Source of the DNA: Eledone cirrhosa
Taxonomy: Eukaryota
Assembly (NCBI GenBank): GCA_964016885.1
Contig: OZ024746.1
Span: forward strand, 24,614,001 to 24,678,000
DNA: 64,000 nt
Direction: 5' to 3'
The position numbers were made by a program, and so were the translations under genes. The notes under the pieces were generated by a model. That model was not told where the DNA came from. It was given only the letters and a program-made list of their open reading frames with translations, and searched no databases. Positions 1 through 64,000 of the stretch are shown one piece after another (the first letter of the stretch is position 1; each line of letters opens with the position of its first letter).

Positions 1-506
1 TTGCAGAGAATGTGTATATGTTTGTGTGTGTGCGCGTGTGCGTGCATGCCCACGTGTGTGTGTGTGCTTTTGTGTATATGTATATATATATATGTGCGTG
101 TGTGCGTGCAAGTTTGTATGTGTGTGTATGTATTTCCCTGTCTCTATGTTCATGACCAGTAACTTAGCGGTTCGACAAAAATGACATCGATAAAATAAGT
201 ACTGGTGTGCATATGATGCACAAATAATTCAAGGAGGTGCTCCAGCGTGGACGCGGTCTAATAAGTAAAATCAGTAGACAAATAAAAGGGTAAACAAATA
301 TATGTTTGAAAATATGTGTTTATATATGTATATATATATATGTGTGTGTGTGCGTGTGTGTATGTGTTTGTATATATTGTGTGTGACTGAATGAAAATGT
401 ATAAGTGAGTGTCTATGCACGTACGCATGCATAAGTGTATATACTTATACGTATAAAATATATATATAAATATAAATTTATGTATCTACATGTATGTATG
501 TATATA

Positions 507-589
<83 letters not shown>

Positions 590-956
590 ATGCGGGTATT
601 TTTAGTGCAGCGCTTTAAGCAACTGCAGTACCGTTTCAATTTGAACTTTTGATATTTTTGATACGGGTCTGTTTAGGGCAAAAGTCTGCTTTTCAACACT
701 GAATAGATGAGGTCGTTGATAAGATGAAATAAATCAGCCATTGGGCTTTTTAACATATTCAATTTCCTCTGTATCAGTTTCAATTAATTAAATATAATAG
801 ACACACTCGATTTGATACTTAACTACAGCAAGGGATTCCATTATGTAACAACATGAAGTAAGCCATCTACTTAAACTCATACACACACTCACGCATGTAT
901 ATGTGTGAGTGAGAGTATGTGAGTTTGTGTGTGCGTATATGCGTGTATATACATAT

Positions 957-1046
<90 letters not shown>

Positions 1047-1076
1047 TATCTCGCTTGCTTTTCCAACTTTGAATAT

Positions 1077-1192
<116 letters not shown>

Positions 1193-1377
1193 TTACATTG
1201 CTTGATTCATTCATGTTACAAAATAGAATTATTTATATAGAGAGAGGGAGAGGGGGGGGGCAGATAGAAAGATATATGTTATATTTGTGCGCGTTTTGAA
1301 TGTGTCTATTTTACACGGGTACACACACACACGCACACACACACACACACACATATGTATGTATATTTATGTATATG

Positions 1378-1423
<46 letters not shown>

Positions 1424-1913
1424 ATATGTATAATATATATACATACATATATGCATACATACATACGTGCATACATATGTCCATATATGTACATACATAT
1501 ACTTCAATACGCATACGTATATGTTTATAAATATATTACTATATGCATATATACATATATATACATAGACATATGTATGTGGCGTGCGTGTGTGTGTGCG
1601 TGTGTGTGTGACAACAACTACATGCCCAAACCTTTAGTGATTCCTTCATATATACAAATGTGAACAATGTCAACACTGATCTCAAAGTGAAGCTACTAAT
1701 TCGGAGTAGAAACTCTGATATAGAAACGTTTCATACTGCAACTTGCACTGGAATCGATTTAATCGATTTTCCCCTCGCCCAAAATTGTTGGCCGTGTGCC
1801 TAAATCAGAAGCCAGCATGAGTTACCTTTGTTAAACTGTGTTTAAAGATGCTTCCCCTTAAATCTGCTCGCTTTTCTAATATAGTTTATAAACTTAAATG
1901 TTTTGCCTCTTAC

Positions 1914-1990
1914 ATACGAGGCTCAGCTGAAAACTTCATAGGCTGACTATGAAAGAGTAATGCTAGAGCTGTGAAATCTTGCATGCATTA
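1914..1990 (+). mobile_element. Truncated copy of the mariner-type MITE seen intact at 51081-51268
   Basis: tacgaggctcagctgaaaacttcataggctgactatg...gctagagctgtgaaatcttgcatgcatta aligns by eye to the left part of the 51.1-kb and 55.9-kb copies. Confidence 0.7.
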
Positions 1991-2824
1991 GAGGCATGAG
2001 AGACAGGGGCATAGTGAATTGTTGAAAAAGTTTTAGCATCTGACCTATTCTTTCTCTATTCTCCTATCCCACAGGACATAAGAGTTTAACAATTATACTA
2101 ACAATTGTATTCAGAATAAAGGCACTTATGAGCTCATATACAATGTTTTTATTGTTTTTCTTTTGTATATTACACATACATATAATTTCACTGTGGGTAA
2201 ACGTCCACTGAGGATGGGTTAATGATCCTGAAATACATTATACAGCGTTCTTATACGATTACTTCGGTTATACTTAAACATATTAAATATGGCTACATAT
2301 ACAAACAGAGACATATAACAGTTCACTGCTTCAGACTTATCTACTGCACTGCCAGCTAGTATCAGTAATTAGTAATTTCTGAGACATTTGTCACCTAAGT
2401 CGCCTCTCTTCTATCATCCATGTCTTCCTCTTTCGTGCTTTTTTTTCTGCAGAGTCATGTCAACAGATCCGTATGTATTGTATGAGAACGGCTGGTCAAT
2501 CATGCAATTCCACCCACGTGCCGTTTATCTTAAAACTAACTTCATGCTCTCTTCTATCTCTAGTCATGAGAAGTGTTCCTTTCTTTCATTCTCTCCGATG
2601 AACGACCATTACTCCAAACGTCTGATACGTTGAGACATTCTTTCTGCTTTTCTTACAAGGGTGAAATTAATGTCTTTGTGTAATTTTCTCTCCGTGTTTG
2701 TCTTTTTTTAATCTTGAACTATATATATATACATCCTGGAGAGGAGATGGGATCCACCAGGTTTTAAAATGCCCTAGAAACGCCGTATGTTAATACGGCG
2801 CCCTGCGAAACCCTCGGGAGTTAC

Positions 2825-2881
<57 letters not shown>

Positions 2882-2973
2882 ATAACTGGGGGAAAATAAC
2901 ACACGAGAACAATAAAATACAAGTCTAACGCTTTATATATTGTAGACGAGTCTTAACGTTTCGAAAATTATAT

Positions 2974-3209
2974 CAGGGGCGGTGGAAGCATTTCTAAATC
3001 GGGGGGCAAGTTTGGACAATTTAGTTGTAGTGATTAGTTTAGTTCTTTGCACTCTAAAGTGGTCAGAAAACTTCGATATGCGTGTAAACATAACATGAAC
3101 ATAAGTTGTAGCGCATATCCAAATAGATGTGTGCTTTGGTAGTTTGGGGAGAAAATATAATTATTGGAGGGATGCATACCCCCCCCCTCTCCCAGTTCAA
3201 CCACCACTG
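2974..3209. mobile_element. MITE-like element with imperfect CAG-starting terminal inverted repeats in a TA tract
   Basis: Left end CAGGGGCGGTGGAA; reverse complement of the right end CAGTGGTGGTTGAA; tatat on both flanks. Confidence 0.5.
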
Positions 3210-3354
3210 TATATATATAATTTTTAAAAAATTATACTCTTTGCCCTTTCCTAAGGGGTTAATATACCGAGCATCTTCGCATTTGGTAAGAAACTGGCAT
3301 TATATCCAATTTATTCATACTGTGCCGATTGTGTTGTTATTTCTATTTACCTTT

Positions 3355-3440
<86 letters not shown>

Positions 3441-3470
3441 CACGGGTGTGTATGATTGTGTATAGAAGAT

Positions 3471-3720
3471 TATATTAATATTAATAAGAGGAATTCCAAC
3501 TTTGTCTGATTTACTCGTTTTATTTACAATCCTTTAAAATTTATAATGGTATTATAATGAAATAGTATGATAGAATATTAAATTCTAAGTGTTAATTAAC
3601 ACTTAGAATTTAATATTCTATCATACTATTTCATTATAATACCATTATAAATTTTAAAGGATTGTAAATAAAACGAGTAAATCAGACAAAGTTGGAATTC
3701 CTCTTATTAATATTAATATA
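3471..3720. repeat. Perfect 250-bp loopless palindrome
   Basis: Centre gttaa|ttaac at 3595/3596; the 125-bp arms are exact reverse complements where checked. Confidence 0.95.
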
Positions 3721-4519
3721 TATATATATATATATTGATTTATTATGGCTATTGATGAGTTTGTTACTCTAACGTTTCAACTGCAAACTCACAAGATCAC
3801 CAGTCTTGTCTGGTGTGTACGCAGGTGAAATTCCAGCGCAACAAGGCTTAGCCATAATAAATGAATATTTAAACTCTACTAAGTTTTCATTCTTACGTCC
3901 GTCAATAATTCACGTACTCTAAGGTCTTGAATAATCGTCACCCAACTCTCTGGATATGTCACTAACTTGCGGAGCTTAAACGTTTTTCTCTGTCGTACAA
4001 TGCCAATAGGTAATTATGGTACAATGATAAAGATTGTACTGTTAGAGAATTATCTTCCTGATATTATTTAATTCTATCCCTCAAACTTGTGAATTCAAAT
4101 TTAACAAGTATTGTCTTCGTATTTTCATCTTTTGATAAATTAAGTACCAGTTTCATTCAGTCTTACTGTAACACCCTGTCATACAAAATCCAGTGCGGCC
4201 ATGCACCAATGTAAATATGATGTGAATATCAATTCCATTTGTTTCAATCACAATTTAAACTTATTTACATACAAGAAAACAGAAGGGCATCTAACTGGTC
4301 GTCCAGTATGCAAGAAACAGCAGCCAAATTTCCTTAAGAAATATTAATATTTAAGACTAAATTGGAAAATATACGTTTGATACATGGCACATGAAGAGAA
4401 AAAGAGAGGATGCCTATAGCTGGAACTATTTTAATCATAGGTCTTCCTAAATCGGGTTGACATTAAGCTAAAACAACAAAAACAAAAGCATATTTACATA
4501 AACTATTTGTAAAGTCATT

Positions 4520-6187
4520 TTAAAAAAGAAAAGAAATATATGTACCTTTATTTTGTTGCCACGATTTTATTATCTGATCTAACCAATCTTCAATGTCAGC
4601 TGGGATTTCTGCCGGACTATTTTCTCGCCAGTCCGGCGTTTCCCCCAATTCATTCCCAGTGAATTCCATACTTTCTGCTATATCCAAACTGTTCTCAGAA
4701 TTCTGGCCACTTTTCGACTCTTCATCATTCATACTTTCCGGACTATTCATATAGGATGGAAGAAAGGAATTTTCATGTAAACCAAAGTGTCTCATGCTAG
4801 ACCTGCAGTCGCCATTTTCTTTGTAGCTAATGTGGCTGATGCTAAAGTTTTTGAAAACATTACGGTGACAGATATTATTATTATTGTTGTTTTTATTGTT
4901 GTTGTTGTGGCTATCACCGAGAGTATGTTTTGAATCTGACGACATTTGATGCTGACAAGAGACTGAATGTTCACGTTTTACCATGTCTTCTGATGTAAAT
5001 AAAGGGGGCAATATCATTGATGCTGATGTTGATGATGGTGATGACGATATTGGTGATGATAATGATGATCGTGATAACGTTGACGACGACGACGACGACG
5101 GTGGCGGCAATGATGGTGAAGGAAAGGAAGCTGTTTTTGTTCTAAACCCGCTGTTGTTGCTGTTGTTATTTCTACAGTGAACTCGTTTACATAGGACGAA
5201 TTCATTCGAAATTTCATTTTTGATTACTGGCGAATTTGCTTTAACAGCATTGGCGGCGGCAACAGCATCATCATCAACAGCTGCAATGGACGAAGTTTGG
5301 ATGTTCAAAGGTGGTTCTGGAAGCTGGGCGTCAGAAACGGACGAAACACTGGCCATTTTGGATAGACTGGTTGTTAAAATATTTTCCAGTTCCTGTACAG
5401 ATAAATCCGGAAGATGGCGCCTTAGTGAAGGAAGTCTCATTTTCGATAAATGCTTTCGCTTTGTAGCAATCTCATCGAAAAACGTTTCCACCAGTTTTGG
5501 ATCTATAACCGGAAGTTCCACTGCACGTCGCGGTTGAAAATGCTGTTGCTGGCCAAAGCTACTGAATAGATTGATTTCATTACATAACGCCTGTACGTAA
5601 TCACTGCTGACATTACCACCATTTAATTTATTGTTATTCACCTCGCATTTGGAATTACTGTGGTTAGTATTACTGCTGCTGCTGTTATTACTACTACTAT
5701 TACAAACACCACCAGTAATGCTATTCAACACGCCATTGCTATTACTAGTTGTACTACAAGAAATATTACGATTTGATAAACCACAATTGTTTTCATTGTG
5801 CAAGTTACACAATTTTGGAGATTTCAACGGCGATTGCTGCTGCTGTTGATGATCTATATATTGCTGGGGATGAATGTTTTCGGCGAGAGGTGACTGGCGG
5901 AAGTTAGAACTGTCATTAACTGTTGACATTTTCCGTTTCTTCTTCAGCTGCGTTGTTAAAGACAATAAACCCGATGATGACGGAGATGAGGTAGAAGATG
6001 AAAGACCAGCTTCTGAGGATCCATTTCGTGACGTTAGATTTTCAACTAGTTTTTTCATGGTTGCTATCGTTGCCACTGGTGTCGTTGCTTCTGCTGTAAC
6101 CGACGTAGAAACTGTATTGGTTGCCTCGGTGGGTACTAACGTTTGTTTCTCTGCTTTCAGTTGGACTGTTTTCGTTTTTTTGCAAGG
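4520..6187 (-). CDS. ORF B: probable C-terminal continuation of the NPAS4-like protein in the +1 frame (or a separately initiated ORF from ATG 6058)
   Basis: 555 open codons with the same S/N/Q-rich composition as ORF A. Contains NLS-like LKKKRK and acidic amphipathic motifs ELPVIDPKLVETFFDEI, LPDLSVQELENIL and DIEDWLDQIIKSW. Possible splice donor AAG|gtacat at 4545. Confidence 0.75.
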   Translation of the reverse strand, partial: PCKKTKTVQLKAEKQTLVPTEATNTVSTSVTAEATTPVATIATMKKLVENLTSRNGSSEAGLSSSTSSPSSSGLLSLTTQLKKKRKMSTVNDSSNFRQSPLAENIHPQQYIDHQQQQQSPLKSPKLCNLHNENNCGLSNRNISCSTTSNSNGVLNSITGGVCNSSSNNSSSSNTNHSNSKCEVNNNKLNGGNVSSDYVQALCNEINLFSSFGQQQHFQPRRAVELPVIDPKLVETFFDEIATKRKHLSKMRLPSLRRHLPDLSVQELENILTTSLSKMASVSSVSDAQLPEPPLNIQTSSIAAVDDDAVAAANAVKANSPVIKNEISNEFVLCKRVHCRNNNSNNSGFRTKTASFPSPSLPPPSSSSSSTLSRSSLSSPISSSPSSTSASMILPPLFTSEDMVKREHSVSCQHQMSSDSKHTLGDSHNNNNKNNNNNNICHRNVFKNFSISHISYKENGDCRSSMRHFGLHENSFLPSYMNSPESMNDEESKSGQNSENSLDIAESMEFTGNELGETPDWRENSPAEIPADIEDWLDQIIKSWQQNKGTYISFLF

Positions 6188-7227
6188 TTAGATCTGGCGA
6201 TGAAGCGGGCGAAGGATCCGGAGTCAGTATGCCATCAGGAATAGCTGCTATTTCTATTGGTTTTGTGAAAGCTTCCTCTGTCGAAGACTGCCAATACGAG
6301 TAGTTGTAGTTAGTCAAAGTTTTAATGTCCAATTGCTTCAGTTGTTTACTCTGGCTGCCGGTCAATGCAGAGTTATGGTAATATATGGGAGCCAAACATT
6401 GGATTGGACCGTACATACAACTACTTGAGGAGAATTCTAAGCCGGGTGAAGGATCTCCATTGGAAGACGATAAAGATGTCATTGATGACGATGATGACGA
6501 TGATAGCAAAGTTGAAGGTGATGAAAAAGATGTATTAGAAGAATTGCTATTGTATGTATAACCACCTCCTCCGCCCCCGCTTCCGACTAACAATTGACCG
6601 GTATAACCTCCCGTGCCCCCGAGTGCATTAATGGCGGACAGATAAAGATGTCCGTCACTGTGACTGTTTTTATTGCTGAAACAAGGCGACATAAGCCGGC
6701 CTAGTTTACGTGGATTACACTCTTGCATAGACGAGTCCTGGTTGGTCGATTGTAGTTTTCTTTTCAGAGCCAACACACCAATGGACTGGCTTCTTTTGTT
6801 CTCACTGTTGTTATTACAATTGCTGCGGCCGTTGTTACCACCATTATTATTATTACTATTATTACTATTATTACTACTACTACTGCCACTACTGCTACTG
6901 CTGCAGCTGCTGCTGCTAACTGCATTATTAGAATTGTTTTTATTGCTCTCACTATGGCTGTTATTTGTGTTATGAATGTTATTGTTGCTGTTGTTTTGGT
7001 TTCCACTGTTGTTGTTACTATTAATACTGCTGCTGCTACTATTACTACTGCTACTGCTGCTGTTGTTATAGTTATTGCTTATGACATTGTTTGTGGGAAT
7101 GTGTGGCTGTGGTGACGACCTTTGTGGCTGTTGGTTCTGAAGCAGCTGATTCGTGGTCGCATTGCTGCTGCTGTTGTTATTATTATTGTTGTTGTTATTA
7201 TTCTTATTATTATTGCTGCTGTTATTT

Positions 7228-7275
<48 letters not shown>

Positions 7276-7715
7276 CTACTGCTACCGCTGTTGCTATTGA
7301 TGCTATTATGGCACCCTTTAGAGACGTTGTGGATATCATCAGTACAATTCGTTTTACTACTGTTAGTAGAAAGTCCTCCTGGATGTCTACCTGTGGTAGT
7401 AGTATTGTTTGGCATGGAATCTACAATACTACTAGTTGTCTCTTGGAAACAAGCAGAACTGCTGCTATTTACCACAGATTCTATTAAAGGTTGGGCTTGT
7501 AAAGATGATGATGGCGGTGGTGGCAATGCTAGTGGTGGCGGTGGAAGTAGTTGAGCAACGGAAGTGTTCACTTGATTCGTTAAATGTGATGGTAGTTGTT
7601 GTTGCTGCTGCTGCTGCTGTTGTTGTTGTTGTTGGACAGCAGAAGGGGCTGATGTTGATAAAGGTGGCGGAGGTTGTAATGTTGGTGGTGGAGGCAGTAA
7701 TGTCTGCAGCTGTGG

Positions 7716-7747
<32 letters not shown>

Positions 7748-7899
7748 GGGGTGGTGGCGGTGGTGGAAGTGGTGGTGGAGGCAGGGCGGGACCAGCCGAT
7801 TGCCCTGAATTGACGTAACCACATCCGGTTGGCGCCATTTTAGGATAAGCTTGTAAAGGAATTCCGTAAGGGGAAAGATGTTGCTGTTGTTGGTGTTGC

Positions 7900-7936
<37 letters not shown>

Positions 7937-8394
7937 GAAGATGATGGTGATGATGATGAGAATGTGGATGTGGATGGTGTGGTGGAATCTGTTGGTGGCT
8001 TGATTGTTGCTGGTGAAGATGCTGCTGATGTTGGTGATGTTGTTGCTGTTGATGATGGTGATGGTGTGAAGATTGATGTTGTTGTTGAGCTTGTTGCTGC
8101 TGCTGTTGTTGCTGCTGCTGCTGTTGCTGTTGGTGATGAGCATGTGACGGGTGAAGGTGGTGATGATGGTGATGGTGATGTCTGTCTATACTGAATGTCG
8201 TATACGCATGAGCCATGGGATCATCGTAGACAATCTGCTGCATGTGTGGTGTCAACAAGTCTTCCGGTTGTATGGAGGCTGCCATGGGGTAGTATGCAGC
8301 CCCGGGAGGGAGCATATCTATTGCAGGTACCTGTGTGGCGCAGGCCGAGGAATAGGCATAAGCTGGCCCTCTTAACTGACAAGCCTCGTCTTCA
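6042..8394 (-). CDS. NPAS4: Giant low-complexity exon, ORF A (poly-H/Q/P/N/S putative transactivation region), ending at TGA 6044-6042
   Basis: Acceptor tttttctttccag at 8396-8395 joins in phase 2 (N-EDEACQLRG...) and runs in frame into the listed 757-aa ORF. Confidence 0.85.
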
Positions 8395-8456
8395 CTGGAA
8401 AGAAAAAGACCAAAAAATACAGATTAGGCAAGGAATAGATAGAAATACATAGATAC

Positions 8457-8533
<77 letters not shown>

Positions 8534-8639
8534 AGAGAAGAAGAAGAAGAAGAAGAAGAAGAAGAAGAAGAAGAAGAAGAAGAAGAAGAAGAAGAAGAAG
8601 AAGAAGAAGAAAACATGTCTATCTTTGCTATTTTTTCTC

Positions 8640-8765
8640 CTTTCTGGTTTCACTAGAACATGTTTACTATCTACCATCTCCAAACAACATATTGCATACA
8701 ACACAGCTGTTCCGTTCAGCAGACAACTGGAACTCTCGTCGTCGAAACCGACGAAAGTCCAACAC
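8640..8765 (+). mobile_element. Dispersed repeat family (SINE or LINE 3' tail); further copies at about 19410-19725, 21400-21570 (-), 36050-36200, 48540-48660 and 50850-51010
   Basis: Shared blocks such as caactggaac.ctcgtcgtcg.aaccgacg and ctgtggaatgctcag are visible across these loci. Confidence 0.6.
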
Positions 8766-8999
8766 ACAGTACACATTAACCACTATGTGAAGTGAGCTAC
8801 ATGAGTGTAAAGTATGCTGGTCAAGCACACTGAGCACTTGCAATGTCAGCATCCGAATCGTTGTATCCTGACTTCAAGTAGTCTATCAACTTGACTAGCC
8901 ACGTTTTCATTGGGAGAAACAGATTTCTAGAAACTATTCTTTGGGAATAAAGTGCTGGATGAGATTGGAGAAATATTGATTTCTAATTTAATACAAGGC

Positions 9000-9225
9000 T
9001 AGCTTTGAGACTTCCCCCAGAGAGACTGGCGAACCAAGTACTTAAATGGAGCTCGCAGGGAAGCAACCCAAAATGAACTGGCGCCAGACAGTTGAGAGGG
9101 ACCTGCGAGCGACAAACAAACAATGGCGGGACGCTGTGCAACTGGTTGCTGACCGAACGCAATGGAACACTATGATTGCCTCATGCGTCGCAAGACGCGG
9201 GAGCTTCTGAGTCTGAGTCTGAGTA
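9000..9225 (+). mobile_element. Decayed RTE-like LINE 3' end
   Basis: Remnant reading ...LVADRTQWNTMIASCVARRGSF followed by a tandem (tgagtc)n tail, as expected of RTE 3' ends. Confidence 0.5.
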
Positions 9226-9486
9226 GCAACTTGGGGTAGGAGAAAAGTTGATTATATCAAGTTGAGTACTTGATTGATATTTTATTTTATCGATCCCGGA
9301 AACATAAAAGACAAAGTTGACCTCGGCGGGGTTTGAACTCAGAATATAAAGAGACAAAACATATATATAGCAGCATTATTTAATGCAACGCTCTACCAAC
9401 TTTACCAATCCACCACCATTCAGACTGAGAAAAATATATTAAAATGCCTTTCGTTTATAATGTTTCTTCCTTGACTTTATATAATA

Positions 9487-9878
9487 CTAGCAGTAAAGCC
9501 CGGCGTTGCTCGGGGTCGCTCAGTAGCTGTGTTAAAGTTACAATGTTGAGTTTCTTTTTTGGCTTAAAGTCTGTCTGCACGACTGTCTGACCTGCACGCC
9601 TAACGAAATTTACAGATACATATATTTTAAATAAAGACGCTCAATGTAAACAGAACAAAGGGAAATAACTCGTCACTTACGCTCAAAAATCGATACATTA
9701 GATTCGATTTCGTCACATAGGGTGGGTCAATTTGAAATATTTTTTTTCCAATGTCTTCGCTAGGGCTCAATGTACAAGTATAGCAATTTCGGTGCAATTC
9801 CGTCAGAGATTCTAAGAGGAGATGTGTGCCAAAAATCGATAGACAGACAGACAACCACAGCTTTATATATATAGAAGA
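9487..9878 (-). mobile_element. Non-autonomous Helitron
   Basis: On the minus strand: 5' TC, internal (TCTG)n, subterminal hairpin CCCGagcaacgcCGGG, 3' CTAG; inserted between A and T with no TSD. Confidence 0.75.
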
Positions 9879-10713
9879 TTGTAGAATTGACAGAAATAGC
9901 AGAGTCGTTCGAACGTCGGATACAAAGCTTGCAGTATTCGTTCTGGCTCTCTGCACTCAACTTTGCTTTCCATCTTTTCGATGTTGATAAACAAAGTACC
10001 AGTCTAGTACTAATGCTGATTCTTCAAGAATATCGCTTTAACACTTTATCTACTCTCTTTCTTTCTTTATCGCTCTTTCTCCCCCCCCCCCCCCTCTCTA
10101 TCCGACTTGGAGAATGGTGGACTCTGCTGTCAGGTTTAAAATGTCCAAGATATGCTATGTGTTAAGATGACGCCCCTACAGCTCTATTAATGGTTGGATT
10201 ACAATGTTTAAGGGTGTATATCTAAAAATAAATATATTTTTCGTTTATACCGATAAGATGGTTGACGTAGGTTGTTTTGCTCTTGGCATTTTCAATCTAC
10301 ACGATTTTGAGTTCAAATTTCACCGAGTCTATATTGTATTTCATTCTGCCATTGTTGATAACACAAACGAATCAGGTGCATGGACTGACACAATCGTTAA
10401 TGTATTTGAAAATATAATATACCTTACGGTATTTTTTCCGGCTCTTTATGTTCTGAGTTCAAATCCGACTCAACAGTGAAATCTCTATGTAGTCGCTCAA
10501 ACTACATGATATAGCAGTTAAATCTCCCTCAAATCATGGGAGAATTTCAAATAAGCGAGTAAATCACGCATCGAAAATACTGAATTTTGATTGGTTGATT
10601 GATTCGTAAAGGAGAAATTCTTTCTCTTCTTCCTCTGAATAGATCAACCAATCAAAATTCAACATTTCTTATATTATAATTTTTAATAAACCATATGTGA
10701 CATTTCATCTTAC

Positions 10714-10867
10714 TTGATTACTTGGTTGACACACACCACGACAGGATCGTCACTGTTGGCCAGCGCTTGTCTCACGTGCATCACCATGTTAACCCAGATA
10801 TGTTGGCCGTTGGCCATGAGCATGCGCACTGTAAGCATACAACCCATTTCATGGCGAGACTTGATTA
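10714..10867 (-). CDS. NPAS4: PAS-B/PAC exon
   Basis: ctttctttcag|(L)IKSRHEMGCMLTVRMLMANGQHIWVNMVMHVRQALANSDDPVVVCVNQVI|gtaaga; PAC motif R.....G..IWV; phase 1 in, phase 2 out. Confidence 0.9.
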
Positions 10868-10999
10868 CTGAAAGAAAGACACAAGGAAAGAAATAAAGCT
10901 AAAGATAAAATAATTAAGTTATTTTATACAAAGTCGGCCAAAAAATGTACATACACTTCAGGAAAAGAAACTTGTATAAATATTTAACTTGTTTAAATA

Positions 11000-11059
<60 letters not shown>

Positions 11060-11062
<3 letters not shown>

Positions 11063-11202
11063 CGAAGGAGGTGTGGTAAGGAACCAGATGGACCATAACG
11101 CACCAAAGTACTCAATACTTAGGGTAGTAGAGTGGGTAATAGGAAAATGTTTGACCCCGACGGCAGAGCTCAAGCCGTTTCGACAGCTATTTCTGGACAG
11201 TC
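11060..11202. mobile_element. Foldback repeat family C in (TA)n; other copies at 31029-31234, 37233-37318 and 42218-42335
   Basis: Shared ggtaaggaaccag.tggaccataacgcaccaaagtactcaatact and gaccccgacggc.gagctcaagccgtttcgac blocks in varying orientations, always between TA runs. Confidence 0.85.
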
Positions 11203-11209
11203 TATATAT

Positions 11210-11276
<67 letters not shown>

Positions 11277-11278
11277 CA

Positions 11279-11318
<40 letters not shown>

Positions 11319-11320
11319 CA

Positions 11321-11360
<40 letters not shown>

Positions 11361-11362
11361 CA

Positions 11363-11420
<58 letters not shown>

Positions 11421-11434
11421 CATACATATATAAT

Positions 11435-11478
<44 letters not shown>

Positions 11479-11488
11479 CATACATATA

Positions 11489-11562
<74 letters not shown>

Positions 11563-11585
11563 CATACATATATATATATATATAT

Positions 11586-11650
<65 letters not shown>

Positions 11651-11659
11651 CATATATAT

Positions 11660-11895
11660 AAAAGATGAATTTCCATGTTGAGATATCTTGATGCAAGAAA
11701 TCCCAGTAGAAGGAAGACGCAGTAGAGGAAGACGACGAAAAACATGGACGCAGGTGGTGAGAGCTGATCTCACATCGCTGAAGCTCGCAGAGGAGATGAC
11801 GAAGGACTGTGACGAAAGGAGAGATGCTGTGCTGAATAGGACTCGTCCCACCCTTGCAAGTAGGGAAAAGGCGGACGTAAAATGATGATAATAAT
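11660..11895 (+). mobile_element. RTE-clade LINE 3' fragment
   Basis: [25 protein letters not shown] matches the RTE C-terminal G.R.RGRP...W motif; short tga/taa repeat tail. Confidence 0.75.
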
Positions 11896-12052
11896 ATATA
11901 TATATATATAATATAGTAATAATAATAAATTTGAAGACTAAAATCCAAAGAGGGCTCGATAAGGATAAATATATATCAAATATATAAGAACCGTAGAGCA
12001 AATATTTTAATAAATTAATATATATATAATATATATATATATATAATATATA

Positions 12053-12126
<74 letters not shown>

Positions 12127-12271
12127 TGGTAAATCACTGATGAGGGACTCATTTTATAACATGTTATCCATGTGCAACCATGCAGTATTCTACCTCCCCA
12201 TTTTTTCACATATATATATATATATATATACGATATTAAACAAATGGAAACTATATTTATAAAACCATATC

Positions 12272-12337
12272 TATTTCATTATACATATTTCAGGGATTCC
12301 ATATTAAAAATATGGCATGCCTTCTTCAGATAAAATA
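12272..12337 (-). ncRNA. Type I hammerhead ribozyme motif, sense to the NPAS4-like pre-mRNA (intronic)
   Basis: Inverted copy of the 12433-12498 motif with one substitution in stem II; core intact. Confidence 0.75.
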
Positions 12338-12432
12338 CAATATATAAGCAGTTTTATAAATAAATTTGACGTACCATAAGATATTGATCAACTTCCATTT
12401 AAAAAAGTTGGTTATATATTGCTTATATATTG

Positions 12433-12498
12433 TATTTTATCTGAAGAAGGCATGCCATATTTTTAATATGGTATCCCTGAAATATGTATAATGAAATA
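12433..12498 (+). ncRNA. Type I hammerhead ribozyme motif
   Basis: Stem I UAUUUUAU/AUGAAAUA; core CUGAAGA (12441); stem II AGG-c-AUGCCAUAUU-uuu-AAUAUGGUAU-c-CCU; GAAA (12479); near-palindromic minimal stem III AUAUGUAU; cleavage triplet AUA. Confidence 0.78.
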
Positions 12499-12625
12499 GA
12501 TATGGTTTTATAAATATAGTTTCCATTTGTTTAATATCGTATATCTACTCCAAAACTTGTTGAGTGCTTTATATCAGTTATAAAATATTTACTCGTTGTA
12601 ACCCAACAATTTTAAATAAAACTTT

Positions 12626-12667
<42 letters not shown>

Positions 12668-13123
12668 TTTCTTTCCTGAAGTGTGTATGCATTTTATTGA
12701 CGGACTGTATATATTTGTTTATTTCTATTGTTACATATACAACAAACATTGTTAAGATGTTCAGGAGAAGATGGTGGAAGAATGGCAACATTCAGATATT
12801 TCGTTTATATATAAGGGCCGAAACACTTGCATGTGGTGTGGTTTTTTTCTCTGAAGACCTTCTGCTGTCCAGCTCACTTCAGAGTTCCTTACCACCTTAG
12901 AATGCATGAGAGTGTCCTTGACTCTATTCAGATTTTGCGAAATTTTTACAACGTGGCACCAAAGGTAGCTAAGGTCAAGATAACTGTGTTAAACAGGTCG
13001 ACGGATTAAATCTATCACTCAAATCGGCATTGGTGCGATTTGAACTCAGAACATATGGCATCCCATAGAAGGAAGAGGAGGAATGGGGAAGGGGATGGAG
13101 GAGGAGGAGGCAAATGAACTCAC

Positions 13124-13230
13124 ATTGAATATGTTTGGTTTGTCCTTCCCATATATCTTCAGGGTGTAAAAATGAATACCAAGACTTGGAGATTATTTCT
13201 TCGCTGGAGAATCCCAAATGAAATTCACCA
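13124..13230 (-). CDS. NPAS4: PAS-B exon
   Basis: atttcag|(S)GEFHLGFSSEEIISKSWYSFLHPEDIWEGQTKHIQ|gtgagt; SWY..LHPED is the PAS-B hallmark; phase 2 in, phase 1 out. Confidence 0.92.
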
Positions 13231-13294
13231 CTGAAATCAGAAAAAAAAAAGATTTCAAATAATAAAGGTTTCTAACGTAGTAATTTGTAGGGTG

Positions 13295-13790
13295 GAGTAG
13301 AAAGTCAGTTCTATCGACACCAATACCTAACTTATTTTATTGACCTCGGAAGGATGATAAGCAAAGTTGACCTTGGCGGAATGTGAACTCAGAACGTAAA
13401 GTGCGCTGCACCATTTAGTTACGATCCTTCAAGTTCTGAGTTCAAATCCTGCCAGAGTTAAATTTGACATTAATCTTTCCGAGGTCGATAAAATAAAATA
13501 CCAGATAATTACTGGGTTAATATAATGGAATTTCACCTTCCTCAAAATTGATAGACTTGAGTCAAAGTTAGAGAGAAAAAAATAATGATTTCTAATTTAG
13601 GAACAAGGCCAGTAATTAGGAAGAATAGAAAGTCTATTAAATCGACCCCAGCACTTAATTGGTACTTTCTTTTATCGACACCGGAAGGATGACAGGCAAA
13701 GTTGACTTCAGCGAGATTTGAACTCAGAACGTAGAAAGTCCTAACTATATACCGCGAAGCATTTTGTCCGAGATTCTAACAATTCTGCCA
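13295..13790. mobile_element. Cluster of three fragments of the dominant tRNA-like SINE in alternating orientation
   Basis: ttctgagttcaaat..cgcc.agg...actttgc...catcctt.cg.ggtcgataaaataa motif on - (13295-13400), + (13430-13570) and - (13590-13790). Confidence 0.75.
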
Positions 13791-14341
13791 AATATACTAA
13801 AATATCTCTATCAATTTATTTTCTTTTTTTTTAACAGGCATACATTACACACACGCAGAGGCGCGCGATGACCATCATCACTGCCACCAACACATCAAGT
13901 TGACAAGTCAATTATAAAAAACCCAATAAAGTTCAATTACAACAACAACAACAACAACAACACCCCCTCCCCCTCCCCCTCTCTCTCCCTCTCCCTCTTT
14001 CTCTCTCTTCACGTACTTCATCTCTCCGTCTAGTAGATCACATGATCACATCACCTTAGTATGTTCTGCTGACACAGGCATGGCTGAGTAGAGAATCATT
14101 AAGTTCTAGAACGACCTCGGTTCCTTACCAATGTATCTGCTGAATATATATTGAGGAACACCAACAGTGTGAAACAGAATCTGTCAGCTTCTCCCCCTTC
14201 CTTTGCCGAAAAAAGAAGTAAGTGACATGGTCACTATTTTAAAATGATAGCGCAAGGTCTTCAAAATGTTTTTAATTAAACATACGGTATATTGCCAAAT
14301 ATACTATACATACATTCCTATATATATATATATATATATAT

Positions 14342-14688
14342 AGAAGAAGAAGAAGAAGAAGAAGAAGAAGAAGAAGAAGAAGAAGAAGAAGAAGAAGAAG
14401 AAGAAGAAGAAGAAGAAGAAGAAGAAGAAGAAGAAGAAGAAGAAGAAGAAGAAGAAGAAGAAGAAGAAGAAGAAGAAGAAGAAGAAGAAGAAGAAGAAGA
14501 AGAAGAAGAAGAAGAAGAAGAAGAAGAAGAAGAAGAAGAAGAAGAAGAAGAAGAAGAAGAAGAAGAAGAAGAAGAAGAAGAAGAAGAAGAAGAAGAAGAA
14601 GAAGAAGAAGAAGAAGAAGAAGAAGAAGAAGAAGAAGAAGAAGAAGAAGAAGAAGAAGAAGAAGAAGAAGAAGAAGAAGAAGAAGAAG

Positions 14689-14769
<81 letters not shown>
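14342..14769 (+). repeat. Compound (GAA)~116(CAA)~26 tract, intronic
   Basis: Direct reading; uninterrupted. Confidence 0.95.
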
Positions 14770-14774
<5 letters not shown>

Positions 14775-14811
14775 GATGTTACATATGTGATTTTGCACGT
14801 ATGTATATATA

Positions 14812-14844
<33 letters not shown>

Positions 14845-14877
14845 TATGGAATACTGTTGGCTTTTTCTATACCTTTC

Positions 14878-14918
<41 letters not shown>

Positions 14919-15067
14919 ATAAAAGAGAAAACACAGGTAAGCATTAAAAAAGGTTTTTATCCAGGTATTTACGACCGTTACATTGGTAAGTGCAGCCTTA
15001 TATTGCTATACTGCAAATAGCAGCCACTGAAACCGTCCATGAAACTATATATATATGTGTATATGTA

Positions 15068-15142
<75 letters not shown>

Positions 15143-15415
15143 GCATATTTGTATGTGGATGCTGGGTTTATATTTACAATGTGTGCTATATGATCACGAA
15201 TTAGAAATTCGGAACATAATATGAGGGATGACGCTAGTACAAGAGCCGTACAGAGAGGGAGAGGGAGAAAGTGGGAGAGAGGGAGAGACACGAGAGGGGG
15301 GAGGGGGTGTATGAGGAAGATGATCCAAATAACCATGGTTGACAGCGATATGTTTCAGTGAAACTACGCTGGGATGACCTAAAGTCAAATGGAGAAGATT
15401 AGAGTTTCACCTCAC

Positions 15416-15603
15416 CTGTGTGATATCTCCAAGTAGGTCATATCGAGACGATGTGCCGACTTAAATATCATCGTATCACTGAGCAAAAGTGTGTCTTTGC
15501 TGTCAATAGTTATCAGGGGATAACAAAATGAGGCGAACACTAATTGTTCCCCGCCTCGTTCTGGATCAGGAACCGCTACAAAATGTCCGCGGACGTGCAT
15601 CGT
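15416..15603 (-). CDS. NPAS4: End of PAS-A / start of PAS-B exon
   Basis: ttcaacag|TMHVRGHF...VFASFCYPLI...FKSAHRLDMTYLEISH|gtgagg; 188 nt, phase 0 in, phase 2 out. Confidence 0.9.
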
Positions 15604-16207
15604 CTGTTGAAGAAAGAAATAGAAAAAGATAGAAAACGTATAAAGACATGATGGAATGCATGACAACAAGTGAAATAGTGAACATGAATTAACTGTTAAT
15701 ATGGTGCCGTAATAAAAAGAGTTTGATTAGGTAGCGTCTGTAGATCCCATGCCAAATATGAATAAAAGATTAGTATTTGTCTGTCTATTTGTATGTATGT
15801 ATGTATGTATGCATATATGTATGTGTGTATGTATGTATAAACGCATGTAGGTTTATATATGTATATATGTATGTATGTATGTAGATGTTCAATGTTACTT
15901 GTTTTCGATGTGTTCAAATCCTACTGATGTCAACTTTGCTCTTCGTAATTCAAAGATTGATAAAATGTAGTGTACATCAATGGAATTTTTATCTCAGAAC
16001 TAAAAGGGACATAAAAAAAAAACCCACAAATTATTTTTTTTCAACCATCATACCCATTCTATCATTTCAGTTTCCTATATAAACATTCAATTATCGATCT
16101 GGTAAGATAATTTGGAACTTTAGCAACACTTCAAAAGAAAAACGTCTCTGTAAGAACACACACACACACATACATATATGTGTGTGGGTATATATATATA
16201 TATAAAG

Positions 16208-16260
<53 letters not shown>

Positions 16261-16428
16261 CAGACAGGCAGGCAGACAGGCCGAGACAGTAAGAGCTTTA
16301 AAAGTGTGTGAACATAAGAGAAGACAGATGGACTAAAAAGTCAGTAGGTTTTATTTGGTAAATCTCATCACATTTTAATCGATGAAGTCAGTGAAAAAAA
16401 TAGAAAGACTTAAAATAAGAAGAAAAGG

Positions 16429-16528
16429 TCGGCTGTGTGGACGAATAAATATCGATTGTCTATGTGTGTGTTTGGAGAGACACACACACACACACAGACA
16501 ATCGATATTTATTCGTCCACACAGCCGA
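16429..16528. repeat. Short foldback (33-bp perfect arms extended by TG/CA repeats)
   Basis: tcggctgtgtggacgaataaatatcgattgtct ... agacaatcgatatttattcgtccacacagccga. Confidence 0.9.
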
Positions 16529-16530
16529 AC

Positions 16531-16600
<70 letters not shown>

Positions 16601-16621
16601 GACACATACACACACTAACAC

Positions 16622-16652
<31 letters not shown>

Positions 16653-17189
16653 TTCAAGTATCAATGTCTCTCAGAAAAGGTTGATAAAAATATCTGTTTT
16701 CTCATCAAACACTTAGATAATGGTTTGTAGGTTCTTTTCGAACATTGCAACAACGTAGTCATCGTCTGCACATTGAAAGTCTAACAGTGATGTGCTTGTA
16801 GTCTTGTTCTTTGATTTCATTATGTTAACCCTTTCGTTACTATATTTATAATCTAAGACAGTGCCATTTTTTTTTTTTTTAAATAATGAAGAATTTAAAG
16901 TCGTTATGTAACATAACTAAATTTTTTTTCAGCATTAATCTCGTGTTTTATGTATAACTTTAAAAATAATCATACAAACGAGTAAATTTATAATTGAAAG
17001 ATTTTAAATAACATAAATAGATATGTATAGTAGAGGCAAGTTCGGTTTGAGGTGGTTTGGTATGAAAAAGGTTAGAGTTGAATAGGGTTCCATCGATTCT
17101 AGAAAAAATTTCACTGCTAATTGGTAACTTGTCCCTGAATACATACATACATATATATATATATGCGTGTGTATAGCTAGCTAGCTAGC

Positions 17190-17427
<238 letters not shown>

Positions 17428-18064
17428 TAATCATAGATATAGATATATATTACTATTATTCGATAAACATGATCAGATTCAAAATGGAGGTTACGTGTTG
17501 TTTTTTATTGAATATTTTTACCCTCCATTACGTTCTTCATGTCACAATAATTTACATTTATCATTCGCCTTCTACAGGTGTATTTACTTAACACCACCAC
17601 CACTATCAACCACCTACCCTAAAAGTCAAAACCTCAACCACCACCATCACCATTACCATTACCATCACCAACAGTAATGCTAACAAAATAAACTAAGGTA
17701 AGTTTACATCTTGTGTTGTTGTAGTTGGTTGTGATAGTTTCTGTTACTTTTCTTCCTATTCCTCCGTGTTTATAATATATTTCTGAAGAAAAACCGCATT
17801 TTTTGCTGCTAGTGTACACTTTGTCCTCATCCCTCGAACTTTCAGTCATTTTTTATTCCCACTAAGTCTTCCTCATTTTTTAGATGCTTTTCAGTTTTTT
17901 TCTAATTATTATTCTATCTTCTTTTTTTTTAATATTTGGTTTCGTCATCCATGAAAGTCTTCCAGTTTTCCCTTAGACATTCTTCTTTACTCACTCTATC
18001 TCATTGTCTCCCTCTCTATATCTCTATCTATCTCTATTTACTCCCACTCCCTTTCTTATTCCCC

Positions 18065-18109
<45 letters not shown>

Positions 18110-18225
18110 CATGTGTGTGTGTGTGTATGTATGTGTGTGTCTGAGAAAATATTTGCGTATTTGTATTTGTAAATCCGCGTATTAATGCATCTAGGTATGT
18201 ATGTGGGTACGTCCGCTTATGTGAA

Positions 18226-18333
<108 letters not shown>

Positions 18334-18358
18334 TAGATAGATAAAGGAATAGATAGAT

Positions 18359-18403
18359 TTCTTTATTAGCCACAAGGGCGCAACAAGAAAAGGGGACAAT
18401 ACA
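18359..18403 (-). mobile_element. Severely 5'-truncated (45 bp) Tx1-like LINE insertion with a 16-bp TSD
   Basis: Matches the 3' end of the 22-26.6 kb element (ttctttattagccacaagggcgc..caagaaaaggggacaa); flanked by the direct repeat aaaggaatagatagat at 18343-18358 and 18404-18419. Confidence 0.85.
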
Positions 18404-18438
18404 AAAGGAATAGATAGATAGATAGATAGATGTCTTAC

Positions 18439-18621
18439 TTTGACGTCACCGAACCCTGATTGCCGCTTTACACTTCTTGACATATTCATACGACAGAAGA
18501 AAGCTAATGGCTGTCCCGGAATAACATCCGTCCCTCCTCGTAAAAGCTGCGCCTGGACTGTAATGTGATCCCTTTTATCAATTATATCAAAAAGACTGTC
18601 CCCTTGAGTCTTCATATCCAC
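18439..18621 (-). CDS. NPAS4: PAS-A exon (second part)
   Basis: ttttccag|VDMKTQGDSLFDIIDKRDH...FFCRMNMSRSVKRQSGFGDVK|gtaaga; the QGDS.FDIID..DH and F.CRMN.SRS..RQ motifs are NPAS4-like; 183 nt. Confidence 0.92.
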
Positions 18622-19764
18622 CTGGAAAATAAATAAATATCGTATAGTTTATATGAAGCCTTGTGAGATATATGGTTAGGGTTGTTCAGGGAAAGTTAGC
18701 ACAATGTAAGTTAGAAATGAAGAAGTGAACACTAGAGTAAGAAAAAAAAACAGAGTTTACTATTTTACATTATATTTCGTAATATTTCGAGGTTATGACC
18801 ATTTTTTCAATATCATGAACTATTATGAAATATAAGGGGAAAATATAAGCTGTTGGTTTTTTTTTCTTTTGCTTTTTGTTATACTTTACTCTAATTTTCA
18901 CTCTTTTGTTTCTAACCTGTACACTACTGGCTTTCCCTACACCAATCTTAACCGCATAAGAATCATTGAGAAATCTGCTATCTCTATTGTGGTAAGGGAA
19001 AAGACATTATAATTTCAGTTTTTGTTGAAATAATTATTTTAGAGAGGAAAGTATCCTTAAACCGACCTCACCCGAAAGCTTTCAGCAGATTAGACTCCAG
19101 TTATGACTATCAATAGATAGGTAGTTATTAAACATGGCGATTAAGTCTATCACCCAAGTAGACCACGGTGGAATTTAAACTCAGAAAGTAAAGAACAAGA
19201 ATAAATACCGCAATGCATTCCATCCAATTCTTTAACAATTTATTATCGATAATGAAGGGTGTGAGGCAAAGTTGACCTCACAACATAGTGAGCAGGAATA
19301 AATACTACTGCAAGGCATTTTATCCGAGGCTCTATCGATACTGCGGACTTATTGATATTACGAGTATATAATATACAAGATTTCTTTTTATTAAATAGCT
19401 GAAACTTTTGGAAGCACGTTGGATGGACTATACTTGTAATTCAAAATGGCCAGACTTGTCACAGTGTCTCATGCTGAATCTCCCTGATAAATACGTTTCT
19501 GTGGAATTCTCAGCTACTGACACTATAATACAAGTTGTATCTGTAATTAAAAGGGTCAGCTTTACCACAATGAGTCAGCTTTGTCCCATAATGTCATACA
19601 GTAACTCCATGAGATTTACGTTAATGTAAACGTTTCTCTGAAATGCTCAGCTACTTTAATTTCACGAGCGGGCTGTTCTGTTGATCGAATAATTGGTACC
19701 CTCATCGTCGAAACGGACAGAAGCCCATTCTAACGAAATAGCAATGTAGTTGGTGTATACCTAC

Positions 19765-19854
19765 CATAGAATGGCCCAAATATTCCGTTACATTTTCTGA
19801 AATGTAGACTAGCTTCCCATCTCTTGTAGTAATAAGTAGGAAACCAGCCAACGC
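19765..19854 (-). CDS. NPAS4: PAS-A exon (first part)
   Basis: ctattgcag|[30 protein letters not shown]|gtaggt; typical PAS-A signature, 90 nt, phase 0/0. Confidence 0.92.
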
Positions 19855-19914
19855 CTGCAATAGAAACCAAACATAAGAGTGTAAGGTAGATCATCATCAT
19901 CATCATCATCATCA

Positions 19915-19948
<34 letters not shown>

Positions 19949-20399
19949 TGTCATCGTTATTATCATTATTTTTTTATCGCTATTATTTTAAGGTACAGAA
20001 CACTGACAATCTTAAGCAGGATAATTTTCTAGAATATATCCAAGGCCTCAATAATAGACAGAGAAATGTGGTGCACGTCATGTAACATACATATGTAGTT
20101 AACTGAGAGAAAACCGAGAACTGAACTTGCTCCTGGATAATACGCCAGCCTGACAAGAGGTTAACTCAGCTGTTTTAAGTACTATTTTTTCAGCTGAGGG
20201 AACCGGAACAACGTGGATACAACGTGAAATGAAGTGCCTTGGTGAGTGCCAAATACTCTACCCAATTCAGGACTGAACCCACGACTTTACGATTGTGAGA
20301 TCATCACTGTAACCACTAGGCCATATACGTTTAATGAAGATGTCTAAAGGATCTTGATCAAAATGTTTTATTGAATTTATGAGAGAAAAAGCAGCTTAC

Positions 20400-20449
20400 C
20401 TGGAAAAAGTCAAAAGGTGTTTCCGAAGCAGTACTACTGGTCCCGAACC
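20400..20449 (-). CDS. NPAS4: 50-nt linker exon between bHLH and PAS-A
   Basis: ttttttgcag|...|gtaagc; encodes (W)FGTSSTASETPFDFFQ; phase 1 in, phase 0 out, fitting both neighbours. Confidence 0.82.
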
Positions 20450-20568
20450 CTGCAAAAAAGAAATAATAATAAAATAAGGGGAATTATAAAAATGACAATT
20501 AGCGAGAGCACAACACGGTGTGATTGACGATAAAAACGCACAAACATATACAATACAATATAGTTGTG

Positions 20569-20629
<61 letters not shown>

Positions 20630-20959
20630 TGCAGTGACCATAGTACCAGTGTAAGAGCGTTCTATACATGTATTTCAAGATTTTACCATCATCAGCGATG
20701 CTTACTTACTACAAGGTATTGAGATATAGAAGACAATATCTATTTTAGTCGAAAGCTTATCTAAATCTATAGAGCAAGCTTGACTGGCTTGTATTAATCA
20801 ACGACAGCGCTAATAGAGAGTTACTCAGGATTAAATATTAAACCGATATACAATATGATGGTGATGATGATGAGTGGGGGGGGGGGGGAAGAAGAAGAAG
20901 AAGAAGAAGAAGAAGAAGGAAATGAACGGAGTAAAAATAGTGTTTTTTTTTCTACTTAC

Positions 20960-21126
20960 ATCTGCTCATGATGTTACACTTTCGAATGTAAACACATGAA
21001 AGAGACATTATCTGAAGCTGAGAAAGTCGCTGCCGCGCTGTCTCGGCCAGAGGAAGCAAATCTCGCATCATGTTAATCTGTGCATTGATCTGGTCCCGTC
21101 TCTGTTTCGATGCCCCCTTGGTCGAC
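20960..21126 (-). CDS. NPAS4: bHLH exon of an NPAS4/dysfusion-family bHLH-PAS transcription factor
   Basis: Translates (R)[50 protein letters not shown], matching the NPAS4/Dysfusion basic region STKGASK.RRD.IN. Acceptor ttcgtttcag, donor gtaagt; phase 2 in, phase 1 out. Confidence 0.92.
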
Positions 21127-21946
21127 CTGAAACGAAAATTATAACAGAAATACAATCATGAAAGAACAAAGCAATTGCACACTCAGCTACAAGGCGGGCA
21201 CTTAACTCTTCATAGAGTCGTACAGGGCGCCGTCGGGATACAAAACGAGTCTTGAGGATTTTAAACAGCGGAACGCATCCCTCTCCAGATCTGAAGCCAG
21301 CCCATTTCTTCTAAAGAAGGAGAGAGATAGAAAAAGAATCGATCCCAATACTTGTACATTATTGATAAATAAATAAATGAATAAATAAATATATAAAGAG
21401 GACCTCCGTCGGATTTAACGATCAGTGTTCCAGTTGTTCGATCAACGAAACAGCTTACTCATAAAATCAATGTCTAAAGGACTGAGCATTCCACGGACAC
21501 CATGTACTCTTCATTCAAATCTTAGGTATGACAGAGCGCGATAAAGCTTGGCCTTTGAATTACAGGTGAAATCCAGAGAGAAAGAGAAATAATAGAAGGT
21601 AAAGTCGTAGTACTGGACTGATAGGTACTTATTTATCAACCACGAACAAATAAAAAAGCAAAGTTGACCCCAGCGGTATTTAAATACAGAGATCAGGAAA
21701 CCGGAACAGATACCGCAAAAATTATATCTGACGCTCCAGTAATTCTGCTATTTCAACAACTTACGAATGTAAATATTTCACGAAGTGGTGTTCGCTTCCT
21801 CATGGGACATACAAAACGAGATAGAGAGAGGGGAGATGGCGAGCAAGAACTACAGGGTGCGGGAGAAAGTGAAAGAGGATGAGAAAGGGGATGGCGAGAG
21901 AAAGAGAGACATACAGACCGACAGATAGATAAACAGACAGACAGGC

Positions 21947-22005
<59 letters not shown>

Positions 22006-22006
<1 letters not shown>

Positions 22007-25000
22007 TTCTTTATTAGCCACAAGGGCGCACAAGAAAAGGGGACAAAACAAAGACATGCCGGGGATTTTACATACAATCGTGTAAAAAAATATAAAACAA
22101 ACAATTATAACAATCGAAATCCCCAATAGGTGGGGGGGGCACAAGTGGGTTGTTTAATACCCCGTCGATAGAACAACCCTCAACTTCAGGAGCATGTTGT
22201 GCAAGTGCTCCTTTCTTCCTTTTGCTTTCTTCTTCAACCTACAGGCTTATATACAGAGAAGGCCCAATCACTCGGGCCATTTTTGCCACATTCACCCACC
22301 TTTAAGTAAATTTACTGGGGTGCAGTGCCTCTCTCTCCATTCTGATACTCCTTCTAAAGTGATACTTAAAGAAGGGAATCAATTGTTGTCCGGAGAGAAA
22401 GGCATCTGTCCTCAGTCCTCTTAACCTCGTCCACCATATAACCTCTTTCACCATAGCCACCGTACAGAGGAAAGCCGCCTCTCTTTCGTTTTTGAAAGAG
22501 GCTGGCGGTTTGATCCATACTATGGACTCGGCAGTCAATTGGATTTGTCCCATACGCGACAGCAGTTGTTCCGCGTAGTTTCACAGGTCGGTTGCGCCCG
22601 GGCAGTGTACAATTGCGTGCAGGACGGTTTCAATGTCCTGCACGCATCTTGGACACGTCCTCTTGGAAGGATCCCTGCCGGAGCGTCCATGCCTGTAGAT
22701 CTTGTCACGAACTAGTAGAGCTCCTCGGTAGCACTGCCAGGCCAGGGACCTCTGGAAGTTGTCCATAGGTCCCGGGCGGAAAGTCCTACCAAGCAGACTG
22801 GCGAGCTCATCGTCTTCGACGCCCAGAGTCTCTCCGAGCACGTCGTCGCCCTTGTAACGTACAATGCCTCTATAGAATGTCGAAGTGGAGTCTTCACTGA
22901 TTGCTGTTCCAGCTTGTCAGAGGACTGTGAGCGCCTGAGCGCATTCAATATGCCAGGCGCCCATCGTTTTCGGTCTTTTCTTGACTGCAGCTCCGTCAGC
23001 GAGACGAGCTGCGGGAAAGCCTGTCTCACAAACGGTGTCCACACCGGTTGGAGGTCGGTGAGGAATACATGGAGATGCCGCAGCCTCAGCGCATGTTTGC
23101 GCATCATCAGCCACGGCATTCCCAGCCCTCCGTTGGAAGGGTGCTGGCAGCAGACGGATCTCCTCACCAGCAGAGCCTGCTTCTTCCACAGAAACTGGAA
23201 GAGCATGCGTTCCATCTTTGCGAAGTGTTCACGGGGACAAGGCACGACACTCAAGCGGTAGTAAATGACGGACGCTATGAAAGTGTTCGCCACCTCCGCT
23301 TGACCTTTCAGAATCGTGGATTTGTTGCCACTTTTTGCCTCCGCCACTCGGGCCCAGCTGACAGCTTTCGCTCCTTCGTTTCTTAGAGCACGTGTTTTGC
23401 TTCTGACCACGCAGCCTTCGTGTTTCTCGTCGAAGAACTGGTTCAGTGCCGTTCTCGGCGCTAACACTCTAGCCGCGTTGCCACTTCTAAGTGCCTCCTC
23501 TACCTTGGCTACTCTCTATTCTATTTTGTTTTTTCTCTAAGGCTAACTCTCTGCTAAACCCTATCGATTCTACTCTAATTGCTTTCTTGAGAGAGTACCA
23601 CCATCTATTGTTGACGATGGCTCCCGTTAACTGTTGCTTGACTAGTCTACTTATCCGTTCACTGTAAGCTTTACGTGCCGGCAACGACACGTTCAGCTTC
23701 CAGTATCTGGGTTCCTGTCTATGTGTTCTATCACGGTTGACTATGCAGACGACTAATTTGTGATCTGAATAGGCAACCATGTGCATTCGTGGACAGCTTA
23801 ACATCTCCTTGTCCCTTTCTCTAATGAAGAACCCATCTAAATACGATCTAGATGTCCCGCTGCGGTTTGCCCACGTCCACTGTGGTGCAGTCGGGAAATC
23901 CAGTCGATACCTATCGGCCAGTTGGAATAGGCCGATTAAAGTGTTGAAGCTGTTGCACCCCCTCTACTGGAACATGATCCTACATAGTCCCATCGTGCAT
24001 CTAGGATACTATTCCAGTCCCCCACTAAAAGCAAGGAGCGACACGTTTCCAGAAAAGACTCTAGACGCTTGAAGAAGTTTGGCCGCGATTGCCCAGTCAG
24101 AGCATAAACGGCTACCAGTCTGAAGGCTCCACTTCCAACACTGTTCACGTCTAGGACTACCAGTCGACCCTCCGGGTCCAAATGTACTTGCTGTATTTTG
24201 ATGTCCAGGTTTTTCCGAAACATGACAGCTACTCCCCCTCCACCTCCTGGCTGACTGAGAGATGCAGAGATCTCAAAGTCGTCGAAGATGAGGGTCAGCT
24301 GCTGCCTGTTGTGGATCCTGGACTCGGTGATGGCTATCACATCTATATCGCGTGACCTAAGCTCGTTTAAGAGTTTGCCTTGTTTCCAGGGCATCCCTAG
24401 GCCACGCACATTCACACTTCCAACTCGTAAATCAGCCATGTTGGTGTAGAAGAGTTGGCAAAATAGGGACGAAAGGATGCACTTACTTTTCCGTTTCCTG
24501 GAGATCGGGTTGTTCGATCTCCATTTCAGTTTTGGTGGTGGTGTTGAGTGGGGTGGGGAACATTTCAACAGGGCACGGTTTATTGGTTTTTGGTATGGGT
24601 TCCCAACGTCCTGTGAAAATTGGTTCTTTAGTTTTTGGTAGGTTTCTAGCGGAACCCTTATTAGTTTGAGGTGTGATGCAGTGTCAGATTTTACAAATGT
24701 TTTCCCCTCAGTTTCCACTTTGGGGTCCTGGGAAATGATCTCTATTAAATTGTTATTGTTGGTGTTGATGTATGTATATTGTTGTTTTTGTTTTGGTTGT
24801 GTTGTTTTAGTTTGTTTTTTGTCTGTGAGTTTTTTTTGTGTTTGGGGTGGTGTTGGTAGGGGGAGGTTTGGTTGTGGTCTTGTTTGTGTTGTTGTTTGTG
24901 TCTGTGGCTGTGTGTTGGTGCTGGTGAGTGGAGTTTTGGGGGTTTTGCAGAGTCTCTTTTTTTGTTTGTTTTTTTGTTTTGTTTTTATTTCCTTCACTTA

Positions 25001-26000
25001 AAGAAGGAGAAGCAGCCTCATCCGTCGATGAATGATCGTCGTCAGGAGTGTGGGGTAGGGGAATGTTGTGTGGTGATGGTGTTTCGGTGTGTGCGTTTGT
25101 GGTAATGTTTGATGGAGTTGGATGGGGTGTGGTTGTGTTCTTCAGAGGTGTTGTCTGTGTTTTTTTCTGTTGTTGTTGGTTGAATGTCTGTTTGTTTTGG
25201 TGTGTTTGCTCGTTTCGTCTGTTGTTGTACTTGTGGTGGTGGTTGTTTCGGTGTTGGTAATAGTGGTTTTTTTAAAATGATGTTGTTGTGGTGTATTTGT
25301 GAAGGACAGGAGACCTTTAGGTGTGCTGTGCTACTACAGCGAAGGCAATGAGGTTTACGCCCCTCCACCGAAATGTTTATCTTGTTGTTGTCGTCGATGA
25401 CGACTTTTTCGGGTATTTTGGAGATTCTCTCCGGCCTTATCTGCATCAGAATCTCCAAATCAGTACCCGCCCACCTTTGTCTAATAGACTTCCGTACCGA
25501 AAGAATACCATCAGTCCCTGGCCCCACTAAGCCAGCCAAGATCCACCAGATGTTAATGTTTGGTGGTATATTTTTTATTTTGATTTTTTGTGTCCTTTTT
25601 CCCCATGTACGTAGGGAAAAAGGTAAATGTTTTTGACACTATTGGTGTCACAGAATGTTTTGGGGCGAGTGCCTCGCTTTTAAACAGTACGGAAATACTT
25701 CCGTACTGTCTTCCTCGTTGAAGAAAGTCAATATTTTCTAGAGTCTCCTTCAAGGTGGCTTCTATGTCTCCTTGACTCACAAATACTAGCTTTCTCGTTG
25801 TGTTTGAGACAGTCCTGAAGGTCACTGTCCTTCGAACCGTCTCTTCTTTTATTTCGAGGGGTGAGTTGATTCTAAACCCACCCTTGTCTCCGAAAGTTAC
25901 AAATTTTCTCCCTTGCTGGAGCATATCCCTTGCATTAGAGATGTCAAGATTTATAAAATCTTGTTTCTTGTTCAGCGAAATACATTTTTTGTGGTCTTGC

Positions 26001-26042
<42 letters not shown>

Positions 26043-26590
26043 CAGCCTCGGTGTTAGAAATCGCAATTTCTTGAGGAGTTGAAACTTTATCTATGCATGT
26101 ATCCATGGAGTTGTTGTTGTTGGCTTTTTCATGTGTATGTATATGAATAGGTTTAATTTCTGTGTTTTCTGTATTTTTCTGTGTATGCTGCGTGTTATTT
26201 TCCTCCACTTCGACGGTAGAAATTTTAAAATGTTCAAGTGGCAATATTTTTTCTTTGTTGACAGTCGTATCCATGACGACGTCCATAGTGGCAGAAGCAG
26301 ATATAACGTTAATATCTGTCTTTCTACCTTTCTTCTCTCTGTTAACATTCTTCGGCGTTCTTTCCGAGTCACTCATTTTTTATAGTCGGCAAAATTTGAT
26401 TTTTTTTAACAATTTTTAAATTAAATTTTCGCCCCTTTAGGGGCGAAAAATGGGATTACCACCCAGCTGACAATTCAGCTTGGCGGTTAATCTACAAAAT
26501 GATATGTTTTTTCAAACAATTAGTCCAGTTTTTTGTATAGAAATTTACAAAAAAAGCTTACCAGCGATGTTCCACGCGTCAGGTATATCC
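22006..26590 (-). mobile_element. Tx1/L1-group non-LTR retrotransposon, decayed, RT core deleted, inserted in (TCTA)n
   Basis: ORF1 pieces with CCHC knuckle CLRCSSTAHLKVSC. ORF2 from ATG 24439 with APE motifs (SVNVRGL, IAITES, LVGDWN, YSDH, YWKLN), post-RT GGLGMP and zinc motif CPRC...ETVLHAIVHCP. 3' AATAAA; GATA repeats on both flanks. Confidence 0.92.
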
Positions 26591-27083
26591 GAGATAGATA
26601 GATAAATAGATAGATAGGTAGATTATATCATTTTAGATTGGCTTCTTGTAAGAAGTAATTGGTCTAAAAAAAGTGATCATGAACATTCTCAAATACTATT
26701 GAAACGTTCATAACGTTTTGTACCCTGCTGTAAGCGAAAATAGCTATTAGAAAAAAATATCATTGCTACATATTTAATTCAGTGTAGATGGTGAAGAAAG
26801 TTAGTCCTGATAAGATATTAAATCAGAACGTAAGTGGAATTGGAACGATTTGCCCAGCGTTGTGCTATCTCCATCATCTCCATAACTAAATATTGATTTG
26901 TCACTCAGGCAGAGAATGGCGTGTTTATGATGCAAAAAAAAGTTAGTCAAGTTGTATTGATGACATTATGAGAGGCATTCGTGGAGAAAGTGCAATGAAA
27001 CAGTTTGAAATGAGAGAAGAAACTACAGCACAAGAAAAGCTTAATGGAGAACAAAATTCTCGCTTTATACCAATCACCACCAT

Positions 27084-27273
27084 TGGTGGATTGGCAGCAT
27101 CGGTAGAGGATCGGACGCCATGCTTTGACGCATAGAGTTACGACCCTTGCCATTCTGAGTTCAAATCCCGCCAAGGTTAACTTTGCCTTTCATCCTTACG
27201 GGGTCGATAAAATAAAGTACCAGTAATGTACTGGGTATTTGCTGGCCTTGTGCCTAAAGTAGAAACAATTATT
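27084..27273 (+). mobile_element. Near full-length copy of the dominant tRNA-like SINE
   Basis: A-box-like TGGCAGCATCGG, B-box GAGTTCAAATCC, conserved body ggggtcgataaaataaagtaccag; near-identical to copies at 43.3-43.6, 44.2-44.8 and 61.9-62.0 kb. Confidence 0.85.
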
Positions 27274-27339
27274 AACTTAAACACCATACACTTGCAGTCG
27301 TCAACAAACAACTCCCTTCTTCTTCAACCACTCCATATG

Positions 27340-27490
27340 TCATATATATAATTTATATATAATATATATCATTTATATATAATATATATAATTTATATAT
27401 AATATATATAATTTATATAATATATATAATTTATATAATATATATCATTTATATATAATATATATAATTTATATAATATATATAATTTAT
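27340..27490. repeat. AT-only minisatellite (18-20 bp units, tatataatttatatataa)
   Basis: Direct reading. Confidence 0.85.
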
Positions 27491-27515
27491 ATGTAATGTA
27501 TGTAATTTATAATTA

Positions 27516-27645
<130 letters not shown>

Positions 27646-27704
27646 GTATGCAGTTGACGGCCGAGAAAAAATAGTACTCAATACAGAAGTGGGGTTAGTT
27701 TAAA

Positions 27705-27752
27705 TATTGTCTGATGACCCTGTGAGAAATAGGCGAAACTCAAGAGTAACGC
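27705..27752 (+). ncRNA. Type I hammerhead motif (stem II base mismatched, short stem I)
   Basis: CUGAUGA-c-CCUGU-gagaa-AUAGG-c-GAAA-CUC-aa-GAG-UA; stem I only UGU/ACG. Confidence 0.55.
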
Positions 27753-27769
27753 GACTCACTATTTGGCCA

Positions 27770-27825
<56 letters not shown>

Positions 27826-28213
27826 TATATATATATATATATATATAGATAGATAGATATATATAGAGAGGGGGGGGGATACATATGTTATCTACTGAAT
27901 TTAAAGGGCTAGTCTTTGAATGAGTAAAATAAGTAAATTCTAAGAAGAATGCGCTGATACAAGATTATTTCACATTAAAAATGCTGTGTCTCTGGTCTAA
28001 AATTAGCCATTACAACTAGTAAGAGTATGATCATATATACCACTGTTACCAGGCATGATGGATTACTGCGTTGCTTGCGTTGTTCTCTTGTGTGTTATAA
28101 GTCATTGTAACTTGCTAAGTAAGCTATTGATATATATGTATATACGTATATACGTATGTGGATAAACCCCTCCCCCCATATATATGTATGTGTGTGTGCA
28201 TGCGCGCGCTCGC

Positions 28214-28274
<61 letters not shown>

Positions 28275-28961
28275 ATATACCATACATATATACATACATG
28301 TGTATAATACGTCCGTATGTATGTATGTATGTATGTATGAAAAGCCACTCTATGAAGATATTTCTGTCCATGAACGCTGCAAGAATGAGTTTCAAAGTTG
28401 TTTACCGTTGACATAACTGAACATATATGCAGAAGAATGTATTAAGAGAAATGTGAGTGTGTGTGTGTGTGAGAGAGAGAGAGAGGGGGGGGGGGTGAGG
28501 GAGGGAGAGAGAGAGAGACCGAGACCAATCATTCTCTCTATGTGTGAATAGGTGTGAAGATATATGTTTAAGTGAACGTGAAATGGAGAGATTTGACGGC
28601 TTAATTAATTATTTATTTTATTAACTTCATTGTTTTCACGTTCATTCTTTTTGACTGTGTGTATTTAATCAATTTAGACGAAGCAATTGAACGTTCGCTG
28701 TCAGTGGAAGCAGTTGGCACTGGAAATAGCATTGTGTGCCTGAGGCATAGAGAGCTCTCTGCAGGGGAGAGCATCTGCTAGGCACGGAGACAACCACTTC
28801 GTGACTCTCCGCTTGCCGCTTTACTTAGAAGGAAGAAATTTCTTTCTTTTTGTCGCCTGCCTTTACCCCCATCACCACCCTTACTGCACCTTGCTCTTAC
28901 TCTCTCTCTCTTTATCTGTCTCTATATAAATATGTATCCATCTATCTCTATCTCTATCTCT

Positions 28962-29012
<51 letters not shown>

Positions 29013-29896
29013 TTTTCATATAGATATGGCTCTCTCTCTCACTCTCCCTCTCTCTCTTTCTCTCTCTCCTTCGCTCAGTTTTTCTCATTCTCTTTCTTTT
29101 CCTTTTCTTCTTCCCGTTCTTCCTTCCCATCGCTTATTTTCTTTCTGTCTTTTTTGTTTCTTTAATACGGTCACTCGCTCGACTTTATTTTTCACTCACT
29201 CACTCTCACTCACTCTCTCACTTGCTCTCTCCAACCTTGCTGTCTTTTTCGTCACACTTTCTATCTCTCTGTCTTATTTCCTTCTTCCTCGATTGAACCA
29301 AAGAAAAAAGGTAACGAAAGTGGCATTGAACGAACTAATCAAAGTTAAAAGAGAGTTAGTTGGAATGATAATGAAGGAGTCAGCGAGCGTAAGTGCAAGG
29401 TGGTAATTGGGAGAAGTGGGGGGGGGGGGCTATTGGGAATGAGGAGGGTAAGTGAGAGTGGAGATAGTGAGTGAGCGTGGAAGTGGGGAGAGAGAGTGAA
29501 AGTGGCGAGTGAGAGTGGAGGGGTGAAAGAGAGTGGAAGTGGCGAGAGAGAGTGGAAGTGAGCAAGAGAGAGTAGAGGGGGTAGTGAGTGGAAGGGTCAA
29601 GTGAGAGTGGAAGAGTACGGGGTGGGGGTTAAGTGGAGACGAAATAAAGGTAGGAAAGCTGGTGGAAGAAGCAAGGAAGAGGTAGGTATGAAGAAGAGGG
29701 GTAGAAGTAAAGAGGTAGGTGGTGGCCCCCATGTTGAATTCTGAGATGGAGCGGCTGAACCATCGAGTGGTTAATTACTGGTGATTGGTGGTAGTACAAG
29801 TTAGAGGAAGAGTAGCCGCCATTGATGGGACTCAAGTGTATTTATTCTTCACACGGTTGCACCATGGGTAGGATCACGTTTGGTGTGGATAGACGG

Positions 29897-30862
29897 ATGA
29901 TGGTGGTGGTGGTGGTGTTGGTGGCGGTGGTGGTGCTTGTGGTGGTGGTGGTGGTGGTGGTGGTGGTGGCGGTGGTGGTGGTGGTGGTGGCGATGGTGGC
30001 GGTGGTGGTGCTTGTGGTGGTGGTGGTGGTGGTGGTGGTGGTGTTGGTGGTGTTGGTGGCGGTGGTGGTGATGATGGTGGTGGTGGTGGTGTTGGTGGCG
30101 GTGGTGGTGATGGTGGTGGTGGTGGTGGTGATGGTGATTGTGGTGGTGGTGGTGGTGGTGGTGATTGTAGTGGTGGTGATGGTGGTGGTGATGGGGATTG
30201 TAGTGGTGGTGGTGGTGGTGGTTGTAGTGGTGGTGGTCCTAGTCGTAGTGGTGGTGGTGGTGACTGTAGTGGTGGTGGTGGTTGGTGGTGGTGGTGGAGG
30301 TGGAGGTGGTGGTGGTGGTGGTGGTGATTGTAGTGGTGGTGATGGTGGTGGTGATAGTGATTGTGGTGGTGGTGGTGGTGGTGGTGGTGGTGGTGATTGT
30401 AGTGGTGGTGGTGGTGGTGGTGGTGGTTGTAGTGGTGGTGGTGGTGGTTGTAGTTGTGGTGGTGGTTGTAGTGGTGGTGGTGGTTGTAGTGGTGGTGCTG
30501 GTTGTAGTGGTGGTGCTGGTGTTGGTGGTGGTGGTGGTGGTGGTTGTAGTGGTGGTGATGGTGGTGGTGGTGGTGGTCGTCGTCGTCGTGCTGGTGGTAT
30601 TGGTGGTGGTGGTGGCGGTGATGGTGATTGTAGTGGTGGTTTTGGTGGTGGTGCTAGTCGTGGTGATGGTTGTGTTGGTGATGGTGGTAGTGTTGTCGTT
30701 GTTGTTGTTGGTGGTGGTGGTGGTGGTGGTATTGGTGGTGGTGGTGGTGCTAGTCGTGGTGATGGTTGTGTTGGTGGTGGTGGTAGTGTTGGTAGTGGTT
30801 TAGTCGATGGTGGTGGGATGGAGGTAAGACTGTTGTTTGATTTTTTGATGGTGGTGATGGTG
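29897..30862 (+). repeat. Degenerate (GGT)n tract of about 1 kb
   Basis: Direct reading; it produces the spurious poly-V/G/P/T ORFs. Confidence 0.95.
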
Positions 30863-30993
30863 GCGGGAGTTGACGGCAGTATGGTTGTGTGGTTCAATGG
30901 AGTTGGTTGATAAGGTGTCAGTAATAAGAAAATCGTCTTCTAAGGTCATTTTTATTTCATCTCTCACACACACAGCCCTCTCTCTCTCTAGTT

Positions 30994-31025
<32 letters not shown>

Positions 31026-31107
31026 GTATAACGAGGGAAATGTGGTAAGGAACCAGGTGGACCATAACGCACCAAAGTACTCAATACTTAGGGTAGTAGA
31101 GTGGGTA

Positions 31108-31229
31108 ATAGGAACGAGTAGGACCCCGACGGCTGAGCTCAAGCCGTTTCGACGGCTAATTCTGGACTGAATGAGTCCAGAATTAGCCGTCGAAACGGCT
31201 TGAGCTCAGCCGTCGGGGTCCTACTCGTT

Positions 31230-31234
<5 letters not shown>
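31108..31234. repeat. Perfect 61-bp-arm hairpin with 5-nt loop (family C)
   Basis: ataggaacgagtagg...tctggact-gaatg-agtccaga...cctactcgttcctat. Confidence 0.95.
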
Positions 31235-31267
<33 letters not shown>

Positions 31268-31455
31268 AATGTTTTTTTGAAAGTTAAAGAAGGTATCCAA
31301 TACATTAGTAGAGAAGGTACATACTTCTTTCAGACACACACACACACACACATACACACATATATATATATATATATATGAATGAAAAATCGAGCAAGAA
31401 ACGGGACTGTCCATCATCAGTGATCTTCTGACTATCATCGATATTTCTTCGCAGA

Positions 31456-31495
<40 letters not shown>

Positions 31496-31588
31496 ATCCA
31501 CCACCACCCCACTCTCAAGAGCGTGAAATTAATAAACATTCGTTGTACTGCCTCTCTGTTTTGTTCTTGTTCAATTTTTCATTATATA

Positions 31589-31667
<79 letters not shown>

Positions 31668-31769
31668 GTATATGTATATATACATATATATATATATACA
31701 TATATATATATACATACATATATATATGTATGTTTGGTTAGTTTTATGTTCTACGCTGATATTGCTGAC

Positions 31770-31831
<62 letters not shown>

Positions 31832-32063
31832 CATATACTAATGTACCCGGTCTCCAAAAATGAAAATGGGTTTGTTAATTATTGAGAATGAAGCAGCCCT
31901 TCAATTTTGTATCGTGATTGGTAAATTTCAGACCCCTAAAACATTGCACTTTGAATTTAAAAGGGCAAATTTTTAAGTAATTTGTTTCTAAAAGTGTTTA
32001 CCAAAGCATTTTATTTGTTGTGTGACCGTGTCTTGAACTTGACACACCACTATATACCTAGAT

Positions 32064-32252
32064 ACACACAGAGACACGTGTAAATGCACGTGTACACACA
32101 GAGACATGTGTAAATGCGCGTGTACACACAGAGACATGTGTAAATGTGCGTGTACACACAGAGACATGTGTAAATGTGCGTGTACACACAGAGACATGTG
32201 TAAATGCGCGTGTACACACAGAGACATGTGTAAATGCATGTGTACACACAGA
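32064..32252 (+). repeat. 30-bp minisatellite, about 6 units
   Basis: Unit tacacacagagacatgtgtaaatgYRYgtg. Confidence 0.95.
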
Positions 32253-33449
32253 GAAGAGACCTAAATAGTTCATACAATGTATTTTCATGAAATGAAATTG
32301 ACATAACAACGTTAAGATACATTTCTAATTCATAAATAGAGACAGAGAAACAGGGAGATAGAGAGAAGGGGGGAGAGGGGGGGGGGGGGGCAAAGAACAG
32401 AAGGACTATGTAGAAAAGTTCGTGAGGTCACTATTTTTTATTTCTCATTCTCTCCTTTTCTTTGCATCTACATATCTATCTTTTTAAAAATATATTTTAA
32501 CTCTGATATAATATCAATTTTATTTCATCAAAGGTTTTGTACTAAACTTTTAAGGTCATCTATATGTGTATGAATAAATGTATATGCATGTGTATGTGTA
32601 TATATGCATTATGTAAATATATATTTGTATATGAAAATTCAGACGCTGTGACATCACAAAACGCAGTATGTACTTGCACCCAAATATATCTTTTCTTTAC
32701 ATAAGTTATAAATACATATTTTTGTCATTTACTCACACTTTCCCAAATACTGACTATTTAACAGTTACGTTTATTATGTAAACTATTACTAAACTCAACT
32801 CGTTTTGCTATTTCTTATTTAGAGATTTTTTTGTTTTGTTTGTTCGTTTTGATTTTTTTTTTTTTTTTCATACATTTAAACAAAAGATGTTTGCATTTTA
32901 AAATTATCCTCCGTTATGATCCAGTTCCAATATGTATCAAATTTGACGAACACTTTAATAGGTATTGGAAGAATAGAAATTTTATTTTTCTGTTTCTTTT
33001 TATTACCTGAACGCCCGAGGGGGTCGTCGGGGCATTTGAACAGGGTGGGACATATTTCTCTGCGGGTCTAAATACAGCCGATTTATTCGAAAAGGATTGA
33101 GAAAGGAAGGATCGACCAGTAATCTTGGGCTGGAACTTTACATAGCTATCTCAAAAGAGTGAAAGACAAAGATGACATCGGCAGGAATTGAACTTAGAGG
33201 ATAAAGAACCGGAACCAATGCTGTGAAATATTCTCTCCGATGTTCTAACGACTCTGTCAACACGTAAACTGGTAGAATAGATAGCGGTAGTTTAGCAATG
33301 GTGTCTAACAAATTATTCAACGTTCGTTCTTGTTTTTTTTTTTTTTCGAGTCTAAACATCTTATTTACCTTTAAGATTCGAGAGTAACGTGTGAAACAAT
33401 ACTCTGCACAACTTTCAGTGTATTGAATTGTCTAAGTGATCATTGTCAT

Positions 33450-33978
<529 letters not shown>

Positions 33979-33988
33979 TATATATATA

Positions 33989-34068
<80 letters not shown>

Positions 34069-34191
34069 TACATAGCTTTTCTAAAATACTTATTCACCTT
34101 AACAGAAAATCTCTATTGTAGTTCCTTTTCAAACTAGATTTCTGACCGGTTTATCGCACTTTTATTTTTATTGTGTGTGTGTGTGTGTGTA

Positions 34192-34223
<32 letters not shown>

Positions 34224-34244
34224 CGTGTGCGTGTGCGTGTGCGT

Positions 34245-34276
<32 letters not shown>

Positions 34277-34538
34277 TTTCAATCTCACTAAATCCTACCA
34301 AACCCAGTATCTATTCATCAAATTTATTTTATTTTTCTTATTCATATTTTTTTTCCTTTTTGTTGTACTTCATTTCAATTTATTTAACATTTATTTATTT
34401 ATTTGGTTATTTATTTGCTTATTTATTTGATTATTTATTCGTCCATTTTGTCGTGATCTTCCGTCTTGCTGTCTTCGACAATGTTTTTTTTATTTTCTTT
34501 TTCGGAATTTTACTTTCATTTTACTAGTTTATATATAC

Positions 34539-34606
<68 letters not shown>

Positions 34607-34653
34607 GTATATATATATATGTACATATATATATGTACATATATATATATACA

Positions 34654-34704
<51 letters not shown>

Positions 34705-34930
34705 GTATATATATATATGTACATATATATATGTACATATATATATGTACATATATGTACATATATATATGTACATATATATATATATATACATATATAT
34801 GTATATATATATATCATATATATATATATCATATATCATATATCATATATATCATATATATATATACATATATATATTCATGCATATATATATACATATA
34901 TATATATACGTACATATATATATATATACG

Positions 34931-34962
<32 letters not shown>

Positions 34963-34963
34963 C

Positions 34964-35023
<60 letters not shown>

Positions 35024-35037
35024 ATATATATATGTGC

Positions 35038-35098
<61 letters not shown>

Positions 35099-35214
35099 CA
35101 TATATATATATATAAAGGAACGATCGACTTTCGTCAAATCGGACCGAGGGAACAATGTTTCCGTTGGTCTTTCCAATTGCTAATACTATCTATCGGTCGC
35201 AACTCCAGGTAGAA

Positions 35215-35473
<259 letters not shown>

Positions 35474-35858
35474 TCAAAGAACCACTCTCACGACACAGTA
35501 ACCTCCAGTCGCAGATACGCCTCCGGGAAACTTACAAAGATAACACTCGATCTCAGTTTCCCTTTAAGAAAGCAAAAAAAAAACTATCGATTTCCTCTCT
35601 CTCTCTATTATATTAGCAGGTACAAGGTCACAGAATGATAGGTTGTCTGTCTGACAGAATAGTGATAGCGATGTATTTGCCAATGACATTAAGTAAGAAA
35701 GTGATAAAAAAAATGACTTTGACCAGGAAAAGAAACCCTTTCACCAGATTGTTGCGCAAGCAGATTTCCACATAATCTACGGCGCTCACCAGATGAACTG
35801 CATATCATTTTACTATATTATGTTAGAATGTAGGTGAAAATGAATAATTTACTAGTGA

Positions 35859-35943
<85 letters not shown>

Positions 35944-36312
35944 TATATATATGTATATATACATATATATATTCATATATACATATATTTTGTGCCACCT
36001 TGTGTGCAAGTGAAGGTACGTGGTTAAAGTGTTTGACTCCTTGTAGCGAGTTTTGGCCATTAAGTTGGTAAAAATAAGTTGTACGTGTAATTTAAAGGGC
36101 CGGTCTTGTCAAACCCTTTGTCGTGTTAAATCTCACGATCAGAGTGTTCAGTTGTTCGACCAAATGAAACAATCGGATTTCAAGCGACGAAAGTCTAACA
36201 ACAACAACAATATATAATTTGGAGGGTGTGTTGTGGGCTGGTTTAGCAGTTTAGCAGTTTAGGTTTAGAGTTTTTGCTAGGTGTTTTGTGGACTGCTAGG
36301 AGCAATAACAGT

Positions 36313-36366
<54 letters not shown>

Positions 36367-36378
36367 AATTACGCACAG

Positions 36379-37181
36379 GTCCCCTTTATTTACGTGTCCC
36401 AACGACTTTTGTTAGCCGTTGCTCGCACCAACCGGAGGTATATGGTCTTTAAAGCGAAGTAATACCTGTGATGGTTGGAAGATCATTGATGAAGGACCAC
36501 TTTATTCATATGTAACCTATTTGCAACCACGCAGCACGTTTATTCTCATATTTACACATATTTTTTCCCCTGCTGTGACCCGTCTATTTCGTTGTTACTG
36601 CTTTCTCTTTCTCTGTATCTTTACCCTCTCTAACAGTCACTCTCTCTGTTAGCCTCTTCCTCACCCTTCACTCACTCACTCTCTGTTACTACCTCTACTC
36701 CTCCTCCTCCTTCCCGTTTGACCTGTGCGTAATTCTTTTCTTTCGCACGCTTGGTCTGGCAGGTTTGCTTTTTTTCTCTCTCTCGTCTACGATTTCACAG
36801 AACTTATGTTCACCGAATTCACAGACTAGACTCCTTCTTCCTCCCATTAGACCTGTACGGAATTCCTTCCTTGCTTACATTCCAACCAGGTTTGATGGTC
36901 TTTATTGTCTCTCGTTCACGATTTCACCTGAACTTATATTCCTGGAAATTTGGGACTTGACTCGTTCTTCCTCACTTTTCGTTGCTTCACCATCTTTGTT
37001 TGTTTACACTCTCGCTGTCCCCTTTATTTACGTGTCCCAACGACTTTTTTTAGCCGTTGCTCGCACCAACCGGAGGTATATGGTCTTTAAAGCGAAGAAA
37101 TACCTGTGATGGTTGGAAGATCACTGATGAAGAACCACTTTATTCATATGTAACCCATTTGCAACTACGCAGCACGTTTAT

Positions 37182-37187
<6 letters not shown>
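36379..37187 (+). repeat. About 170-bp direct repeat pair (36379-36548, 37017-37187) bracketing a pyrimidine-rich spacer, within (TA)n; related pieces at about 12125-12200, 31385-31455 (-) and 47330-47395 (-)
   Basis: gtcccctttatttacgtgtcccaacgac...gcagcacgtttattctcata occurs twice with few substitutions. Confidence 0.85.
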
Positions 37188-37234
<47 letters not shown>

Positions 37235-37315
37235 AAAAGAGTCAGGTCTACTACCCTAAGTATCGAGTACTCTGGTGCGTTATGGTCTACCTGGTTCCTT
37301 ACCACACTCTCTTCG

Positions 37316-37395
<80 letters not shown>

Positions 37396-37819
37396 AATGT
37401 CTGCGGTGCTGAGACCGAGATCACAAATCAGAGAACTCTATGCATGAGGAGAGGTAGAGTTGATAGAAAGGAGGGTAAAAACCCAACAGCAACGCTTAGT
37501 GGCTTCGCGTGCTATTCGGCAAGCATTTTCAAGTGTGTACTTGACTATACTGGGCAGTACGCCCTTAAAAGGCATGCTGAAACCACTAGGCGTCCTGGTC
37601 GGATCTTTACCCCCCACCCCTTATCTCTCCCTCATTCTCACTCTCTCTCTCCCTCCCTCCCTCCCTATATATATATACACACATTTCACATCACATCTAC
37701 GTCTCCATATGAGACATTTAGTCTCCATATGATGATTCTCTTTCTTACGTCGATCGCTTTTACTTATTTCTCTTTCTGTCTACTCCCTTCATCTCTCTCT
37801 CTCTCTCTCTCTCATCTTA

Positions 37820-37859
<40 letters not shown>

Positions 37860-38554
37860 AAAAGTTATGAAACGAAAGGAGCTGTGTAGTTACTAAAAAC
37901 AAGGTTTAGGATTGTGGTTAGAGCGGAACAGGAAGAGAAAGGAAGAAACGAGTTTCCATCGTCAGCTGTAAATGTTTCCCGAACCGATGTTTCGGCGCTG
38001 AATTACAGGACATCGGTGTATTTCGGGTGCGCATTAATCAAAAGGCCAGGTGGAAAAGGAGAAAGAGAGAAAAAAAGGGGAGAAAAAAGGAGAGAGAAAA
38101 GGAAAGAGAGGGAAAGGAGGAAGAACAGGGGGGAAAAGATGAGGAGAGAGGAAGAAGGGGGGAAGGGAAAAGGGGAAAAATAGGAAAGGAATAGGAGAAA
38201 AAAAGTGTACAGGTCCCATCGTGGGAAGACACAGGTGAAAGAAAGATGCAAAAAAGTAACCGGGGAAAAATAGGGAAAGTAAGGTGTGGCCAACCTGGAA
38301 GAGTTTAGCCTGGTGGTCAGCTACGACTCAGAGCTGGTATAATCGTGCTGCCTCTCACATAGACAGGAGAATGTGAGAGAGAGACACGGGCAACCGAAAG
38401 TGAGGAGGATAAGGGAAAGGGAGATAATCCAGACGGGTTTTTTTACGACGGTGGTAAAAACGTGCCGCAAAGATTGCGGACAGAGAGGCCACCACGGCAT
38501 ATATATACATGCTTACAAACACACATGCTTACAAGCACACACACACACATACAC

Positions 38555-38590
<36 letters not shown>

Positions 38591-38600
38591 GGGGGGAGAT

Positions 38601-38645
<45 letters not shown>

Positions 38646-39039
38646 AAGGCAGAGAAATCAAGATAGATAGCTATGACTATATGTGAACATGCATGCAACT
38701 ATTCCCGTTTACACGCCTATCTATATATGTGTGTGTGTATATATATATATATATACACACACCATATATATATATATATATATACTTGTTTTTTTTTGTT
38801 TTGTTTTTTTTTTGTATTTTAATCAGTTCGTTACGTTGCAGCACAGCGTGAAACAGGATAAGTTCACCTAGGTTGTGAACCTAAACATCTCCACAGTATA
38901 TTAACCAGAGATCATACAACTGTCCCGCATTTGTCGGTGACAATTCAATGTGTGAATGTGTGAATGGATGCGTGTGTGTGTGTGCATGTCATACATACAT
39001 AAATACATACATACACACACGCAAACATATATATATATA

Positions 39040-39101
<62 letters not shown>

Positions 39102-39175
39102 TATATATATTATATATATATATATACATATATATATATACATATATATATTATATATATATATATATATACATA

Positions 39176-39231
<56 letters not shown>

Positions 39232-39340
39232 GGTTTATATCTATATCTATATACATATATATAGATATAGATAGATAGATAGATAGATAGGTAGATAGAC
39301 ATATATATATATATATATATATGTACATCTATATATATAT

Positions 39341-39464
<124 letters not shown>

Positions 39465-39960
39465 TCTATATATATATAATGCATATCACTTCTATAACAT
39501 TTCTAGTTTCACTTTCACCTACAACTTCATCTTGTGTCGTTTTATTAGGATCAAAGCCACGCCCACCACATGTCGTTGTGTAGTCTGTTACGCGGATTGC
39601 ATCCGGATATAACGATCATCTCTTTCAACTTTCGATCGGCTGCTGTCTGCTGGAGCGAACAACGACGAACAACGCGTTGCAACTTTACTGTAGAATTGTG
39701 TGTGTTCTTGTGTCTGTTCAAGCTGCTTGTGTGTCTGCGTGTAAGTCTGTGTGTGTGTGGGGGGGGGGGGGGATGGGGGGGGGGGTTATAGAGATGTATG
39801 TATGCATGTATGCATTTATGCATCTATATATATATGATATGTATGTACACGTATATATATGTATGTACGCATATAGTATATATAAATGTGTGTATATTAT
39901 AGTTGTGGTGGTAATAATGGTAGCATTACTGTGGTAGATGGCGGCGGAGAGGCTATCAGC

Positions 39961-40113
39961 AGAAGAAGAAGAAGAAGAAGAAGAAGAAGAAGAAGAAGAA
40001 GAAGAAGAAGAAGAAGAAGAAGAAGAAGAAGAAGAAGAAGAAGAAGAAGAAGAAGAAGAAGAAGAAGAAGAAGAAGAAGAAGAAGAAGAAAAAGAAGAAG
40101 AAGAAGAAGAAGA
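39961..40113 (+). repeat. (GAA)n tract, about 50 units
   Basis: Direct reading. Confidence 0.95.
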
Positions 40114-40928
40114 AGGAGGAGGAGGAGGGGGGGATTAAGGGGTGAGAACGGGTGAGAAAGAGAGCGAGAGAGTGTAATGTGTTTATTGACAAGATGGCGA
40201 CGTTATGAGATCTAAGTGGGACGAGTGGAAGATAAGATGAGCAACATTTCTCTAGACTTTATCACGAGAAACACTGAGAAATGCTGAGGAGTAATAGAGA
40301 ATGTAGTGGTGGTGGTGGGGGGGGGGGGGGGGGATATTGAAATACCTATTGATGAATGTATGTGAGTGTAGTTATACATACATCCACAGGCATGTGAGGA
40401 TCTTATAGTAACTGCCTCAATACAAGTCTTGAGAAGCTAGGCTTCACAGGAACAGAAAGAACACAACTAGTTAGGAAATTACAAGTACAATGGAACAGTA
40501 AAAATATGTAAAACATTCCAAACATTTTGCATCTAATAACTGCATATACACATGTACAGATACAAATCATATACACATGCACACATACAACTCCAAACAT
40601 ACACATCCACACATACAATAACATCCATATCTACACATGCATGCATACATACATAATCTACCTAGTTGATGTTGTGTAAATTCCAATGAGAGAGTCTTGT
40701 GTCTATGTTAGAAACCGACTCTCTCTCTATTGGTAAAACTTTGTGAAATTATAAAATCAGAAGAATATACATACATACATACATACATACATACATACAT
40801 ACATACATACATACATACACGAATATATTAATGGATATATATATATTCACACTCTGCTCTGTAAGAATAGTGAGTGCTAATTTTGGCATACCGCCTATGG
40901 AAGCACCATAGCTACCATTATACACACG

Positions 40929-40959
<31 letters not shown>

Positions 40960-41008
40960 TGTATGTGTATGCGTGGTGTGTGTGTATGTGTGTGTGTGTG
41001 TATATATG

Positions 41009-41118
<110 letters not shown>

Positions 41119-41244
41119 GCAGAGAGGGATTAGACGAAAAAAATATATTTGGCGCCAAATATATTTGATGTACCTAATAAATTATATATATAAATGCACA
41201 TTTACGGTAAGAAGGAAAAGAAATTAGTTCATACAAAACGATAC

Positions 41245-41322
<78 letters not shown>

Positions 41323-41421
41323 ATGTGTCTATATATATATATATATATAAATATATATACATGTATATATATATATATATATGTGTGTGTGTATATATGT
41401 ATGTGTGTGTGTATATGTATG

Positions 41422-41467
<46 letters not shown>

Positions 41468-41470
41468 TAA

Positions 41471-41516
<46 letters not shown>

Positions 41517-41739
41517 TCTTTGTTATAAATTCCATTGTAATATTTGTAGGTCATTGAAAAAGTAATAGTCTGTACATACACACACATAGATAGTTTTGAA
41601 TAAATCTACATATGCAAATATAAATATATATACATTTATACCAATATATATATATATATATATATAATATATATATATAATATATATATATATATAATAT
41701 ATATATATAATAAATATATAAATATTTATGTATAACAAC

Positions 41740-42008
41740 AATACGGCACAATTATTTCACCTCAATTGGCCCTGCTCTCTTTAACATTACACCAAAACAC
41801 ATTAAAACAGAAACAGACCCCATCAAGTTCAAGAAGTCTTTGGACAAATTCCTTCAAGAAATCCCGGATAAACCTCCTACACCCGGATATGCCTCCGTCA
41901 ACAACAATTCTCTACTTGGTGTCCAAATCCTGATTTAAAGAATTAGCCAGGTGGTGCTATTAGGTTAGACATGTCCTGGGCCAATACTGGCCGAAACCTA
42001 TCAAAGTT
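41740..42008 (+). mobile_element. CR1/L2-group LINE 3' fragment (3' UTR also at about 46935-47005)
   Basis: Reads GPALFNITPKHIKTETDPIKFKKSLDKFLQEIPDKPPTPGY, typical of the CR1-group C-terminus (FN.LP...FK..LD.FL). Confidence 0.65.
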
Positions 42009-42027
42009 ATATATATATATACATATG

Positions 42028-42071
<44 letters not shown>

Positions 42072-42083
42072 TATATATATATT

Positions 42084-42114
<31 letters not shown>

Positions 42115-42122
42115 TAAATATG

Positions 42123-42172
<50 letters not shown>

Positions 42173-42173
42173 G

Positions 42174-42220
<47 letters not shown>

Positions 42221-42332
42221 AACCAGTAAGACCCCGACAGCTGAGCTCAAGCCGTTTCGACGGCTAATTCTGGACAGTATTGAGTACTTTGGTGCGTTAT
42301 GGTCCATCTGGTTCCTTACCACATTTCCTTCG

Positions 42333-42397
<65 letters not shown>

Positions 42398-43269
42398 TAT
42401 ATGTGTGTGGTGGGTAGGGGGTGGGTGGGGGTTATTAAAAGATACCTTGGATCAAAGTTAATGGCTACAATGTACGTTTTTTTGTAGTTTGTTATTTACT
42501 ATGAAAAGTAGTCTAAGTAGGGCATATAAGCTCCTGGAGGCGGAAAAATGTGGATACCCGTGGAATCGAACTCACAACTACCATATACCATGTGGGTATG
42601 TTTTATCGATCACTACAATTATCTAAATGTAAATAAACAAACTCTTTTTAGAAGCGTTGATAAGCTACGAGTTTTTTTTTAATTAAGGTGGTGATGGTGG
42701 GGTGGGGGGAATGTGTGTGTGTGGGGGGGGGGGTGCAAACTACAGCAATGGCGGCAACCATGATTATAACAATTGCGTGGTTGGAGTTCACCATTGTTCT
42801 ATTTTTTGTATGTATGTATGTATGTATGTATGTATGTATGTATGTATGTATGTATGTATATATATGTGTTTGTATGTATGTATGTATATATATATATGTA
42901 TGTATGTATATATGTATGTACGTATATATATAATACATACATCCACAGGAACACACGCCAACACACACACTCTAAATTTTGTAATGAATGTTGACCCACA
43001 ATGTTTGAATATGTATCAATGTTTGAATATGCGTTGGTATGTCTCTCGGCTGAAAAGGAGGTCATATAACTGTCCATGCATTAATAAATTGCTCCGAAGA
43101 ATCCAAACCTCGGTTTGGAGGAAACAGCTGTAAGCACAATAATGTTTTGAACAGTTCTTTGATTCTTATATTTCATATATATATATATATATATTGTACT
43201 TTGGGCGGGTCATTTTACTGACTGGGAATTATTATTCGATTCATTATTATTAATTAATTTAATCAACTG

Positions 43270-44025
43270 GGCAGTGGATTGGCAGTATCGGTAGGGCGTC
43301 GGATAACATGCTTTGCAGCATAGAGTTACGGCCCTTTATGATCTAAGTTCAAATCCCACCGCGGTTAACTTTGTCTATCATCCTTACGGGGTCGATAAAA
43401 TAAAGTACCAGTGACGCACTTGGGTCGATTTAATGGACTTTCGGACGCCATGCTTTCCAGCATAGTTATGTCCCTTTACGATCTTAGTTCAAATCCCGCC
43501 GAGGTAGACTTTGCCTTTCATCCTTACGGGGTCGATAAAATAAAGTACCAGTAATGCACTGGGTAATTGCTGGCCTTGTGCCTAAAGTAGAAACAATTGT
43601 TTAATCTAATCAATACAGCATAACTTATATAAAGTGTAATGAGATACGACTTTATGATTTATTTGGGGAAACTGGTGCAATGCATGTTGGAAAATACAGG
43701 AATGAAAACTGGACTTAAGTAAATATAAAACAACAGTTTACACTGTTACCTCATATTTCATGATATTTCGAGTTTAGGAATCCTTTTTCTAAAGAAAGGA
43801 AATAGAGTGTGATGTTGTCGACAATCATATCTCCAAATCTAATCATTATTTAATTAACTAATTAATTAACAATAAAGAAATAAACTACAACCAAAGCGTG
43901 TATGCGCGTGCGTGTGGGTGTTTTATTGGCAGCGTGACCTTTCCAAAGTACAATATAGGCTTCAACACAAGAATTTTGCAAAGCAAAAATATATACACGC
44001 GCGCGCACACAGATATATGTGTATC

Positions 44026-44070
<45 letters not shown>

Positions 44071-44797
44071 TTGTATGTAAGTATATATGTATGTAATTTC
44101 AATGTTATATATTTATCCCACGCGGAAAACCGAACATATAACATCTCAATTGTCCTCAAGGAATATCCAAGATGTTTCCTTCCATTTTTAACTGATCATT
44201 ATTATCATTATTATCAACATTTGTGAGCAGCATTGGTAGAGCGTTGGATAACATGCTTAGTGAGATAAAGTTACATCCCTTTACGGACTGAGTTCAAATC
44301 CTGCCAAGGTTAGCTTTGCCTTTCATCCTTACCAGGTCGATAAAATAAAGTACCAGTAATGTAATGGGGTCGATTTAATCGACTTTTCCCCTCCCCTAAA
44401 ATTGTTGGCATTGTGCCCCTAAATCAGAAGCCATTATTATCTTGGCAGTAGTTACGGCCCTTTACGGTCTGAGTTCAAATCCCGCCGAGGTAGACTTTGC
44501 CTTTCATCCTTACGGGGTCGATAAAATAAAGTACCAGTAATATACTGGTTTAATTGCTGGCCGTGTGCCAAAAGTAGAAACAATTATTATCTTGGCAGTA
44601 AGGGCGGTGGATTGGCAGTATCGGGAGAGGTTCGGACGCCATGCTTTGACGCATAGAGTTACGGCCCTTGTCATTCTGAGTTCAAATCCTCCCGAGGTTA
44701 ACTTTGCCTTTCATCCTTACGGGGTCGATAAAATAAAGTACCAGTAATGCACTGGGTAATTGCTGGCCTTGTGCCAAAAAGTAGAAACAATTATTAT
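43270..44797 (+). mobile_element. Head-to-tail clusters of the dominant SINE (two units at 43270-43600, three at 44226-44797)
   Basis: Repeated gagttcaaatcc...catccttacggggtcgataaaataaagtaccag blocks. Confidence 0.85.
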
Positions 44798-45044
44798 TAA
44801 TATTTGTGTGTCCGCCTCGTCAAAATTAATGGTGATTCGTGTCTAAATGAAATATGCCTGCTTTATACCGAAATAAATCTATTTTGGAAAATATAAGGAA
44901 ATTTATTTTATTCGTATACTTCTAGTAAAGATACATTTGGTGTCAATAAATTACATGTGAGCCACAATAACAATGTTTCTGAATATAATTTTAATAAAAG
45001 GTTACACAGAAAATAAATACAGATAGATATCGATACACTATGTG

Positions 45045-45162
<118 letters not shown>

Positions 45163-45208
45163 TGTAATGAAGATTTAACACTCGTCCTTCCTATTGTGTG
45201 TGGGGGGG

Positions 45209-45244
<36 letters not shown>

Positions 45245-45529
45245 ATAGAACAATAAAAACAGAAGTCAGGTGTAAGTAGATAGTTAGTTCATTGTTTTAC
45301 GATCGTTTCAGAGGATCGATTGATCGATGAAGATCGGTATATCGACTAGCATGGTAGTGGTTAAGTCACTACCTATTTCTAGTCTCGAAAGCCCTGTTCA
45401 ATCGGCCGTCCTTCAACACCTGACTTCTATTTTTATTGTTCTATGCACAAACACATATATGTAAATGACTTTGTAACCCGGGTCGGATTTACTTGGAGGA
45501 TATCTTAGGCAGTGATCCCCTACCACAAA

Positions 45530-45975
45530 AACTACCGGTCACATTGCCGAATCTCGCTGTAGGGGACGGCAAAAGGCCAGATGGTATGACCATCTTCCCG
45601 TTCCGCGGTGGCAAACCTCTTGTCTGGGATGCCACTTGCACCGACACTTTCTCCAGTCGCAACTTGGTGCAGTCTGCGACTAACCCAAGTTCTGCTGCAC
45701 CTCGGGCTGAGGAGGCCAAACCCTCCAAATACCGGTCGCTCTCCGACAGGTTTGCGGTCTTACCTTTGGCAGAGGAGACTTCTGGTGTCCTCGGCCCTAG
45801 GGCTACCTCCCTATTCACCACCATAGGCGCTGAGCTGGCCAGCCACAGGTGTGAGCCACGCGAGTTAGAATGGCTCTTCCAGCGTGTCTCCCTTGCCGTC
45901 CTCCGGGGAAAAACCTTTCTCCATTCTGTCCGCCGGGGCTGTAGGGAGGCCATCAATATGATTGACTGACTTGTC
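45530..45975 (+). mobile_element. CRE-like non-LTR retrotransposon 3' fragment (restriction-like endonuclease)
   Basis: [27 protein letters not shown]...K..KY...ETSGVLG is the PD-D type RLE signature. Confidence 0.8.
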
Positions 45976-46435
45976 ATTTTATCATGTACCTTTTATATAT
46001 CTGTCCAAAACTATATGATGAAAGCAGGTAGCCAGCTACATCAGACCAACATCTCATGTCGTGGAGAAGAAAGACTTGCATGCATCATCCTTCCAAGGAC
46101 ACATTGAGTTCTAATAATGTTATCTGCCCTACCACAATCAGGTACAGTAGCGGACTGGGTCTAAAAATATTGGTTGCCAGGAGATGAAGGGGGCCCACAT
46201 ACATATAGAATGCTATCATTTAATTTTTATAATGAATAAATAACATTTTCGAAAAATACATAAGTGGAAACAAAACAGTGCAATTAAATTTTTTCAGAAA
46301 AATATCTTACCTTCTCCAATAAATATATTATGTATTTTGCGAAATCCAGAGACTTTCAATAATGACCAGAAGTCGACCCTAAATACTACTAATAGCTCTA
46401 AGAAAGCCATGAACGACACATCTTGTTAACTTTAA

Positions 46436-46750
46436 TTTTGAAAATAGGTTTATAATTATCAATTTTTGTTACTCTTTTGTAGCTGTCTCGGTGGCCTAGC
46501 TGGAGGAATCATAGGCAGTGGTGATCCTGGTCTGAAGTTCAATCCTGGTCGGGAGTAGTTTTCCCAGTAAACATTTTCAGTTTTTTTCTATGGGGTTGTA
46601 AAATAAAAACTGAAAAAGTTTACATGTAACTCTTGACCAGGATTGAACCCAAGATCAGGATCCCCACCGTTTCTAGTATCTACCACTAGGCCACAGAGAC
46701 AACTACAAAAATGTTATGAAAATTCATACTTATAAACCTACTTTCAAAAT
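46436..46750. mobile_element. Imperfect foldback of about 315 bp whose arms each contain a tRNA-like Pol III promoter
   Basis: Left arm GGTGGCCTAGCTGG...GTTCAATCC; reverse complement of the right arm TGTGGCCTAGTGG...GGTTCAATCC; outer arms ttttgaaaataggtttataa / ttataaacctactttcaaaa. Confidence 0.7.
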
Positions 46751-46789
46751 TTTCAAAACAAAGTGTTGTGGCCAGTAGTTCGTGTGTAA

Positions 46790-46864
<75 letters not shown>

Positions 46865-49086
46865 CTGAGTAGCTTTTTAAACCGTAGAGCCGCTTTTTAA
46901 CTGTTTTTTAAGTGATTTATTTGTAGGAAATCATCAGGTGGTGCTATTAAGTTAGACATGGCCTGGGCCAATACTGGCTGAAACTTATAAGAGTTAATCA
47001 AAGTAAAAAAAAAAAGTAAATTTAGGTGTGAAGGTGAAAGAGGAGACGAACTGTTAACTAGTTAAACGAGGTGTTAGGTTAAACAAAGACAAGAGGTGAA
47101 AAATAAACAAGTGTTGGTTAAAACATATATAATTATAATGCAGAATATATGTACAATTATGCCGAATGTCTGCGTTTGTGTGTATCTATATATGTACATG
47201 TGTATGTCTGTATGAATGTATGTGTGTATGTATGTATGTATGTATTTATGTATATATAGGAATGAAAAATGGCGTGGTGCGTTGTTGCAAATGTGATATA
47301 CAAATTAAAATGAAGAATTAGAAATAGAAGCCAGGACTATCCATCATCAGTGGTCTACTAGCCATCATAGGTATTTCTTCGCATTAAAGACCAGATAACT
47401 CAGGTTAGCGTGAATAATAACTAAAATAAGTTAATATATATATATGCATGTAAATCTATATGCATGTATGAATGTATGCATACATGTATGTATGTATACA
47501 TATATATGTATGTATGTATATGTGTATGTATGCATATATGAATGTATGCATGTATGCATATATGTATGCATGTGTATATGTATATATGCAAGCATGCATG
47601 TAAGCATGTATGTATATATAAATGTACGTGCATCAAGTTTTAGAGAAGCTATATGTTTATATGCATATGTGTGTATGCATAGAAGAGTGAGTAAGCCTAC
47701 TTGACAGCTATAATAAATATTTATAATTTAACACAGTCAATGTAATGAGTAGATAGTACATATATATTTTTATATATTATGTTATATATTTTTTATATAT
47801 ATTATGTTTTATAGATTATATTATATTGACAGAGATGGTATAGATCCAATATTGTCGTATAATGTCAAGAGCCATTATAGTTATTTATATATTTAATTAC
47901 AACTACTTAACATTTTGTCATCATCACTAATTACTTTGTTTGACCAAAAGTACAAATATTTTAAACTAGGTTATTGCTAGTGTAGTAAGTAAGTAGCGCA
48001 ATATTCATTCATACCAAAGACTCATGGTTTGGAGGCTAGAGCTTATGGACATCAACTCGATTCTCTGACTGGGTGGCCTGTTATGTTTTTAAGCAAGACA
48101 TTTTATTTCATGTTATTCCAGTCTACTGAGCTGGCCAATATAAGTTGCACATATATATGTAAAGCGACGAATTGCAGAGTCGTTAGAACGTCGGATAGAA
48201 AGCTTTGCAGTATTCTTTTCGACTCTCTGCTCTCTGAGTTTAAATCCCGTCCACGTCAACTCTGCCGTTCATCCATTCCAGGTCGATAAAAATAGTACCA
48301 ATCTAGTACTGAGATCGATTCTTCCTCTATATCTCTTTTTTACTTCCTTTTTTTCACTCTCTACCCTTCTGTGGAAAAAATCTGCTGTGTTCAGACCCGG
48401 AGAGGGGATCGGCTCCGGCATGTTTAAAAATGTCTCAAGAAACACCCTATGTCAATATGGCGCCCCTACGACTGCTTCGAAAGTTACTGGTTCATACCAT
48501 ACCATGTATATTCAAAGGACCACCCTTATTACATACTTTGTTACAGTTAATCTCTTTGAAGGTTCACTGGTCTGTGGAATGCTCGGACATTTGTACGCTG
48601 ATTTCATGAGCTTTATTTGAACACCTGTAACACTCGTTGTGGGAACCGACGGAGCTCCGTTTTCTACTCATTCATCCATTACTAAATATGCTTAAAGCTG
48701 GAGAAACCTAATTGGAATCAGTTGTCAAGAAGAGAGAATACAGCGGCTTGCAGAAAGAGAAAGACAGCAGAAAAGCCTTTTTGTTGGTTATGGAACAGGG
48801 GTGCGGAGGTAAGTTGGAAGCCAAGAAGTGGAGATGGGCAGTGATTTAGTTAACTAGAGAGTATTATAGTTCAGGATCAAAGCACCCACCGAACTTTGGA
48901 CAGCGTCGTATGACAGCATCTCCTCCAGGTCAAGGTTAAATGGATGTGGGACATCTTCTTTATAATGTATTTATCCATTATGAAAGCTCAGCAGCGGATT
49001 CCTTTTTACACACAAATTCCTTTTTATTAAAGCTACTCATGGGATCACATATATCATAGATAGAAAGTGTTCTTGTGCGTGGGTAT

Positions 49087-49151
<65 letters not shown>

Positions 49152-49153
<2 letters not shown>

Positions 49154-49583
49154 TTTCTGAATTTGTTTAGCAAGATTCTTTATCTGAAATCGTGTGTTGA
49201 AACCGATATTGTTATACTTTGGGAGGGTCATGTTGCCAATAAGAAACACACGCACCAGTTGCTTTCACTTCAATTTAATTTATTATATATTTATAAATTT
49301 ACAAATTTATAAATTTCTGGTTGGTTGGTTGGTTCCACAACCAGATAGTTGTTTATATATATATAGTCATAGTTCTTTCGTCACACACTCTGTGACCTCT
49401 TCAGTGACTGGGGATTTCTTTCTTCGTTTCTGTGCCTTTCCTTTCTTCTATCCTACGCCATTTTGTTTGTCAAACAAACAAAATTTATAAATTTGTAAAT
49501 TTATAAATATATAATAAATTAAATTGAAGTGAAAGCAACTGGTGCGTGTGTTTCTTATTGGCAACATGACCCTCCCAAAGTAT

Positions 49584-49591
<8 letters not shown>
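49152..49591 (-). mobile_element. Foldback element family B (about 111-bp arms) with a hammerhead in the spacer
   Basis: Arms 49206-49316 / 49480-49591; unique tail on the left; in (TA)n. Confidence 0.8.
49365..49409 (-). ncRNA. Minimal type I hammerhead ribozyme motif
   Basis: AGUCA-CUGAAGA-g-GUCACA-gagug-UGUGAC-GAAA-GAAC-UA-UGACU: perfect stems I and II, intact core, minimal stem III. Confidence 0.82.
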
Positions 49592-49651
<60 letters not shown>

Positions 49652-49692
49652 TTACAAGCACACACAAAAACACAGAGACACAGAGACACAGA

Positions 49693-49730
<38 letters not shown>

Positions 49731-50257
49731 CTTTTTATTGGATTTTCTACAAACTCAAATAATTCTTCCCTTTATTTCGAATCAAAGATCGCGGTCAAGT
49801 TGATATGTATGATAGCCAGTGACTAAGAAGTTAAGGGCTCGCGTGCCGTTACTGGCGCCACATAGTCGCCAAAGCCAGAAATACTTAACTCACTCTAAAA
49901 TCTATAGTATTTTAAGTGTATTTACATGTATTGAGATGAATTAACTCAGCTCTGGGAGAAGTAAGAGTGTGTTTGTATTTATATGTTCGTTTTTGTGTTT
50001 GTCTCTGTGCGTGTATGAGAATGTATATGTGTGCTTTGTGTGTGTGCGTGTGTGTCTATATGTGTTTGTGTGTCTTTGTTTGTGCGTATATATGTGTGTG
50101 TAGGTCTGTATGTTTATGCTTGTGTTTTTGTTTATGTGTCTGTATGTGTTTGTTTGTTTGTGTGTATTTGTACGTATATGTGTGTGTGTGTATGTTTATA
50201 CATCTGTATGTGTGTGTGTAAATGTATGTATATATATATATATATATATATGTGCGT

Positions 50258-50331
<74 letters not shown>

Positions 50332-51080
50332 TTACGTGTCTGTATGTATTTGATTGGAATTCCAACCAGTCAATAACAAAGTGTTTGCGTGTGTTTACGT
50401 CTTTGTATGTGTATGATGGGAATTCCAACAGGTCACTAACAAAGTTCCTTTGTTTAAAGTCAAGACTGTTCCAGGAGATTGTGAAATAAGTCCTACTTAC
50501 TCTCATGTTATAAGTGGACATGCTCCCTAATATACGGATGTTTACGTGTATGTGTGTATGTATGTATGTATGTATGTATGTATGTATGTATGTATGTATG
50601 TATGTATGTATGCATGTGTGAATATGTGTATGTATGCATTTATATACATGTGTTTGTATGCATGTATTCTTGTATGTATATATGTATGCATGAATGTGTG
50701 TATGTATGTATGCTTGTGTGTGTGTGTGTGTGTACATTCGTTTCTTTTAGGGTTTAGTTTCTTAAGCTAATACTATAGCTGACTGGTATTTTATTTTATC
50801 GATCCGTCTAATAATCAATAAAAGAAGAAATCAAATATTCTGGAGTCAGGTAATTCAAAGGGCCGTCTTGTCACACACTCTCACGCTGAAATTCTCCCCC
50901 GATAACTACGTTAAGCGTGCACGTGTCTGTAGAATGCTCAGTCACTTGCATGTCAATTTCCCTTGTTCGAACAACTGGAACACTCGTCGTCGGAACTGAC
51001 TGGGATCCAACATATCATACAACTCGAAATAAATTAGACAAATTAAAACCTATTGTGTGATAACTTAACAATCTGATATG

Positions 51081-51268
51081 TACGAGGGTCGGCTGAAAAA
51101 TGCATAGGTGATGCTAGATTCTAGAGCTGTGAAATTTTGCATGCATTAATTTCAACTCTTCTTATTAATAACTACTCTTTCCAAAGACTATGTTAAAACA
51201 TAAACCTCATTTGGTCATTCCATGAGAGTATCTTGGTCAGCCTATGACCGTTTCAGCCGACCCTCGTA
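51081..51268. mobile_element. Tc1/mariner-type MITE (further copy at 55872-56057)
   Basis: TIRs TACGAGGGTCGGCTGAAA / TTTCAGCCGACCCTCGTA with TA at both ends. Confidence 0.88.
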
Positions 51269-51845
51269 TGGTAAAGTCAGTCTCACATATTTAACGTAGT
51301 GAGCCAAGATATTTGAATTAACTTACATCTTTACGTAGGAGAGGGAATCATAAGACTAATGATTTATTCTGGTTAAGAAAGCCATTGGGAGCAAGCCTGA
51401 CTGTGAACAATAGATTGGAGCGTGAGCCTGGTCTTGGCATTACAGTTACTACTCAAGATATATTTAAATACTCAGGGTCCTCCTCAAAGAAGTATAGTCT
51501 TTATCTTTAACACTTTTCATTCCAAACCACCTAAACCCGGTCCCGGTTCTAAGATATAAAACTATACAATTTAAAGTGCTTATATCTATATACAAACCTT
51601 CAATCTTAATTTTATGTAAGAACATTCGTTAAGTTATATTTCAGAAACCTACGTAATAATGAGAAAATTAGATATATTACTAAATCCTTGCGAACTTTTG
51701 ATTATATTCAAAATTATATGAAAACCATAGGCAATGTCTTCAGGAACCGACGAAGATATACTCGAACGGGGCAAGACCAACACTCGCACTTCTAAAACAT
51801 ACAGCATTTCAATGTTAAGCACAACGGCATTGGCAACTGAAGAAT

Positions 51846-51904
<59 letters not shown>

Positions 51905-52146
51905 ATATATACTGATACTCGTAAAATATATACATATATACATATACGAGTATATATATATATATTGTGTGTGTGCTTGTACGTATGTACCTACATATGT
52001 ATGTAAGTATGTATGAATGAGTACGTATGTGTATGTACATATGCATGCATATATGTATGTATGTATATGTGTATGTACATATATGTATACATATATGTAT
52101 ATGTATATATACATATGAATGCAATGTATATGTGTATGTATATATC

Positions 52147-52177
<31 letters not shown>

Positions 52178-52610
52178 ATGTAAGTATGTATATATCAATG
52201 TACATATGTATGCATGCGTGCATATATCCATATGTGTATATCAATGTACATATGTATGTATGCATGCGTGCATATATGCATATATGTATGTTTATGTATG
52301 TGTATATGTATATATATGTATATATGTGTATATATATATATATATAACGGATGTTTACCTATTTGTGTCCATTACTAAATGACTCACCTGGAAATGTGTC
52401 CAAAAAACTACTTACCTACCTACTTATCTCCCCCTACATACCTTGCTACCTACTTAGCTATCAACCTACTTTCCAGCATACCCTGATGTTTTTAGCTAAC
52501 TATCTTTCTATTTACCTACGTATAAATCTCTTTACACACCTTTACGTTTCTGTATTTTTGTCTTAGTACTCATGCACTTCAAATATATATATATATACAT
52601 ACATACATGC

Positions 52611-52656
<46 letters not shown>

Positions 52657-54010
52657 GGTATTTCCGGAGAAAAAGCAAAGGAAAAAAGTGTGCTCTATGT
52701 ATAGAACAGAGCTATTTAACAGAAAGTAAACACAATATATAACTACTCCATTACCAAAGGTTTCAGGACCTTAGACAATATTAACAGGACCTTAGACAAT
52801 ATTAATGTCTAGACCGTAAATATATATAGGGTGTCCCAAAATATATATACACACTTTGATTAGCTGTACAAGCAATATTTATTAGAATGGTGTATACACA
52901 TGTATATAAAACAATACACCCAAACCACCCCCACAAACACACACATACACACACACAAACACACGCATACACACATACACACACACACACATATACACAT
53001 ACACAGACACGCATACATATATAGTTTTAGACGTATCGAACAGCTTGTCTTTCAAGCATGTTATATTGAAAATACGACTGAGCTCAGGTTTGATCATTTT
53101 TTATTGGGGATTGTTCATATTTTCTTACTAGTTTTTTATGTTTAATTTGGAAAACAAACCTTCCTGTGTGTCTATTAATGTTTGGAGACCTTCATAGCTT
53201 CATCTTCAAAATACAAATAGTAATATTAATAGTATATTGGTTATGTGGTCGTAAATGGTCATGTGAGTGGTAGATCATGGATGCTTGATTTCAACTGTAG
53301 AAATTTTCAATCATGGATGCTTGATTTCAAATTTTTCAACTGTAGAAGCAGGGCAGTTTTTATAATTGGTTTCACGTATGATGTCCTATTTTTGGTTTAT
53401 ATTGTTGCTTGCTGTGGTGAGTCGCGTTACCCCACCATGATATCCAAGTCTATGTAAAGATGGTATTAGACCCAGACCAAAAGCGAAATATGGGCCTCTA
53501 AATCTGGTAATAGGCCGTGGCCAGATATGAAATATTGACCCTTGAAGCTGGTAATAGGTTAAGGTCGATGAAAATTGATAATAGTCTTAGGCCAAATATT
53601 ATATGTATGGTTCGTTTCAAACTACCCATTAAGCATTTTAGAAATCAGTACTAAATACATATGAGTTACGAGTATCTACACGTGTAGAATACAGGAATAA
53701 AAGAATTATAGTGTGACAGGAGAAGTTGGCTCTCTAAAAATCATAGGCCCATACCAACTGTCCTACTTAATCACATTTTCTGTTCTATATCCTCATGGTC
53801 TCTATTTTACATATATTGTATCATTAAAAGACAAATGTCTTTACTGTTGTTGTTTTTTTTATTTGTTTTGTTCAATTAAAAATTAAACAACACTTTAATA
53901 GTACAGTAACTGCAGCAGATGGAAGTCAGTCACACACATTTATATGCCGAATAAGTTACGAAGCGACTTTGTGTAAAATGTCGACCATACTTAATATGAA
54001 ATGATACGCG

Positions 54011-54545
54011 ATGCCCCCCCCCCCCTCCCCACCGCCCCGGCGGACAGAATGGAGAAGGCGTTTCCCCGGAGGCCGGCAAGGGAGACGCGGTGGAAAAGCC
54101 ACTCCAACTCGCGGTGGGGGGGGGGGGTCACACCTGCGGCTGGCCAGCTCAGCGCCTATGGTGGTGAGTAAGGAGGTAGCCCTGGGGCCGAGGACACCAG
54201 AACTCTCCACTGCCAGGAGTACGACCGCAAACCTGTCAGAGAGCGACCTGTATTTGAGGAGTTTCGCCTCCTCAGCCCGACCAGGTGCAGCAGAACCTGG
54301 GTTAGTCGCAGACTGCACCAGGTTGCGGCTGCAGAAAGTGTCGATGCAAGTGGCATCCCAGACGGAACGGGAAGATGGTCATGCCATCTGGCCTTTTGCG
54401 TATCACACCATCTGGCCTTTCGAGGTGGGAAGAGAAGCCTGCAGCACGTCCAAGCCATGCTTTATGACCTCGTTGAGGGCAGCATGGCGTAGAAGGCGGC
54501 CGGCACTGTGGCGACAGGAAAGCGGGTGGAGGCCAAAAGAGTCCT
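54011..54545 (-). mobile_element. Second CRE-like RLE fragment, frameshifted
   Basis: [22 protein letters not shown]...AEEAKLLKYRSLSDRFAVVLLAVESSGVLG; homologous to 45530-45975. Confidence 0.8.
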
Positions 54546-54559
54546 AGGGTATATGTATG

Positions 54560-54654
<95 letters not shown>

Positions 54655-54661
54655 CCACACA

Positions 54662-54700
54662 CTTCTCACCTGAAGAAGGGCTTATGCCCGAAACGTCGTC
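54662..54700 (+). ncRNA. Minimal hammerhead motif of the Penelope pLTR type
   Basis: CUGAAGA-a-GGGC-uuau-GCCC-GAAA-CG-UC with palindromic ACGU stem III; stem I reduced to 2 bp. Followed by an AATAAA-containing tail also present at 31498-31583. Confidence 0.65.
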
Positions 54701-54790
54701 CCCCACCTACCCCCCACTCTCCTGAGCGTGAATTTAATAAACATTTATTGTACTGCCTCTCTGTTCTGTCCCTGTTCAATTTTTCATTAC

Positions 54791-54821
<31 letters not shown>

Positions 54822-55099
54822 CATGTGTGTGTGTGTGTGTGTGTGTTGGTCTGGGTGTGCGTGTGCGTGTGTGTGTGTGTACTTGAAGAAATCCTTGAAA
54901 TATATTGTAACAAATGAAACATCTTAAAACAGAATAACATAATTCGGAAATGTGAAATATATATAATAATGAAATATGATGAAACAATGAAAAGCTACTG
55001 GCTAGTATTTCTAACAACACACATTTATACTACATACATACATACATACATACATACATACATACATACATACATACATACATACATACATACATACAT

Positions 55100-55343
55100 C
55101 ATTATTGGTGCTACGGGTTATATACCAACCCGCTTGGACCAAAGTATGACCGAACTTGGATTTGCGGACAAAAAGCGCAGCTCCCTAATTCATAGTCTAC
55201 AAATGGCTGCGATAGCTGGCACCTTCAAAATATGCAAAACATTCTTGCGATTCAAGGGATGACAATTTCTTTTCTTTTACAACCTTGCCACCAGGAAGGT
55301 GGCCGGTCAAAAAAATATACTCGAAATTAAGAGAAAGAGAAAA
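55100..55343 (+). mobile_element. R4/Dong- or NeSL-like RLE retrotransposon extreme 3' fragment inserted in (CATA)n
   Basis: IIGATGYIP...LG...LQMAAIAGTFKICKTFL resembles the RLE C-terminal IGALG.IP...Q..A..GT..I motif; CATA repeats on both sides. Confidence 0.6.
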
Positions 55344-55379
55344 CATACATACATACATACATACGTACATACATACATT

Positions 55380-55447
<68 letters not shown>

Positions 55448-56219
55448 GAGCAAGCTTTTCGACTAAGAGTGAAAACGGGGATTCTTTGCTAAAGATTAAG
55501 TCGCAATAAGTGTAACGAAAAATTTGACACCAGGAAATAAATGATAAATGTAAAGTATTTTTGAAGGGGTATAATTACTCTTCCGCGATGGGATTACTAC
55601 ACACGCGCGCACACACATATACGTATATATGTGTGTGTATGTATGTGTGTGTGTGTGTGTATATATGTCTGTGTCTTTATATATATATATATATATATAA
55701 AACTGCTCGTGTGTCCACTTCTGAGACACTAGATTTTAACACACGCTAGACATCAGTTTCTTAAAATAAATCTAATAAAAATTATATATTGACTCTACTT
55801 AACATATTAAGTACTTTCGTGTCTTGTATGTAAGTGTGTGTATGTGTGTGTGTATACATACACACACACACTAGGGTCGGCTGAAAAGTTCATAGAGAGA
55901 CTATGAAGGAGTGATGCTTGGCCTGTGTAATATTTCATGCATTAATTTCAACTCTTCTTATTAATAACTGCATTGTTTCTTTCCAGGGACTATGTTGAAA
56001 AATTAACTTCATTTGGTCATTCCATGAGAGTATCTTTGTCAGCCTATGAACTCGTATATATCAAGTATATCAAGTATGTGTATGTATGTATCTATAGATT
56101 TTTTTTTCAGAGTTTCCCCTCTCCCAGAAAGGTGGCAACAACTGGGGGCCTTTCACTCCCATGTGAAAAAAAAAACCTTTAAAACACAGGCTTTGCTTGT
56201 TCGGGAAATGTTATAGCTT

Positions 56220-56830
56220 CGTGTGGCTGGCCGTAGCCTAAAAGTGCACCAAACTTTATAATCTGACAAGCGATTGAAATACTCTTAGCAGAGTTTGCAG
56301 CCATCATCTATAGATATATAGTGAAATCTTGGCCACTCTTTCCTGAAACATTCTAACCATATGCCCATAGTATCGGAGCTGTGATCTCTCAATTCGGAGA
56401 AGTAGCGACTCTACATGGAGCTACTCTCTGATCTCCGAACTATGCGCCCTATCGAGTAACGTTACACCAAAGGCCTTTCGGGAGAACCCCATTTCGTCTC
56501 ATTTTTATTTGCGATCGTATTCTTTCGGTCATTGCTCATGATTCATGACCATAAGTAAGGGTTGACAGGAAAACCGAATTAAATATAGCGAGTTTGGCTT
56601 TTACTCCTACCTCCCCTCTTCTGATGACGAAATGCTGAAGATGGCGCATTACTGTACCATTACGAAGTCTGCCAAAGTACTTTATTTGCTGATCGAAAGT
56701 TGGATTCCAGATTAACCCCCAAAGTCTTCTTGTATCTTAAGTTTGGACACCTTTACTGTCTCTGCTGCAACCTTTTCCGCCTGCTTGTACCGCAAGTACA
56801 AGAAGGAAAACTTATTTCTAAGCCAAGCTT
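56220..56830 (-). mobile_element. Decayed RTE-clade LINE fragment
   Basis: Minus-strand remnants LTYGHE..AMTERIRSQI and LLLRIERSQLRYYGHMVRM match the RTE post-RT region. Confidence 0.75.
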
Positions 56831-56860
56831 TGTAAACCTCCTTCATTATTATTATTAAAA

Positions 56861-57529
56861 ATTGAGAGGGCGCTTGCCCTGGTGGTCAGGGTGGCCGTGG
56901 TCTTTTGTGTGGTTTTCGCCACGAGTAACCTTCGGAGGTTTCCCCCCCCTTTGGGGAATTTTTCATTGTTTCAATTTTCATTTTTATTGTTTATATATAT
57001 ATATATGTTTCTATGTCCTTTTTTTTCTTTTCTTATATAAATAATAAAAATCTTTACACGCACAAAACCCACATCGAACCGTCCTGTACCGTCCTGTACC
57101 GTCCTGTGCCGTCTGTAATGTTTTTCTTGATGTCAGCCCTTGTGGCCAATAAAGAAATCATTATTATTATTATTATTATTATTACAGATACATACTCAGA
57201 GTAGGCCCATTCACTCGGGCCATACTTGCTTCTCTCACCCATCTTTCAACAAAATTCTGGAAAGAGAGCACTTCCCTCTCTACCCTGATTTTCCTTTTCA
57301 AATGAAATTTGAAAAAGTTAATCAGGGCATCACCGAAGAGGTAAGTGCTCGTCTTCAGCCCTTCCCTCGGAAGTCTCCCCCCTATTGGGGAATTTTTCAT
57401 TGTTATTTTTTTGTTACATCCTCTTTTTTTGTTTTTTACACGCAGAAATGCCCATTTGTACCGTCCTGTATTGTCCTGCACTGTCCTTAATGTCTACTTT
57501 ATGTGAACCCTTGTGGTTAATAAAGAAAA

Positions 57530-57575
<46 letters not shown>
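56861..57575 (+). mobile_element. Two tandem 5'-truncated Tx1-like 3' ends within (ATT)n
   Basis: Both end cccttgtgg..aataaagaaa followed by (ATT)n, like the 22-kb element end (gcccttgtggctaataaagaaa). An antisense ORF2 tail piece (FFKFHLKRKIRVEREVLS..FVERW) lies in the second. Confidence 0.7.
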
Positions 57576-58129
57576 GGTTTCTCAAATAGTCATCACGCAT
57601 ATTTTTGTTCCGTAAGATTTGTTGATTTTCACTTGTTTGCATAACCTTTCATGTTAAAACCTTTGTTATAAACTATAAATAGGGTGCCATATATTGCTCT
57701 CAGAAAAGGCGACCCATAATATTTGGCCGAGGCCTAAAATTTTAAACACATTAGGCCAAAGATTCTTTTAAATGGAGACACCCTCTTCTACATTCGCAAA
57801 AGAGTGCAAAAATATATAATACACGTGCAAACCATGACTCTCGATTTCAGCAAATGTCCAAAGAGTAACAACAACAATGTCACCACCACCGCTAAAGATA
57901 CAACCAAGAAGGCCGCCTCCGCCGACAACAACAGCAGCAGTACCAATAACAGTGACAACAACAGCAAAAATGACATCGTATCAACTGCTCAAGTAGCAAG
58001 CCAACCAACAAGCCTGTTAAGCAGTAGCTTGACCACCCAATAAGTCTGCCAATCAGTCAAGTAATGAACGTCATAGTTTCAAGGAAATCAGAAGACGTTG
58101 CCAGCAACATAGAAAGCACACCCATCCAT

Positions 58130-58848
58130 CAATCACTTCTTTTGTTGTGTCAGCATATGTCGACAACGTCACAGTAGTGACGTCGAATACCAAACACTTT
58201 GAGTTGATCGGCACCGCTTTCAAGGAGCAATGATTAACCAGGAAACGTCGGTGGACCTGCAGCTCGGCACCTGAAGAGGCAGGTCCATGCCTCCAACAAC
58301 GTCATCGGGCTCTAGACGGACGGACTGGTTAATTTTGGTTTGGTCTAGAAATCTAAATGAATAAAAACTGGAACGAGGTAACGAGTAGAGTGGCCACTCT
58401 CACTCAGAAATAGGCGGAGAAGATCAGGCAGGGGTGACGAACGCGTACATCGCACCCGTCATCTACTGCCGTCTGTCATAGTCCACATCTGACAACACTG
58501 GAGCATTTGCTCCTTCGCTTTTTGCAGAAGGGACTCGAGCCAGTGGTCAGCGGTCCATTTACTGTCAACACTAACAGTGTGGAAGACTGGGTATGCGCTG
58601 ACGTTCTTGGGAAGACTCTTGGTGTCAACGAGCATCAACTCTCTTTTCCGGAGGCTTTCCATCCAGGGCACAGAGATAACTTCCAGAAATCCCTTGCCTG
58701 GCTGTGCCTTCGGGGAGCAGTGCATGTTCGAAATAAATTCTATAAGCATGGCAGTGTCGTCAGCCGAATCTGTCCGAGATGCGCGCAGGGCGACGAAACC
58801 GTTCTGCATGCACTCGATGTGTGTCCGGATATTGCTCGAGGAAATTAG
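58130..58848 (+). mobile_element. Heavily decayed Tx1-like ORF2 fragment
   Basis: SAYVDNVTV (YADD-like), then FHPGHRDNFQKSLAWLCLRGA...CPRCAQGDETVLHALDVCP, homologous to 22581-22841. Confidence 0.8.
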
Positions 58849-59251
58849 CATTTTCTGGTATGTTTACATGTCTACATATTAAAAGTGTGTATATTCATAT
58901 AGACATTGGTGCAGTCTCCATTATGCACCGTGTGTATATACAGATATAACTTTATACATGTATATACATATATATATATATGTGTGTGTGTGTGTATTAT
59001 TTTGTGGAAGTATTCATTTGTTTACATTTTCGATTGCTAGATCTATTTATATAGTCTATCACTATTTAGTGTGACTGCGAGAGTAAAATATATACGCAAA
59101 ACTCTATATATATGTTCTTATGTAGATAAATCTACCAAAATATACGGTAGTGTCCAATCCGTATGAAGAACTCAATGTAATCCAAATATCATGAAAAGAG
59201 AAGATGTATTCAAAATTTTTTTGATGAAAAAGACAGGAAAACGGAGTCAAG

Positions 59252-59648
59252 ATAAATTAATAAAAATAATGAATAAAAACAAAGAAACAGTTCCTTATAT
59301 TAAAAAAATCATCATTTTACGATCGTTTCTAGGATATATATGTGTGTGTTGGTATGTATATCATATAGATCTATGTAAAAGTTTTACAAACTATCAGAGG
59401 GAATATACATACCTACACATATATATGCTGTCTAATGATTATTTCAGAAATAAGGATTATTTCTGAAGACAGCATATATATGTGTAGGTATGTATATTCC
59501 CTCTGATAGTTTGTAAAATTTTTACATAGATCTATATGATATACTTACCAACACACACATATATATCCTAGAAACGATCGTAAAATGATGAAATGTTTAA
59601 TATAAGGAACTGTTTCTTTGCTTTTATTCATTATTTTTATTAATTTAT
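59252..59648. mobile_element. Foldback of about 400 bp (about 180-bp arms) containing a long-stem-II hammerhead
   Basis: Arms are reverse complements with few mismatches; centre ttcagaaataa-gga-ttatttctgaa. Confidence 0.85.
59456..59589 (+). ncRNA. Type I hammerhead motif with a stem II of about 100 nt
   Basis: Stem I AUUAUUU/AAAUGAU; CUGAAGA (59463); stem II includes AUAUAUAUGUGU/ACACAUAUAUAU and GGUAUGUAUAU/AUAUACUUACC; GAAA (59571); palindromic stem III ACGAUCGU; GUA site. Confidence 0.68.
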
Positions 59649-59828
59649 ATGTTCTTATGTATTTTTATTTGTGTTTGGGTGTATATATGTGTGTATTCGT
59701 GTGAGTGCAAACGGGAGAATTTAGGAGTGGCATATAACTATGCACTACTCAGTACTAATATATATGTCCTGTTCTACCAACCGAGGTGCGTCTACTTGCG
59801 CAATTGACGTATGCACTGTTTGCCATAT

Positions 59829-59864
<36 letters not shown>

Positions 59865-59871
59865 ACACTCA

Positions 59872-59996
<125 letters not shown>

Positions 59997-60579
59997 CCAA
60001 AACAGGGCGTGCTCAGGACAAAGACAACGGAAAGACTAACGGAAAAACGGACATTCCCATCTCCTCAATCAACGTCTGGAAATCAGCACAGTTTCAATAC
60101 ATTAAGATTGATACTGATTATTCCAGTGATCCTTGGTGTGGAACAAAACAGGTAAAGACGAAAGCAGGACAAGTTATGCCTTTCGGCGAATTACACACAT
60201 AAAGACAAAAAAGAAGAAATGAAGTAAAAAAGTGTCAAAAAAAAAGTGTCAAATGACAAAGAAGGGAGAGAACGGAGCCAAAGGAGAAAGAAATTATAGA
60301 AAGGAGAAAAATAGAAAAGAGAAGGGTGCACTACAGCCCAACGTGCAGGCAAAGAAGAATAACTCTGAGGCGTAGAAAAGGTATAACAAAGTCATCGTAA
60401 TTTAGTGGATATAGGCTTGATAATGATAGAAGAAAATGATTGTAATAGATTTAAATGAATCTAAATTGAGCTTTGACAATGATCAGGAGAAGTTCGAGGA
60501 TTCAAGCATATTGTAATCAAGGAATTATTAAATCAATTGTTTGTTCTAAGCTCAATCATGTTTTACGAGTACTATGGTA

Positions 60580-60630
<51 letters not shown>

Positions 60631-60801
60631 ATATAGATAGATATGTCTCATTTGAAATAATACAGCCAATTTTCCACGCAATACTTTTAGTTAGCACCCC
60701 GAACACATAATTGGGAATATAATCACTTATTTCCTAATGTTTGTTGAGTGAGTTGAAATTTGGCCGGAGTATCGCTAAAAAGCTTTCTCCGATATTGTAT
60801 T

Positions 60802-60873
<72 letters not shown>

Positions 60874-61194
60874 GTGGTAACAGATTATTGTTATAGGTAG
60901 TCCACTTAAATGATTCTTACGGCCACCAGACCTACACTGTTTAAAGCCACCGGCTTATCTTTACACTATATATAATACACCCCATGACAGCTTTAACATG
61001 TCAATTTTATACATCTGCCTCATGTCAGCTAGTTTTACACGCTAAAATCGTAGATATACTATACTTCCCACCTAGATTGATGTTGTGATTATTTCAAATA
61101 ATTTATTGCTAGCATTGTTAGTATTGTTGTTATTGTTCTGATTGAATGCCATTACTACTATATATAGTAGCCATGCCTGTATATTCCTTTCATT

Positions 61195-61315
61195 CTCACA
61201 AGCTCTGATGAATTGACTGGTTATAACTTTGTATTGGTGATCGAATAACGTGAAAACAAGCGGGTAGCGGTCTCTAGAGACCTACCAGTTCAGAGAAACA
61301 ATTGTCAGCAATGAG
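61195..61315 (+). ncRNA. Type I hammerhead motif with an 83-nt branched stem II
   Basis: Stem I CUCA-caa-GCU / AGC-aa-UGAG; CUGAUGA (61205); GACUGGU/ACCAGUU helix; GAAA (61295); palindromic stem III ACAAUUGU; GUC site. Confidence 0.62.
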
Positions 61316-61404
61316 ATTAAAAACCTTTTTTGTATAGCAAACCGTGTCACTCTTCTTTCCTGATTTATATATATATATATAAATTTTACATATATATATA
61401 TATA

Positions 61405-61790
61405 TGGAAAGTTATATTTAAATTGTTGGGTTACAACTAGTAAATATTTATAACTGATATAAAAGCACTCGACAAGTATTTGGAGTATATTTACGATATT
61501 AAATAAATGGAAACTATATTTATAAAACCATATTTATTTCATTATATATATTTCAGGGATATCATATTAACAATATGCTATGCCTTCCTCAGACAAAATA
61601 CTGCCAATTCAACTTTTCAAATACAAGTCGATGTTGAACGGTATGTCGAATCTATTTATCTATAAAACTGTTTATATTGTATTTTGTCTGAGGAAGGCAT
61701 AGCATATTGTTAATATGATATCCCTGAAATATATATAATGAAATAAATATGGTTTTATAAATATAGTTTCCATTTATTTAATATCGTATA
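61405..61790. mobile_element. Second family A foldback with two hammerhead motifs (61535-61600 minus, 61680-61745 plus)
   Basis: Homologous to 12228-12628; core CUGAGGA, stem II AGG...CAUAUU-guu-AAUAUG...CCU, GAAA, AUAUAUAU stem III. Confidence 0.8.
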
Positions 61791-61861
61791 TATATATATA
61801 TATATTTATAGTCGATGTGACTGCCACGTTTCTAATATATATATATATATATTACAATAAT

Positions 61862-62045
61862 AATAATTGTTTCTACTTTTGGCACAAGGCCAGCACTTAT
61901 TCCAGTGTATTACTGGTACTTTATTTTATCGACTCCGTAAGGATGAAAGGCAAAGTTAACCTCGGCGGGATTTGAACTCAGATCATAAAGGGCCGTAACT
62001 ATTTGCTGCAAAGCATGAAGTCAGACCCTCTACCGATACTGCCAT
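61862..62045 (-). mobile_element. Dominant tRNA-like SINE, full-length, minus strand
   Basis: Reverse complement of the 27084-27273 type. Confidence 0.85.
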
Positions 62046-62092
62046 AATAAACGAAAGACAGTTACTTTAGACCATGCCAATTTATTCTATTA

Positions 62093-62582
62093 TCTTAACT
62101 ATAATAAAGGAAGGTCTGCGGGATTGCGTCAAGAATATATTTTTTTGCCCCGTTTGTAAAATAAGTTGAATTACTTTGAATAAATAATGAATGAATATTA
62201 CATAATTTATGTGCTAAATTTCGTGACTGTTGATTAAATATATTTTATAGCCTAATCTTTAAAATTCACTTCTTTAAAATTATCAAATGTCAACACTTCC
62301 GGTTAGCGGCCGTTATATTATAACACTTATAATCGCATATATTTCCGTCGCTAATTTTCTCCTAATGCAGTTTATATATAATGTCGTCTTTTTTTTAATA
62401 TATCATGGATTACTGATTCCAGAAGACAGTGTAACATAGACTTTGTGCAATTTCTGTGTATATTGTCAATTACGATTTTATTTGATGTATCGTATTTACA
62501 TGCATATATATTTGTGTATAATATCAATGTACACACTACACATGCTAGCAGAAAACCACCCGTTGTGTGGTTTTTCTGCTAG
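62093..62582 (+). mobile_element. Probable non-autonomous Helitron
   Basis: A|TC start (exact 5' end uncertain), subterminal hairpin AAAACCAC-ccgttgt-GTGGTTTT, CTAG|T end. Confidence 0.5.
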
Positions 62583-62718
62583 TACGTATAATATACTTAA
62601 TTTATTGAATCCGAAAAAATGAAAGGTGATGTTGACCACAGCAAGATTTCAACTCAGAAGACAGTGACCCGGAAAGAATGTCACAATGCATTCAATAAAT
62701 AAGGTATTAATCCCTCAC

Positions 62719-62784
<66 letters not shown>

Positions 62785-63109
62785 AAAAAGAGATGAAATC
62801 GAAAATGTAACTGAAGTCTTATTTTTTTTTTTTAAATATATATATTTATTTGGTTCCTTTACCGGTTTCGCAGTTCTTCTGCTTTTCAAAAGGTGAGTTG
62901 AGATGGAGGGTCTGTGGTTTTTCTCACATCTGCCAAATATCGTCTCTAGTCAAACCCGGCGAAGGATGGGTACTTAAAACACTCAAGACTCAGTATATGA
63001 CGATGCCCCTATGACTCTATTAAAGAGTTATGGCATCAATAATCAGCGATCAAGTATCATTAAACTTGTATATCTAAGATTTCCACATAGAGCCCAGTTG
63101 AATATAAAA

Positions 63110-63420
63110 ATCAGAGCATTTGATAAGCTGTTCAACACATAAAGGTTCAAAACAGATCATTTGATCCTCTGATGAATATATAAAGGTTCAAAACAGATCA
63201 TTTGATTCTCTGTTGATTACATAAAGGTTCAAAAAAGATCATTTGGTTCTATGTTAGATATATAACGGTTTAAAACAGAGAATATCTAAAATTCAAAGCA
63301 GGTCCCTCAACGCTTTATTGAATAACAAAGTTTTAAAATATAGTGATTAAATTTCTGTTGAATATCAAATTATTTTAATAGACTCCTCATTTATCTGTTG
63401 ATTATCTAAGGTTTAAAGAC
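63110..63420 (+). repeat. Degenerate minisatellite with units of about 40 bp
   Basis: Unit like ataaaggttcaaaacagatcatttgat.ctctgttga; clearest at 63139-63275. Confidence 0.75.
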
Positions 63421-64000
63421 AAAGCCCTCGCTGGGTTTCATATTGTAGACAGTGTCCCAGCATAATCGAACCAATGACTAGAACCAAAGAAGGTAATAAA
63501 TGCAAAAACGGCATTGGCTCTGACGCTCAACCGATTTTTCCAATAATACATCTTTTTTTATCAATGTCACTTCAAATGTATTTGGCTGATAAGTGACTTG
63601 GTCTTAGGCAGTGTTGAAACTAAAACAATTACATCGTCAACAAGTCATTTTAGCCATTGAAAAACACAAAAAACAATTAAATTCACTTTACATTTCTAAT
63701 TTATGTCTTACTGTCATAATTGTCATCGCACCCTTTGCGACCTGGTCACAAATAAGTGTGTCAGTGACCAAAAAATAAACGATAAAAGTAAATTAGAGTT
63801 AAACATTTTTGTGTGGAGTATGAAATCCTACTTTTTACACACATACTGTATATATATGATCTATACACATATATAAATGCATATATATGTGTGTGTGCGT
63901 ATGTGTGTATGCGTATGTGTGTATAATAGAGTTTTGTAGCTTGCTTGAAGCATTGTTCCTAGTGTATCTTGTATAATATATCGTGTGAATACCAAATTAT

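What the first reader, a model, noticed from the sequence alone, without database searches (positions are those of the whole stretch)
6042..6187. Two long ORFs overlap by 146 nt, one base out of frame, inside the NPAS4-like last exon: recoding, stop-restart or assembly indel
Seen: ORF A (bHLH-PAS frame) stops at TGA 6044-6042. ORF B, in the +1 frame, is open from 6187 for 555 codons. The overlap holds an A7 run (CAA AAA AAC, 6181-6175), an A6 run (GAA AAA ACT AGT TGA, 6055-6050) and an ATG in strong context (GCAACCATGA, 6058) 14 nt before the stop. Removing one base gives a protein of about 1600 aa, versus about 1100 aa. Options: (a) homopolymer assembly error or polymorphic frameshift allele (most parsimonious); (b) programmed +1 frameshift or transcriptional slippage giving long and short isoforms with and without the C-terminal motifs; (c) termination-reinitiation. 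Established: vertebrate NPAS4 is a neuronal activity-induced factor, so regulated recoding would be notable.
Basis: partly seen in the sequence, partly recalled or inferred. Interest (0 to 1): 0.72.

Follow-up and report, generated by a model that had tools for sequence, protein, structure and literature searches.

The report
One-base assembly slip in octopus NPAS4
This octopus gene for an NPAS4-type transcription factor looks split into two overlapping frames only because the genome assembly carries one extra base that four same-species sequencing runs and related octopods lack, likely a sequencing or assembly error and not ribosomal recoding.

Summary
The overlap is in the sequence as described, but it is not recoding. 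The assembly has one extra base at 6131-6133 (three C on the gene strand). It is not in either A run. Contigs of 4 of 4 same-species runs lack that base (three DNA-like, one spliced). A second species lacks one base at the same spot, and a third is in frame across it. The Octopus sinensis protein XP_036354540.1 runs straight from ORF A into ORF B, and a protein-only scan puts the frame change at 6128-6133. The A7 run is broken in one relative, and the start-like Met is Thr in O. sinensis. A 146-nt overlap is ordinary: 22-40% of simulated one-base insertions in this exon give as much. The exon is internal, not last. Open question: consensus error (about 0.8) or a rare real frameshift allele in the assembled animal (about 0.18). 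The assembly is otherwise accurate (121 protocadherin exons open), so the allele reading stays alive. The scan's earlier notes showed nothing on this gene.

The parts
6131..6133 (-). The extra base: three C on the gene strand in the assembly, two in the same-species contigs
   Evidence: One base left out at 6131 in X1, X2 and X3, X4; one base left out at 6128 in X5; protein-only scan peaks at 6128-6133
4546..8394 (-). Large internal coding exon (3849 nt as assembled) of the NPAS4/dysfusion-family gene; low-complexity Q/N/S/P/H tracts with short conserved motifs
   Evidence: TTCCAG acceptor and GTACAT donor; contigs of X1 and X11 leave the window at 4544, X11 continuing into final-exon sequence
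6042..6130 (-). Out-of-frame tail of ORF A ending in TGA 6044-6042; exists only because of the extra base
   Evidence: O. sinensis protein matches ORF A up to about 6134 and ORF B after about 6128
6134..6187 (-). Chance upstream extension of ORF B back to the nearest stop; the true frame here is ORF A
   Evidence: overlap length ordinary in simulation
6175..6181 (-). A7 run; not the site of the frame change
   Evidence: No indel in any run; two substitutions break it in organism C; scan score 332 against a best of 361
6050..6058 (-). Internal ATG (6058-6056) and A6 run (6055-6050); ordinary internal codons of the long protein
   Evidence: No indel in runs X1-X5; Thr at the Met position in O. 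sinensis; scan score 295 at the A6 run
20960..21126 (-). Exon encoding the NPAS4-type bHLH domain
   Evidence: PF23183 bHLH_NPAS4 92.1 bits against a cut-off of 27; splice sites
10714..20449 (-). Six exons encoding PAS-A and PAS-B (20449-20400, 19854-19765, 18621-18439, 15603-15416, 13230-13124, 10867-10714)
   Evidence: tblastn of P0001, 56-95% identity; all AG/GT borders, and joined they read without a stop
1..4545 (-). 5' part of the last intron (5939 nt); the final coding exon starts about 1394 bases before window base 1 (L002 position 8606)

Best explanation
The gene is a single-frame NPAS4/dysfusion-family bHLH-PAS gene whose assembly carries one extra base at 6131-6133 that same-species contigs and orthologues lack, and that base is likely a consensus error (a two-base C run called as three). 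The normal product is predicted to be one chain of about 1620-1630 aa, made by ordinary splicing and translation: bHLH, PAS-A, PAS-B, then a long low-complexity tail with conserved short motifs. The two overlapping ORFs are what any one-base insertion in a coding exon produces: the old frame runs on to its next stop, and the new frame extends back to its previous stop. Shown: the site, its absence from other data, the continuous orthologues. Inferred: error rather than rare allele; the full protein length.
For: 4 of 4 same-species runs laid lack the base. X1 covers 4544-6829 with 0 other letters and 1 gap at depth 103.9; X2 covers 5670-6829 with 0 other letters and 1 gap. X3 covers 6039-6460 with 0 other letters and 1 gap; X4 covers 5900-6457 with 1 other letter and 1 gap. 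X2 runs into the intron, so it is genomic; X1 leaves at the exon edge with 709 further letters, which I infer is spliced RNA. Organism B (X5) has 1 gap in 561 bases, at 6128. Organism C (X6) has 190 letters where the window has 179, which is in frame once one base is dropped. O. sinensis XP_036354540.1 (P0121) is continuous: 85% identity to the ORF A side and 57% to the ORF B side. Dropping one base at each of 151 positions scores best against it at 6128-6129 (361) and 6131-6133 (360), against 332 at A7 and 295 at A6. Cuttlefish-type proteins P0001, P0122 and P0125 hold both halves in one chain. 37 of 51 orthologues checked carry the ORF A motif followed by the ORF B motif in one chain. X2 has a second one-base gap in 4400-5697 with no substitution (table 8; place not shown). 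The window differing only by extra bases is what consensus errors look like (inference). Homopolymers are hard for PacBio and Nanopore reads (PMC12212083, passages).
Against: All runs laid are contigs, which drop minor alleles, and X2-X4 are shallow (depth 4.6, 2.5, 2.0). X2-X4 are one sample and X1-X4 one study, so they are not four independent tests. It is not established that they come from the assembled animal. The assembly is accurate: all 121 protocadherin matches lie in open frames of 727-1000 aa, and the two shortest show no frame change, so errors of this kind are rare in it. In two human HiFi assemblies about 78% of frameshifted genes were supported as true variants (PMC12212083, passage). 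A C3 run is a weak homopolymer. The synonymous-change test did not favour the expected frames: for X5, 0 of 3 changed codons downstream of the site were silent in frame B and 2 of 3 in frame A; upstream, 1 of 3 in A and 2 of 3 in B (too few, and from a cut table).
Confidence: 0.8

Rival explanations
1. The extra base is a real, rare frameshift allele on the haplotype that was assembled. It would give a stop 1496 nt before the last exon junction, so the message would likely be destroyed by nonsense-mediated decay (50-55 nt rule, recalled) or give a protein of about 1100 aa without the C-terminal motifs.
For: Low frameshift rate in the assembly; most frameshifts in accurate human assemblies are true variants (PMC12212083); contigs cannot show absence of a second allele (tool text); decay would hide the allele in the spliced run X1.
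Against: Three DNA-like runs all give the two-C form; if they are from the same heterozygous animal, that is about a 1 in 8 event (inference). No linked substitution separates the window from X1 over 2285 bases. No second haplotype copy in the assembly (1 match). The gene is single-copy by that search and conserved.
Confidence: 0.18
2. Programmed +1 ribosomal frameshifting or transcriptional slippage at the A7 or A6 run gives long and short isoforms.
For: Only the presence of the two A runs inside the overlap; they are the only A runs of 6 or more in the exon. A7 is kept in organism B.
Against: No discontinuity to cross in same-species DNA or spliced contigs, or in three other octopods. A7 is broken in organism C. 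Shifting at either run gives a worse match to O. sinensis than shifting at 6128-6133.
Confidence: 0.01
3. Termination-reinitiation at the ATG at 6058 makes ORF B as a separate protein.
For: An ATG lies 14 nt before the ORF A stop.
Against: The stop exists only in the assembly's reading. The Met is Thr in O. sinensis. An ATG within 20 nt of the premature stop arises in 37% of simulated insertions. Orthologues carry the ORF B motifs on the bHLH-PAS chain.
Confidence: 0.01

Closest known systems
Single-base indel (false frameshift) in a long-read genome assembly (PMC12212083, passages read)
   Same: One base more than reads and orthologues show, in a short homopolymer, with no flanking substitutions; it creates a false premature stop and two overlapping ORFs.
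   Different: The run is short (two against three C), and raw reads of the assembled animal were not seen, so a true rare allele is not excluded.
NPAS4/dysfusion family of bHLH-PAS factors (mouse Npas4, Drosophila dysfusion, molluscan 'NPAS4B-like' proteins; PMC4066832, passages read)
   Same: PF23183 bHLH_NPAS4 domain, PAS-A and PAS-B, and the two short tail motifs shared with bivalve and gastropod orthologues.
   Different: Predicted about 1620-1630 aa, against 712-1025 aa for the other molluscan, annelid and brachiopod proteins P0002-P0043 bar one insect protein, and about 1100 aa in cuttlefish-type proteins; the excess is simple-repeat expansion in one 3.85-kb exon. Activity-induced neuronal expression is not tested here, and PMC4066832 notes that the family's roles differ among fly, amphioxus and mammals.
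Cellular programmed frameshifting (antizyme +1, PEG10 -1; recalled) and viral termination-reinitiation (calicivirus TURBS; recalled)
   Same: Only the look of two overlapping frames with an A run or a nearby ATG.
   Different: Those discontinuities are in the genome and the mRNA of every individual and are conserved among relatives; this one is in the assembly alone.

Membership tests
NPAS4/dysfusion bHLH-PAS | NPAS4-type bHLH domain | tested here: met
   PF23183 92.1 bits, cut-off 27
NPAS4/dysfusion bHLH-PAS | PAS-A and PAS-B after the bHLH | tested here: met
   Window exons match the PAS region of P0001 at 74-95% for five exons; P0001 carries PF14598 and PF08447 over cut-off, PF00989 below it
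NPAS4/dysfusion bHLH-PAS | Nearest named relatives are NPAS4, dysfusion or cky-1 | tested here: met
   Most named rows among the best 120 of 180 hits to P0001 residues 10-400; a few carry other automatic names (HIF1a-like, single-minded-like). No tree was built.
NPAS4/dysfusion bHLH-PAS | Dimerises with ARNT/tango; activity-induced in neurons (mammals) | not tested
   Family knowledge only (PMC4066832 passages)
Programmed +1 ribosomal frameshift | Frame discontinuity present in genomic DNA and mRNA | tested here: not met
   4 of 4 same-species runs continuous
Programmed +1 ribosomal frameshift | Discontinuity and shift site conserved in orthologues | tested here: not met
   Organisms B and C and O. 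sinensis in frame; A7 broken in organism C
Programmed +1 ribosomal frameshift | Stimulator (stop or hungry codon at the site, RNA structure) | not tested
   Not pursued once the discontinuity was shown absent
Transcriptional slippage | RNA differs from DNA in the length of an A or T run | tested here: not met
   Spliced-type contig X1 equals DNA contigs X2-X4 at both A runs and at 6131; minor RNA variants cannot be seen in contigs
Termination-reinitiation | Conserved stop and start close together | tested here: not met
   Stop is out of frame in all other data; Met is Thr in O. sinensis
Assembly indel error | Base present in the assembly, absent from same-species sequence data and orthologues | tested here: met
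Assembly indel error | Absent from the raw reads of the assembled individual | not testable with these tools
   Only contigs were served for the holders, and their link to the assembled animal is not established

The most novel reading that the evidence does not exclude
The assembled octopus carried a natural loss-of-function allele of its NPAS4-type gene on one chromosome: a one-base insertion that removes about 540 C-terminal residues, including a motif kept across molluscs. If it segregates in wild animals, it would be a ready-made mutant for asking what NPAS4 does in an octopus.
Probability: 0.18. Interest if true: 0.2.

Novelty: not a real feature. Interest (0 to 1): 0.04.

Why it matters
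As recoding it does not matter, because there is nothing to recode. The practical value is a correction. Gene models built on this assembly would cut NPAS4 at about 1100 aa or split it in two, and lose the conserved C-terminal motifs. If the base is a real allele instead, it is a rare natural null in a little-studied cephalopod transcription factor: a search for 'octopus' with 'npas4' gave one unrelated paper. The case also shows that the eye-catching A runs in an overlap need not be the site of the indel.

Tried and rejected
A7 and A6 as the site: no run shows an indel there, and both score below 6128-6133 against O. sinensis. A hidden small intron in the overlap: GT sites were listed; not needed, as the spliced-type contig X1 is colinear through the region apart from the one base. 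Synonymous-change test of which frame is under selection: inconclusive and, for X5, leaning the unexpected way on 3 plus 3 codons; taken from a table with rows cut. First motif count gave 0 of 43 because my pattern was too strict (it missed even P0001); the relaxed pattern gave 37 of 51. First coding exon: not found in the window by tblastn, pattern or local alignment. Word-index search with ORF B for longer proteins found only P0001; no full-length octopus protein appeared. Final-exon motif not in the window; found in the neighbouring stretch. The look-up of sequencing runs listed no RNA holder on record. X11 does not cover 5975-6133 with an aligned piece, so it says nothing directly on the site. 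Papers: 'octopus' with 'npas4' gave 1 unrelated hit; 'cephalopod' with 'ribosomal frameshifting' gave 11 listings, none on a cephalopod cellular gene by title or abstract start. Searches were seen as listings only, apart from the two papers read in passages. No supplements were opened. Earlier scan notes: nothing on this gene.

Full report
Observation. The minus strand holds ORF A (stop-to-stop 8423-6042, 793 codons) and ORF B (6187-4520, 555 codons), one base out of step and overlapping by 146 nt. The window is C6:24614001-24678000 of a 3.0-Gb assembly, and the region has one match in it.

The gene. tblastn with P0001, a 1099-aa protein found with ORF B, gives seven upstream exons between 21126 and 10714 and the large exon 8394-4546. 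All have AG/GT borders and join in frame. The exon at 21126-20960 scores 92.1 bits on PF23183 bHLH_NPAS4, and named relatives are mostly NPAS4, dysfusion or cky-1. The large exon is not the last. It ends at a GT donor at 4545-4544. A loose end of run X11 at 4544 led to an 11-codon final exon 5939 nt further on, outside the window; its translation resembles the end of P0001. From the bHLH exon on, the assembly reads 1096 aa, and with one base fewer 1606 aa. The first coding exon was not found.

Where the frame changes: sequencing runs. Of 15 runs listed, 7 were laid. The four that carry the label organism A, which I take to be the window's species from their near-identity, all lack one base at 6131, in the run 6131-6133. 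X1: 4544-6829, 0 other letters, 1 gap, depth 103.9. X2: 5670-6829, 0 other letters, 1 gap, depth 4.6. X3: 6039-6460, 0 other letters, 1 gap, depth 2.5. X4: 5900-6457, 1 other letter, 1 gap, depth 2. X2 runs on into the intron, so it is genomic; X3 and X4 are the same sample. X1 leaves the window at the exon edge with 709 further letters and is a small data set, so I infer it is spliced RNA; its loose end was not shown. None of them differs at the A runs. Organism B (X5) spans 5900-6460 in one contig with 20 other letters and a single gap, placed at 6128 beside two substitutions, which is the same spot. Organism C (X6) has 190 letters where the window has 179; that is 12 more than the window without the extra base, so in frame.

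Where the frame changes: proteins. A profile-free search of 1.84 billion representatives with ORF B returned 3 proteins. P0121 is O. sinensis XP_036354540.1. Its first 200 residues match ORF A at 85%, and the next stretch matches ORF B at 57%. Dropping one base at each of 151 positions from 6190 to 6040 and scoring against P0121 peaks at 6128-6129 (361) and 6131-6133 (360); A7 gives 332 and A6 gives 295. This test uses no read data and lands on the same few bases. P0121 has 78 residues between two flanking motifs against 75 here, a different surplus from organism C's 12 bases, so organism C is probably another species. P0001, P0122 and the cuttlefish protein P0125 also hold both halves in one chain. 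Of 51 orthologues checked (P0001-P0043 and 8 cephalopod proteins), 48 have the ORF A motif, and 37 have the ORF B motif after it in the same chain. ORF B is therefore an old part of this protein.

Are the signals more than chance? No. One-base duplications simulated at 3785 positions in the exon give a median overlap of 101 nt, with 40% at 146 or more; in the less repetitive part, 65 nt and 22% of 1901. An ATG of the downstream frame lies within 20 nt of the premature stop in 1417 of 3785. But A7 is broken by two substitutions in organism C, and the Met at 6058 is Thr in O. sinensis. A test of silent against amino-acid-changing differences did not support the expected frames. In X5, 0 of 3 codons downstream were silent in frame B and 2 of 3 in frame A; upstream, 1 of 3 in A and 2 of 3 in B. 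In X6 it was 2 of 5 in each. The numbers are too small, the tables were cut, and the stretch is poorly conserved, so I give this no weight either way.

Error or allele. Recoding needs a discontinuity in the genome and the message of the species, and there is none. What remains is why the assembly has the base. For error: it lengthens a homopolymer by one; no substitution comes with it over 2285 bases; three DNA-like runs all give the short form; X2 shows a second one-base gap somewhere in 4400-5697, again without substitutions (place not shown, probably intronic as X1 has no gap in the exon part). Earlier scan notes, unchecked by me, suggest the assembly comes from PacBio reads. For a real allele: contigs drop minor variants; the DNA runs are shallow and from one sample; their link to the assembled animal is unknown; and the assembly is accurate. 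All 121 protocadherin matches (150 of 255 candidates scored) lie in open frames of 727-1000 aa, and the two shortest show no frame change against intact neighbours. In two human HiFi assemblies about 78% of frameshifted genes were supported as true variants (PMC12212083, passages). Such variants are likely to gather in dispensable genes rather than in a conserved single-copy regulator (inference; the paper names OR, KRT and FAM families among its unvalidated cases). A real allele would put a stop 1496 nt before the last junction and would likely be removed by nonsense-mediated decay (rule recalled), so X1 does not help decide. I put error at about 0.8, allele at about 0.18 and recoding of any kind at about 0.02.

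Comparison with what is known. The gene is a member of the NPAS4/dysfusion family by domain tests; no tree was built. The feature fails the defining tests for programmed frameshifting, slippage and reinitiation, and meets the testable ones for an assembly indel. Searches found no paper on octopus NPAS4 or on frameshifting in a cephalopod cellular gene; the library lacks most subscription papers.

Verdict. Not a real feature of the species' gene. Interest 0.04.

Noticed in passing
window 4546-8394 (-): A 3.85-kb internal coding exon swollen by simple-repeat tracts (poly-Q, -N, -S, -H, -P); the predicted protein is about 500 aa longer than cuttlefish-type orthologues and about twice the length of bivalve ones.
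   Followed up: partly
window 4400-5697: Run X2 has a second one-base gap against the window with no substitution (table 8); its place was in rows not shown, probably in the intron 4400-4545.
   Followed up: no
window 22712-26379 (-): A broken LINE-like element in an intron or upstream region of the gene: endonuclease domain PF03372 (E 1.4e-9), a cysteine-histidine knuckle-like stretch upstream (read by eye), several frame breaks.
   Followed up: partly
window 45469-45992 (+) and 53956-54378 (-): Two related fragments that look like the C-terminal endonuclease region of a non-LTR retrotransposon (resemblance recalled); no Pfam hit at E 0.01.
   Followed up: partly
window 58438-58882: Retroelement fragment with a weak zf-RVT match (E 1e-4, below cut-off).
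   Followed up: partly
G000:C2 about 237.7-241.7 Mb and 251.6-253.6 Mb; C7 2.0-8.7 Mb: Dense tandem clusters of protocadherin-type single-exon frames (121 matches in the genome, all in open frames of 727-1000 aa); used as an accuracy control. L035 is about one cadherin repeat shorter than its neighbours, in frame.
   Followed up: partly
P0001 cluster: Two 31-aa members named 'phage shock protein B' are filed in the cluster of a cephalopod NPAS4 protein, evidently a clustering artefact.
   Followed up: no
P0121 (XP_036354540.1): The O. sinensis model covers only the middle of the large exon (609 aa, no bHLH-PAS) and is named as an uncharacterised protein, so octopus NPAS4 appears to be fragmented in public annotation.
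   Followed up: partly

What the first reader, a model, noticed from the sequence alone, without database searches (positions are those of the whole stretch)
12228..12628. Intronic double-hammerhead foldback: a sense ribozyme in the NPAS4-like pre-mRNA preceded by its own antisense arm
Seen: each arm holds a complete type I hammerhead, one per strand. In the minus-strand pre-mRNA the antisense arm (12543-12420) is made first and can pair over about 125 bp with the ribozyme (12337-12272). Established: Penelope-like elements and retrozymes carry minimal type I hammerheads with palindromic stem III that often act as dimers; coleoids have very high ADAR activity. Inference: a self-silenced ribozyme whose masking duplex is an editing substrate, so editing or folding kinetics could decide whether the intron is cut. 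It may instead be neutral transposon debris.
Basis: partly seen in the sequence, partly recalled or inferred. Interest (0 to 1): 0.75.

Follow-up and report, generated by a model that had tools for sequence, protein, structure and literature searches.

The report
Inverted Penelope stump in octopus intron
This 400-base hairpin in an intron is two back-to-back truncated ends of a very common Penelope-type jumping gene; each end carries a hammerhead ribozyme motif that is predicted to be locked shut by the other arm, so it is likely ordinary transposon debris rather than an RNA-editing switch.

Summary
In detail: 128-nt arms, 98% complementary, one type I hammerhead motif per strand, inside a spliced GT-AG intron of a PAS-domain gene. 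It is not a host device. It is two 5'-truncated 3' ends of a young Penelope-like retrotransposon joined head to head in a (TA)n tract. The parent (RT + C-terminal GIY-YIG, Hydra-like motifs, about 4.1 kb) is in the same genome. The hammerhead pattern occurs 14,262 times (control 0), and 27 of 31 close neighbours have this same geometry. An inverted copy, a one-sided tail, (TA)n targets and opposite-strand hammerheads are all published PLE traits. 'Antisense arm first' follows from the geometry on either strand. Opening the ribozyme costs about 93 kcal/mol; even complete editing of the antisense arm leaves about 20. Cleavage and editing were not measured. One useful by-product: both arms share source-lineage variants, exactly one arm is tailed (29 of 29), and arms are often non-nested, which suggests two priming events on one RNA. 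The scan has noted such foldbacks before on other octopus DNA.

The parts
12226..12413 (-). Inverted, tailless, 5'-truncated copy of the element's 3' end (pLTR); read in sense by the host pre-mRNA
   Evidence: Maps to positions 4220-4032 of the natural full-length copy L066:5516-9850 at 96%; outer end blends into (TA)n
12272..12337 (-). Type I hammerhead motif, host-sense copy: core from 12329, predicted cleavage after 12280; carries a private change at 12298 that breaks one stem II pair
   Evidence: local fold -11.7 versus -16.4 kcal/mol for the other arm
12414..12419 (.). 6-nt junction between the two truncated copies, not matched to the element
   Evidence: inverted arm ends 12413, sense arm starts 12420
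12420..12544 (+). Sense-orientation 5'-truncated copy of the element's 3' end (pLTR); antisense to the host transcript
   Evidence: Maps from position 4093 of L066:5516-9850 at 99%
12433..12498 (+). Type I hammerhead motif, plus-strand copy: core from 12441, predicted cleavage after 12490
12545..12628 (+). One-sided tail (about 84 nt). In full-length copies the same sequence lies between the 5' pLTR and the ORF start
12210..12227 (.). (TA)n target tract, left flank
   Evidence: sequence
12629..12663 (.). (TA)n target tract, right flank
   Evidence: sequence
10868..13123 (-). Host intron (2256 nt, GT-AG); the element lies 495 nt from the donor and 1360 nt from the acceptor
13124..13233 (-). Upstream host exon, PAS-B start; best solved-structure match NPAS4
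   Evidence: (Pfam PAS_3, below cut-off)
10714..10867 (-). Downstream host exon, likely PAS-B continuation
   Evidence: only weak HIF-1a matches

Best explanation
The foldback is two 5'-truncated 3' ends of an abundant Penelope-like retrotransposon joined head to head in a (TA)n tract of an intron, likely made in one recent insertion event and likely neutral, with both hammerhead motifs predicted to be silent. Shown: the parent element, the architecture, the copy number, and that the intron is spliced. Inferred: the endonuclease nicked both strands of the TA tract and each free end primed a cDNA on element RNA from the same source, one at the tail end and one about 84 nt upstream (both sites carry a short TA match to the target). 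Both cDNAs stopped early and were joined at their 3' ends. The hammerhead belongs to the parent's cycle, where the 5' and 3' pLTRs supply two sense copies that could pair through the palindromic stem III. Here only one sense copy exists per strand, and it is predicted to zip into a duplex of about 125 bp as it is transcribed, so the pre-mRNA would not be cut.
For: Parent: 9 long loci fetched. Two of them (L062, L066) show the whole layout: inverted tailless copy, 5' pLTR with tail, ORF, long 3' UTR, pLTR with tail. The ORF aligns with RT + GIY-YIG relatives at 37-44% identity and has DKT, YRDD, CxCX5C, CxxC and CxH motifs. Abundance: 7129 + 7133 exact pattern matches, control 0. Among the first 100 listed, 31 adjacent pairs lie within 5 kb: 27 divergent like this one, 3 +/+, 1 -/-, 0 convergent; 8 are within 300 bp. 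Of 30 tail-anchored loci (29 insertions), 21 have an inverted copy ending at the tailless boundary, 3 have an inverted copy whose end was out of view, 5 have none, and 11 are short foldbacks like this one. Made at insertion, not copied as a unit: 28 distinct junctions among 29 loci. Arms of one insertion differ at 0.96 of 96 sites against 1.78 between insertions (47 pairs, 0 of 20000 permutations). Exactly one tail in 29 of 29 loci picked with a tailless query, and in 3 of 3 apparent exceptions checked afterwards. Silencing energies. Literature: inverted 5'-truncated copy, one-sided tail and (TA)n bias (PMC8557442); dual hammerheads 100-700 bp apart on opposite strands, and no detectable cleavage by a single minimal motif (PMC4209133); both strands nicked and extended, with the tail lying between two RT start sites (PMC11167929).
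Against: Neutrality is inferred from youth (one internal arm difference), abundance and one stem-breaking change. No population or cross-species data for this site were available. Silence rests on ViennaRNA energies with stand-ins for inosine. The anole PLE hammerhead is protein-assisted, which these energies ignore. Rfam does not detect the motif. Pfam gave no match for the three ORF pieces scanned, so the RT/EN call rests on motifs and on homologues (many carry PF26215). Arm concordance shows a shared source lineage, not necessarily one RNA molecule, and gene conversion could also produce it. One marker was discordant (L013), and a variant seen in 3 arms was one-sided in both paired cases. 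No target-site duplication can be read in TA tracts.
Confidence: 0.88

Rival explanations
1. Editing- or kinetics-gated ribozyme switch: ADAR editing or pausing frees the host-sense hammerhead, which cuts the intron and tunes expression of the PAS gene.
For: The motif is intact apart from one stem II mismatch and lies in sense in the pre-mRNA. The duplex has 100 adenosines. High coleoid ADAR activity is recalled knowledge, not tested.
Against: About 93 kcal/mol to open; 53 at 80% editing with A-to-G as a stand-in; 19.9 with every antisense-arm A made non-pairing. The monomer fold is disfavoured by 8.9 kcal/mol even in the isolated arm, and the stem III dimer duplex is only -2.2. The duplex is predicted to form before the core is made. 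A correctly spliced contig exists, though it is not known whether that animal carries the insertion. The geometry is generic.
Confidence: 0.03
2. Same origin, but the duplex matters to the host without cleavage: as an editing substrate, a small-RNA source, or a modifier of splicing rate or nuclear retention of this pre-mRNA.
For: A near-perfect duplex of about 125 bp is predicted in the pre-mRNA. That long intronic duplexes are ADAR substrates is established knowledge (recalled).
Against: The element is 495 and 1360 nt from the splice sites and young. Editing of such a duplex would be a passive outcome shared with many other copies. No data on an effect.
Confidence: 0.06
3. A non-autonomous element (MITE-like or retrozyme-like) that moves as a fixed 400-bp unit.
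For: The first search returned 40 of 40 scored candidates with a similar overall size at 90-100% identity. Outer ends are constant.
Against: That uniformity comes from the query. Inner junctions differ in 28 of 29 copies. Among close neighbours on C1, divergent motif pairs lie 86 bp to 4.3 kb apart, and arms reach a whole 4-kb unit. Ends are asymmetric (one tail). There are no tandem direct repeats.
Confidence: 0.02
4. Same element, but the second arm arose by snap-back (self-priming) on the first cDNA or on an antisense template rather than by a second priming on RNA.
For: It would explain arm concordance. Junction overlaps occur in 22 of 29 copies and cluster near a small template hairpin (BLAST ends may inflate overlaps). 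Self-priming on an antisense template was proposed in PMC3846280 (passages).
Against: Simple snap-back needs one arm nested in the other. Here the tailless arm reaches 61 nt further upstream while the other arm alone has the tail. The same holds in 19 of 29 copies and in 3 copies whose tailless arm is a whole unit. Later deletion or resection would have to be added.
Confidence: 0.2

Closest known systems
Hydra clade of C-terminal EN+ Penelope-like elements (Craig et al. 2021, PMC8557442), including Hydra-1_Obim of Octopus bimaculoides and Penelope-13_HM
   Same: RT + C-terminal GIY-YIG; DKT; CxCX5C linker; CxxC and CxH around the catalytic E and N; (TA)n target; type I hammerhead near the 3' end. 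Penelope-13_HM is listed with a 5'-truncated inverted copy and a hammerhead on each strand.
   Different: A different family from Hydra-1_Obim (its listed hammerhead differs in all three stems). RWR instead of RWK. About 4.1 kb from ORF start to tail end, with a 3' UTR of about 1.8 kb, against 'generally <3 kb'. Tail about 84 nt against 30-40. Stem II hairpin of 31 nt, longer than in the Hydra elements listed.
Dual minimal hammerheads on opposite strands in Schistosoma mansoni PLE remnants (Cervera and De la Pena 2014, PMC4209133)
   Same: Two PLE hammerheads about 100-700 bp apart on opposite strands, attributed to truncated PLEs; palindromic stem III; dimer-dependent, low activity.
   Different: Different clade and host. 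Stem III here is 8 nt and could close 2 bp as a monomer. That paper did not discuss masking by the opposite arm in the parts read.
Inverted-pLTR insertions of Adineta vaga Penelope elements (PMC3846280) and PAc Poseidon in vitro (PMC11167929)
   Same: Head-to-head inverted pLTR, optional tail on one of the inverted pLTRs, junction overlaps; nicking and extension of both strands, with two RT start sites bounding the tail.
   Different: Here both start sites carry a short TA match to the target, whereas PAc initiates at a site not homologous to the cut DNA. PAc showed no strand bias in start site, whereas genomic copies here pair one tailed end with one tailless end in every case seen.
Non-LTR retrozymes (PMC7229834; bioRxiv 10.64898/2026.07.22.740005)
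   Same: Non-coding, type I hammerhead, PLE-related, low GC.
   Different: Retrozymes are tandem direct repeats giving unit-length and circular RNAs. This is an inverted pair with one sense motif per strand and no fixed unit.

Membership tests
EN+ Penelope-like element insertion | Derived from an element with RT and GIY-YIG endonuclease in one ORF | tested here: met
   Both arms map at 96-99% to the 3' end of L066:5516-9850, whose ORF aligns over RT and EN motifs with 6 relatives. All copies seen carry stops or frameshifts. No Pfam hit for the pieces themselves.
EN+ Penelope-like element insertion | pLTR formed by partial tandem: the 3'-end sequence repeated upstream of the ORF | tested here: met
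   L062 and L066; 9 of 12 ORF-anchored loci show an inverted copy directly upstream as well (two of the 12 are L062 and L066 again).
EN+ Penelope-like element insertion | Inverted 5'-truncated copy adjacent at the 5' end | tested here: met
   This copy, and 24 of 29 tail-anchored insertions.
EN+ Penelope-like element insertion | Tail extension at one end only | tested here: met
   12545-12628; 29 of 29 and 3 of 3. About 84 nt, longer than the published 30-40.
EN+ Penelope-like element insertion | Target-site duplication | tested here: inconclusive
   Both ends blend into (TA)n; the same difficulty is noted in PMC8557442.
Hydra clade | DKG motif modified to DKT | tested here: met
   SDKTNN in L066 and L062.
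Hydra clade | RWK motif | tested here: inconclusive
   RWR at the aligned column where 5 relatives have RWK; a conservative change.
Hydra clade | CxCX5C linker; CxxC and CxH around the conserved E and N; no CCHH | tested here: met
   Read by eye in alignment A2 against the description.
Hydra clade | (TA)n insertion and a canonical hammerhead near the 3' end | tested here: met
Hydra clade | Generally short, <3 kb (descriptive in the paper, not diagnostic) | tested here: not met
   About 4.1 kb from ORF start to tail end. One reason I write 'Hydra-like'.
Hydra clade | RT phylogeny groups with named Hydra elements | not tested
   No named reference proteins were held as stored sequences; no tree was built.
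Type I hammerhead ribozyme | Core CUGANGA / GAAA / NUH with three stems | tested here: met
   In 20 hand-picked variants (of 48 found) the core is invariant apart from N7, stem III stays self-complementary through an A-U to G-C double change in one lineage, and 12 of 12 stem II pairs show two-sided changes. The variants were selected by a pairing-based scan, so the 93% paired figure is partly circular.
Type I hammerhead ribozyme | Match to an Rfam hammerhead covariance model | tested here: not met
   No hammerhead family at gathering score or at E up to 10. This tests the models' reach and is not a defining feature of the chemistry.
Type I hammerhead ribozyme | Self-cleavage | not testable with these tools
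   Predicted weak as a monomer and blocked in the foldback.
Non-LTR retrozyme | Tandem direct repeats, each with a hammerhead | tested here: not met
   Inverted pair; one sense motif per strand.
MITE / TIR element | Terminal inverted repeats at both ends and a uniform internal structure among copies | tested here: not met
   One-sided tail beyond the repeat; 28 different junctions in 29 copies.
Host-co-opted intronic ribozyme | Conserved at the orthologous intron across species | not testable with these tools
   No relative genomes are held; the relative's contig in X3 is spliced.

The most novel reading that the evidence does not exclude
These foldbacks record how Penelope-like elements build their inverted ends: an overlapping twin priming in which both nicked target strands prime on one element RNA, at two TA-matching sites about 84 nt apart, and the two cDNAs are joined at their 3' ends. 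That one step would explain the one-sided tail, the shared variants of the two arms, the non-nested arms and the junction overlaps. The thousands of young copies in this genome would then make a long-open part of the PLE mechanism countable, and would mean that about half of the element's ribozymes are born masked.
Probability: 0.4. Interest if true: 0.45.

Novelty: new member of a known kind. Interest (0 to 1): 0.15.

Why it matters
The locus itself matters little: it is one of many like insertions of a known type of element. As a class, this family puts about 14,000 hammerhead motifs into a 3.0-Gb genome, about half of the sampled ones in inverted pairs (54 of 100). That is a large supply of potential double-stranded RNA in a lineage known for heavy RNA editing. 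The strict one-tail rule with shared-lineage, non-nested arms is also a usable constraint on how PLE inverted ends form, which PMC8557442 lists as unresolved. If the editing-gated switch were real it would be striking, but the energetics make it very unlikely.

Tried and rejected
Rfam scans found no hammerhead family. Pfam found nothing on three parent ORF pieces, and nothing on 7 of 9 window ORFs scanned. My first reading, a fixed-length non-autonomous unit, was dropped once a tail-only query showed arms of all lengths. Sequencing runs: no RNA holder listed. Only contigs were available, so ends, strand and editing could not be read. X24 has no cover of unique intron DNA at 12697-12785, and X1 laid nothing. 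Laid on the full element, X24 showed A>G + T>C at 84 places against G>A + C>T at 69, confounded by copy divergence; X3, X2 and X4 laid 1, 1 and 0 records. None of this is evidence for or against editing or presence in relatives. The T>C at 12331 in X24 is a subfamily variant also present in run X21, which holds the unspliced intron DNA, so it is not editing. The ORF-anchored part printed nothing because of a script slip and was redone. No covariance model was built, as it would have been circular. No tree was built. The sequence look-up among earlier findings gave one unrelated phage note. Paper searches found no description of this particular octopus family and no paper applying twin priming to PLEs. 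The library lacks most subscription papers, Repbase was not searchable, and the supplements of the bioRxiv preprint were not seen, so this is not proof of absence.

Full report
Observation. The inverted repeat is real: arms 12223-12350 and 12420-12547, 128 nt, 98% complementary, differing at one flank base and at 12298/12472. A structure-based scan of both strands of the window finds four type I hammerhead motifs: one in each arm here and a second pair near 61.5 kb. Thirty block-shuffles of the window give none. Each motif has an 8-bp stem I, the CUGAAGA core, a 31-nt stem II hairpin, GAAA, an 8-nt self-complementary stem III and an AUA site. Rfam does not detect it. The site lies in a 2256-nt GT-AG intron. 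Contigs from 2 of 4 runs laid join exon 13124-13233 to exon 10714-10867, one of them (X24) with no difference from the window. The upstream exon's best solved-structure match is NPAS4 (E 4.7e-5).

What it is. A search with the foldback gave 1170 candidates, 40 scored, all 90-100% alike over most of the query. A search with only the tail and arm end gave 984 candidates, 40 scored, all identical. Many of those extend far upstream. Nine were fetched at 10 kb. L062 and L066 show the full layout: an inverted tailless copy, a 5'-truncated pLTR with tail, an ORF of about 740 codons (interrupted in every copy seen), a 3' UTR of about 1.8 kb, and a final pLTR with tail. The ORF has 59 relatives at E up to 1e-10 among 5924 candidates, the best from Argonauta. 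[quoted passage not shown] These match the published diagnostics of the Hydra clade, apart from RWR for RWK and the greater length (PMC8557442 section 11). The supplement lists an octopus Hydra family with a different hammerhead, and Penelope-13_HM with an inverted copy and a hammerhead on each strand. The window's arms map to the last 270 nt of L066 at 96-99%. The left arm runs 61 nt further upstream, which makes up most of the apparent spacer, and only the right arm has the 84-nt tail.

How common. A tight pattern for the motif matches 7129 + 7133 times in 3.0 Gb, control 0. In the first 100 listed matches, 31 adjacent pairs lie within 5 kb. Of these 27 are divergent like this one, 3 are +/+, 1 is -/- and none is convergent; 8 are within 300 bp. 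Of 30 tail-anchored loci (29 insertions), 21 have an inverted copy ending at the tailless boundary, 3 have an inverted copy with its end out of view, and 5 have none. Eleven are short foldbacks. In a head-to-head pair, a transcript from either side meets the antisense arm first, so that order needs no selection. Opposite-strand hammerhead pairs 100-700 bp apart were already reported for PLE remnants (PMC4209133).

How it formed (inferred). Inner junctions differ in 28 of 29 copies; 22 show overlaps, 2 are flush and 5 have short inserts (BLAST ends may inflate overlaps, and these 29 were picked by likeness to the window copy). So the foldback is not copied as a unit. The two arms of one insertion are more alike than arms of different insertions: 0.96 against 1.78 differences in 96 columns, 47 pairs, 0 of 20000 permutations (17 of 123 arms below 93% identity were dropped first). 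Lineage markers were shared by both arms in 19 pairs. One pair was discordant, and one variant seen in three arms was one-sided in both paired cases. Exactly one end is tailed in 29 of 29 loci chosen with a tailless query. Three loci whose short arm carried the tail were fetched as a test, and in all three the long unit ends tailless. In 19 of 29 loci neither arm contains the other, which simple snap-back copying cannot give. Both outer ends carry a short TA run in the full-length element. The simplest model is that both nicked target strands prime cDNA on RNA from one source, at the two TA sites, and that the cDNAs join at their 3' ends. This fits the in vitro finding that a PLE protein nicks and extends both strands from two start sites bounding the tail (PMC11167929), although that system showed no strand bias and no target homology. 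Self-priming on an antisense template has been proposed instead (PMC3846280). Twin priming in L1 is recalled; the search gave listings only.

Is the ribozyme real, and could it act here? A pairing-based scan of 431 kb of held DNA found 152 motifs in 48 variants. In 20 picked for divergence the core is invariant apart from N7, stem III stays self-complementary (including an A-U to G-C double change in one lineage), and all 12 stem II pairs show two-sided changes. 93.4% of cells pair against 82.5% shuffled, 0 of 500. This is partly circular, because the scan required pairing, and stem II alignment across families is uncertain. It still supports selection on the fold in the transposon lineage. 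In this insertion the monomer fold is disfavoured by 8.9 kcal/mol in the isolated arm, the stem III dimer duplex is worth -2.2, and opening the motif within the foldback costs 93. Pairing starts at the inner ends, and 22 of 22 sense-arm bases are predicted paired when the core begins. With A-to-G as a stand-in, 80% editing leaves 53 kcal/mol and destroys the core. With only the antisense arm edited and edited bases unable to pair, 30% editing leaves 65 on average and 100% leaves 19.9. The host-sense motif also carries a private change that breaks a stem II pair. A single minimal PLE hammerhead showed no detectable cleavage in vitro, and the anole one needed its protein. None of this was measured for this RNA. 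The available runs were contigs without cover of unique intron DNA next to the element, so editing and cleavage remain untested.

Papers seen. PMC8557442: passages, section 11, supplement listing and part 2 of 59. PMC11167929: parts 1-2 of 4. PMC4209133: parts 1-2 of 4. PMC3846280, PMC7229834 and PMC6962438: passages. bioRxiv 10.64898/2026.07.22.740005: part 1 of 5 and passages, supplements not seen.

Verdict. A new family-level member of a known kind: a short, young, inverted-pair stump of a Hydra-like PLE in an intron, with predicted-silent hammerheads. Earlier notes of this scan, read after my reading was fixed, report the same kind of thing at other octopus loci, one in this genome; they are unchecked and are not counted as support. 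Interest 0.15. The most novel reading left open is mechanistic (twin priming on one RNA; probability 0.4, interest 0.45). The editing-gated switch is put at 0.03.

Noticed in passing
window 61397-61794: A second foldback of an older subfamily (83-91% to the young family), tail on the left, two intact hammerhead motifs (cores at 61592 and 61688), also in (TA)n.
   Followed up: partly
L043:1780-1845, L055:150-218, L005:3187-3237, L029:161-211, L072:2732-2782, L082:229-279, L008:1109-1157: At least three further type I hammerhead families, unlike this one in stems I-III, each with its own palindromic stem III, turned up in flanking DNA.
   Followed up: no
L064:3377-4725 and L068:5865-6524 (coordinates of the re-oriented loci): Fragments of other, diverged PLE ORFs with the same CxCX5C and GIY-YIG pattern, so several Hydra-like families coexist in this genome.
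   Followed up: no
L062:4930-5980: Two foldback insertions of different subfamilies stacked in one TA tract directly upstream of a full-length unit.
   Followed up: no
L066, about 70-90 nt upstream of the last hammerhead core (element positions 4030-4055): Inner junctions of short foldbacks cluster near a small template hairpin, a possible RT stall or cDNA annealing site; sampling favoured copies like the window's.
   Followed up: partly
L066:5516-5659 and 9548-9830: In run X24 summed contig depth over the pLTR and tail is 10,000-16,000 against about 200 over the ORF. Could be passive read-through of thousands of stumps or an abundant short RNA; contigs cannot tell.
   Followed up: no
window 4520-6187 and 6042-8423, minus strand: Two long low-complexity ORFs (555 and 793 aa) overlap by about 145 nt in different frames, downstream of the PAS exons: a possible frameshift, assembly error or small intron in the host gene's last exon.
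   Followed up: no
window 22700-26400, minus strand: Decayed LINE-like element with an exonuclease/endonuclease/phosphatase domain (PF03372).
   Followed up: no
window 13021-13765: Several copies of a short dispersed repeat, including an inverted pair 13398-13516 / 13647-13765 at 71%, flanking the upstream exon.
   Followed up: no
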